NCBI GenBank assembly: GCA_028023455.1
Contig: JAQFVV010000004.1
Span: 17,980,001-18,044,000 of the forward strand
From: Epiperipatus broadwayi
Lineage: Eukaryota; Animalia; Onychophora
Direction of reading: 5' to 3'
DNA: 64,000 nt
A program made the position numbers and the translations under genes. Positions 1 to 64,000 of this stretch are shown here, in pieces. Numbering within the stretch: the first letter of the stretch is position 1; each line of letters starts with the position of its first letter. The notes under the pieces were generated by a model. The model worked only from the letters and a program-made list of their open reading frames with translations. It had not been told where the DNA came from and ran no database searches.

Positions 1-374
1 GTTTATTATTCTGACTTTATCCCCCATTCTATATTATTTGTACATATGTGAATGATTCACTTACTTTAATATTTTAGTAATATTATCAGGGCTACAAGTT
101 TATTGAGACAACACTTTGGAAGCTAAAAGAATATACTACAAGGAAAAAGGCCATCTTATTCCTGTGGGTATAATTTTCAAAGGCATATATTAGTATATCA
201 AAATATGAGTGTTGAATCTGAAAATAGATATCAATAATTGATTCACATAAATCTTATGTTAATCATTCAAATGTAACGAAATATTAGACTGCTTATAATA
301 TGCTAATTTTAATGATGACTATTATATAAGCCCTATTTAATATTCAATTTTATTTACTAGTGCAGAGAATGTGT

Positions 375-516
375 GTAATTTAGATAGAAGGGATTTACAC
401 CCTAAGCACATGCGCTGTAATATTGTTACAATAGCTTAATGATGTACTCAAGACATTGAGGTATTATAACATTACAACTCAGGTGCTTAAGGTGTAAATC
501 CTTTCTGTTTAAATAC
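375..516. repeat. Imperfect ~140-bp fold-back (element F), possibly related to elements A/B/C
   Basis: gtaatttagatagaagggatttacaccctaagcac pairs with gtgcttaaggtgtaaatcctttctgtttaaatac, and inner arms also pair. It contains gcacatgcgctgtaa, versus gcacatgcgctttaa in element C. Confidence 0.7.
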
Positions 517-1023
517 GCCTTATTTATGTATCACTAAAGATATGACAATTATAATATAAATTTAATGAGTTTACTATCAGATCTAAATGGGGGGGGGGGG
601 ATTCCATACTCTCTAAATATGAATGGTTGACGTTATATAAGATAAAATAAATTTCCATCTTTATTTCTCACCTCCAACAGATATAAAAACATCATTATGG
701 TGTATTTATTTTACTTGGGTTATTACTTAATCACACTATGAAAGGCACTATCTGTTAAGCAGCAAGCCTGTGGACATCATAATTACATAAGTTTACCAAT
801 CCACTTATTGCACAGATTCAAACTCAGCCACAAGTATGAATTTATCTAACTTTCCCCATCTTAAATCAGTCACACAAACATATAATGCACAGAAAGATAG
901 AGACGATGAATAAAGATTCCACTGAAATTAAATTATGATAAAAATTTATTTAACCAATTAACAAAAAAAAAAAGATATTTATAAACTGGGCATTGATAAA
1001 GTGATAAGCGAATAATAGGGACT

Positions 1024-1207
1024 AGCATATATATTTAACTATGCAATTTTATTAATTATTTCCTTAAAAAAAACAAAAAGGATATTCAGTTTTGAAATAT
1101 GAAAAAAAACCTTACAGAGCATATATATAGCTATACATTTTTATTAATTATTTCCTTTAAAAAACAAAACAAAAAGGATATTCAATTTTATGAAAAATAC
1201 CTCACAG
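1024..1207 (+). repeat. Tandem duplication, ~94-bp unit x2
   Basis: agcatatatat...attaattatttcctt...caaaaaggatattca...atgaaaaa repeats at 1024 and 1118. Confidence 0.85.
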
Positions 1208-2869
1208 GACAAACATTGGGATACAAAAATAATAAATTTAAATTAGATTTAATAATTTTTATTAGTCATTCATTAGACTAGAGATTATCCAATAATAAAA
1301 AATATTTCTGTAGTGGAATTTTTCATTACACCACTTTCATACAAGGTTTCCTCTTGTTTCTTTAAATTTAATAGTATTGTTTACAAGTATTGCAAATATT
1401 AAAAAAAAAAAAAAAAAGATAGAGTAATAACTTAATTTACTGCTTTACACTATTATATAAAAGTTATATTTAAATTTGAATTCATTTACTTTAAATATCT
1501 ATGTAAGTGTGCATACCTTAAAACATTTTACAATAATTGTATCACTGTCATCTTTTTTTTCCCTATGCACAACTGATTGAAATTTCTTTCTATTGAGACA
1601 ATTCTTTGATGACAAATGCATTGAAAGTTGTGTTTAACTTTTTTCTAGAAACATTATTGCTAGTAAAATTTTGGTGGATTAGCTAAATGGTGGTATGTTT
1701 GTAAAAAAATTTCCATATGGTTTCTGTTTTCTAAAAAAAGAAATTTTTTTTAGTTGACAGAATAATAATCAATTTTAAATTTTAATAATTAAATGCTTAA
1801 CTAGCAAGTTTAACTTTCTAGTTCCAGACAGAATTACAAAATTCACTTTTAAAATAAAAATGAAAATTTAACCATTTTTCTTCATCTCTAATTACATGAC
1901 TATCTCAATATTTCTATTTTCCTATTAATTTTTTTTTTTGGTAATTGTTCAATTTTAATACAAAGAAAAAAATTATCAGTTTTTTGGCTATACAACAAAA
2001 CAGAAATTATGTGGCATTGCTTCATTTTTTATTATAAATATACTGTATTAAAAAAAAAAAAGTAATAAATAAGCAAATGAAAAATTTGGTTTTACAATAT
2101 TAAGTAGCATGTTTTATAATTAAACAATCTATATATTTATATAAATAAATAAAAATTTTACTATCATTTTTAATTGTAAAATTCACATCAATTTTAATTT
2201 TTGAATAATGTAATCCTATCAACTTTGTTCATATTATATAATAAATCCATATATATATATCAGTATATTCTAAATATAAGAAAATAATTTAATATATTCA
2301 TAACTGTGTGTCACAAAATAATATACTCCTAAAATGTTAAAAACTTTCTATTACATATATATAACTATTAGTAATGGTAATATACAATTATAAAATATCA
2401 GAAAGTTCCAGTTACTTTAATAACCTTTATCAACTGTTAATTTTTTTTTTAATTTGGCCAAAATAAACTTCATCATGTAATATCCCAAAATTCATCAATT
2501 TTAATATTTGTACTTTGCATAATTAGAAAAATTAAGAAACCCAATTTTTATAAATAAATAAAAAAAATTTAATTAATAAGTAAAATACAAATATTAAAAA
2601 TCATGAATCCAGATATTATTTGATGGCATATGCTTTCAATAAATTTAAAATATTTTAATACTTGATAATGAATGTAAAACTAACTGAAAGTACTTCTGAA
2701 ATTGCTATATTATTAACATTCATCATTATTTAATATACATATATTATAATTGTCGAGAATTTGTGGACAAAGAGAAATTTGTAGCCACTTCTATGTTTAA
2801 GAGCACAATGCAAGTCAAAATGCTTATCATGAATGACCCACTTCTCAATTACACTAGCCATTATAAGTA

Positions 2870-4830
2870 TAGATATACAAAGCAAAAGATAAAATCAGGA
2901 AGGATTCAGAATATCTTATACTGACAGAAAACAAAACAATCAATAAGAACAAAAATAAATAAACAAAAACCTAATGTGAGCATTGAAGACCCTTCTCTTG
3001 TGGTTTGCTTTGGGACTTAAATATATATATATAATTAGGATTTCTTTAATAGTAATTAATATTTACTGAGGCTATAACCTCGATAATATGCGTGTAAAAT
3101 GCGATAGTAGGGATCTCTACAGGTGTTTTAACCACAAGCTTACGCTATGGAAGAAAAGAGGGGAACCCCTTCTTTACTTCAACCTACTTTCTATTTAAAT
3201 AGGTGAAGCTGAAGCGGTTAGATCTGCGAGCGTGAAGCTATTCAATACTTCACTGATTAAGTCCACATTTCTTATTACACATTAATACTCGCGAAATCTT
3301 TCGATTTACGAGTCAATGGAAAGATTTTATAGTTAGAAATCTATTAAAGTAATTTAAAGTTGTAATTATAAATTTATTAAACGCACATTGATTACGTAAG
3401 TAATATTTACTGAGTCCCTACTATCGCATTTTACACGCATATTATCGAGGTTATAGCCTCAGTAAATATTACTTACGTAATCAATGTGCGTTTAATAAAT
3501 TTATAATTACAACTTTAAATTACTTTAATAGTAATTGCATATTTATACTATATTTTCAGTAAATAAATAAGAATTTGTTAAAATAAATGGTGACTAGAAT
3601 CTATACATCACTGTGCTCACAATCATTCATCTGCCTGTAAAATAATAATTAGTAGTGCCTGTTTAGCAATAACGCACATTATATCAAACTTACATCATAA
3701 GCAATTTCATGAATGCTTACTTTTCTCATATAGCTTGCAATGGTTTATATGCATTTTAGCTATGAATCCAGGCAGAACTCTTGAATGACTTCTTTAAAAC
3801 AGTACAACTAACAATAATTTTAGTTAAATTTACATGTGCAGAAATTACCTCTTCACTATTCTATATAATATTTACTTGTCATTCTAGTTAAATTCTAATG
3901 CCTTAAAAGAAAATTCATATCAACATCAATTCACAGAGATCTTATAAAAAAAAAAAAATTTGTTTCTAGCTGTCCTTCAAAATTAATTGATTCTATTTAT
4001 TTAAAATGTGGCTAATACATGGCATTATTATCATATAAATATGATAGCTAGTTTGTTCAAATGTAAACAATATCTGATATAATCACATATCTATTTAACT
4101 TATCATAAAAGTGATGATAAATCTAATATACAAAGCACGAGATAAAACCAAGAATAACTCAGAATATCTTATACTGACAGATATATATATATAAAACAGT
4201 ATATAAAACAAAACAATCAATAATAACAAAAATAAAAAAACAAAAAGTAATGTGGGCATTGAAGTTCCTTCTCTAGTGGTTTGCTTTGAGACTTAAATGT
4301 ATATATAATTAAGATTTCTTTAATAAAATTGCATATTTACATTATATCTTCAGTAAATAAATAGAAATTTGTTGAAATAAATTGTGGCTAGAAGCTGTAT
4401 ATCACCACACACATGTTCATTCATCTGATTGTAAAATAATAATTAGTAATGACTGTGTAGCAATAATGAACATTATATCAAACTTACATCATAAGCAATC
4501 TCATAAATGTTTACTTTTCTCATATAGCGTGCACTGATTTGACGATATGCCTTTTAGCTATGAATCCAGGCAGAACTATTGAATGACTTCCTTAAAACAA
4601 TACAAATACAATTTTAGTTAAATTTACACATGCAGAAATGCTCTCCTCATTATTTCATATATTAGTCATTCTAGTTAAATTCTAATGCCTTAAGAGGAAA
4701 TGCATGCGAACATCAATTTACTGAGATCTTTAAAAAAAATGTTTCTAATTGTCCTTCATGATTCTATTTATTTAAAATGTGGTTAATATGTGGATTATTA
4801 TCATATAAATATGATATCTAGTTTTTCAAG
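2870..4830 (+). repeat. Two diverged tandem copies of a ~0.7-0.8 kb repeat (about 2870-4065 and 4130-4830); the first carries insertion A
   Basis: Collinear blocks, e.g. agaatatcttatactgacaga, aacaatcaataa, gtggtttgcttt, ttatatcaaacttacatcataagcaat, gctatgaatccaggcagaact, ttctagttaaattctaatgcctta. Confidence 0.9.
3057..3531 (-). mobile_element. Element A: non-coding structured fold-back insertion, 344-bp unit plus perfect 74-bp hairpin
   Basis: 3341-3414 is the exact reverse complement of 3458-3531 (43-nt loop). 3057-3113 is the exact reverse complement of 3415-3471. taatatttactgag recurs at a 344-bp period. ctttaatagtaatt is duplicated at 3044-3057 and 3523-3536. The insertion is absent from the paralogous site near 4313-4338. 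Confidence 0.9.
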
Positions 4831-4879
4831 TATTTCTATTTAACTTATAGTAAAAGTCAAGGTTGCTATTGTCCTATAT

Positions 4880-5882
4880 CAGGGGTGGTGAACTTCCAGC
4901 CCATGGCCAAGTCCAGCACTTGAAAGCTCTCAATCAGGTCCATGACTTTTTCAAAAAGTGCACAAAATGACCCTGTATTTAAACAATTGATCTAAAATAA
5001 AATATTTGTCATTTTCTCACATCTTTTTCTCTCTCCAACTTTTATAATAATTCTAATTTATTTTATCAGAGGTGCAATATTCCAACAAATCATCTATATG
5101 GGGTGGGGGTCTACCTGACTATGGGTTTAATTTATGACACTAAGGGCATTTTATTTGTTTTTATAATGATTTTTGCAAGTGAATGTATACTAGCAAAATA
5201 AAACTCAATTTTTTTGTTTTATTATTTTTATTTTGCATTTAATTTTTTTTATTAGGATGGTTACACCAATAAGACAAAAAAAAAAAAATTGACATTGAAA
5301 ATCATGCATTTGAAAAGAAATGGATCAAAACTTTTTTTTTTATAGAGAGAAATAGTAAATTGATGTGTCTGATATGTCTGAAAAGTATTTCAGTTAATAA
5401 AGAGCATAATATTAAGAGGTACCATTTATCAAAACAGTCTAATTTCAATAAAATTGTTTTTGTGAATTACTTCAACCAAAGTACAAATAAATCAGAAAAT
5501 TCTATGAAAGCAAGTTACATTCTTTTAAAAAGAAAAAAGCAGAAAATTTAATTTTCTGAAAGGGAGTTTATCCTAGAAGTTATAGAATTAATATGACCAG
5601 AATATAAAACAAAATTCAAGAATATAAATATGTCACAGGCTAGTTACAACACACAATGAACAAATTATCATTAAATGTGGAAGTCAATAATAATAATATT
5701 ACTTTATTTTTAATTAACAAAAAAAAAATATGGCCCTTGGCCCACTCCTAATGATTAGGGATAAATTAATTAAATTTTTCATCAAATATAGCAGGTTAAT
5801 TTTTAAGTCAATAATTTTGTATGGCCCGAGAATATTATAAACATCCAAATGGTCCTTGGTAGAAAAAAAATTGCCCACCCTG
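4880..5882 (+). mobile_element. Internally deleted hAT DNA transposon (GTF2IRD2/SPIN/Charlie-like transposase N-terminal remnant)
   Basis: TIRs caggggtggtgaa / ttgcccaccctg; near-TSD gtcctata / gtcctaca; translation near 5300-5450 ENHAFEKKW..FFFIERNSKLMCLICLKSISVNKEHNIKRYH. Confidence 0.85.
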
Positions 5883-6359
5883 GTCCTACATGAAGAAGAC
5901 AAACAGTTATTAAATGTAAATATTAAACATTTGCTCTCAGATTATTATACAAAAAATATAGTAAAGAAATGACAGCTAAATAAATTTCTTACAAATTGAA
6001 AATCTGTTTAGTTTCATGATAGAAATAATTATTTTATTTTTGGAATAAGATCCCCTTTTATATATGTGTGTTTCAATATTTTGTAAAATATAAAAAAAAA
6101 AATTTTTAATATTTCAATTGCATCCATTATATTTATGTTTATCCACATTTCCTCAGAAATAAATAAAAAATTACATCAGGAAACATGCATATGCTTATAA
6201 ATTAATTAATTTTAAAAATAAGTATTTTGCTATATACAACAAATTTATATATGACAATAGATATGCCTCAACATTCCCATAACATTTAGTAGACTAAAAT
6301 TATGGATGTATTTTTCTGGTTTATTATTATTTCCTTGCATGCTTCTCAACATAAATACA

Positions 6360-6852
6360 TAATTATATCATATATATAAGTAAGCATTTATTTTTATAGC
6401 GTCTGCATATAATTGTAATTTACATTCATATCGGCCATTCATTTATTATTTAACACTCGCAAAGCGTTTGCACAATTGGTTTGAATGGCCGATATGAATG
6501 TAAATTACAATTATATGCAGACGCTATAAAAATAAATGCTTACTTATATATATGATTAAGTTTCAGTTGGAATGACGTTTAGTAAATTCTAGGAAATTTC
6601 ATCGCGTCATTCGTTCAGACATTGTATATGGTGATTTAAAAGTGACCGTTCTATCGTCACGCCTTCTGTGCAAGTACTTCAGATTTGCTCATATATAAAT
6701 ATTTGAGTCGTAGGAATAAGAGGATCCTTTTTATTCCTGCATAAATTCTATATCTTGTATTGATCAGAAGGCATTCATTTATTATTTAACACTCGCAAAG
6801 CGTTTGCACAATTGGTTTGAATGGCCGATATGAATGTAAATAATTATATCAT
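6360..6852 (+). mobile_element. Element B: non-coding structured fold-back insertion, 336-bp unit plus perfect 75-bp hairpin
   Basis: 6367-6441 is the exact reverse complement of 6482-6556 (40-nt loop). 6436-6505 is repeated identically at 6772-6841 (period 336). The 12-bp flank duplication taattatatcat lies at 6360-6371 and 6841-6852. Confidence 0.9.
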
Positions 6853-7099
6853 GTAAATCTTAAATATCTAATTATATTCTGACATAAGAATTAAATCTCA
6901 ATGATAATTATGTGGTAGTAAATCAGCATTTCATTTACTTAAGTTGAAATCATAAATTAAACAATCTCAGAAAACATTACAAATCTTAACTTTTTTGGCA
7001 AATATCTTAAGTCTTTATAATACCGTTTATCAATATTCATAGAACTTTTCCATAATATAATAGTATTTGTTTTGAAAAATTTCCATTATTCTCAACATT

Positions 7100-7870
7100 C
7101 ATAAAAGTTTTATCAATGATAAAGCAACTCTCACTGTTTTTTGTCACCAGTCAAAAAGCTTGATATTAAATTTTGCTTGGGTTATTGAAAAGAATTAAAT
7201 GTAATCTTAGTTATTGAAAAAGGGACAATAATCAATAACATGTACAAAAAGTTTCTTTATAAAAACATATAATTTACAAATTAAAAATAAATCATAGATA
7301 TAATATAGAATAAAGGATTTAATTTCTTGTATTTTAGAATTTCACATGACCATCATTTCTTATGCTTGCTTATACGTATAGAGTTTTGCCCGTTTTAATT
7401 TTAGAATTTACAAATTATACCAAAGGACCATCTACGAGACTTGAGAAATGTTGTAGTTAGTTAAAATATCATGAAAAAATTTGATGTCAGTATTGGTCAT
7501 TGATTCTGCCAATAATATATTTTCTAACATGTTTATAAATGAATTGATTTCCAATTCTCATCATGACTGAATTTTGGATTATATCATCACTGATAGATCA
7601 TTATATGTCATTCGAGTTTCAGTAGATATGTTCATTTAATCTTTTGTACCTAATTAGGCCATCCCTCATTTCATCAAATATAATTTTTCCAATTTTACTA
7701 ATTTAGTTAAAGCATTGAAATCAGATAAAGGGCCATCACATAATCTATCAAGTGACTTAGCCTTTATGAACTGACAAAACAATTTAATTTCAACTAGTCT
7801 AAGACCATTGTTTTGTTTTGTTTTCTTTGTTGGATGTTCTTTGAGACTTGTATGACAAAATTATTGATTG
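7100..7870 (-). mobile_element. Degenerate LINE remnant (APE endonuclease region, RTE-like)
   Basis: Broken minus-strand translation SLKEHP..NNGLRLVE...NQ..HIL resembles the LINE endonuclease C-terminal motifs. Confidence 0.45.
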
Positions 7871-8299
7871 TGATTGAAATTTAATCAGATTGAAAATTAA
7901 TAATTACCTGAAAAATTTATTAATTATAAATTTATTAATAATTAAACTGTTTTGGTCATCAAAGCATGGATTTCTTTCTGTTGATATCTATCATGAAAAG
8001 ATGTGTCTCCTGATAAAAGTGATTCAGATATTATCAAACTTTTTTAATCTCCATAGTCTTATGCCATCCAGTATAAGCTTTAGTAATCAAATAAATGCCA
8101 GAGAGTTCTTAATAAATCATTATCGAGTGCTGTCTATCCAAATACCCTCAGACTAGTTTCTAATATGTTATGAAAGTGTTTTTTAAACATATATACAACC
8201 AAATTTTATGAAGTGACTATTTTAAAGAAAAATTTATTTGTTAGCTTACTAATGATTTTGTTTTCTTCCATCTAAAGATGATTATCTTAATTCCTCTTT

Positions 8300-9250
8300 C
8301 TTTGAGTAAAAAAAAAAAAAACATTAACTTTTATTCCAAAAACAACTACTAAACATTAGATGCATTATTGTTTCTTCCTGTCCTATTTTTCTCTTCATTT
8401 TATTAATTTCTCCTACTCTGGCATTATGTAGTTCTTGCCTCTAATGATAAGCATACTTTGGTTGTTACCTTTCAATACTCCAAAATAAACTTTAATATAG
8501 ATTAGAAATTTTTCAAATTTCTACTGACTGTAATTAGTGATTAATTTTAACTATAATATTGCCATATAAAGAAGTATATTTGCATATTTAAACTTGGATA
8601 TTCATTATAATATAAGAGCTGTCTATTGTAACTATTGGTCCTATTTTTTATGTTTCAAACATAATAACATTGCTTGCTTCTCTAGAATAGAATTTATATT
8701 TCAGGCTTATAACAATCAAATAAATCCTTTTTGTGGACAGGTTCAGAATATATCAATAAGCCAGTACAATCTTCTACTTTTGGTCAATCTTTGTTGCTTT
8801 TTGCCTCCACCTATTTTTTCTTCTTCTAGATCTATATTATTCTCTAGAAATCTCAGTATTGTTTAATATCTACTAACATATTGACAATTTTTTATCTCAT
8901 TTCATCTAAATAATTGCATACTTATGTCTACTTTATTTTCTAAAAACTAATTATCATTCGTCTCTTTTAAATATGTTTGAATTTTCTAAATTCCTTACAA
9001 CTTAAATAATTTTTCTTCAAATGCATTACTTATTTCTTTTTGCATTTCCTCTAAACATTTTCTACTATATTATTTAAATTATTTGTTTTTATATTTTGAT
9101 CATTCTATAAATCCTCTTTCTCTCCTAAAAGTTTCTAAACAAACTGATATTTTCCCTAAATCATCTTGTATATCTTTTTCCTCTGTAATTGTTTGCTGAT
9201 CATTATATGTTCTAATGCTGCATGAGCAAACCATTTTAGTTGCGAGTTAC
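8300..9250 (-). mobile_element. Degenerate LINE reverse transcriptase remnant
   Basis: Fragmentary matches on the minus strand to GxYQxGFRxxRG and FVDxxKAF-type RT motifs; many stops and frameshifts. Confidence 0.45.
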
Positions 9251-9639
9251 TTTTTCATGGAATGCATGTCATTATCACCTACTTTCATATGTGCAGTCAA
9301 GGAGAGTTTGGGGTTCAATGTTGTCCCAAAAGACCAGTGTGAATACAAATTTTTGTAATACAATTCACATAAAAATATACAAAATTTTATGTGTCTAGAA
9401 AATTTTAGAGAAGTGATCCTAAGAAAAAAATCTGGCTATGTCAAAGTCTAGGATCCTTTCATATTTTTCAAAAATATGATTCCAAATACAAAATCAAATA
9501 AAATTAAATTAGTGTGATATTTGTTTTTGTCTGTTTGTTGTTGTGCATCTTAACTGTTTTTGTAGATTTTCAACCGTTAATAAAGTAAATTTCAATCTTG
9601 AAAAAAAATGTTTCATATAAATGGAATCAAAGGCACTTA

Positions 9640-11080
9640 CAATTTTTTAAAATGATATAGTTTCCAGATGTGATGTGTTATAAAAATTTATTTTTGATGT
9701 ATTGTACTTTAAATTTATAAATTCCACTTAACAAGTTTTCAAGAGTTGTGTGAATGCAAATGGAAAAGAAAATATTACAAATATTTTGTCATATTTTTTT
9801 TAAATGTAAGAAATGACCATCAAATGCAGATAATAGTCTTTTTATTACATTAGAATATTTTGATAAATTCTTATCTCTATTGAAATTATTTAACAAATGG
9901 AAATGTATTTCTAAGATGATTTTCAAATACCAATAATTTTTTGCGAACTACATTTATACAATTGCAAGCACCAATTATTAATTATAGTTCCCTTGCAACT
10001 CTTTATTGAGTTGATTGAAGTTTTTCAGTTGGATCTACTAAAAAACACAGATATGAAAACCAATCATTTCTTAATTCAGTTATTCTTGGTCATGAATGTA
10101 TCAACTTCTTCCCATAAGTCAAAAAATCATTTCAAACCTGTTCCTTGATTTAGCTAACATTTGTAAAATATATTATATTGTCATGTTTTGAATCTAATTT
10201 ACTAAGGAATTCCTTAAATTATCGATGCTGAAATACATATGATTGAATGTAATTGACTGTTTTTGTAATAATATTCATATATTTGTGCACATAAATTTTG
10301 CTCATGTATCAAGCACTGAATAATACATTACTGTTTTTAATGGCCTTTGACTCCAGAATATCATGAGTAATATTACAGCTCCCTTATTTTTAATGATGAC
10401 AGCTAGTACTCCATCTAGTATTATGTCTGAAAGTGTTTTGAAATTAAAGTTATTTTCTGTAAGACAATTTTCAATTGACTGGAAAATATCTTCTCCCTCC
10501 TCTAATAGTATCTTTCAAATTTAAAAGATTTAACATTTGTTCAGTTACATAAAACAATCATTTACACTACAAAAAAATATCACAAGTTGAGTCTCTCATT
10601 GAATGCCAGAGTATAAGCTTTGAAATTCTATATTTGATCTCATAAACATAAGTTGAATTTCAGCTGCAATGTCATTAGCATGATGACATATGGTTTGACA
10701 TGACAAACTGATACTTGAAAAAATCTTTTCATTTTCTAGCAAAACATCTTTTACAACTGTTTCTAAACACATTTCAATAGTTCACCATTTGAAAATGACT
10801 TCACTTTTTTTTACAAGCAATACACTAGCTGAATAATTTAATATCACAATATTGGATAGTTGTTGTTCTTATATTGAATGCCATTTGCTGAGACTTTAGC
10901 TGCAATTTAAATGTAGTTAGTTTAAATTTTTTCACTTCTTTATTGAAATTTACATATTCAGCATATTCATATTGTATTCCTTAATATGGTTGCTATTTTG
11001 ACATGAAGAAGTAATCTTCCTGATGATCGCTGTATTGTCTGCTTTCATTTTTCCTTTGAACTCATTCTGAAAGACTTAAA
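9640..11080 (-). mobile_element. hAT transposase pseudogene (GTF2IRD2-like)
   Basis: Minus-strand fragments FSNGELLKMCLETVVKDV, SISLSCQTICHHANDIA, LAFNE and GEDIFQSIENCL..LDGVLAVIIKNKG match the hAT DDE domain order. Confidence 0.75.
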
Positions 11081-11649
11081 TAATTAATTTATGAATATTT
11101 CATACATATTGATAGATACAAATTAAAATAATTAAATTTTATTGCTAAATGCATGTATAAATAAAATTTATTAAAATTAATAGTAAGTCTATGAAAACTT
11201 ACCTCTAAAAACTTTTACTACAATTTTCACGAATCAGATATTTATGTTTGTTAACCAAATTTAATTTTAGTTTTATATTCTCAAATAAAAATGTATTTGC
11301 TTTACCTTATTCTTATTCAGATGAATTTGACAATTATTTTTCAAATAAACAATTCAAATATCACATTTACTTACTATTGCATTTAATATACAAAACACAA
11401 ATTTTACGTATCTTGTTATTTTGTGCAGTAAACAATTTTTTATTATATTCGCTTAATATGCCTGCTCACTTACAACAAGAGGGAAAAAGCATAAATTGAA
11501 TGAAAAAAATTATTTTGATGCATAAGTATCCAGAAGCCGTAAAAATTAAATGTGCTGGGCAAGCTTGCAGATTGGCCAGATCTATTTTAGCATGACACAG
11601 CAGTTTTGAGCTTCCAAACTATTAATCAGATGATTTTACTTCTTTATCT

Positions 11650-12900
11650 GTATTTTCAGATTTCTTTCTATTTTCTTTATCCCTTTCTATTAGCTTCAAC
11701 TTCATTCTATACTTCATTTCCTAAAATAATTTCAAAATAAACTTCAGTTCCAATATGAACTTTACTTTGTTCTAGAGGATCACTATTCTTTTTATTTATT
11801 TCTATTATATCCATTTCAATTTTAGATTCTTCTATTTTAATCTTTAATTTGTACTTGACATTAGCTTTTGAATTAAATTCTTCAATAGTTCCTGTATCTC
11901 CAGCAGTTTCAAATTTTCTATCACTATTATTTCTATTCTACTTTTCTCACATTTTATAAACCAATTTTAAGACAAATTTTCATTCTAACCCTAACTGTAT
12001 TTTGTTCTACAAGATCTATACTTTCTTTAAATTGTTTTATATTGTCAACAAAGATTTCTACAATATTTAAGTTAATTCTAGATTACTCTAAATAAATTGG
12101 AAATCTGTTTTCCACCATTTGATGTTTCCAGACTCATAGCTTGGTATTACGTTATTTTATTTTTAAACTTTTTATTATTTTCTTTTTCCATCTGGTTTTG
12201 ACTTGTTACCATTCTATCCCCAAATTTTTGCTATCCCTTTTTCTTTATATCTACTAAGATATGATATCTTCTTTCTATCACTTATTGGTTTCTGCTTAAT
12301 ATAATCTTGTCATTTATAATAGACTACTATCTAATGAAATTCAGTTGACATCCATTTTGGCTTCTAATCATTGCTAGTTGGCTTCTAACCACCTAAATAT
12401 TTGTGTAATTTTATTCATCTGTAATATTGTTATTGATATTATCCTTATTCAGTTAATTGCATCATTACTTTATAATTGCTCTTGTCTTCAACTCTTTTCT
12501 CCCATCTTAAAATTTTTAATGAACTATCTCTTCCTCTAAAAGCTTAATATTTTACAAAACAAGTTGGTCTTTCCCACTTTAATTTTTCCTAATACTGCTT
12601 TATCTATAATTGACAAGTTGATATTAAATTATTTACCTATAATTTATTAGATTCTCCTGTTATAAAGTTTATCTCATGGCAAGGTTTTCTATTTCATCTC
12701 ATTGGGATATGGATGTATTTCACCATGCTTTCCCTTTTGGATTTCATATTCACCAATTCTATTTTCAGGATTTATTTTTACAACTTAAAGTTGGATAAGC
12801 TGTTGAAGTTCTTTCAAAACATATTCTCCTGAAAACATAAATTTCTGATGCACTATATCTAGTATATATTTCCAAACACAATCTGGTGATATTTCTGGTT
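11650..12900 (-). mobile_element. Degenerate LINE reverse transcriptase remnant
   Basis: Purine-rich minus strand with broken RT motifs (VGKDQ-like, GIRQGC-like). Confidence 0.45.
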
Positions 12901-13609
12901 ATTCACCTACATTTTCATATAACAGAAAACCAGAAATTCAATAACCCTAAGTAAATACAAATATAGTAAAATAAAAACACTTGGAAAATTTAAAAAAATT
13001 ACATCTACGGTGCAGCACAATTGTATGTTGCCACGAAGTGCATATTGATAAAAACAGGCATAGAGCATCTCATATCTTATCTGGATTCATACTTATTTTC
13101 TAATGCAAGCATAAGATGAGAAACAGTACACATGACTATCTTGGATCTTTTAGCCTAATAATCCTTTACAGACCCATGCACTTAAAAACACACCCACAAA
13201 CATTTCATCTTACACTTCAAAAAAGAATCTTTGAAAAAAAACAGCACCTATCAACTCTCAAACAACATAACTAATATCAATAAAGACTAGCCCATAATTT
13301 AAAAGAATGGATTAAACATTGGGATCAATACATTTTTTTAAATTAATAGATCTTCCTAATCTCATGCATATAGATTTATCATGCCTCACATTTTATCTTC
13401 CAGGGATATATCTTTATAGTACCCAATAGGTGATATTTTTATGTAATTGTCAAAAAATGTGTGGGCAACTAAGAACTTATAACCATTTCTAAATTTATGA
13501 TCACAAGGTAAATAAGGATGATAATCATGAATGATATCATGCATACACAGATTCAACACTTATTCTACTGTTACACTAACTCCTACAATAAACACACCAG
13601 ATGTACAGA

Positions 13610-14290
13610 GCATGTGATAAAATCAGAATTGATTGAGGGTATCTTCTACTGATATATATAAAATAAGATTAACAATAAAAGCAAGTATGGAGGCAATATT
13701 AATGAATTAACATACTTTTAATTCAATTTTCACAGATAAACTCTAAAATAAAATAAAACAATCAATAACAACAAAAATAAATATCTGATGTGAGCAAGAA
13801 AGTTCCTTCCATAATAAATCTTTTCACATTTGCTTTGGATTTAAAAGAAAACATATAAGTAAATAAATAAAAATTTGTTTAAATGGATTATGGCTAGAAT
13901 TTATTCTTCACCATTCATGTTCATTCAACATCTACAAGTCATTTACTTGTAATACTTGTGCAGCAATAACACACATTTGAACAAACATCACAATGATTTC
14001 TCATAGAAGTTTGCTGATATGTATTTTACATATGATCTTTTTTAAATAAATACTAATAATAACATTAATCTTATTTAAATTTATACAAGTAAAGAAAACT
14101 CAATACAATTTTACATAATATTAACTTTTGTAATTCAAATAAAATTTTAACCCCTAGACATCAATTCGCAAACATTTTATAAAAGACAATCCTTTGTTTA
14201 TAACTGTCCTTCATGTCAAATATAACTAAAATTTAGTTATTTAAATGGGGCTACCATATGACATTATTGCATCATATAAACATAATATCC
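13610..14290 (+). repeat. Third, more diverged copy of the 2870-4830 repeat unit
   Basis: Shared blocks aaaacaatcaataacaacaaaaata, agtaaataaataaaaatttg, gcagcaataacacacatt, taactgtccttcatg. Confidence 0.75.
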
Positions 14291-14679
14291 AGATCTTCAG
14301 GCTTATAAAGTATTTAATATAATAACATCTCTAACTTGTAACAGAATTCAGCATTTCTACCTTCCTAAAACATACAATTATTAATATAACCATTCCCTTG
14401 AATTATTATAAAAAAATAATTAGAGCTAAACATATTTCTTATTAAAATCTGCCCAGTTTCATAATAGATATATATTTTATTCTTGAAATATTGATATTTT
14501 ATTCCTTTTTGATATGTGGATGCCTTTTGATATTTACCGATCTATAAAAGAAAAATGTTTAATACTTCAGGTGCATCCATTACATTTATATTTAAGTAAA
14601 TGCAAAATCACATTAGCAAATATGCTTGTGTTTATAAATTATTATTTATGTCAAAGCTTAATATGCATTTATTTGCCTG

Positions 14680-14931
14680 GATGTGATAATATGTTGGACT
14701 ATTTCTATCATCTACCATTAAAGTTGGAAAAATCTAGAAAATTTTTACCTTTATTTAAACTTTTCAAATACAAACAACTGTTAGAAATAACAAACAAATA
14801 GTGTAATCTACTAACTTATATTGTTTATTTATGTATTATTACCAGCAGTTGATTGTATTTGAAAAGTTTAAATAAAATTTTAAATTTTCTAGATGGTAGA
14901 TGATGGAAATAGTTCAATATATTATCACATC
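14680..14931. repeat. Old ~250-bp imperfect fold-back (MITE-like)
   Basis: gatgtgataatatgttggactatttctatcatctacca pairs with tggtagatgatggaaatagttcaatatattatcacatc; the tctagaaaatt...cttttcaaataca...caactg inner arms also pair. Confidence 0.8.
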
Positions 14932-16057
14932 TTAATATACATCATTTAAACATGTGAATGCTTGATTAATTAAAATGCTTTTTAAATTTCATTTTGAAAA
15001 AATTATTGCCAGAATTGAATTTTTTTCTTTTAGTAAATAAAAAGTCAATAAACACAATGCAACAGTTTACAAAACGATCAATAAATTCACAATAAAAAAT
15101 ATAATACTTAAAAAATCTTGATACCATTTTAGCAACACCTTTTTTTTTTTGTTATCAAATGTATATTTTTTATCATTTAACCTTGTTTAAATCTGAAGGT
15201 TTTTTGTTTGTTTTTTTTTCAGACAAATGATGCTTCAACTGACATTGATTTCATGGTTAAGATGATTATTCCCTTGACTTAATAAAAAATATTTGGTCAT
15301 TGTATTAATGTAGACAAATAAATAGGACATAAAATCGTTTAGTTTGAAATTCTGGTAATGAGAGATTTGATCTCCCCTTTTCACAACTTTAACAGACCAT
15401 AATGATTTGAAATCATAAATTAAGAACTATAATTATCTTTTAATAGTAGACTATGAAAACAAAAATAATCTATTTTAAAGATGATTGCAAAACCTATATT
15501 CGTTTCTTTCTTTTTTTATCATTCAAGTCATCCAGAAATTTGCCATTTGAAGATCAATTATTATATAATAAAAACAAAGTTTATACTTTAATATTTTTTT
15601 CATTAAATAAAATTAAATATGACTTTCAAAGATATTTAATTATTGACATTTATCTATTTTATCTTATTACTAGAAAGCAAATAAATGTTTGATGTATATG
15701 TATTCCATACCATTTTTAATCCTTTTACAATCATGAATTTTTTTTAATAGTAAAAATAAAAATTATAATCTAATATGTTAAGAAAGTGTTACTTAGATAT
15801 ATAAGAAACCATGTTTGTGAAGTGATTATTTTTGAGAAAAATTAATCTGAGACTTGTTTTTCTTTTTCTTCCTTTTCTTCTCTCAATAATATAGCCACTT
15901 TGAGCTGTCTCAATATATACAACTTACACATACAAATTTATATATCTATAATAGTTAGAATACAATATCTGAATCTTATTAATTAACTGAATATTTTAAA
16001 TCAAATTCAATACTTTATATATATTATCCAAACTAATTTAATTTATATGATTTAAAT

Positions 16058-18120
16058 CAGGAATGTGCAAAAATTTGATTGTGGTCAGCCAATGAACCAC
16101 CAAGAAATTTTGGAGTGATCCCCAGAATTAAGAGAAGTTATTATAATTTTCAAAAATTAACAAAATATATTTTTATTAAATTCAAATTATCAAAATTTTC
16201 AAGCTTACTTGACAAAAAATAATAAGATTAATTTCTTTAAATATCTACTTTTATCTCTTTTTAAATATGTTTTGTTTGATAATATATCCAAAACTAATAA
16301 CTGTTGGGAAATTTACTCATATAATTTAGTTATTAATAAGCAGCATAATACAGATGCCACACATATGCTTGAAAGAAATCAATAGTACAACAGACTTTCA
16401 ATTTCTTGTCTCTTATTGTGACAATTGCAAAATTATTACTGCTAATGAAAAAAATATTTTTATCATCATAGAAGTAATATTTTAGTATATTTTATGAAAG
16501 ATATAATGTCTGCATCAAGTGCAATGACTATTTTAAAACAGAATGGAAAACGTACTTTTTCATCACAATGATTAAATCAAAATGTATTATATATGCCATA
16601 TAAGTATTGCCACTTCCGAAAAAAAAGGTAACACTGAAAGATATTTTAAAAGCATGCATTGAAATTATGATACAGATAAGCCTTTAAAAAGTGAACTATA
16701 CCAATAAAAATTAAAGGAATTTAAATTATAACTAACCCAGTCAACAGACATTTTATTAAACTCATATTTAAATCTCAGGCAGTAATCACATTCATTAAGT
16801 ATGTCAAGAGCAGTAAAACCGCAAAAGAAACTTTTTGCAGAGGAATAAGTCATATATGAAAGCAAGTGATTCATTATTTGATTCAAAAAATTATTTTCAC
16901 AATTAAAAATGTGCAAATTTGCTGCAGAACTCTCATATGTTGTAAATAAATTCTGAATTGTGATTTGGTTAAATGATTAACCGAAGATATCAGCAACTAT
17001 ATTACTTTTTCCTAGCTGTTTGATGAATCCATTAATATAAGTGCTATTTTTCAGGTTTGTATTCTTATAAAAATGTTTTTTAAGAACATAAGAATTAAAG
17101 TAAAATTATTAACAGTATTATCTTTAAAGGAAAAAAAAAAAATGAAATGAAAATGTTTACTGTGCTTTCAAAATATATATATTAAAAAAAAGTGATTTAT
17201 AATGTCACATTATGACAATGTGTATAAAAATTCCTCAACTCTATTTGAGCTTAGTCTTCAAAAAAAAAAATTTAGATTTCAATAAAATAAACAAATCTGA
17301 ATATATGGCATTATTACATCATGCAGATTCTTTTACAATGATTCAGAGATTCACTACAAAATGTAAAAAAAAAAGTTTTAAGTGAACAGCTAACATACAT
17401 AATGAACGTAGACACAATATTTAGGTAATGGATTTAATTTTTATTGAGAATATAATTAACTCTTAATGAATTAAACTTCCAATTGCTAGAAAAAAACAAA
17501 ACAATAGTTAAAATGATTGGATATATTAATACTTTTAAAAACAGTTTAAACTGTTGGATATTTTCCCAATTGATAAAAACAAAATAAAAATTTTTAAAAA
17601 CATTTCTGATAAATTCTCAACAATTGAAAATCATTCAATAAAGACAAATATATTAAGAGAAAATAATAATTCTTTACTCAGAATTTGAAAGACTTATCCA
17701 AGAATTTACCAGATTAATAAAATCAATTGTTATGTTCAAGTTTTATACATTTGGCATTGTTGATCTGAAAAATATCATTGAAAAAATAAATAATACATTT
17801 CTATGATGGAAAATGAATTTCTTCAAAATGACAAAAATTTAAAAGCTCATAGTTCAGGTCTTAACAATTACTTTTGAAATCTAATGTACAAAGAAAAGTT
17901 CCTAATTTTAAAAAAATTATATTTAATTTTTTTTTTTAACATTACCTACCTGTGTGTTTGTGTTGTCGATGATAAAATTGTTTCTGTCTCAAAAAATAAT
18001 TAAGAATCCTGTTCAGGGTTAGCAGTTAATACTTAAATATTAATATATTCAAAATTAGTGGACAGTAAACAGTGCACATCTTCTTCAACTACTTAATCAA
18101 TTTTCATGATTCCACTTTAA
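16058..18120 (+). mobile_element. hAT transposon remnant (GTF2IRD2/SPIN-like transposase pseudogene)
   Basis: TIR-like caggaatgtgcaaa at 16058; broken translation YFKTEWKTYFFITMIKSKCIICH.SIATSEKKGNTERYF, then DES and LQNDKNLKA-like motifs downstream. Right end not found. Confidence 0.7.
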
Positions 18121-18366
18121 ATATATATTTGAGAGTGAGTTGTTGTTTTTTTGATAATATATTTTGTTTGATTGTATGAGTAATGATTTTTATTTTTACA
18201 TTAAATAAATAGACAGTTGATTGCAAAATTTACAGAAAATGGAAATAATTTTTGGCCTAATCTGCCAGGATATAATTTAGATAATATATTTAATTTAAAA
18301 TATCCAATTAATTAATAACATATAAACGAGTATTTATATAGTTTATATATTTATATAAAAAGATAT

Positions 18367-18819
18367 TAATATTAGCGATTAAGCCAATGCACATGCACTT
18401 TAAAGATAAATTATAAATGGATACTCAATTTTTCCAGACACGAGATATAGTATTTTAGAAAGAATGGAATGGATCACCCATTCTTTCGACCCAAACATTT
18501 ATGTATGGGCAAATCTTAAGTGTATGGAAATAAGAGCGTGAAGGTGTTACACGACACTTGCGAAATCTTTACAATTTACGAACTGTCATTCTTTAGTTGA
18601 AATTAAACATAACAAATGTAATTTAAAGTGATCGTATAACACCTTCACGCTCTTATTTCCACACACTTAACAGTTGTCCATACATAAATGTTTGGGTCGA
18701 AAGAATGGGTGATTCATTCCATTCTTTCTAAAATACTATATCTCGTGTCTGGAAAAATTGAGTATTCATTTATAATTTATCTTTAAAGCGCATGTGCATT
18801 GGCTTAATAGCTAATATTA
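18367..18819. mobile_element. Element C: ~190-bp near-perfect inverted repeats around a ~75-bp core; homologous to A and B
   Basis: 18367-~18556 versus ~18628-18819 differ at about 9 positions by my count. The arms align with the B unit and the core aligns with the A/B terminal hairpin. Confidence 0.9.
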
Positions 18820-20055
18820 CTATTACATAAAAAACATAGCACTATATAAAATAATCTCATTATAAAAAGATATTCTAAAGTTTTTGTTATTATTTATAAT
18901 TTTAAGATTAAATTAAAAGTTTTGTGAGATATATAACCATTTTAATTTGTTAATGATACACACACATTATTAATAATAAATTTTAACATCCGTATTAAAA
19001 TTAAATTTGTAGTTATGATGAAAATTATGGATCAGTCAAAATAAAAGATAGAAATACTGGATTCAAGTACATAAAGAATGGATTTTTTTAAAGATTTTGA
19101 AATGCAAAAGATAATTAAAAGGTTTTAACATAATACTGCTATAAAGACATAAATATATGTTAAAGGAGTGTAAAAATAGTTAAGATTATTGAGAAAAAAT
19201 AAAAATTAGATAATGTTAAACTTTGAAAGAATGTAATTACCAAAAAAAAAGAGAGAAAGAGGGAAAATATAAGATTTTGTTTATATGTTTTAATAAGTAA
19301 AAAAAAACTCTAAATGAATAATAGTTTTAAAAGTATTATTTAAATGTAATGTAAAGTATTAATAATGAATTGTGAAGTGTAGATTTGAATAAAAAATATG
19401 TGATAAACTAGTAAACAATGAAAGTAAAAATTACAGTAACAGATAATAAAAACTAATTCACTTCAATATATATATGATGAACTAAAACATAAATTTAAGC
19501 TCAATATTAACTTTAACAATGGTAAATTCTGTATGCCAATAAAAAATAAAATTAAAATGATAACTAAAAATTTTTAAATAACAATACATTTTATAATTAA
19601 AATATAAAAGCAAAATAAAAAAAAAGCTTATGCCCTTTGAATTATAAGATTTTAAAAAAAAGTCAAATACAAGTGTCTAGAATGATTAAAAACATTGAAA
19701 TAATGATAATAAATACCCAGTAGAAAATAAGTATGGCCTTTCTAACTCAAAAAAAGGAAAAAAAAGAAAGAGAAAAAAATGCTCTAAATATGAGTTTTGC
19801 CATGACTGTACAAATCAATCTGTTAACCACAAATACTTCCATTAACCTTAACCCTAAATATAGAATATGCTGGTCAATTTTTCTGTTTATTTGATATTTT
19901 ATAATGTTTTCTTTTAATTTATTTAGCAAAAAATTTTATTTTCTGAAATATTTCAATATCAAGTTTAATTGTAGGTTTACAATGTATTCCATTTTCTGTC
20001 ATATCTTCCTGATAAAAACAATTGCCATTGCACATTTTTATGTCTTTTAAGATAA

Positions 20056-20299
20056 TACAATTTATCCAAACCATTTCAAACACTTTTTAGCAAAACCCTT
20101 TATTTCTAGATATATACATACACCTACGTTTCGATTATTAATATTATTTTTCCTCTCATAAAATAAAATTTAAACAGTAAATAGAATCATCATCATTCCA
20201 CTATATGAGCTTTGAAGAAGATTGCAGGTCAGTCGAAACATAGGTGTATAAATAAAGAGTTTTTCTAAAAAGTGTTCTAAGTGGTTTGGATAAATTGTA
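20056..20299 (+). mobile_element. Element D: Penelope-like pLTR fragment with head-to-head inverted partial copy
   Basis: 20233-20299 (tcgaaacataggtgtata aataaagag...ggataaattgta) is mirrored imperfectly by 20056-20134, with a hammerhead-like core immediately upstream of the right-hand copy. Confidence 0.7.
20208..20246 (+). ncRNA. Degenerate minimal type I hammerhead ribozyme motif
   Basis: TTGAAGA-A-GATTG(caggt)CAGTC-GAAAC; the inverted copy preserves GAAACGTA (palindromic stem III, GUA triplet). C3 is changed to U and stem I is weak. Confidence 0.55.
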
Positions 20300-20389
20300 C
20301 TTATATAAGATATTACAGCAAAATAAAGAAAAGGGTAATTTTGATAATATTTTTTAAGATAATCCTTTTAATGTAGATAGGGTCTATTT

Positions 20390-20980
20390 CTCCTAAGAAA
20401 TCCATGTTCAAATTTGCAACTGTTCATTCATTTTATGCATTCAATCTAATGAAAGTGTGATTTTACAATAATGGACTCTTATAGTATCACATCCAAAAAG
20501 TTGAATTAAAGTATTGAATAGTTTTATGATTTTTGCCATTATATTTTTAAAATTTTATGAAGCAACCTTAAGTGAAACTTTTCCAATGTCTCTATATTAT
20601 GTCAATAGGATATCCAAATCTCACTTTTATACAATAATTTAGATAATAACTTTATATACATACAACTAACTTAATTACAGTAATTATTTCCCAGTGATGA
20701 AATGTCATATTTAACTTGTCAAAGGCAGTAACAACACATTAAAATCTGCATTACACCTCAATATCTAAGTCCATTTTTCTTCTTATAAAACTACCTAAGT
20801 ATTTAAACTGGTTTGTATTCTCAAACTAATAACCATCCAAGCTTTAAATGTTGCTGAAGATTTTTCTTCAGTCACTACTGATAAAGAACTTGAGTTTTTT
20901 GAACATTAATTATTAAACCAAAATCTTTATATAAATTCAAAACATTAAATGCATTCTGTAAACTGTCTTTTGAACTGGCA
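20390..20980 (-). mobile_element. Degenerate LINE RT C-terminal remnant
   Basis: The minus strand contains a KYLGS motif (aaatacttaggtagt) in a decayed frame. Confidence 0.4.
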
Positions 20981-22375
20981 AAAACAGCATAATTATTAGC
21001 ATTATGTAAATTCAGAATCCAAGAAGTAGAATAGTTTTAATATGTCTAGAGTAGTATAATTTTGAAAAACATTAAAAAATGAGCTTAAAAAGGAAAGGTA
21101 AAAAAAACAGTATGATATAAAAAATAAAAAAGGATAATACTGCATATTTACAAAAAAAAAAAAATCACAGTTAATATAAGCAAATTTTTTATAAAAATTT
21201 TGATAATTACTGCAATATCACTATCATTTATATTAATAATGATAATGTAGAATATTTAAATTAAATTAATTTTCTTAATAAAATTATTATTACATTTTCC
21301 CCCTAATCACTATGCTCTCCTTTATTTACAAAAAAAAAAAAAAAGGGGGGGGGGTATTTATTATTTGTGTCAACTATGTATAAATTCTTTATTCTAAAGT
21401 AATGCCATTATTACAAGGCAATATTTTTAACTTAGGTAAAAGAATTAAAAATAATTAATTTTATTACAAATACGAACTAAGTCTATAATAATGAAAATAA
21501 TAAAAAAATGTAGTAACCATGACAGTTGTTTTCATTAAAATTTATAACTATAAACAATAAAGCTGTATTTATGATATAATTTTTTAAATATATATACACA
21601 GTATATTATATAATGCAATTATTTCTGTTATGAATTATCTCTTTTTTAATTAATTGAAGCATTCATAAAACATTTACTAATAATGGAAACAATCAGATTT
21701 TTAGAAATAATAAATTCATTTATATGATGCGGCGAAATAGTTGGAAGGTCTCAAAATAGAAAATAGTTTATTGATACCATCTAAATTTTCCATAAACGAC
21801 TGCATGCTAAAAGTCATGGTCTTCGAAATATTTATTTTACATTTAGTAAAATAATAAATGGAATAAATTATAATTATCCTACGTTATTATATATGGAATT
21901 TAATAAGAGATGCTATTTTCTATTACTGCAAGTCTGGCGGATATATGTAAGATGAACATACACGTGCATGTTAAAAAAATCAAATATGTAATTAAATCAC
22001 TTTTGTTTTTTTAATAAAAAAAACCCAAACAAAACAAAATAATACAGTCGTTTACAAATATACAAAAACAGAATTCTCTGATAAAATTTTATAAGCAAAT
22101 AAATGTCTACATTTTATTTTCAAATCCAGAACCCAAAATAAACATTTTTTTTTTTTTAAATCTTAGACCAAAAATAAAATTTATATTGTAATTAAGTCTT
22201 TAAAAATTCATTTTAAAACGTGTTGTTTACATTACTGTCAATTTATAATCAATTCGTAATAAAAACATTAATACAGATAATATTAAAACACAATTCAGAA
22301 ATATTTTTACATATATTTCGAACATCTGCTTATACAAAAAAAATTTTTAAAAAAGCATCCTTTGAAATATCTTAC

Positions 22376-22432
22376 CTCACTATTATCATGAGAAAATGTG
22401 TCAAAAAATAAAAGTACCATAGAGTCTGCCAT
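22376..22432 (-). CDS. VIRMA: First coding exon of virilizer / VIRMA (KIAA1429), m6A methyltransferase complex adaptor
   Basis: Translates MADSMVLLFFDTFSHDNSE and ends at phase-0 donor GAG|gtaaga. From memory it matches the N-termini of Drosophila vir (..ELLFFDTFSHE..) and human VIRMA (MAVDSAMELLFLDTFKHPSAE). Confidence 0.9.
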
Positions 22433-23052
22433 CTTCAATCTCGTTATTCTCGATTTTTTTTTCTCGTTATTAACGAGACTTCTTTTTTTTTATCTATAAA
22501 ACTTAATTACTGTATTTAGTTTTACTTTTACGTTTTTAGAATTATTAAAGTTATTTATTATTAACAATATTGTTTCACCATATTTTATTTCACGGTAAAA
22601 CATATTGGAAATATGAAGATAAAAATTAAAATATATGTATATTATCTCCATTGTGTTTCTTTTTAAAAGAAATCACTATGTCTTAAAAGTTTAAAAAAGA
22701 TATTTTTTCTCTTTCTTAATTATGCTTTCTTCCTCGTTACCGTATTCTACATTACTTCTTACAATGATAATTTATTTTAAAATTATGTTTTATATTTATT
22801 GCAAAAGAAGAAATGATGTCTGTGAAGCGATGATTTTCAAAGCAAAGTCGTAAAATTGTTTTTTTGTGTTATGATTAATCAAACTTCCATATCAGATATT
22901 TCCATGAATTATATTTATGATACCATTTACATATTTCGAATACGTTATTTTTTATTCTCAAAGTAATAGAAAATAAGTTGGTATAGTATACATACTTTTT
23001 TTTTAAAAAACTTTATAAGGTATGAGATTGCTGTCACTGGTTGGGCCACAAG

Positions 23053-23127
23053 ATGGCGGAGAGTGAACTAACTTTGGTGAATCTAGCACTAATTAAAAAA
23101 CGCATGTTCGACACTACCAGGATTAAG
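23053..23127 (+). CDS. Candidate first exon of an unidentified divergent gene (MAESELTLVNLALIKKRMFDTTRIK)
   Basis: CAAGATGGCGGA start context, 25 open codons, possible donor AAG|gtaaac, located in the CpG-rich region. Protein not recognised and no downstream exon identified. Confidence 0.4.
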
Positions 23128-23199
23128 GTAAACATATGTCGATGACAATGGAGAAAGCTAGTAAGTGGAAGAAATTGAACAATCAGCATCCGTTCAGTT

Positions 23200-24860
23200 A
23201 GGAGATTTCAGTGGGCAGAGAAAAATCAAGACCTTTATTGTAGTTTTCATCCAAGACAATAATCATGAAGAACCAGCAAAGTAACTTCAGTCTACTGGAA
23301 AATGAATTCTCTGTCAATTAGTTGATCACCACTGATAGAAGAGGAAAATAATGTGTCATTCAATGAACACCTGAAAAATTACAATTTGAAATATGAAATC
23401 TTTCAAAAAGTGTGGAAAGTTTGAAAAAAGAGATTGAAAGATTATAAATGAGTATGGTTGGTATAAATAAATCTATATGGCCAAATAGTGGAGACTTTTT
23501 GAGTGATTTTCTTAGATGGCCAGCAGGATAAATGGGCATCAATTTAGCTTTGATAGAAACATAGGGTAGCAAATTACTTATAGATAGAGACATAGTAAAA
23601 GAATAATCTTGGTAAAAATAATATCAAACCGAGAAATATCACTTTAATTCTGATATATATATATACCAACATCAACTTATAAAGATGAATAAAGAATAAA
23701 CAAGTTGAAATACTTACAAAAATAAAAGATTAGGAAAATTTGATTATTATGGAAAATTGGAATGCTGTTGTTGATGAGGGAAGGCAAAGGAAAATAGCAA
23801 GGAATTTTGGCCTTGATATAGAAAATGAAAGAGGGAAAACATTTGGAATTTTGTATGTCATGATATTATTAAATGCAAATATATTTTTTGAGCAACCATA
23901 TAGAAGATATACATGGAAAATGCCAGGTAACAATGGATATCTGCTGGATTATATTCTTAATTCCAAAGAGTTTTAGTAGTACAGGTTAAGTTGTGCAAAT
24001 ATTATCCAGGGGTAAATGTGAATTCTGATTACCCTCTGATTGTGATGTTGAGCTATCATATATGGATTATAAAAAAATTAAGCTAAAAGGAGGTGGAAAT
24101 TTGATCTAGTTAAAATCAGATAAAGAGGTTCAGCTAAATTTCATGGAGGTGATGGATGAGTTTTTGCATGATATGAAACTAGATAATGTAGTATAAATGG
24201 AAGATATAAATAATGAAGAAAAATTATTCAAGCAGTGAAGTTCTTTGGGAAAGAAGAAAAAAATACCATGCAAGCCATGGGTAATAAGAAAAAAATTGAA
24301 TTTGATAGAATAGAAACAGTGCAAAATAGCAAAAAAGTAGTATAGAAAACTTAGGAATCACATTAATAGAGAGGCCAGAAATGCAAAAGAATAATTGATA
24401 GATTTTTGTAGAAAGATAGATGATAGTATAAAAGAGAAAAATTGGAAAAGGAATACAATGATATTTGAAGCCAATGTAGAATTATAAAGAAGGCACTGAA
24501 TACAATTAAAATCCAAGAAGCTGAAGTACTGAAATAATTAAAATGAAATTGAGAAGCAATAGCATAAGAATGTAGAAGAATCATATGTAAGAAATAAAAG
24601 AAGTAACTCGTTGCTTGTAGAAAAAATTTATATGGGGTGTTTTGACTTGGGACCATCAATTTTGAGTTCCGAATTTGAAAAAGCCTTTGAGGAATTGAAG
24701 TTAAGGAAAACTAGTAATAAATAGAATTCCAGCTAAGATATTAATATCCTTGGGAGGAGACAAAATTCGTAAATTACTAAATGAGATGTATATGACTGGA
24801 GAAAATTCAAATGAATTATGATGTTATTTCAGTAATGCCCTCTGTGAACAAATATAAATT
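23200..24860 (+). mobile_element. RTE-clade LINE, 5' part (APE endonuclease and start of RT), degenerate
   Basis: GKFESLKKEIERL-like and WPNSGDF motifs; ORF 23740-23976 MENWNAVVDEG...FGL..ENERG...NIFFEQPYRRYTWKMPG...LDYIL. Confidence 0.85.
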
Positions 24861-26985
24861 CTGAACTTATATTTATTAATAGAGGATGTTGCTGAAATAT
24901 TTTGACATCGTATGATGAGGAAATAGAGTGTAGTTCTAGAGAAGAATTAGAAACATATCTTAAATAATTATGTAATGGATATAGAAATGATATTAGATGT
25001 AAAGGATAGAGTGTTAAAAAATAAAAAAGCATATAGTAATAGAAATATTAGGTTTACAGAAAATTAATGAGGCAGAGAAGAAATTGAAAAGTGGAAAGCC
25101 TAAGAGGTTTAGATGGATGGGAAGCAGAGATGGTGATAAATTTATGAATTAGGGCAAAATTAAATCTATTATCATGTTTTAATAAGATGGCACAGAAGAG
25201 AGAATTTCCAGATAGCTGGAATAATACAGGAGTAAGACTACTATTTAAAGGAAAGGATAAGGGTCATAGCAAATTAAACAATTACAGACCTATAGTGTTA
25301 ACATCAGTGTTGTATGAAGTTTTTGCATATACGGTGACTGGAAGCATCACAAAATGAATGGAAGAAGATAATATAGTGGGAGAAATGGAAGGAGTTTTTC
25401 TATTGGATAGGCATTTAGGAGGTAGTAGTCAAACAATTTATAGATAAAGTAGACAATTATATATGGTCTTTATAGATATAGAGAAAGCATATGGTAGAGT
25501 AAATATAAATAGATTATGGATAAGTTTAATAAATTTGGGAATGGAGTTCTAGAGAATTTTATTAAGAGATTATACGAAAATAATTACATATCAATTAGGA
25601 AATATAGAATCAGTTAAAGTTAAAAATGGGGTTGGACTAAGGCAAAGATATCCTATATCATCTAATCTGTTTTTGTTATATTTGAGAGAAATGGAGAGAG
25701 CAATAGAAAGATTAATAGATGGCAATGGAGTATATACATTATCGGATCTTTTATTTACTGATGATATCTTGTGCATAGAAAGTAGGGAAGATATGGAAGT
25801 TATGCTGAAGATGTGCAAGTGTGGGTAAAAAGATTAAATTTAGTGAAGAAAAATCAAAAGTAATGAGAATAAATGCTGGGGAAAAAGAAGAGAAAGAATT
25901 TTTATTTTATTGGGGGATGTAAAGTTAAATGGGAACAATAGGTATAACTATTTGGGAATTGTCTTAAGTAATCAGAGAAATTACTTGGATGAATGGGAGA
26001 AAAAATTGAGAAATGAAGCAAAGAAAAGTAAGGGACTGATAAAGTAATTAACTGTTTTCATATAATAAATATGATGTAGCTAGAGTTGTATGGAAGGGAG
26101 TGGCAGTAGCAGGGTTAACTTATGGTAATGATGGGTTTTGTGTTAGTAAAGTAGTAAGACATGCATTAGTCGCAGATGTATGGATGGCAAAGGAGACAAT
26201 TCAAGGAGAAATGAAGTTTTTATATGAGAGATGCAAAAAGCAAAATGAAAATGTTTGGTTGGGTTATGAGTAAATGACAGGCAACAAGATGGGTGAGAGA
26301 GGTTATGGTATGCAGAATATTTGAATAAAATCTTTATGTCAGTAAACTTATACAAAAGATGGGATGATTGTGTTAGTAGAACTGTTGAGTGTTATAGTGA
26401 CAACAAATGGGATAGAAAAATAAATGCATTAGTAAAAAATAGGGAGTTGAAGAGATGGAGAACTAGTATGGAGTGTAAAAAGAGTTTAAATATATAAAGA
26501 AGTAAACAAAATATTGGGTGTGTTAATTTACAATAATAGTAAGGAAAGAAGTTTACTGTTTAAGGCTCGAACAGGATTGTTAGCAACAAGGTAATATATA
26601 TATATATAAATGGAGAAATGTGGGTGATTTAGTCTACAAGTTATGTAAGGAAGGCATGGAAAATACTGGCATCTGCTAATTAAATGTAAATGCTTACAAG
26701 CAGAAAGGGTACAAATAATGAAGTTGTGGGAGAATAAATATAAACAAAGTGATTGCACAGAAAATGGGAATTTGGTTTTTATGATAGGTTTGTGAAAAGA
26801 TAGGGAGGATTTAGATATAAAGGCCATAGAGTTGACAAAGATTATGTTATGGAAATATGATAAAACAGGATAGAGAAGAATGTGGGAAAAACGGAAATGG
26901 AATGGGAGCCGTGGAGCAGTATCTTCAGATTTTGAGAAAATTATATCGATAGCAATTCCACCTCTCTTAAAAAAAAAAAAAAATG
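24860..26985 (+). mobile_element. Second LINE RT fragment inserted into the RTE element, ending in poly(A)
   Basis: Motifs FPDSWN, NYRPIVLTSVLY, FIDIEKAY, GLRQ, FTDDI and YLG occur in order, with an A-run at about 26969-26982. The host RTE frame (CEQY / NLSL..HTLKF) resumes on the other side. Confidence 0.75.
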
Positions 26986-26989
26986 GAGT

Positions 26990-28080
26990 CAAAAAAATTT
27001 GAGCTTGCCTCCACATACTTTAAAATTTTTAGGTAGAATTATTTAAAACCAGCAAATTGAAAAAAATACTAGATAATCATTTTTAGATTTATGGGAGTAT
27101 GAAGGAAGCAATTTTCAGCCTTTAAATACTGATTGAGAAATTCTTGAGAATAAGGAATAATGATTTTAAGTTGAATAGAAAAAGCATGTGATAATGCAAA
27201 CTGAAATATAATGTCCAGAATATTAAAAAATATGACAGTAGATTTTATAGATATATGACTAATATATCTAAATGAGAATCAAACATTATTGGAAGATAGA
27301 ATGATGATACTAAAAGAAAAGGTATAAGACAAGGTTGTGGTCTATCATCTTTGCTTTTTAATACTTATATTGAAAAAGTCATAAAAGAATTTAGTAGTAA
27401 AATAAAGGGGAGGGAGGTAGTGGCTTGAAAATAAATGGCAAATTATTTAGTAGATACACTTTGTGGATAATATGATTTTTAATAGAAGGAATGATACTGA
27501 TCTACAGCTGATGTTAAAGAAACCTGATGAATCGGTTTTAAAAAAAGTGCAATGTAAAAATTAATAGAGAAAAAACAAAACTGATGAAATGTTCCAGAGA
27601 ATGAAAACAGGTGGATAAAAGTAGAGATAAATATTAGAATTGCAAAAGCCAAAAGAGCTTTCAACAAGAAATGTGGATTATTAAATAAAAATTATATCCT
27701 TATATTAAAAAAAAACACTTCATCAAAAGCTATATTTAGAGTGTAACCTAATATGTGTCTGAAACATGAAAAAACAATGCTTAGTTGTTTAAAAAACAAA
27801 TTAACAGCCTTTGAGATGTAATATTAGCTCTCATGATGAAAATAACATGAATAGCCAGGGTGAAAAATAAGAAAGTTCTGATTGGAAAGGATAATAGTAT
27901 TTTGGTGATCATCATTCAAAGAAGAAACAGTATGTTTAGTCAATTGATGACACATTCAGAATAATCTATTGTTGGAGAGAAGACCACTAAGGGGAAGGCT
28001 TAAGATAAAATATATGAGGGTAGATAGGGTGAATAGTATTCATGGAAAGAAGGCTGAAAACCTATGAGTTGAAGAAAGAA
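26990..28080 (+). mobile_element. RTE-clade LINE, 3' part (RT), degenerate
   Basis: KGIRQGCGLSSLLFNTYIEKVIKEF and FVDNMI motifs; RIAKAKRAFNKK; GRL-like 3' end. Confidence 0.8.
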
Positions 28081-28579
28081 GAGAAAAATCATTAATAAAA
28101 ATAATTATTATCCTTGTCTTTTTATAATTAAAGATATATTAACATTTTTCACTTTAGGTATGGATATATATATATAGCTTATTTAGGTAATATAAATCAT
28201 AAATTATACACTATAAAGTAAAATTTGTACCGCCTAAATTTCTGCCATATATTATGGCCATTATTACGGGATTACAATCTTCTATGAGGAAAAGCAAAAA
28301 AATTATATAACATGAAAAAAACAACAAGTTATTACAAATTCTGAATATAATAAGGTAAAGAAAAAGATAAAACAGAATGTAAGCTTTAAAAAATACGCAT
28401 TTTATAATTATTGAAAAGGCTTCACATGAATAAAGTGAATGAATTTAATAGGAAAAATATCTATTAAATAAATATATATATATTGAAACAGTTATGTGTG
28501 TCATGGCATACAACAACATAGTGGTGTGTGTGTGTGCACATATATATAAAATAAAATGTCTGCTAATATTAATAATACA

Positions 28580-28825
28580 ATAACGAAACTTGAATATATT
28601 CCAAATAACTGTAAACAACTTATAATATAAATAAAAACTCATAGAGAAATATTTTCAATTATATTCATAATCATTATCAATTCAACTCAAATTTCAAAAT
28701 GTAATCATCTATTACCAACTGGAAACACATGTCGATTTAAATATCCCACAATTCATTAATCCTAACATTTGTTGATTATCTATTTATTATCGTATTTTAT
28801 TTGGAATATATTCAAGTTTTGTTAT
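28580..28825. repeat. 29-bp inverted repeat pair (1 mismatch), ~190-bp spacer
   Basis: ataacgaaacttgaatatattccaaataa (28580-28608) versus ttatttggaatatattcaagttttgttat (28797-28825). Confidence 0.75.
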
Positions 28826-30110
28826 ATATATATGTTTCCCCTCTCTTCCAAAAAAACATTTTTAATTTTTATAAACTATACATTTTCTTACTAATTCTTT
28901 ACAGTCAAAAAAAATATATATATTTTTCATCTTCATTTCACTTTTTCACATTTGCTTACCAATTCCAAATAATTCTAGCTCAACGTCAACTGAATCTGTC
29001 TTCTATTTAGCATAATAAACTTTATACTTTAAATTCTAAGCTATTATTTAATAACACAGATTAATTATATGAACAATATTAGAACTCAGTTTGCTGAGGG
29101 ATAAAGGTCAAACTCCTTGTATTGTATGTTTCTTTAGTTCCATTAGGGGTGGCGAGCATAAAGGCATTCTCCCTTACTTGACTGATAATTTGAGAGTCTA
29201 TCTTACAAGTAGAAATTTTTTCTGAACTTATTTCTTTGGACATTGCTAACATTAGGGGTATGTACTAGTACAAGGTCATTTACTGTAAATGGATGTGATT
29301 TTGATTTAGACTGTGTTACTCTCTTCTGACCCATTAACTTCAGTTGGTCCCTAGCTTTAATAATGTCAATACAAACTATCTCCTGCAAAGGAGTGAGCAA
29401 TGGAGTTCTAATAATCAATAGTTCATGTCTTCCATAATGCAACCTGATAGGAGTGAATCCAGTGGATTCATTAAAAGTTATATTTATAAAGTTCACTATC
29501 TCAGGAAGTTTATTGACCCATTGTTTATGATCATCTGTGATATAGACCTTATAGAATCTACCAAGCTCATGCATAACGCAATCACAAGGGTTGGACTGTG
29601 GATTCTGTATGGAACTCATAACATGTTTAATGCCCTGAGGTTGAATCCACCTATTCCATGTATTTGATATAAAAGCAATGGCATGATCAATCAAAATTAA
29701 ATCAGGTTCATCTACTAATGAAAACTGATAATTAGTGAGGCACCTGATAACACTCTTGGCATCAGTCTTTGATACTGCAAATGCTAAAACAAATTTAGAA
29801 AACACATTTGCAACTAATATAAACTTTTGCCTGTTGAATGATGGAAGAGGCCTATAAAAATCGAGTGCTAACAACTCATTATGTCGATCCGGAATTATGG
29901 GTTGCAAAACACCAACAAAAGATTTAGCACAATAATTAGGCTTTAGACAAATATTACAACCTCTAATTATTTTAATTATACTTTTATACATTTGTGTCCA
30001 ATAAAAATAATCTTTTTAAGACATAAAAATTTTTGGGGGCACCATAGTGTCCATATTTATAATGAGCATAATTTACTAACTTATTAACTAGATTTTGAGG
30101 AATTATAATC

Positions 30111-31788
30111 GGTAAAAGCCTGAAATCCGGGCACAGCCACTTGGTGCATTGTTTATGTGTCAAAACACACAAAAATTCCGTTCATGGCGGCCGCGGCTTT
30201 ACGAGCTAATACAACATTTACGTATTGTATTAACCCATTGAGCTAGGCCGCTTTACATGACATTGCACAAAAATATTATGGCCTGTTTTGTGCTTCGAAG
30301 CTATTTATGCGTATTCGTTTTGCTTGAGGGTGTTTAAATTTCAAGGTGGTACTACTTTTTCAAATCTCCGTAATAGAGTAATGTCATTTCGATTTAAAAA
30401 ATGTTGTTAATTATTAATAATTGTCATATGGTCCCCACCCTTCCCGAAAAAAAGATTAATATGTAAAAAATTGGCAAAGTGTATGTTCGAACACGTTTCG
30501 ACAAAGCTCACGCGCTAAATCATGTCTCAGCGTGGGGGGGAAATATTCGAGACCACTAAAAGGTCTGAGACAAACGTGCAATTTTGAAACTTTTCTTCAG
30601 ATAAATTGCCGAGTACAGAAAGTGTGTGAGATTGTGGTTTTTTTTTTGTCAGGCACATGTAATGCCCACTTTTTATTACAACAATAAAATCGAATAAATA
30701 ATTTTAAAAAGTCCAAAGTTTGTGTCCTTTTTTGTTGTTTTTTATTTCATTAGAAATTGTTCATTAGAAATTGACAAGTATTTGGATTCAATTTTTTGCA
30801 GCGGGGTTAAAATAAATGACGACTTTGGTTGACTTTTTGTTAAGAATAACAAATTACGAAATATCCCCCCACACCCACCCCCAAAAGCAGTTTATTGTAG
30901 AAGGCTAAAAAAAAAAAAAGGTAATTCAAACGAAATAGAAATCAAAGTAAAAAGTGAGAAAAAGTTGTTTCAAAAAAAGGAAAAAAAGTTAAATTCTTGA
31001 CTTTTTGGTTACAATTCTTTTTCCGAGTGTGTGGGGGTGGGTGTTTGAAAACAATTTTTTAATCGGCAAAAACACAAAAGTAAATTTTGATTTAATATTA
31101 AGAAAAACAATTACATCAACCAAAAAGAAATCAAAATTCGAAACAAAGTCCCAAAGTTGATTCTCTTTTTTCAGCGCTGTTAAAATAATTGACTATTTTT
31201 GTTGGCCTTTTTGTTAATAATAACAGTACGAATCCCCTCCTCCCCCGCTCAAAAAGCTGTTTCTTGTAGTAGCCAAAAAAAAAAGGTTAATTCAAACATA
31301 ATCTAAATCAAAGTGAAAACAAGTTGTGTTTAAAAAAAAAGTAAAAATAATAATAAGAAAAATCATTTAGTCAAAGCCAAAAAAATAAAATAAAGGTAGA
31401 ATTAAGTTCTAAACAAGTCACAAATAATTGTACTGTATTCTATTTTTTCAGCGGTGGGATTCAAACAAATTTTATTGACGTCGTGAAATGGTCCAAAGTT
31501 TTCAAATAATAAAAAGAAAAAAGAAAATTAGCAAAATTTGTTGAAAAAATATCAGGTTCCAAAAAACCCACAAAAAGTAACAAAAATGAATATCAAAATT
31601 TGTTTAATAATAAAAAAATCATGTTCTAAATGAATAAAAATTATTCGTTTAATCAATATTAGAAAAAAAAAAAAACCTTGTTGTATAAAAAAATGAAAAG
31701 GTTGTGGCGGCCCGGTTACATTATATTTCATTGATTTTGTCTAGCATCAACGCTCCAAGCGGCTTTGCCCGGATTTCAGGCTTTTACC
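30111..31788. mobile_element. Non-autonomous TIR DNA transposon with 8-bp TSD (Merlin-like by end signature) inserted in Gypsy pol
   Basis: ~41-bp TIRs ggtaaaagcctgaaatccgggca(c/a)agcc; exact TSD ttataatc at 30103-30110 and 31789-31796; internal ~375-bp diverged repeats; no ORF. Excising it rejoins the integrase zinc-finger region. Confidence 0.85.
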
Positions 31789-32856
31789 TTATAATCCTAC
31801 AGGAATTAATTATGAGCAATTTTAGTTTTATATATTAAGATGTTTTGACTCAATTTATAATGATTTAATATCCTTTTTATATATTTCTTAGAAGTATTAA
31901 TATTTACAGGATTTTTTAAAATTGCTATAATTTTACCTAATTTTACATGTTGATTTTGAGTTATAGCTAGATTACTATAATCATTTGCTATAGACTCATT
32001 CAATAGGACATTTATATTATTGATATAAATGTTTTTAGTATCAGGATGCTGAGGTATAAGACAGACAGGATGGCAACTAAGAACATCAGCAGTGATATTC
32101 TTAATTCCTTCAACATATACAATACTATAATTAAACTGTTGTAGGTATAAACTCCACCTAATGAGTCTCTCATTATCGAGATAGCTCTTACATAGAAGAT
32201 CTAAATTCCTATAGTCCGACAAAACAATCACTTCAGAGCCTAACAAGAACTGGCATAGCTTTTGAAATGCCCACACTATTGCTAAGGTTTCTTTTTCCAT
32301 GATGGAGTAGTTCATCTCAATCCCTCTTAAATGCCTGCTTAAAAATATAAGATCTGGGCCTCTGATAATCATCAAGCTAATGCAACACTACTCCCAGACT
32401 ATAGTGACTACTGTCTATTTTCACAAAGAACTTTTTGCTAAAATCTGGATAAGACAATATTATTTTCTTAAAAAATGTTTTCTTAATTTTATCAAATTCT
32501 TTAGTATGTTCAGTGGTGCAACTCCACTTTTCTGACTTTTTCAACAATAAGGGATAAATATTTAGTATCCTCAGCAAAATTCTCATAAAATTTATCATAG
32601 TAATTGCATAGACCTAGGAAAGACTTAAGTTGCTTTTTCATCTTTGGTATAGAGAAATTTTGTATAGCAGCAATCTTTTCAGGATGGGATTTGATACCAT
32701 ATTCATTGATCCAGAAAAGTAATTTCTTTTGCAGCTATAGTGCATTTCTCTAAATTAATTTTTACATTATGAGAGGAACACTCTTGGAAAAACATCTAGG
32801 TTCAGACATCTGATCAAGCCAGCACTCCTATTAACAAGACCAAAGGGCATCCTTTT

Positions 32857-32926
32857 TTTCTTTATGTGTCAAAACATCAGTCGGGAAACGAACCCTAGCT
32901 GTACTAACCACTCAGCCACCAATGCA
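32857..32926 (-). mobile_element. Short tRNA-derived SINE copy inserted in Gypsy RT
   Basis: Minus strand gcattggtggctgagtggttag (A box) ... gggttcgtttccc (B box) gactgatgttttgacacataaagaaaa; TSD catcctttt at 32848-32856 and 32927-32935. Confidence 0.85.
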
Positions 32927-35900
32927 CATCCTTTTAAAGACATGATTGTCCCTCAGAACGAAAAGCCATATACTTTTGGTTTTCATTATGCAGTGGTATT
33001 TGACAATAACTAGCTGTCAGATCAAATGTAAAGAAAATTGACCTCTGTTTGAATTTTATCAGGTGGTCATGTTCAGAAACAGTTATTTGATTAAAAATTC
33101 GAGCATCAAGACGGACTCTAATTGTACCATCTTTCTTCCTTATTATAATCAAAGTGTTAACATAATCAGATGAACATTTTTGAATAATTTTCAACTCTAA
33201 CATCTGTACTTCTGCCTGATACTGATAAGGTATAGGATACATTTTCTGAAGGAAATGTTCATTATCTTTCAATTTAATCTGATGGGTATATCCCCTTATC
33301 AAATCTGGGACTTTTGAAAATATGCTATTATAGCAGCACATCAATTGGTATAATTTTTCTCCTAAATTTAAATTGATAAGGAAAATATGATCAATTGTTA
33401 GCTTTAATGCTACTATCAGTTGATGTGCTTTGGATGCATAACAATTGACTAGGAGATTATGCAATCCAAATTTAAAACTTAGTTTTTCATCTTTGCATAA
33501 GAACAATTTATTTTCATAATACAATTTGTGATTAAATCCAGGCATAATCAAGAAAAAACATGCCCAAACTCAGACTGGTTTAGTTTGAAATTAATCCAGA
33601 CCTGCTTGTTTGAAAGCTTGGGCTGCTTTCCATTAGCCAGATTAACTTATATCTGTTGATTAATAGGCAGGAATGGTATACAATTATTTACATGTGCTAC
33701 TACCTGAGTAATTAATGATTTCTTAGGAGTTTTACTTAATAATGTAATAAATGTGTTTATTTGATTATTATTTGTGAAAATAAATATATAACTTATTAAG
33801 TTAATTTTTTTTTAAATGAAAAAAGACATTGTTGACAAAAGACTGTTGACAAGGTGATATGCTCTGGGTTAAGTTATAGAATTAAAGGAAATGAAATAAC
33901 ATGTTCAATATCTAATTGTTATTGAAAATGAGAATGGTATGCTTCAGGAGTGATGGAGTGAGACATGATATATTAATTCTATTCTTGTTGTTAGAAGAAT
34001 AAGGATTCTATTTTTATCAGCTATATTCTCATAAAAACTTCTACTATGTTTGATTTCAAAAATAGTGTAAGTTGAAGTTTATATTTTGAACAATTGAATA
34101 CTCATTAGAAGAAATTTCTTATATTTGTTCAAAGAAAGTAATCTAAATATATATTTTGTGTTCTATAAAAAATTGTTTGAATTATGTTTTAAAATCTAAA
34201 CAGCATCTTAAAAAAAAGAACATGTTTATACAAACTTCATTCAAATTTAATGTACTTTAATTATAAAGAAAATGCAGTGGTAAACACAAATTTATCATGG
34301 GATAGATAAAATGCACTTGCCTAATCAAATATATATGTGGGAATAACATCGTTTGCTGAATGCCTTAAAATTATAAAAAAATTAGATCTTCAAAATGGAA
34401 TTATAAATGTTAATGAAGGAACTTTGTATAATGAAGATGAATATAAAGATGAAACTAAATGTCAACTTAGGATATCCTAATATTATTCTCTTTAATGTTT
34501 AACAACAAAGGAATCAAAAAACTGCGTCTTCGAAGGATTTTCATTTCCGAGGAACATTAACTTTTGTAAATACCATTTAAGATTTTTGAAAATTATAATT
34601 AGGAAAGTTAATTTCATTTTCTTTATATGTATTATTTATTATAAAATGAATAATAAGAGAGAATTAATAATTTAGAATATTTTTGTTTTTATTTATGATT
34701 AATAAAGATTTAAATATCGGTTAATAAATGTTAATTTTGGGAACAGGATAATGTGAACTAGAGGTAAGAATTAAATTATTTTTAAATCAATATTATTTTT
34801 ATGCATGACACTATGTTTATACTAATCTAAATAGTTTAATAACAGTAATGTATGATAAATGAATAAATGATTAAATTGTTGTGAAGTATATATTTTTATA
34901 TTAATAAATATAAATTAAGACAATATTTTAATGAATGAAGGTATTATATAAAATGATTGGTTATTATTTGTATAACCAATTATTGTAAAATAATGTTAAT
35001 ATAAATGTCTAAATATTAGGATTTATATTCTATATACATTGTAAAATCAGTAGTGTTATAGGTTTAGAAAATATATCTACCATAAGCAAAGAGAATGTTT
35101 ATATTTTTAATATAAGGAGGTAGATATATAAATATTTATATATATATATATATTATAAAATTTAAATTATTTAATTGTTAAATAAATAATTAAATTTTTT
35201 TATATTAAATGAAGTCTTCAATTTTGTTTTATTTGAATTAAAGAGTTAGTGAGATTTGTTGTTAATATTACTTTAAAATATTGATAGGACCCCCTGAAGA
35301 GAGTAAAGTGTTAAACTTCCCTGAGTTCGAAATCTGAGCATAACGGTGAAGTTAATTAAGGTGAAAAGTGATTTGATGTGGTTTAGATATAATAATTTTT
35401 TTTTAAATAATAAATTAGTTATTGGGAACAAATATAGTTTTATATCAAAATTAAATCACATCATTCATGATCATATGAAGACTTAAATCTGATATAGTGA
35501 GATGTGAATTATATTTGTTGAGAGGGGGATACCTTACATACTTATCCCCTCCTTAGACATTTTAATGACAGGGCAATTATATAGTATAGGTGGTTCACTG
35601 AACTCAAGTAGTTCTAAATAATCTAAATCGAGGGTATTTAACAACCACATCTCATTATCCCTCATACTGTTTGCATAAGGATCCTGTAGTGAGAAACTAT
35701 TATACAAGGTCCAACCTAGTTTGATGTCCCAGCTTTACTCTGGGCTTTCCCATCAGACTTTTTTAGCATAGTGGTTATTCCACTTGTGGAAGGTTGAATG
35801 ATTTGGGGAATTGTTTTGTTTTTTATCTTTATAATTTTTTTTTAATTATTGGGAGACCTAACTCTATAATTAGACCATAACCATAATCACCGAATGTCTT

Positions 35901-38900
35901 ATTATAGGACACAGGAGATACATTCATGTTAGAAACATTATAATTATATCTTTCATTTATACCTTTTGGTCTCGTTTCACTATCAAGTTCTGATATCTCT
36001 AAAGCATTGAGAATCTCAGATGCTTCCTCAATACTGTGGCAATCAGCAGGAATAAGCATCTGTTCAATGCCTTTAGGAAGATTATGTTTGAGTATTCTCA
36101 GTATTTGATGCTCAGAGAGGGTAAATAGTCAGATTTTTAGGTTTAACTAACCCTGGAAAAACTGAGTATAGCTACCTTTAGTATAACTATACTTCTGAAC
36201 GACTTGATAGCACACTTGGTCTTGCCTAGCCTCACCCCAGGAACAAGACAATATTAGGCAATGAAAATGTTTGAATGTTGATGGTTTACTAAACAGATAC
36301 CACCATTCTTTAGCATACGCATAAAGATGGTTGCATGAAATAGCCAATTTCTCCTTGTTCACTCAATTTACATATAGAAAATAGTTCCTTCAGTGTATGG
36401 AGATACTCTAATGGATTTTCCCTACTTTCACCATTAAAAGATTTAATTTTTATTAAATTTGACACCATTGAAACTCCTACTTTACACTCATCGTCATGTC
36501 TAATATTAATTTTCTCTAATTCTGTTTCAGCTTTACAATCACTACTTATAGTGGATTTCATCTTCACTAGACTATATTCTGCCATATACTTCTTTTTATG
36601 CTGATTTACACTGTATCATTGTTTAGATTTTGATTTTGCACACCTTGCAATTTAATATCAAAACTATTCTGTACTTCCTCTATCTTTTTATAAATATCAT
36701 CAATCTTGGATGTCTTATCTTTTTGTTTAAAACATTCTGTAATATATGCTTTCAGATCTTTATCTGCTTTTTCTAAAATTTCACTTTTTTTTTTTATCTA
36801 TTCAATTTTCTTCTATCTGAACACCAAAATTGTGATTCTTAATTAATGATATCTATTTTATCTAATATATTCTTTTTAGTAATTTGATTTATTTGAATAC
36901 AATCATTGATGATGCTTCCTCTAACCTCTATAATTTCCTTAGCCATTCTCCAAATGGCTAAATTTATTTTCAATGCCAATAGTTGTATCAACATAACTTA
37001 ATACTATTTGCTTATACTCTTTTTCTTCTTCATTTATAACTTCTAATTTTACATTAGTAGCTTCTTGATTCGATTCAATTTTAACTACTACATCATCTAA
37101 TCTTTTATTAAGTTCTTCATAAGTTATCTTAGCATTATTTTCTACTACTTCAAACATAAATCTGTCCATCTTATCATGGAACTCATTTCTTACCAATTCA
37201 TTTTTTTTCTTTATTTTCTTATATAGATTTCTTTATCTTCTAATATTTGCAAATTTTGAATACCATCTTGCTTTACAAATTCTATAGATTTATACATGCC
37301 TTTTATTCTACCTTCCAAAGATTCAAATCTATTATTATTATTTATATCAGACTTCTCTATCCTATCTTCTAAAGACTTTATCATGTGTCTGTTATCTTCT
37401 ACCAACTTGTCTATTTTTTTATTTGTATCCTCTACAGATCTATCCATCTTCTTTTTTAGAGTTTTATTTATATCTTCAGCAGATTTATCTTTTTTTTTCT
37501 AGAGATTTATTTATATCTCCTATGTTTTGTTTTTTTTTATCTTCCTTTAATTCCTTTAGCATTCGTAATATTAATGACATATTAAACTCTTTTCCATATT
37601 GTGGGATTTCTTTGTCTTCATTTATGAGTTCAATTACTGCCAATGTATCCTTGTCACTAACTATAAAAGCATCTTCATCAATAACATCTTCTTCACTAAT
37701 CTCTAACTTTAATGGAGTTTCATCTTCTTCTACTTCTGCATAAATATTATTAACCTCAGGAGTTATGGAGCTTTCCTCCTCCATAATTTTTTTGAAAATA
37801 CTTTCGATCTCATACATTTTTATCAAAACAAATTTCTATTTATTTACTATATGTAAGATATTTTTGAAACAGTTTTTTAAATATCTAATATTAATAAAAT
37901 AGTCAAGTCTCCAAAAACTGACACCAATACCACTATATCACAACAACCGTAAAAAAGAAAGCGTCAACTGTCTATTTTTAGATGACTACTTATAGCTAGT
38001 TAATTGAATATACATGAACTTCCCTTAACAAATAGCACAATCTAATGTCTCATTTTACAATCCATTATTTCATGTCAATTTCTATTATCATCACAGCATA
38101 CTTTTTAAAATAAAATAAAGACAAATATTATACATACAGTATACATTTCATGCACATAATTTACAAGAGTATCAATCATATATAACACATAAATTAATAT
38201 TTATGATAAACATTCAAACAGAAATAAAATGTAAAAAAATAAAAACTTATTAACCGATGCGAGAGCTCAACAAATGGATATATCTTGAATTTTATATAAA
38301 TTATAATTATTAATTAAGCAGACATCCAACTAAGGTCATGCCAACACTTAAACATGCCAAAATTAAAGACATTGACCTTTTGGACAACCATATTATAACT
38401 AATGAGCCAATATCCAATCAATATCAGGGCAACATGTCAAGCACCAAAAATGGGCTGTAACCATCCTATGTGCCAAAAGACTCCAGGAATTAAGATAAGT
38501 AGCAAGAATACAAAATGGGCGAAATCAATAATCGACTAATAATAATAATAACCACTGATCTCAAACTGCTTTAATAAATAAATACTTATTAATTAATAAT
38601 TGCCTTGCTCGGAATAATAATAATGATAATAAATTTAATCATAAAATTGTGTTTTCATGCTAAGAGATACAGACTGCTTTAAAGTCAAGTATCAAAGACA
38701 CATTCGACTGCATAGAAATACCATTGAATTCTAACCCCTTAAGAATTACAATCATATTTCCATGATCAACAATAATAATCCTACTTCAGTAAAGCTAATA
38801 TAATATTTCAATTAAATATTTAATAATAACAAACTAAAATTTATTATAATAATAAATAATATTTATAGCTTTAATTTAAATTAAATTGTTATCTGAATCA

Positions 38901-41900
38901 CTATATCTTAATTACTATCTCGGGAATATCACTTTACAGAAGGAACAAAACATAAGATATTGGATAACAAAGAGTACTTTTATAGCAATCCAATAATCCA
39001 GACAAAATTTAAAAATATAAAATAATATTACATTCTTTAATAAATTACAATAACTTTGCTCTACAATATGATAACTAAACCATAAAACTAATTATCTTAG
39101 GTCTTATAGGGTTTTAAATCAATTAAAGAAAGATATAATTTAAGAAATATAATAAATTATAATTTAGAATATTAAAATACTAAGAAATCATCTCCCCTGA
39201 TAATCATTAATAATAATAACAATAACCTTTAATACTATAAATATAATATTACTATTCTTATAATGCAAATGTTTGAATAAAATTTTGGCATAGGGATATC
39301 CAAATAAAGCTCTGCTTACACATCTTAAAATAATAAGTTCTGTATTTGAATATAGAATAATTCAAATCATAATATTATTGATTGTTACCAATTTTAAGTA
39401 CACAAAAGAAACTTCTTAAATCTGCTGTGAAATAAACATACATGATGATTAAACATGACACTCTTGCTCATGATCAGATAAATTTGGATTTCTTCAAGAT
39501 TTTTTTCTGAATCCATGACCACTTATGAAACAATTATCATACACCCTTTGACAAAAATAAGCATTTTCATAAGTGTGGTACATATTTCTAAATAAAATAA
39601 TTTATTATAAGTGTGCAATCAATGAATAAAGTAAATACTGAATCCAATCAGTATCTGTAATGAAGCATAAATAGAAATATGGGAACATAAATAATAACAA
39701 ACTACAAAACTTTAAATTCTGAAAAACAAATCAATTTATTTACAAACAATCTTTACAATTTACAGCATAATGTTTAAGTATTATTAAAATAACAGAAAAC
39801 ATAAGAAATTTTTTATTAATATAACTATTTACAACTTCTAATAAAAATAATTTTACAGTTACGAACAGTTAAGAATAAATTAGTTTGGTGATAAATCCAC
39901 CTATCTAAACAAATTTCTTAACCCTTCATAATAAGAATATAATTATTTCTTGATATCATTATATATTTCAAAGTGGGTAAATGTTTTAACCAAAGATGGT
40001 ATAATTCTAATTATCATATTACCTTCTCTTTTTACTTTAAGTACAGTAATACAAACAATGTACTATATTAATATATCCCTAAGGATTTTATGAATTATTA
40101 TTAACCTTAGTGAAAAGCAAATTTTACGTTTCCATAATAATTCTATGGTTACTTCATTTAGTTAACAAGAAAATATAATCAGTTAAGCATTACTAAGTAT
40201 TTGATAATAATTTACCTTTTCAAAACATAAATTTCAAATAATATTCCATATACCTATAAATATAGTAAGTATTTTGAACTAAAGCATAACCTAAGTCATA
40301 TCTAACATTAACATTCAAGTTAAAAAATTAATGTATTCCAATTACTCATATATTTTTTTAAATAGCAATTATTAAACATTTTACAATTATCAATTATAAT
40401 TTCATTAACTATCTCCATTGCTATCAAGATTATTCGGCAAAATCACGATTATTCACATTTGAATATTTAAATCTTTATCATTAATGCTGCTTATGTATAA
40501 TACTAAGTAACATTCATAATACTCCTAACCTTACACTTATAGAGGTCATAAATCCTAGATTTTGTAACTATGTGCACATATACAAGTTTATGTGAATTAA
40601 ACAACTTTTATCAAGATTTTAATACATAACATTGCTAAATTAGATGTGATGTCCATAACTAAGTTCTTTATAAAAGCACTTTTAATAATTTGGACATAAG
40701 AATTTCATGGGAATTCCATCAAAATGACCAAACCTACATTCATGGCTAGAAGACTTATGTTCTCCCTATGACTTTTAATATGCATTATGGGAATAAAACA
40801 TAAAAACTGAACACCTATGTGAACCAACAGTCATATTTAGACAAGAAATCCTTAAGTTAAAAACACTATAAGCACACCTAAGCAAGGAACTGAAAGTATG
40901 ACACTTTAGCACATTTTATAATAATAACTGAGATGTTGTTGCTCAGAAATAAAATATAAAATTCCACCACAAAAAATAAATGCCCAATAGCAGGAGGACT
41001 CTATATGCTCTAGCATAATTATAATGCACTAGCATAATTTAATTATAATAATAGCATACAAATATAGCAAATAAAAATTAACACATGCAAATAAGTACTT
41101 CATAAAATAATTCACTATAATGAATATAAAATTGTGACCACACCAATAATCAATCCTAAGAAACATCATTCATTCCAAGCATATATTCCTTATAATTTCA
41201 AAATAGCAATTAGCAAGATATGAGAAATAATTTTTCAGAACAAAATACTCTAGACCATTTTACTTTTTAAATATTAAAATGGTCTAATATTAAATAAATT
41301 ACCTAAGCATATATTAAAATAAATAATGAAATTATACCAAGAAATATTATTATTAAAAAATATCCAACGGACGATCAATTTAAATATCAAAATGAACTTA
41401 TCATTTACTACACTTTTAATATACCTCAAAATATAGATAAATCTATCATATACCAAATTATTGCATACCAACATATGTAATATCTTTTAAAATTCAAAAT
41501 GAAACAAAAAATATTAAACATAATTTTCCCTTCTTTTTAAACATTATAACCCAAAATTAAAATTGAGAACAAGCTAATTCTTTTTAACCAAAACACTTCC
41601 GGGGAACTAAGTTTGAACAGTCAGTTCATTAATTAAACTTTCTCCCCCGTCTACTTGTGATGCTGCAAATCAACTTTAAAACCAGAAATGACGAATATTC
41701 TATTAAATAAAGTTATCCACATTTTCTTGTAATGTACAATCATTTCAATATTTAAGAAAAAATTAAATACAGCATACCACTTTTATAAGTGATTCCAATT
41801 TGAAATAAATATGTAATAAGTATGCAATCAGCTAACTTGAATTCCGAAATATTTTATTTATCTGAGTATAAGCTTAACAATAGTTTCCACATTTTTTTCT

Positions 41901-42036
41901 TTTTTTAAAACAGGCTGATACACTGTTATAATAAATATAGATTTAAATATAACTTGCATTTTAGCAAATCCGTTATAAATAACATAGCGAATTATATTCA
42001 TAAATTAGTAATTTAAGTTTTAAATATTTTCTTATA

Positions 42037-42141
42037 CTATGTCAAGCATCGGTGGTCGAGAGGTCAGCGTCGGCTGCTTTACAAGCAGTTATCCCGGGAC
42101 AGCGGATTCGCTTCCCGGCTGATGCTATGACACATGAGAAA
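42037..42141 (+). mobile_element. tRNA-derived SINE (complete tRNA-like head 42046-42125) with 15-bp TSD
   Basis: Acceptor stem gcatcgg/ctgatgc, A box tggtcgagagg, B box ggattcgcttcc; same 3' tgacacat + A tail as the 32.9 kb copy; TSD aaatattttcttata at 42022-42036 and 42142-42156. Confidence 0.85.
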
Positions 42142-43429
42142 AAATATTTTCTTATAAGTTATTAAAACATTATGATAGTAGCAGGAATAAATAATTATAA
42201 CAGTTCCATATTAAAATGCTAATGAGAAGATTAATAGTTCAATTCAATAGATCTAATACTAGTTATTCTAAGATCATGTAAAAGTTTATAAGCAAACAGA
42301 CAAAGATTTATGTAATATAGCAACCAAATTCTTACATAATACATCATTCCTTTGTCAGTTGTTTCAATATGGGTAAATTTTTTCCGTAGACATAAGCAAG
42401 AATTCGGCAATAGTGCAATTTTCTCAAAGCCATTCTATGTATTTTTCCTTTTCCTCTAATTGTTATGACAAGCAATATCAATGTGGACTTCTTGAGAGTT
42501 GACTACTTATTTTTTTCTATTCCATATTAACGCTGCTTTAAATAAAGACAAAATTTTAGATGGATTTCTTTTTAAATAATAATATTAATTGTTTCTTTTA
42601 GCACAAAAAATTCTTTTTAAATCGTTTATCACTTCCTTAATAATTTCCACACGTATACATCTTCACCCACCTATTCAATCTCTTTTTATAGCTAATCCAA
42701 TTGATCAGCTGATCTCCACTAAAACCAATCATCCAATAAAAACATTTTCAGCTCTAATTTTAACTTTTATTTTTAGACTTAATTAAAAAGAAAGAAAGAA
42801 ATATTTTAAAACAATAGTTTAATTATATAATATTTTAACTTTCTTTGAATAAAATAATTTGTTTTTATAAGTATTTAATGATTTAAATATTATTAAATGA
42901 AAATTACTAACAAATTATTTCTCATATTTTTTAATAACCAAGTATTAAACACAAGTCAATTTTTTAATACCTTTTAATAAAAATAATTATTATCATTAGC
43001 AAATTAAATATGTATAAAATAATACACATGTAGGCACATAGACATACACATCTATAAATTAGAAATGCTTTAATTGGACACTGCCTTTTCCTTACATAAT
43101 GTTCCCTAATGATTAATTTAAAATATTTTAAGTTAACTAACTTTGCATATTTAATTTATCATTATTAAAATTAAACTTACTTAAAGTGTAATTTACATTC
43201 TTGAATTATATTACTATTAAAATTTACACTTATAATACTTTATTAATATACATTTCAAATATTATTTAATACATTGATAAAATTATATAAGGTAACTTTA
43301 AGTATAATTACTTTAATTTTAATCTTAAATGGTCACAAAGAATATCCCTCATCTAAAATTTAAAATTTTTACCATTTTGTGCATGTAATTATTTTAATTA
43401 GGGTACAAGGCACAATTAAAATGGGCACA

Positions 43430-44100
43430 ATATATATATATACATAAAAATAAAAGTAGAAATAAACATATAAAAGTTTTTTGTAGATATTTCTTATATT
43501 ACATTGGAATAACAGTTAAGAATTAAATAATTTTGAATTTAAAAAAATTATTATAAATTAAACACTTAAAATGGTCTAATTAATATTTTATTAATTCTGA
43601 TTTTAAATTAAAGTAAGCATGTTTTTATATTACAATAGATATACTAGTAAATATAAAATTCCATTATCTATTTTGATTAGCAATTTTTTTTAATTAATGC
43701 TTGTATAACATTTTGATAAAATTATACAAAGTTGTTTTAAAAGGATTAAGTTAACTTGAAAAGAGTCATTAACTTTTTTCAATTAAGACAGAGAAAACAT
43801 ATTTTTAATTATCATATTTTTTTCCACTCTGACTACAAAAAGGTTAGAAAAAAGATTAGAAGAGAGGCTTTTAAGAGTTTTTACAGATTGTGACAGCATG
43901 ACTACCATGAACATCTACATGTCTTTAAAGTCAGCTCTCCAACTGAAAAAATCATATGAGAGAGCTGTCTAAAAGTTTCAGATCTTCTTCTTGACAGTTA
44001 ACTATTAGATAAATGCTTAGCTTGAGTTGGTCTTTTGAATCTGATGTCCTAGATCCTCATTGAAGAGAGTCATAGCTCAAAACCATTCTGTGTATGGGGA
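43430..44100 (+). repeat. Copy of the repeat that forms the 51.4-58.0 kb inverted pair
   Basis: Collinear with 55790-56210 (gttgtagatattt..., aaataattttgaatttaaaa, aaaggattaagtt, gaaaacatatttttaatta). Confidence 0.8.
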
Positions 44101-44949
44101 CAATCATAGATAAAAGATTATTTGAATGCCTTCTCTTGTCGTAGCATTTATCATAAAAAAATTAAAAAAGCTTGTTTAGAGCTTATAAATACAAGCTATA
44201 TATATATATATAAAAGTTCCTGTGACATCTGACTTTTATATATATATATATATATTGTAATCTTACAGTATTACTGTAAATTGGCTATTATAAGTTTAAA
44301 ACTATAAACATTTTATTGGCTATAATTTTTATAGTTAAGAAAATATATTCATCCCTGTCATTGGTTGTATAGCATAGAATATTTTCATTATCATGTTTAA
44401 ATAGTCTCTTATACTAATGTTTATGAGAAATATATAATTTTATAAAGCATTTTGAATGGCTCTCCAAGCAGATTTTTTTGATAGACTTCTATATTTGTAT
44501 AAAAAAAATATGTATACTCATATTTTGTTGTTATTCTTATTAAGGAATAAAGTTATTGAATTGTATATAAAACAAATAATTCAAAAGTAGAAATAGAGAA
44601 TACAATTATAAATCCAACATTATAACACTAAAATATTTTAATGAGGGATAGGATAAGCACCTTACATTTATATTTTGTGTGCGTGTGTGTGGAAGCAGTA
44701 CCCACGTGTTTACATTTTTATTTAGCAAAGATTAATTTAGTTTACTTGAATATTTATTAAGCAATAAATTATTTATTAACAGGCCAATTTAAAATTAATT
44801 GAAATAAATGTCTGAGAACTTTGTAGTTTTACGATTTATTTATTCTAAATAAATGTTCGTAAAATTATTTTAAAACTCTGAAATAAAAATGATGCAATTA
44901 AAGATTGAAATTATTATTTTCTTTTTTTTCTTCATTTTTAAACAGGGTT

Positions 44950-45700
44950 TCTAAAGTTTTACCACCTTGATTCAAAAATTTCAACATCTAACATTTTGCC
45001 TGGTAAGCCTCTTCCAATATTTCTCAGACAAATGAAAAAACCCCATTGCATAATGGAGAATATTCTGTAATCCAGGCAAAATGTGATAACTGACATAAAA
45101 GTTGAAACTTGGAAAATCCAAAACAGACTTTATAAATTTTTATTGCATTCAGGACCTAAACAGGTTCAAATGTTTAAATAGCCACTTTGTTTATCATCTA
45201 CACAATGGTCGGCTAAAGTAAACAGATAGGCAGTTGCCGTTGCTAGACAAATGAGTTCTCATTGTTCTAGTAGAAAGATGTATAACAACAAATAAAACAA
45301 AAGCTATCATTAATTAACTCACTAATTCTTTATTTCAAGTAATCTTATTTATTACAGTACTCTGTTAGTGGGAAAATGGACAAATTTACATATTGAATGC
45401 TATCTCACTATTTCAACAACAAATCTCTGGGTTTTCTTCAGTCGAAAGTAATGGTAAATTATTAGTATGTTTAGAAAATTTATATTTATTAATAATAAAT
45501 AGCTGATGTTTATTTTCAAAGTATTGTAAAAATAATTATTTTCTTCACTACAAGAAAGAATGCATATTGTCTCAGTGTTGTGAATGATCTTATCTAAAAC
45601 TTTAAACAACTTTTTCGACTCAAATATCCCTCCATAAACTTGTCGCTTAGAGAAAAGAACTTTGATTCAAAATGTAATGATAATCGTTTTATTATTGATG
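44950..45700 (+). mobile_element. hAT transposase remnant (ZMYM1-like family)
   Basis: Broken translation CDN.H...NL / IQNRLYKFLLHSGPKQ / LSSTQWSAKV..AVAVAR resembles the hAT CxxHxLNL and LSxTRWSAR motifs. Confidence 0.55.
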
Positions 45701-45735
45701 ATAAACTATTTGCTTTTTCAGAGATACAATCTATA

Positions 45736-45874
45736 AATGAATAGATTAATTTTATATCTCAACTTAAAGAAGTAATGAATGCTAATCTTTTAGATAAAAT
45801 TATAGCAATGAATAGATTAATTTTATATCTCTAAGGAAGTAATGAATGTTAATCTTTTAGATAAAATTATAGCA
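45736..45874 (+). repeat. Tandem duplication, ~71-bp unit x2
   Basis: aatgaatagattaattttatatctc...gaagtaatgaatg(c/t)taatcttttagataaaattatagca occurs twice. Confidence 0.9.
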
Positions 45875-46599
45875 TCTGTTCAAATGGATTAAATCATTGC
45901 GTAGAATTAACTGGAATAAAACTACACATTTGTATCCAGTGCTTAAGGAATTGCATTACAGATTCTCAATGCTAAATATTTAAATAACATTGAATGGATA
46001 ATGGATTAGGAAAGCTAAATATTTAAATGCCACTCCTGAATTATGGGTTATCAAAGCATATATTAAATATAATAAACATTTAAGTAATAAGCAATCTTAA
46101 AACGGATTAATGGTGAATGTAACTTACTTTGAATCAACAAGTATGATAAATGGAATTTATTCATCTTTATGCTACGTCCAGAAAGGATTATATTAGAAAA
46201 TGAAATTATTTGTGCTTTATATCATCTGTGATAATGTTATTTTAAAACTGCTTGTAAATTCCTAAGAACTCGGAAATATTTTGCAAGTATCAATATTTCA
46301 TTGGGATAATTTTCATATAATTAGAATGCATTTTCATATAGTTTTTTTTTTTTCGTTAGTTAATGTATGGAGAGTTTTGCTTTAGTTAATATTATTAATG
46401 TAATAAAATTTCTGAGATATTATTATTCCATGTACAGGTAATATTTTATTTAATATTATTATTAGTGATGTTGAATGTAATTAAATATGATTTACCTTAG
46501 GTTTAGATTGTATGAATGCAAATAACTATTAAACTTATATAAAACTGTGTTATATTGCAATTATTGTATGTTTTATGGGTTCTTAAGCTCAACCTCAAA

Positions 46600-46950
46600 G
46601 TTAAAATGGAGTTAATCATCTTTATGTTGATGAGTAAATCTGTAGGGAATATTTTATCCATCACTCTTACATACTAGTGTTAATTTTTCACTGTTATATA
46701 GTATTGTGCCAAGACATCCTAATGATCTAGTTATATTTTGTTAGTGAAGTAGAACTGCTAATGTTTAAGCTTGCAAATGAATCCACTAGAAAAATCTTGA
46801 GATGCAATAAATATGCCCAATGTGGTAAATATAATCTAAGTATGCTAAGCAATGATTGCATTTCCTTCTCTTAAAAGAACGAAAACTTCTCCAGCATTAT
46901 TGCCATTGGTCAACAATTGATTAGTTAGTGTAACAAACTAGAGCATTTAT
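46600..46950 (-). mobile_element. Degenerate LINE RT remnant
   Basis: Minus-strand GIFIASQDFSSGF resembles the RT xxDFSxAFD motif. Confidence 0.4.
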
Positions 46951-47142
46951 CATTGATCATTATAATAATGATTATTATCCTCCAATATTTGAATTGAGGA
47001 TTTTTTTTTGAAAGAATAAACAATCTATTCCTATTTGATGCTAGTATCTTCATATCACTGTTTGATAACATACTTTTTCATATCCCAAGTTCAAATTAGG
47101 TTTAGAAAACAAGTATTAATATTTTTTAAACACTTTATATAA

Positions 47143-47177
<35 letters not shown>

Positions 47178-47962
47178 GTTTTTTACTCATTTATTTTATA
47201 TATATATTAATCATTTATTTTATTATGTGTAATAAAGTAATTGTTAATTTTTAATATTTATCTTTTGTTGTTATTAAATAAACATTGCCATTGCATCTTC
47301 ATGATATAGAAGGTCGTATTTGAGATGTTAGCTTACACATAAAATCTACTTGAATTAAATACATCATTATTATATTAATGCTATCTGAAATATAAAAATA
47401 TTGATAAGATAACATATATAAAATCCCTTTTACACTACACACTTTATATCCATGCATTTATTTTCTTATTTTATATAATCCTAAGATAAATCATAAATCA
47501 TCTTTATATTTCAATTGCTAGCCTTAGTTTTAAGACTAAGTATATTAAGTTAAATGACCATTATCTATTCCTATCCGTTAGAAGAAAAATAAGAGATCAT
47601 AAAATTTTATATAATCTTGTCAATCAGAAAATTATATTAACTAACAAAATTTCAAATATTACTTTTAATAATTGTTTATATAAAACACATACATTTACTT
47701 TATTTTATATTAACATTTGTTGCTCTAACATATTAAAATGTTCACCTTTGTTTCGTTTGCCCTCGATAATCATGATTTTACTAATGAAAATATTTTTATT
47801 TTAGACTTTAAAAAATTTGTTACTTATCTTATAAAAAATTATGGCATATAATTATATTAATAATTTGTCATTTATACTCATTTATGTATATTATTGTGTA
47901 GTTGTTATGGTGCAATTCTGTAATTGGCTTAATGCTGTAGTTTTGTATAGTAAATGAATTGA

Positions 47963-47997
<35 letters not shown>

Positions 47998-48030
47998 GAT
48001 GATGATATGATGATGATAATGATGATGATG
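47963..48030. repeat. (ATT)n/(GAT)n microsatellite at the 3' end of the L1/Tx1-like element
   Basis: Directly visible trinucleotide runs. Confidence 0.95.
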
Positions 48031-50520
48031 TTTCAAAGAATTTTATTAAACAAATGTTACATAGATTTACAACAAAAGATTGCATTCTGTTACATAGACA
48101 ATCATATGAACTTTGAAACAAGTTCCAAATTTTATATTCAATTGTATTTTTCAGTTTATATAATTTTTGTTTGATGGTGATTCTGTTATAGGTTTGATAG
48201 TTGTCTTATGAGTGAACATGTTGCTGCTGCAATGTCTGGAGGGCTAATCTTGTAATACGATTCTTTTATTTGTTGAAGTTTTTTTGTAAATGTTGCTGGA
48301 TGTCTTCTTGTATTGTTACCAAATGTAAATGAGCATCTCGAGCACCAGTATGCATATAGTACAAAAGTTATTGCTCATTTTGTTGGGGTAGAGTTTTTTA
48401 AAGGATTGTAATATGTTTATTATTGATATATTTTTCCTTTGGTAGGTTTCTATTAATAATTTACATATATTAGATAAACTTGTGCATGACTAGAATATAT
48501 GCTGTTGTATTTCTTCTGCTGTGTGGCATGGATTGCAAAAAGAATCAATGTTTTTATATAGACATTTGTATCGAAGGAAATATGATGTTGGTAATGCATA
48601 AAAGTTTATTTTTAATATAAAATCAAAATATTTTGGTTCTAATGACCATTTTTTTATTTTTTTTAATAATTGATAATTGCTAATTCCAAGCATTGTTGTT
48701 TGTATGTCTTGAGGATTTTCTAGGTATAATTGTTTGTAAATTTGCCAGTATGAATATTTGTATGTTGATTCAATGTTAATTTGAGTAGATATTGTTGTGA
48801 CACTTTGTATTAGTGAAGGTAAATACTGCGAATTTGGAGGTGGAGTATCCGTTGGTGTGATTGTGAGCAAACATTTTAGTTTAAGAATTGTCTTATTGTT
48901 GATGCTAATATATTGATTGATTTCTATATATGAAATGTGTAGATAGTGTGCAATCCCAATCCATTGTTTTCTATAGATTTGCTAAGAGATTTAGCTGACA
49001 TTGCAACTGCTTTGCATTCCCATAGTAGTTTAGTGCATAGTGATAATATTTTTGATGTGAAATGTTTAGAGAATTTTATTATTGGAGAAAAATATGTTAT
49101 TTTTGTTGTAATTAACATGTTGAATAATTGAACTTTTGAGTATATTGATAGGTATGCTTTTGATAGTTTGATATTTTGTTTATGGATTCAAGTAACTTAT
49201 TTTGTATGCTTTGTCTCATACCATTTGTTCCTAAATAGAATGGAAATCCCAGAAAAGGAGTGGGTTTGCCTTAAAAGTATTTTTATATGTTTTGGTTGTA
49301 TGAACCAAGCTGCTGTTCTATTAGGATTGAATTATAGTTTGAATTCAGATGAGTATTGATCTAATATTTTCTGTAGTATTGGAAATTTTTTATGCAATTT
49401 TAAAAAAAATTATATCGTCCATGTATGCTAAACATGGGATGCTTTGTTGTGTGTGCGGAATTTGTATTCCAGATATGTTTTGTTGTATTTTTCTTATTAG
49501 TGGATCTATGTAGAATATGAAGAGGAGTAAACTTAGTGGTAATCATTGTGAAATAGATTGTGTTGGAGTGAATGGTGTTGATTTTCTTCCATTGAGTGTG
49601 ATATGAATTTGTTTATTAAGGAGAAGATTGTCAATTACATAGAGTAGTGTAGGTGATATGTGGTGTTGGCTAATTTATTAAGAAGTATCTTGATTGACAC
49701 TGAGTCAAATGCTGCTTGGATGTCTAATTGTACTGCTATTGGTGCATTTTTTTTTTGCTTTTGTATTGTAGTCATAATTGTTTTTGAGAATAACGCTGCT
49801 TGTTCTGTACATGATTTTTTTTTGCAAATTGTAGAGGTGATATAAGTGGAAGTAAGTTTTGTTCGATTTGATCTTTGATAATTTTTTCTAAAATTTTTAT
49901 GACTAATGTTCCCATAGAAATAGGTCTTAGATTGGTAAGTGTTGATATATTAATTTTTTATTTTTATTAAATGGCACTATGACTATGGTATTTAGTTCTT
50001 TAAGGTTGTAGATTTTTTGAAAAAGATGATTTGCTAGATTGCAAATATATTTTTGATATGAATTGGCTCGAATGTGCCAAGACAAATTTTGGTATTCTGT
50101 TTGTTCCAGGCTGACATGTGATTTAATTGTATTAAGTTTATCTGCAAATTGTTGTATATTAAATGGATAATTTGTTTCTGGTTGTCCAAAGTAGTTATCT
50201 GAAGGTGTGAATCTTTTATGTTCTTGTATTTGTTTTCTTGAAGTAATTAAATATGGATTTTATCATATTCTGTCCTGCGTACGTTATTCCTTCTATTTTT
50301 AATGCGATTGGTACTCTCAATTTTGGTGGATATCCTAGAGCCCATCAAATATATGCTCTTGACCAAGTGTGTGTTTGTGAGAGACATATTTTTGATTTTT
50401 TAATTGTTATGTATTCCTTTAGTTTGTTACATGTGTAATTGTATATTTGTGTGAGCTTGTATATATTTTCCTGTGAGTTATGTGAAGGATGTGCCATTGT
50501 GATTCTTTTGTGTATTTCAT
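48030..50520 (-). mobile_element. Degenerate 5'-truncated L1/Tx1-type LINE (RT and C-terminal CCHC zinc finger)
   Basis: Minus-strand motifs in order: YRPISM, IAVQLDIQAAFDSV, SKSIENNGLGL, FYALPT...CNPCHTAEEIQQHIF; AATAAA near the 3' end. Confidence 0.75.
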
Positions 50521-50524
50521 CCGC

Positions 50525-50783
<259 letters not shown>

Positions 50784-51449
50784 ATACCAGGAACTATTTT
50801 TAAGAAACGTTATATTTGTCATTAACCAAATAAATACAATAATGAGTTCCTTTAAAGCAATTGCAAATTTAAAAGATAAAATAAAATGCAGTCACTTTAG
50901 AAGATGTTATTCAGAGTACTTTTCTTAATATTTTGGAAAGACATTATATATCTGTGTTACTTCTAATACAAATGATATCCTAGCATCATAATAATTCATT
51001 TATTGAAAGAATATTTTTATTGCTCTACAAAAGGGAAAAAATAATTTGTATTTGTTTATGTCTTAATATTGCCAAAATAATGTCTAATTTTATTATGGAA
51101 CTATTTGTGATCGGTTTATTTTTAATTCTTCTATACCTTCTATGTGCTCCTGTTCATTTAAAACTAAAATTGCAGACAATTATTTAAAAACTCCTGCTTT
51201 AAAATGTTTGCTTGTTTATTTTTTTTTCTACATTAATAAAACAGTGTTATATTTTGCTAAATGGAACAACAAAATGACTCCTCAATTAAAGAGAATTATT
51301 TTCATTTTAAATAATGAAAGAACTTTCAATTCTCAACTTGTTTAAATGGGGTAAACAAGTTTAATATATATTTATTATTTTATGAAATTGATATTGTCAT
51401 AGTATAAATGAAAGCAGGTGAACCTGGAGTGATGGAAAATTGTCATCAA

Positions 51450-54400
51450 CTTAATATATCAAATTTAAATATACAGTGAATATAATCAATATAATAAGAG
51501 ATCAGCAAAGAAATAAAATTAACTATAAGTTCACCCAGCATTACAAAAAAGTAAAATAACCATTCATCATCAGTCAACAATAAAAATCACAAAAATCAAT
51601 ACTCAGTCTTGTAATTGGATTTGAAAGTAGTTCACTATAGATCAAGCTAATTATCTAGCCAGTGCCAAACTTATGGCAGAAATACAAACAATATTTTGGA
51701 TGCACAGACTTAAGTGCTAGTTCATCAGAATACAACAATAAAAAGTAATACTGAGATACTAAACTAAACTGATTATTATTAATTCTCTGGCCACTTAATA
51801 CTATTAATATACTGGCTAACTATAAACTTAAATTAATCAAATAAAATAAAATGTGGTGCATTTACTTTAAAGAATATACCTTTGTGCTAACCAGGATCAT
51901 CATCAACTGGATGTCCATAACACCAAACATAAACCCTAACATCCATATAATTAACTGTTACATATGAATCCAGTTCAGAAAGCAAGAGCTCTATAACTGT
52001 TACTATGAGCAAGAGATAATACCAACATAGAATATGTTAAATCTATTTTGGTATTGGAATAAATTCACTAGAATAACTTAATGAAATATAAATTTATTAA
52101 TTAGAAACAATAAAATGAAATTAAGGTCTGCTAAGTGGCTATAAATATAAATTCAACATTCTGATTTTGATTAAAATAATACTAAAAAAATATGCTATTA
52201 AATTGTAATTTTCAGATATTTTAATAGGTTTACATAAAATATACCTATATATAAATACACAAGACATGTTATATAATATAAAATTAACATATTAGAATTG
52301 TCATAAACTAATAATAAAATTCAATTCATTTTTAATACTACATAAATAATGACCGATTTAACATATATGTGGTTCACACATTCAAATGTGTGCACACACT
52401 GGCATTTATATCCTATAATATTTCATTCATCAAAAAATAAACTTATTAAATCCACATATTATATTTTTACAAAAATTTAATTTAATATTGAAAATATACA
52501 TAAAATGCACATGTATATGTGTATATTTATAAAAAAAAAAGTTAGATAGTATGAATTTTAAATAAATCAAAGTTACCAGTCCATTATTTTTAATTGTAAA
52601 CAACAGGTTTTTTTTTTTAAAAAAAAAAACACTATCTTGGAAGTTTGTGTAAAATTTGAGCTTTTTTGCTTCATAAAATAAAAACTAGAATCAATAATCT
52701 GTTTATAGATGTACTAATTAAGCAAAACTTATTTACTTTTAAAACTTGTGAATTAGAGATTTTAATTGTTAAGTTAAGTGATTTCAATAAATTATTTTTT
52801 ATTCACCAGCTGTATGCAGTTTATATATATGACCAACAATAATTATATGTCTGTGCTTCTTTGCATATAGATTAATCAGCATATGTATAAAATCATATCT
52901 TGGTAATCCTTCAGCAAGCCAACTAACACTGAAATCTTTTGGTAAGCTGGTCCATTACAATCATGTCCATGATAATGGTATAATGTCCAATTGACATCTT
53001 CAGGGAAAATATAAACCAGTGGCAGCAGCTCCATTCAGTCTCTATAATTTGATAGACTTTAGGTAAGCCATCTAGTCACATATATGGGTTATGAACCACA
53101 GAAAAACTGGACTTGCTTTCAGGGGAATTCAAAGTCTACCATTGTGACATTAGCAGAGCTAACTTGTATTCTATATCTGTCTTTTCTTTATAACTTATAA
53201 TAATAATGCTATAATGTTCTTTTTCCTTTCCAAATCTACCTTTTATAGTTAGTGGTAGAATTTAAAAACACATCAATTAAATAATTTTTTTGTTTATCTT
53301 GATCAAAAAAGTTAATAGCTCTTTTCAGTTCATCTTAATTAAAACCAATTTTTTATCTCAAAGTTTTCTTAATCCTTTCAACAACATCAGAGTATATGAT
53401 ACTAAAGTTTATCAAAAGCTTTAATTTAAAAAAATGTTTAAACTAATTAAAATAGATAGGGGAACTTTATAATTACTATTAGCTATTGTAACATAAAAAC
53501 AAGCTGGTTTTGAATTTCTTTTTTTAATTATCAAAATAAGAATAAAACATTAAATAGATCTTTTTAAAAGTTTGATTTAACTACAATAATTTCTAATAAT
53601 TTTACATTCAGAATTATTATTTGATCTTTAACTGTTATTCCAGTATAATATAATAAATATCTACAAAAAATGTTTGTGTTTATTTCTACTTTTATTTTCA
53701 ACTTTATATATCATATATATATATATGTGTGTGTGTGTGTGGGTGGGTGGGTGAGTGTGCGCACACTATTACAGCATTGTATACTATGAGACATATAACT
53801 CTCAATATAACATTATTATTATTGTAGTTATATTATTCTTGCATTTCTGATTATTATTTCATATGCAGATAAAATGTTTTTAAAATTGTAAATTATTAAG
53901 AGTTCTTGGAATTTATATCCCAATATAATACAGTTTATTACTGTGCATATGATAAAAATAGCTTTCCTATATTTGATATGTGTATGAGTGAAATGTTTGA
54001 AAGTCAGTGTGTGATATGAGACACTTTTAAAATTCTTAATATTTGATATTGCTTTGCAATTGTAGTGCATTAATCTGCATACATTTTTTAGATCAAGTAT
54101 ATGTGTTATTGTGCATATGGATATATGGCAAGTTACCTTTTCTATTTACTATTAAAAAAGTAATATCTGGTTCATTTATTAATTGGTATGTAGCATGGTG
54201 GCATATATCAATTTTGAAATTTAGTCAGATGGTTTCCTTTACTATTGTATTTATTAAGCCCCTCCATGAGAGAGAGAGAGAGTGTGTGTGGCTTACTTGC
54301 TTTGGCACTGCCAGGTCAAGTTACTGAGTGCCCATTTATTTATTTCCCACTATTCATTTTTCTTTAGCTTTATATTAGTCATAGGTATTTTATTATGTGA

Positions 54401-57400
54401 GAATAATTAAAGGTGTGCCCATTTATGCACTTATTTTTGCTAGTTTTACTATAATTTTCCTTTAAAGATGTTAGTTTATTGTCAGTATTGAGCTCTTTTA
54501 CTTCACTCCTTATATGCATTAATAAATTTAAACCTATATAATTATTTTTACATAATATCTAGCTATTTTTACAATGTCATTAGAGTTAAGTTTCAACACT
54601 GATTTTTAAACATTACTGGTATTGTAGTTTTAATATCATTTTTAGTGGTCTATTTATATACATATATGATAATCTGGGTACATAATTGTGAGATGGCCAG
54701 TATCTTAAATAAAAGTGTGAGAACTTTTTAAATAATGTAAATATTGTAATTATAATTTTACAGGGATTATTCAGAAAGAGATATTTTATTTTAAATTAGA
54801 CAAATATTTATGTCAGTATAATTTGTAATATTAAAGTTATATGTTTCTTCTAAATGTCTTTTATTGTATTAAATATTATTATCTTGAAAATGAATATTTT
54901 ATTATTCATTAAATATGTTTATGTTATCAATGCCATCATCATATTCATTTATCCAGAAAATCCAATTTATTAAAGTTTTGCTAAACATTATTGTATAAGA
55001 GAGTGCATTCAAGTCACATTAAATTTGCTTATTCACTTTATTTATTATTTATTGAACATGAGCATTATTTTAAATAAATATTATATTGATTTATGCTTAT
55101 TATAAGTATGCTTAATGATATAGTAAATAGCATAAAAGTAGTCTTTCTCTCTGCTGCATATTTTATTTTCCATTACTTGGTACAAGTTCATATGTGAAGA
55201 TATTAGAATGTGTCTATAGGTTGTATAAGATGAATATTCATAGGAAAATAATTTTAGATATTTAAATAGTATTTTATTGCTAGCCAAATGGTTATCTGAA
55301 ATATTCAGATGGTTAAGTATTTTATATTTTACTTTTTCATACATGTAGGGATATAAGATTACAGAATTACAAAAAAAAAAAATATTTAGTGTATAAGAGT
55401 TTAAATGGTTATTGAATTTAGTAATATTCAAGTGTTTAATGCAAAAATTATTTTATTATATCAAGTACAAATATAAATCCTGAGATGTAGATAAATTAAG
55501 AACCCAGTATGTGGATTTAATTTTAACAAACACCTGAGATTTAAATAAGAACCTGAGATAAGATTTAAATATAATAGAAACCTGTGATTTTGTTATTTGC
55601 ATTTATATTGTGATATATATTTTGTCTATAAGGGAACTCATTCCCTGTGGTGTTTAGAACCCATAGTTATTATGGTTTCAATAGGTGTGATTATCTCATA
55701 TATATTGAAAGCATTATGTGTTTCATGACATAGAACATAGTAGTGTATGTGCATATATACATATAATATAGATATAATTGAAAGAAAAAATAGAAAACAC
55801 AGACAAAAAAAGTTGTAGATATTTTCTATATTACACCGGAAGAACAGCTAAGGATTAAATAATTTTGAATTTAAAATTATTTTATTATAAATTAAACATT
55901 TAAAAAGGTATATTTTATTAATTCTAATTTTGAAATTAAAAAAAGCTTGTTTTTATGTTTAATTGGTATACTGGTAATTACAAAATTCTACTATTTTGAT
56001 TAAAGGAATATTTTAATTAAAGCTTGGATAACATATATAAAATTCCACAAAATTGTTTTTCAAAGGATTAAGTTGAATTGAAAAAGTCATTAATTTATTT
56101 TGAATCAAGATAGGGAAAACTTATTTTTAATTACCATATTTCCCACACTGTCTATAAAAAGATTGAAAAAATATTAGAGAGCAGTTCTTAGAGTTGTACA
56201 GATTGCCAGAACCATCATGTAGTTATAACTGAAGGTGAGGAGTGTAAGTTCAGTGGCTGCTACTAGTTCACTATGGTTGAGTTTATATTCACATGGAAGC
56301 AAGACCCAGTTTTTCTGTGTTCTCTATAGCCTACATTGTACTTGATGGCTTGCCTAATGTCTATCCAATCCTAGACTAAATAGAAACAATTAAATGTCAA
56401 TAGTTACCTGGATTATACTTTTTCTGAAAATGACAATAAGTCAGTCTACTGATGTTAAAGTTACCAGTTTACCAAGAGTACATCAACTTGCTGAAGAATT
56501 AGTTTATACATATGCTGATTTATCTATATGCAGAGAAACACAGATAAAAATACTGTGTCACATATATATAAAGTACAGCTGGTGAGTAGTGTTATATATA
56601 TTGAGAATAATATTTTAAATAATTGGTTTAGTGAAAATAACATTTAAAATCTATAATTTAAAGGTAAAACAAGTAAATAATTTTTGCTTGAGTTGAAGGG
56701 TTAAAAATAAAGAATTAATTTATAGACAATTTTATATTTTATAAATGAAAACAAAACTCCAAAAGCATTTCTAGATTGAAACACAAAGGAACTTGCAGAA
56801 GTATTTTTTAAAGATGTTTATAATAAATCAACAGTAACCTGTCAAAGATGCAATATTTTTTTAAAAAAAGAACATTTTTTTTGACTTACATAAAAAAGAT
56901 AAACTAATTCATATTTTATTTTAATTCATATCATTTATATGTTTATGTATACACACATCATATGTGTGCATTTATGTGAAAAATATATTTTTAATAAGTC
57001 TATAATTATGCCAAATTAAAATATATATATAATATCAGGATGAACATACATTTCCATGGTATACTCATTATATATATATAAGAACGGTTATTATTTATGT
57101 ATCATTAAAATGTGATAACTTAATTTTTTATTATTATATGACAATTCAAATATGTTCATTAATTATACCACATATCTGTGTGCTGATATATATATATATA
57201 TATATGTTTTATGTAAATCAATTATGAGTGTATTTGTAGATCACATGTGATAGTTAATTGTATATTAATCAAAATCAGAACACTGAATTTATATTTATGG
57301 CATACTCAGCAAACCGTAATTTTATTTTTTGTTAAAATTATGCCATTGAACTTATTTAATCCTAAACAGTTTTAGAATATTATATGTTGTATTAATTCTT

Positions 57401-57990
57401 GCTCACACTAATAGTTATAGAGCTTTTGTTCTTTGAGCTAGATTCATGCATAACAGTTTGTTATATAAAAAGGTTTTACATTTAGTGTTTATGGGTATCC
57501 AGTTTATGATGACCTTGGATTGCCACAAAGAGGATATTCTTTAATGTCCATGCACTACATTTTATTTAGTTTAGTATTTATTACAAATTAAGTTTATAGT
57601 TGGAGAGTACATTAATGTTACTAAGTAACCATAGTAATGATAATGATCAGCATATTTTAGTATTTCATCATTTTTTGTTGTATTCTAATGGATTAGCACT
57701 TAAGGTTGTGCATCCAAATTAATGTTTAAATAATCTGCCCCAAGCTGGCAAGAGCTAAATAATTATCTTAGTCTATAGTAGACCTATTTCAAATTTAGTC
57801 ACCAAAATGAATGTTGATTCATTTTTATTGGTGATCATTTATGGTGATAGATGAGTATTTTCAGTGATAATTCTGGGGAACTTATAGTTAGCTGTGCTGA
57901 TCTCTCATGCTCATTTTTTATATTTAATATATTAAATTTTGAATCATTGACAGGGTTGATGATGATGAGTACTACTTCCTCATAAATACC
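51450..57990. repeat. Old ~2.2-kb inverted duplication (about 51450-53650 versus 55780-57990) with ~2.1-kb spacer
   Basis: Nested reverse-complement blocks: tttggatgcac..ttaagtgcta (51.70/57.70 kb), cataaataatgaccg (52.34/57.09), tcaccagctgta (52.80/56.58), tatacatatgctgat (52.88/56.51), cacagaaaaactgg (53.10/56.31). Confidence 0.8.
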
Positions 57991-58499
57991 TCCTAATTGT
58001 CCATACCAGAATAATATATATATATATTTAATTTTAAATAATATTATTTTAACTTAGACCATCTATAGAAATTTTTTACAATCCTTCAAGTGAAAATGTT
58101 TAATGGAAAAAAATCAATCTCTACTGGACATAGTGTCTGTCATAATCAGTCTAATCACACTCTGTAATTTCCACCAAATATAGCAATAAAATTTTATATA
58201 AACTCAATTGCAATGTGTAAATTATTATTAAAGTTTGTCTATTAACATAAAACCAGATACAATGGAGTCTTTAATTAAATTAACACTAAAATTATGCTCT
58301 GACTTAGTATCCAAGCATCATATTCAATGTTATTTATTCAATTTAAAAAGAAATTGTATTCTATGTTTGGTGGGGACCTTAACTAGTTTCCAGGGTGCTA
58401 ATATTGTTCAGCGGAGATTCGATTATTGTTTATACTTGAAATATGAAAATGGTTTTATGGTAGTCTGTCACCATCATTATTGTCAACCATTATCAGTCC

Positions 58500-58890
58500 A
58501 TTGTGGGATGAAGATCTCTCTAAGTTCAATGCATTTTCTTCAATATCTAGCCTCTCATCTCCACATCAGCTCCACACACTTTCTTATTTCATTCATCTAT
58601 CTCACATGTGCTTTTACAGACTCTTGGAGTCCTATTAAAGATTTCAATTTTCCATCTATTGTCATCTCTTCTAGCAATATGTCCAGCCAAACTCCACTTT
58701 AGTCTTCTAATTCATTCAGTGATTTCAGTAACACCTGTTTGTTCTCTTACCATATATTGCATTTTTGATCTCCTTTTGTTACTCCTAACATGCATCTCTC
58801 CATACTTCTTTGGGTGGTCTGAAATCTCTGTATTGTTTTGTATTAAGTATCCATGTTTCAGATCCACAAGTAAGAACTGGTAATTCATAT
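58500..58890 (-). mobile_element. RTE LINE 3' fragment
   Basis: Minus-strand LPVLTCGSETW...LKWSLAGHIARRDDNRW, the typical RTE C-terminus. Confidence 0.8.
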
Positions 58891-60929
58891 CATTTTATCA
58901 GTTAGACTAAAGTCTATGATTATGTGTCTATACTGTTTTTGAGATAGACAACTTTATTGTATTTAGAGCTGTTTCATCAGCACTTTTGTTATACATATGT
59001 ATCTAGCCAATATTATAGTCTAATTAACAAACATCAGATATTTACACTACAATATTGCTGTGGAAAGCTATGTAATAACTGATTTATTAATTAATTTTAC
59101 CCTAAAATTAAATCAAATAAAAACAATATAATTTTGCATCCAGATGGCATAAACGCACAGAATAAATGTGGCACTACCTGTGGATCCTGACTCTAGCCTG
59201 GGGACAACATTGGTATAAAAATATAGTGATGTTATGAATATGCATTTATATTTCTGGATATTCTTTAAATTACATTTTTTTGGTTTAATTCCTTCAATTC
59301 AAATAAAATATAAGAATGGATTTTTTTTTCAACAGTTCAGATGTGAAGTTTTTTTTATCCTTAAATTATCTTTTTCCTTTTTAATTTGAACCAATTTCTC
59401 AATGTTCTTTTCATGATAATCCCCAAATTTTTCTATGATCTTGATATTTGTCAGTCAAAGTCTGAATCTCTAATTTAATTAAATCATTCAAAATTCCAAA
59501 TTTATCTATAAAATAAAAAAAGGTAGTATATAAAATCAAGTATTCATAAATTTTCCATTCTATCATTCTTTTTCTTTTTTTTTTTTAGAGGAATAGCATC
59601 TGTCTCTTTCTATTTATTTTTGTTTTTTAAAAAAATACATATAATAAATGCTTTTATTAATTTATTTTGGATTAAAACACACAAAATAATTGTTTCTTCA
59701 ACCACAATTGAGCTTTTTATATTTAATTGGATTTCAGAAATTGATTAAGTATTAAATTCCTTGATACAAAAAAAATATGAATTTACTTAATTTCTGGACC
59801 CCCCCCCTGATTTTATTTATATGAAAAGCCTGATTGTGTTGTTGAAGAAAATTATTTTTTATATTTTAGTCCAAAGTAAATAAATAAAAGTGTTTATTAT
59901 AAAATACTTTTTGTATCTATTATTTTTCAGTTTTTATCATTAAGGTTGAAAGTAAAATCATAAGCATTAAATAAAGTTTGTTTATAACATACTATATATG
60001 TATTGTTAACAATATACTATTATAGTCATGATTTGCTATTTAAAGTTTTTTTAATATATATATTGCCCTCTCATGCACATTACTGAAAACTTATTGAAGT
60101 GGGATCACAAATTTGAAATTTGATATCAAAATATTTGAAATTTACCTCGAATATTTTAGTATAATATTGCACTGCCAATGATTTATAACAAATGGACAAA
60201 ATTTGAAATAATTCTATTGAATATAAATATATTAAATCTTGATTTTAAACTTTTATTCAAATAAACAGTGAAACAAACCAACAGAGATTGAAATAAATAA
60301 ACAAACAAACAGAGATTCTGATTTAAATAAAAGTGTTTAATAAAAACAGAATAAAAAGCATAGAATATAATTAGATAATTAGTAATTATCTTTATATAAA
60401 TAGTCTTGAAATCAAATCTTTAATCTCATAAACTAATTTGAGATGAATTGTACTGTAAATATTGCACACACATACATATGTATGTATGTATGTGTATGTA
60501 GGTTAAGCTCTGTCTCTTTGAAGGTACTAAAATCAAGTGTTTATTAACAGTACTAATTCATTATTGTTTATAAGTTAATTTATTCTTTCAATAGCTATTT
60601 CATAATATATAATGAATGCTTTATATCTATATGTATGTGTCACATTTGCCACTAAATAAGTTACCAAACTAAGAGTTTGTTCTTAAATTAAAAACAACAA
60701 CAACAGAAAAGTCAAATTTGTTTAGTCTCACTCACACAACTTCCCATTTATTATTTTTTAATTTTTTTTATCATCTTATCTCATTTATATTTTTTATCCT
60801 ATCCTTTTGTACTTTCCAAGGTTCTTGATCTTCTTTTATCTTCTATATAACTTATGTATATGTTTTTGGTTTTTTTAATTTTCTTTTTTTGTTCATATCT
60901 TTTTCCAATTTTTATTATTATTGCTCCTC

Positions 60930-61045
60930 TTTCTTCTTCATAATTGCTCTTTTCTTTATCTTCATCATCATCTTCTTTTTCTTCTTCTTATTCTTCTCCT
61001 CTTCTTTCTCCTCCCCTTTTCTTCTTCTTCTTATTCCTATTATTA
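60930..61045. repeat. Degenerate (CTT)n/(TAT)n low-complexity tract
   Basis: Directly visible. Confidence 0.85.
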
Positions 61046-63284
61046 TTACAGTCCTTTAAAATTAAATTTTATAAAAATAAAATTTTATATTCAGCGAGGA
61101 AATAATATTAAATACTAATGATTCATGTATAGAGAATCAAAATTGAATTCCTATATAGGATATAAGATTTTTTTTTTTTTTTTTGAATTGTCATTAAAAA
61201 TAAATTCTGAAGTATAATTTATTTATTTTTATAAAATATCACCATTTATTTATTCGTTCTCTCTCTCTCTCTTTTTATATTTTAAAATAACATACATAGA
61301 TTGTCACACATATTTGGATATTTCAAGACTTGGATATTTCAAATTGTTGCACTAGGTCAAATTTATATTTCTGGTATAAATAAATAATTATCTAATAATG
61401 ACTGAATCAATATGAATGGTATGATTCAATACTTGATGAATATATTTATATAAAAAATATCTAGATGAATAATATTTTAAAAGTAAATAAATTTTTAGTA
61501 TTATGTTATTAAATTGTAAATATGGTCTCTACGTTATTGATCTGAGATAATTTGACATAACTAAGCAATATGATGCTGAGATCAAGCGCTAACACTGAAT
61601 TATCGTTAAAGAAAATTTCCCAATGTTTGCTACTGTCTTAATATAATTTATTTTATTATTTCAAATTTATTGATACATAACATAATGATACACAAACTAT
61701 ATACATAAAAATACTTTGCGTTAGATTTTATATTAGAAGAATAATCTGAAACTGTAAATATGTATGCATTAATGCTAATATTACATTTCTACATAAATAA
61801 ACAAATATTTTATGAATTTAATCTAAACTTATTGAGAAGACGTGGAGTTTAAAATAAAATATTAAAGTTCATGTTTATACATCTGTTACAGTTATTATGA
61901 TTCTGTTATATATTTAAATATAGATTATTATATTTAAATTCTTTCTATTATTTTGTGAAGAAAAAAATGTTTTTAGTATTTTGGAACATTAAAAATAGTA
62001 ATAGATAACATTACAAAGTACTTTTAAGTAGTATACTGAAAAAATATCAATATTAATGGCTTTATGCTTATTGATTATTATTAAACCTTAATCTGTTTGT
62101 TGATTAATAGTAATAATATTAATAAAAAATTGGGGAATAAAAAATTAAAAGTTGTGATAACAAAGTTTATAATATTGACTTACAAATACTGTACATAAAG
62201 AAATTTATTATGATAAAAAAATACTATTATTTATATTAACAATAATATAAAAAAAAACATTTTCATATTTATTTTAAAATTACAAAAAAAATAAAAATAA
62301 ATATTATCTAGCTTTTATTATAAACAAACTTTGAAGTATTTTATATAACATGATTTATGCATTTCTGAAAATATATTTAAATTCTCGTGTAAAATGTTTA
62401 ACCTAAAAATTGATATTTAAAACATTTTTAAATTTCTAATTTTTTTAGAAGAATTTAAATAACTTTAAATACTAATAATAGAAACAGTAATTAACTTAAC
62501 TTGGTTAATTAACAGTCAGTTGTTGTTTTTTTCATGTGTAATAGTCAGTTTATATAAAAAGACTTCATTCTTGTTAATGAACCGTGCGCCCCCTATTCAC
62601 TTTATTATTTTCGGACTGAAGAAGGCTTTAAAAGTATCTATCTAGATAGTAGGCTACTATTATCAGGCATTAACGCTTGATGAACATTCCAAAAAGAATA
62701 GTATTTAAATTTTTTAAATTAATTATTTGTAGTTGTTTTCATTTCAGGTGGAATAATTCTACCTTTAATTAATTTTTTTTATTAAGGAAAATACCATACA
62801 ATTACAGTATAAATCTTTTTGGTATACATTTGTTACACTTATTATAACAATCACCAGTAAATAATTTTTCAAATTAGAAAATATACCCGTTTGATACATT
62901 AGTTACAATTATTATGACAAATTAATTTCATGATCAGAGGGAGAAGCTCATCGTTCAAACTTAGTCTGTAATTATTATGTAACTAGTTTTATATCAGAAC
63001 AACAGGCTCTTCATTTAGTGACTTAGCCGGTGATCATTATGCAGTCCATATTTTAATTGGCAGCAATCCTTTATTATTCTCAATCTGACGACCATTTATT
63101 TTTTAATCTTGAATTAATATTTAATTTGCATGCCTGAGGATAGGCTCTTCATCCAGTGGCCTAAGTTGCCCCCAAGTGGCCACGAAGAGCTTTTCCGGCA
63201 TTAACAAGCGATCCCTGAACATAATTCTTTGAATAAATTTTTACATATCTCCCACGTTCCTTACTTAAAAACAAAATAATTTCT

Positions 63285-64000
63285 AATAAACATCACATGA
63301 CCACCAGCTCTTATGCTTGTGTATAACTGTTGTTAAAAAAGGCAAAACTCATTATATGTATTGCCACACACAGCAAGCTAGAGTAATCAATGGATGCCAG
63401 AAGGCTTGTGCACAAAATCCCTGTCTAGTGCCTACTCATCCAATATCCCCAGACTTGTTTCTGGCTTGTGGCCTTCATCAGTGAGGAGCCTTGGATCTGA
63501 GAGCACTGCACCTAGATCTTAGGATCTAATGCAACTCTCCAGCAGCCACCTTTTATCTCCACTTAACTACAAAACTATGAGTCTTAAACTGAAAACACCT
63601 TAATGTTTTCAATCCAAGCCCATTAGCTTATATAGTCATATGGGTCTGAACTCAGTTCAGTACCCATACATTTTGGTGTCTTTGGTTTTTTAATAACCAT
63701 AGCCATCACTATCCTATTAGGCAGGATTGGTTTTAAGCCAATAAACATCACATGACCACCACCTCTTATGCTTGTGAATAACTGTTGTTAAAACAGGCAA
63801 AACTCACTACATGTATTGCCACACACAGCAAGCTAGAGTAATCAATGGATGCCAGAAGGCTTGTGCATAAATTCCCATCTAGTGCCTACTCATCCAATAT
63901 CCCCAGACTGATAAAGGCCATGGGATATTGGATGAGTAGGCAGTAGATGGGGATTTTATGCACAAGCCTTCTGGCATCCATTGATTTCTCTAGCTTGCTG
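63285..64000 (-). mobile_element. Element E: non-coding hammerhead-bearing tandem unit (455-bp period, ~170-bp terminal redundancy) with head-to-head inverted copy; retrozyme / Penelope-pLTR-like
   Basis: 63285-63454 is repeated at 63740-63908 (about 9 differences). An inverted copy runs from 63922 to the window end, and a hammerhead motif lies on the minus strand adjacent to repeat 1. Confidence 0.85.
63446..63487 (-). ncRNA. Minimal type I hammerhead ribozyme motif
   Basis: Minus strand TCCTCA-CTGATGA-A-GGC(cacaa)GCC-A-GAAA-C(aa)G-TC^TGGGGA: 6-bp stem I, intact CUGAUGA and GAAA, GUC triplet. Anomalies are an extra A before GAAA and a non-palindromic 2-nt loop III. Confidence 0.75.

Follow-up and report, generated by a model that had tools for sequence, protein, structure and literature searches.

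Short non-coding insertions in Epiperipatus broadwayi belong to a very large superfamily of hammerhead-less, retrozyme-like elements with a PLE-type insertion footprint

The described systems closest to the elements considered here are the metazoan non-LTR retrozymes, which are defined by a type I hammerhead (Cervera & de la Pena 2020, PMC7229834; Li, Clavereau & Pollet 2026 preprint, 10.64898/2026.07.22.740005), and the Penelope-like elements (PLEs). Insertions of the latter consist of a partial tandem, an inverted 5'-truncated copy and a 30–40-bp tail at one end only (PMC8557442). Enzymatic work has shown that both strands are cleaved and extended, that two adjacent internal reverse-transcription (RT) start sites define the tail, that RT starts inside unprocessed multimeric RNA and that hammerhead cleavage is dispensable in vitro (PMC11167929). 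Non-autonomous derivatives of the Naiad/Chlamys PLEs, such as MRC1 of Chlamydomonas, form multicopy head-to-tail insertions (PMC8557442).

We analysed a 64,000-nt stretch of contig JAQFVV010000004.1 of the onychophoran Epiperipatus broadwayi (hereafter the window), in which a first-pass annotation had singled out three non-coding insertions. Repeat anatomy and exact target-site duplications (TSDs), far above chance, confirmed that A (3058–3522), B (6372–6839) and C (18368–18860) are three discrete insertions, each built of two head-to-head, 5'-truncated arms from 330–344-nt units. Their features are as follows (window coordinates).

3044–3057: left TSD of A, CTTTAATAGTAATT, 14 bp, identical to 3523–3536
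3058–3414, minus strand: minus-sense arm of A, 1.04 units of the 344-nt unit; 3' end at 3058 is RT start site 1, unit position about 339
3111–3255, minus strand: structured domain of A, with H4 (GTGAAG/CTTCAC), TCACGC, CTTCAG, H2 (CTTCACCTA/TAGGTTGAAG) and purine/pyrimidine hairpin H1
3288–3314, minus strand: hairpin ACTCG-TAAATC-GAAA-GATTT-CGCGAGT of A, about 85–110 nt downstream of start site 1
3415–3522, plus strand: plus-sense arm of A, head-to-head, 5'-truncated at unit position 283
3477–3522: tail of A, unit positions 1–46, start site 2, ending the plus arm
3523–3536: right TSD copy of A, CTTTAATAGTAATT
6359–6371: left TSD of B, ATAATTATATCAT, 13 bp, exact
6372–6441, minus strand: minus-sense arm of B, unit positions 116 down to 47, tail-bearing, terminating at start site 2
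6436–6839, plus strand: plus-sense arm of B, 1.2 units of the 336-nt unit, terminating at start site 1, unit position about 68
6642–6772, plus strand: structured domain of B (predicted fold)
6642–6660, 6687–6708 and 6710–6740: helices H4, H2 and H1 of B
6661–6668/6765–6772, 6671–6677/6757–6762 and 6681–6684/6752–6755: closing stem of B, P1, P2 and P3 (AGAT/ATCT)
6741–6751: J3 of B, conserved single strand
6840–6852: right TSD copy of B, ATAATTATATCAT
18354–18367: left TSD of C, TATAAAAAGATATT, 14 bp, exact
18368–18611, minus strand: minus-sense arm of C, 5'-truncated, terminating at start site 1
about 18418–18560: second copy of the C domain, inverted
18605–18860, plus strand: plus-sense arm of C, starting at unit position 111
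18624–18770, plus strand: structured domain of C, plus arm, with H4, TCACGC, CTTAAC/CTTAAG, closing stems, H2 (GTCCA-GCCCA/TGGGT) and H1 (AAAGAATGG/CCATTCTTT)
18824–18860: tail of C, start site 2, closing the plus arm
18861–18874: right TSD copy of C, TATAAAAAGATATT

The unit lengths proposed earlier, 344 nt for A (3052–3395) and 336 nt for B (6436–6771), hold, and the repeat anatomy bears out an inverted partial copy placed head-to-head with the unit in all three insertions. In A the inverted piece is 3415–3531. That of B (6367–6441) measures 75 nt and is 100% complementary, in addition to 69 nt of a second unit; the plus and minus arms of B share 6 nt of junction microhomology. The arms of C are 95% complementary over 192 nt, and its minus arm lacks an internal stretch of the 330-nt family unit. 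The first-pass annotation had ended C at 18823. The true end is 18860, and the 37 nt missed (18824–18860) are the 3' tail of the family, as 18824–18864 match C unit positions 1–43 at 93%. A paralogous empty site for A, with a single copy of the CTTTAATAGTAATT target, is present at 4297–4340.

About 70 related insertions were collected genome-wide. Among these the inner junction falls at any unit position and the outer ends at two fixed sites, 36–46 nt apart, and 42 of the 45 two-armed insertions combine the two kinds of end. The end positions are about 339–344 and about 33–46 of the unit in family A, about 68–73 and about 112–121 in B, and 330 and 41–46 in C; position 70 of B falls opposite position 0 of C in the alignment, which makes the start sites homologous. 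In all three families the modal TSD length is 13 bp (range 10–17). Many insertions are of a single orientation with 5' truncation only, the longest arms span 8 units, and the 5' ends of family A gather in a 50-nt zone. Within B arrays, private variants outnumber shared ones (66 vs 12). Genome copies are 97–100% identical, which bears out the suggestion that activity was recent and that the subfamilies had diverged by then.

A, B and C are separate recent insertions representing three subfamilies of one very large non-coding superfamily with units of ~335 bases. The homology claimed for all three is evident for B and C, which agree at 70% over the whole unit (591 nt aligned between dimers, E = 8e-48). 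With A, BLAST finds nothing significant in B and a match of only 26 nt in C; the membership of A is favoured by collinear motifs equidistant from the element ends, a common fold and intermediate families; A is a distant member of the superfamily, tied in by these families. Identity between B and C rises to 77–80% in the structured domain, the best-conserved part of the unit, against 33–70% elsewhere. The motif GTGA..TCACGC..CTTMAG (H4-TCACGC-CTTMAG) has 13,816 matches in the genome compared with 9 for the reversed control, and occurs in at least 12 subfamilies. The superfamily amounts to on the order of 14,000–36,000 domain copies in the 5.6-Gb genome.

The domain, of ~130 nt, is predicted to comprise hairpin H4 and a long closing stem, P1-P2-P3, with a three-way junction carrying H2 and H1; for B the minimum free energy is -44.3 kcal/mol (z -6.1). 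The covarying stems reported earlier are real, with compensatory changes in H4, H2, H1 and the long closing stem, those in H4, H2, P1 and P2 extending across at least 8–12 subfamilies. A consensus fold of six lineages contains 28 pairs, 14 of them with changes on both sides, and 91.6% of its cells are paired compared with 78.5% after shuffling (none of 500 shuffles reached the observed value) and 39–56% after sliding, these figures coming from few independent lineages and from a structure derived from the same sequences. The proposed strand asymmetry, with better folding of the sense strand, is apparent in B (-44.3 vs -32.4 kcal/mol) and a B-like family (-38.3 vs -23.6), weakly so in A, but not in C. 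Because of the compensatory changes, the conserved G.U pairs and this strand asymmetry, the domain appears to be maintained at the RNA level. Other details of the original structural description fared unevenly. Good support exists for the closing stem of B and its relatives, but the AGATC/GATCT stem of A is a GATC palindrome that is absent from the consensus fold; the GAAA tetraloop is not a common feature, being present in A alone. The hairpin at 3288–3314 of A has a counterpart in B and C (GAATGACG...CGTCATTC), and the single-stranded segment J3 is missing in A. The domain is located 70–200 nt upstream of the start sites, which is approximately the place that the hammerhead takes in canonical PLEs and retrozymes.

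As first noted, the units contain no known ribozyme core: no Rfam ribozyme was matched at gathering score or at E<=10 in the window or the arrays of all three families, and CUGANGA is absent from both strands of every unit. Nor did the units match tRNA or other Pol III RNA. The annotation of element E (63285–64000) as hammerhead-bearing was correct, its core CTGATGA...GAAAC lying at 63457–63481 on the minus strand.

Searching the genome for GIY-YIG sequences yielded >10,240 candidates, 150 of them above the cut-off, with open frames of up to 901 aa, arranged in tandem and head-to-head pairs. Since these matches sit in short head-to-head 5'-truncated arms, the abundant PLEs here seem to have a C-terminal endonuclease, i.e. 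to belong to canonical clades. Hammerhead family E, found in the same window as A, B and C, follows a GIY-YIG-like ORF in L046; the 3' region of this PLE, the single one compared, matches E and not A, B or C.

The partial tandem, the inverted 5'-truncated arm, the one-sided 36–46-nt tail and the TSD of about 13 bp match the published footprint of PLEs, and it is therefore very probable that A, B and C were inserted by PLE-type retro-insertion. They would be short, non-coding, non-autonomous elements mobilised in trans by a PLE reverse transcriptase/GIY-YIG endonuclease. The template RNA exceeds one unit, as shown by the longest arms, and the TSDs show that the cut, attributed to the endonuclease, is staggered by about 13 bp. 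Both DNA ends would then prime cDNA at either of two fixed internal template sites, 36–46 nt apart, a step shown by the pairing of unlike outer ends and whose enzymology is extrapolated from an Anolis PLE. The two cDNAs would extend toward the RNA 5' end over a variable distance, visible in the variable junctions, and presumably be joined head-to-head. The idea of retrozyme-like, reverse-transcribed non-coding units with a longer-than-unit (multimeric or circular) RNA source is thereby upheld. Neither a self-cleaving motif nor a circular template is required, as the PLE integration footprint explains every feature of the insertions (PMC11167929), and the term 'new family' was an overstatement: A, B and C are a hammerhead-less (ribozyme-less) variant of animal retrozymes and not a new kind of element.

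The domain itself is most likely not a self-cleaving ribozyme. We lean towards a putative copying or recognition module acting in cis and required for propagation, which might contribute to recognising or loading the RNP, to stabilising the RNA or to folding the template correctly. The RT-recruiting motif that the first-pass annotation offered as an alternative is the reading we favour. Such a role is putative, since the domain is located upstream of the start sites, whereas in the one PLE studied in vitro the required RNA surrounds them. Were the domain instead a self-cleaving ribozyme, either new or highly diverged and possibly aided by protein, that replaced the hammerhead, multimers would be cut to monomers that form circles, the circles would be rolling-circle RT templates, and A, B and C would be true retrozymes with an undescribed ribozyme. 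The position and conservation of the domain, the covariation of all its helices and some conserved junction nucleotides are compatible with this, and the mostly private variants of B fit arrays born homogeneous, as in rolling-circle copying. In family C the letters CUUAAGA...CGAAAG even differ from those of the hammerhead strands by one mismatch; however, the similarity is lost in A and in B (CUUCAGA...CGUAGG), the youngest and most active family, and the junction strands measure 2, 1 and 11 nt rather than the 7, 3 and 1 nt of the hammerhead. With no Rfam ribozyme match even at the permissive threshold, no J3 in A, no homologous cluster site of insertion 5' ends across families and RNA cleavage not needed for PLE integration (PMC11167929), we consider a ribozyme improbable.

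We likewise give little credence to the conserved block being mainly a DNA- or transcription-level signal, e.g. a SINE-like internal Pol III-type promoter, with incidental hairpins. Some subfamilies do contain GGGTTCGAAAAG / GGGTCGAAAG, near to box B (GGTTCGANNCC), with AGTGA about 60 nt upstream, but the most active families do not retain these letters (B GAGTCGTAGG; sister family GAGTTGTAGG), the units match no Pol III RNA, and RNA structure is indicated by the compensation in the stems, the conservation of G.U pairs and the strand asymmetry of folding. The 50-nt cluster of A-family 5' ends would be expected from a defined transcript start, yet it lies outside the domain and not at a homologous place in B and C. 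Least plausible are DNA-level elements, whether foldback/MITE-type transposons, Helitron-like rolling-circle products or satellite arrays from unequal crossing-over, which the insertion anatomy already contradicts. With their arms inverted, their units in tandem and their outer ends fixed, the insertions are superficially foldback-like, and in Rfam their junction hairpins score like inverted repeats of plant miRNA type; the arms, however, are unequal in length and 5'-truncated at random unit positions, the ends are unlike with a one-sided tail, many insertions have one orientation and 5' truncation only, each array is discrete and TSD-flanked at its own locus with 97–100% identical units, and no transposase-type terminal signature is present.

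With canonical EN+ PLEs (Penelope/Poseidon, Neptune, Nematis; PMC8557442, PMC11167929) the footprint of A, B and C agrees feature by feature: 5' truncation, partial tandem (pseudo-LTR), inverted 5'-truncated copy, a one-sided tail, AT-rich targets and RT initiation at two fixed internal sites. A, B and C differ from these PLEs in being non-autonomous (no ORF), in lacking a hammerhead and in a slightly longer tail (36–46 nt vs 30–40 bp). Like Naiad/Chlamys PLEs, they combine PLE-type tandem/inverted insertions and tails with the lack of a canonical hammerhead, but they show no microsatellite target bias. In LINE-dependent SINEs the partner RT recognises 3' stem-loops. A, B and C are similarly short and non-autonomous, with a conserved structured RNA module presumably recognised in trans; unlike SINEs, they have no tRNA, 7SL or 5S head and no 3' tail repeat, initiate RT internally and give multimeric and inverted insertion products. 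With metazoan non-LTR retrozymes they share short (170–400 nt), AT-rich, non-coding tandem units in thousands of copies, dispersed TSD-flanked insertions, a highly self-paired predicted RNA and coexistence with PLEs, the presumed mobilisers, whereas the defining type I hammerhead is missing from both strands, its place being taken by a three-way-junction domain supported by covariation.

Mechanical repeat finding in the window, which is very AT-rich (G+C ~25%), recovered the three non-coding, repeat-built insertions A, B and C reported in the first-pass annotation, together with the unit lengths it had given for A (344 nt) and B (336 nt). Each of the three is a separate insertion delimited by an exact target-site duplication (TSD).

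Components of insertions A, B and C (window coordinates).
3052-3395, A: direct repeat, repeated from 3396, 344-nt period
3415-3531, A: inverted segment
3044-3057 and 3523-3536, A: exact TSD CTTTAATAGTAATT, insert of 465 bp
6436-6771, B: direct repeat, repeated to about 6840, 336-nt period
6367-6441, B: inverted segment of 75 nt, perfectly complementary
6359-6371 and 6840-6852, B: exact TSD ATAATTATATCAT, insert of 468 bp
C: two arms of 192 nt each, 95% complementary
18354-18367 and 18861-18874, C: exact TSD TATAAAAAGATATT, insert of 493 bp

Insertion C itself stood, whereas the right end assigned to it earlier had to be moved: a search with the complete C unit placed the true end at 18860, which adds a tail of 37 nt. 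The history of A can be followed further, as window segments 2758-4022 and 4126-4793 form a segmental duplication (~85% identical). Insertion A resides in the first copy, and the diverged second copy contains the corresponding empty site (4297-4340), with the target present once. Therefore, A was inserted later than the segmental duplication. Two other repeats of the window are unrelated to A, B and C. One is a set of LTR retrotransposon remnants (26528-33551, minus strand) with ORFs for an integrase core (rve, E 7e-9) and an RT-RNase H (E 5e-19); the other is a ~250-bp element (14680-14931) bounded by terminal inverted repeats of 39 nt (92%) and enclosing an inner inverted repeat of 69 nt, MITE- or foldback-like in appearance.

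Searches of the host genome (5.6 Gb in 18,588 contigs) seeded with each of the units resulted at first look in 3,345 candidates for A, 1,528 for B and 2,946 for C. Scored copies were 97-100% identical in families A and B, and about 92-98% identical to the 330-nt family unit in family C. Units were mapped on 90 fetched loci, corresponding to ~70 independent insertions. About two-thirds of these (46/69) are two-armed, the left arm being on the minus and the right arm on the plus strand without exception, so that the arms are joined head-to-head with their 3' ends facing outward; all three insertions of the window are of this type. The remainder are single arms with variable 5' starts and with 3' ends as in the two-armed insertions. 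The inner junction may fall at essentially any position of the unit, and the arms are 0.13 to 8.3 units long. The outer ends are, by contrast, fixed and belong to two classes: unit positions ~339-344 or ~33-46 of the next unit in family A, ~68-73 or ~112-121 in family B, and 330 or 41-46 in family C. The two classes are spaced by 36-46 nt in each family, and in 42 of the 45 two-armed insertions that are informative each class is represented by exactly one end (B, 14/14; C, 17/19, counting that of the window; A, 11/12). When B and C are aligned, position 70 of B lies opposite position 0 of C, so the outer-end sites are homologous. In each of the three families the modal TSD length is 13 bp (range 10-17).

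The 5' ends of the arms are also clustered, in a family-specific manner. In family A, 24 of 42 (loci L031-L060) fall between unit positions 272 and 320, immediately 3' to the structured domain described below, and the lengths of the arms are quantised at n + 0.15-0.25 units (0.13-0.22, 1.08-1.29 and 2.14-2.21), which suggests either a defined 5' end of the transcript or stalling of the reverse transcriptase (RT) at the base of the domain. The clusters are at unit positions 1-48 in family C and within the structured domain in family B. A snap-back (hairpin-copying) origin of the junctions was considered and dropped, because the circular distances from the 5' end of one arm to that of the other look uniform (mean ~78, maximum 168). 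The comparison of within-array and shared variants is compatible with arrays that were born homogeneous, in a sample too small to distinguish rolling-circle copying from a homogeneous multimeric template.

This architecture is that described for Penelope-like elements (PLEs). PLE insertions are strongly 5'-truncated and form partial tandems known as pseudo-LTRs; at the 5' end they have an inverted copy, itself 5'-truncated, and only one of the two ends bears a 'tail' of 30-40 bp (Craig et al. 2021, PMC8557442). The purified PLE protein of Anolis cleaves and extends both DNA strands, uses unprocessed multimeric RNA as the template and starts reverse transcription at two adjacent template-internal sites, the tail being the sequence between them; hammerhead cleavage is dispensable in vitro (Frangieh et al. 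2024, PMC11167929). The insertions studied here display 5'-truncated partial tandems with variable 5' and fixed 3' ends, the inverted truncated copy joined head-to-head at the 5' end, and a one-sided tail bounded by two adjacent internal RT start sites. The hammerhead that canonical EN+ clades carry in the pseudo-LTR (it is absent in Naiad/Chlamys) was not found in the A, B and C units, nor do these units contain an ORF; the telomerase-like RT and GIY-YIG endonuclease of PLEs would have to come in trans from a related autonomous copy. Thus, given the agreement with the described PLE structure, we take A, B and C to be non-autonomous, PLE-mobilised, retrozyme-type elements devoid of a hammerhead. 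The earlier proposal of a new family was accordingly abandoned in favour of a hammerhead-less variant of known PLE-type, retrozyme-like elements that carries a conserved RNA domain. Other element classes fared less well. No tRNA, 7SL or 5S match that would identify a SINE was found in the units, box-B-like letters being confined to some subfamilies, and a foldback or MITE DNA transposon is at odds with the unequal arms, random inner junctions, asymmetric ends (tail) and single-arm copies.

PLEs are numerous in the host genome. A search for the GIY-YIG endonuclease yielded more than 10,240 candidates, with 150 matches above the Pfam cut-off, and the copies include open frames of up to 901 aa, 3.1-kb tandems and close minus/plus pairs; frames of 901 aa are found in a tandem of 3,135 bp at C12394:20,942,000-20,951,500. 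As short 5'-truncated paired arms still contain the endonuclease, we infer that it is C-terminal and that the elements belong to the canonical clades. GIY-YIG-like ORF fragments lie within 1.5 kb of the insertion at 3 of 28 A-family loci, against ~0.15 expected from the genome-wide density; one of the three has a Pfam E of 0.0037, below the cut-off, and two were recognized by eye only.

GIY-YIG-like ORF fragments next to A-family insertions (locus coordinates).
L056, 318-719
L032, 2617-2994
L046, 1917-2258

This hints that A-type elements tend to land in or next to older PLE copies.

The three insertions had been proposed to be homologous. For B and C this holds along the entire unit (70% identity). 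In BLAST, A is not significantly similar to B and matches C over short stretches only, and its place is that of a distant relative. The short matches of A are collinear and found at equal distances from the RT start sites (a hairpin at ~75-110, TCACGC at ~150-166 and CTTMAG at ~172-187). In addition, an old copy in locus L065, which shares 67.6% identity with A across 225 nt, possesses the P3 stem of B/C type (AGAT/ATCT), and some subfamilies combine hairpin H4 of A (GTGAAG/CTTCAC) and an A-like hairpin H1 with CTTCAGA-YTGGC of B/C type. On these three grounds we accept A as a distant member of the superfamily of B and C.

TCACGC and CTTMAG belong to a folded domain. The pattern GTGA-N8-20-TCACGC-N12-17-CTTMAG is matched 13,816 times genome-wide, compared to 9 times for the reversed control, and a looser pattern of the 3' side 53,181 times, compared to 17,236 for its control, which suggests that there may be ~36,000 copies of the domain. 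At least 12 subfamilies are represented among the first 100 matches listed. Among the matches listed, four stems, hairpins H4 and H2 and segments P1 and P2 of the closing stem, vary by compensatory change; for P1, the copies were paired between two motif listings by coordinate.

Stem forms of the domain among the matches listed (5' strand/3' strand).
H4: GTGAC/GTCAC, GTGAAG/CTTCAC, GTGAG/CTCAC, GTGAA/TTCAC, GTGAAT/ATTCAC, GTGAGA/TCTCAC, GTGACTA/TAGTCAC
H2 (G.U pair conserved at the base): GCTCA/TGAGT, GCCCA/TGGGT, GCTTG/CAAGT, GCTTA/TAAGT, GCCTA/TAGGT, ACCTA/TAGGT
P1: GCCTTCTG/CAGAAGGC, GCCTTCTG/CAGAGGGT, GCCTTCG/CGAAGGT, GCTTTCCTT/GAGGAAAGT, GCTTTCATT/AATGAAAGT, GCTCTCTT/AAGAGAGT
P2: CAA-TAC/GTA-TTG, CCAGTAC/GTATTGG, ACAACTAC/GTGGTTGT, ACAC/GTGT

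When folded singly, B, C and a B-like copy (L047) agree on H4 followed by P1-P2-P3, inside which H2 and H1 form a three-way junction. RNAalifold, applied to six MAFFT-aligned lineages including A and an A-like copy, predicted P2, P3, H2 and H1 in a consensus of 28 pairs, 14 of which are changed on both sides. In these six related sequences, from which the structure itself was taken, 91.6% of the cells are paired, versus 78.5 +/- 1.9% after shuffling (0/500 as high) and 39-56% with the partners slid. Folding is mostly biased towards the sense strand, the one copied by the RT: sense and antisense values are -44.3 and -32.4 kcal/mol for B (z -6.1 and -3.5), -38.3 and -23.6 kcal/mol for the L047 family and -44.0 and -42.8 kcal/mol for A, and in C the two strands are alike. 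Compensatory changes, consensus fold and strand bias together confirm the covarying stems and the RNA-level selection put forward in the first-pass annotation, to a degree beyond the reach of three sequences.

What this domain does is a separate question. The absence of a known ribozyme core from A, B and C was borne out. Scans of the window and of the arrays with Rfam 15, at gathering score and at E<=10, retrieved no self-cleaving class (hammerhead, twister, twister-sister, pistol, hatchet, hairpin, HDV-like or VS, HDV-like folds being hard to detect in this way), the only hits being spurious miRNA-like matches on the head-to-head junction hairpins; a regular-expression search for CUGANGA was negative on both strands of the three units. 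The near-hammerheads CTGATTA (A) and CTTAAGA (C) were dismissed because they are not kept among the families. It is nevertheless conceivable that H4, P1-P2-P3 and H2/H1 constitute a new self-cleaving class, possibly protein-assisted, which would have replaced the hammerhead superfamily-wide in Penelope-dependent retrozymes and would give rise to ~335-nt circular RNAs. The domain is indeed the best-conserved stretch of the unit and is located where PLEs carry the hammerhead. Still, we regard this scenario as very improbable. Not only are the database and motif searches empty, but the junction strands measure 2, 1 and ~11 nt, compared to 7, 3 and 1 nt in the hammerhead. The hammerhead-like CUUAAGA ... 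CGAAAG of C is lost both in B, the most active family (CUUCAGA ... CGUAGG), and in A, and A lacks the conserved single-stranded segment J3 (AWAAAKWCUWU). Furthermore, a fixed cleavage site would make 5' ends pile up at one homologous position, and the clusters (272-320 in A, 1-48 in C, inside the domain in B) look more like the outcome of RT stalling at a stable fold or of transcript starts that differ between families. Because cleavage is not needed for PLE integration, self-cleavage of the domain in any form is rated as quite unlikely. In the reading that we favour, the domain would be a module that acts in cis, in recognition by the RNP, in folding of the template or in RNA stability.

A hammerhead is present elsewhere in the window, in element E (63285-64000, cut by the window end), which has a 455-nt unit and the head-to-head plan of A, B and C. 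Its core, CTGATGAAGGCCACAAGCCAGAAAC, is at 63457-63481 on the minus strand and is minimal (CTGATGA-AGGCCACAAGCC-AGAAAC); Rfam does not pick it up. Core and head-to-head arms corroborate the earlier description of E as a hammerhead-bearing element with the architecture of A, B and C. In locus L046 (1917-3000), a GIY-YIG-like ORF is followed on its own strand by an E-like sequence (79% identity over 406 nt, hammerhead included), and this PLE 3' region, the one that was read, has its match in family E and not in A, B or C. By origin, family E therefore looks like a pseudo-LTR of an autonomous PLE, as has been proposed for vertebrate retrozymes (10.64898/2026.07.22.740005). BLAST detected no similarity between family E and A, B or C; the two kinds of element do not, therefore, differ by a simple swap of modules. 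Among the fetched loci, a Hammerhead_HH9-like match below the gathering score (34.5 bits, E 1e-5) was observed at L063:565-639, ~490 nt outside a C-family array, and a tRNA match (31.4 bits) at L001:2676-2747, ~430 nt outside a B-family array.

Regarding distribution, pattern scans of metagenome contig collections returned four GC-rich chance matches and no relatives, and those of viral contig collections no match. Families A and B are represented in three ~100-Mb contig sets from two organisms, with summed word depths in the thousands at 85-99% likeness; within window positions 3000-6900, the unique flanks are uncovered in these sets. The repeats thus appear to be common to at least two related sampled organisms.

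The hammerhead is the defining feature of animal retrozymes, and to our knowledge the RNA features needed in cis by Penelope-like RTs are still largely unknown. A superfamily with what seem to be tens of thousands of copies, many of them near-identical, indicates that the Penelope-type footprint persists without a recognisable ribozyme, and that hammerhead-based annotation overlooks a large share of retrozyme-like repeats. Its at least 12 subfamilies amount to a naturally 'mutagenised' set in which a fold of ~130 nt is kept through compensatory change, making the domain a testable candidate module for recognition by the PLE machinery or the host; if it cleaves, it would be a new ribozyme class. 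The two RT start sites mapped per family can be used in vitro for target-primed reverse transcription. Added here are superfamily motif counts, covariation of every helix and both RT start sites in register in three families; in addition, A is tied to B and C, the end of C is corrected and hammerhead family E is traced to a probable pseudo-LTR origin.

With their short non-coding tandem units (330-344 nt) and TSDs of 13-14 bp, above the >4 bp of retrozymes, A, B and C are alike in type to the metazoan non-LTR retrozymes (PMC7229834), but lack the type I hammerhead that these have in every unit and that E has in the window. The comparison with the Anolis PLE reveals a further difference: the RNA required there surrounds the start sites, whereas the domain of A, B and C is positioned upstream of them.
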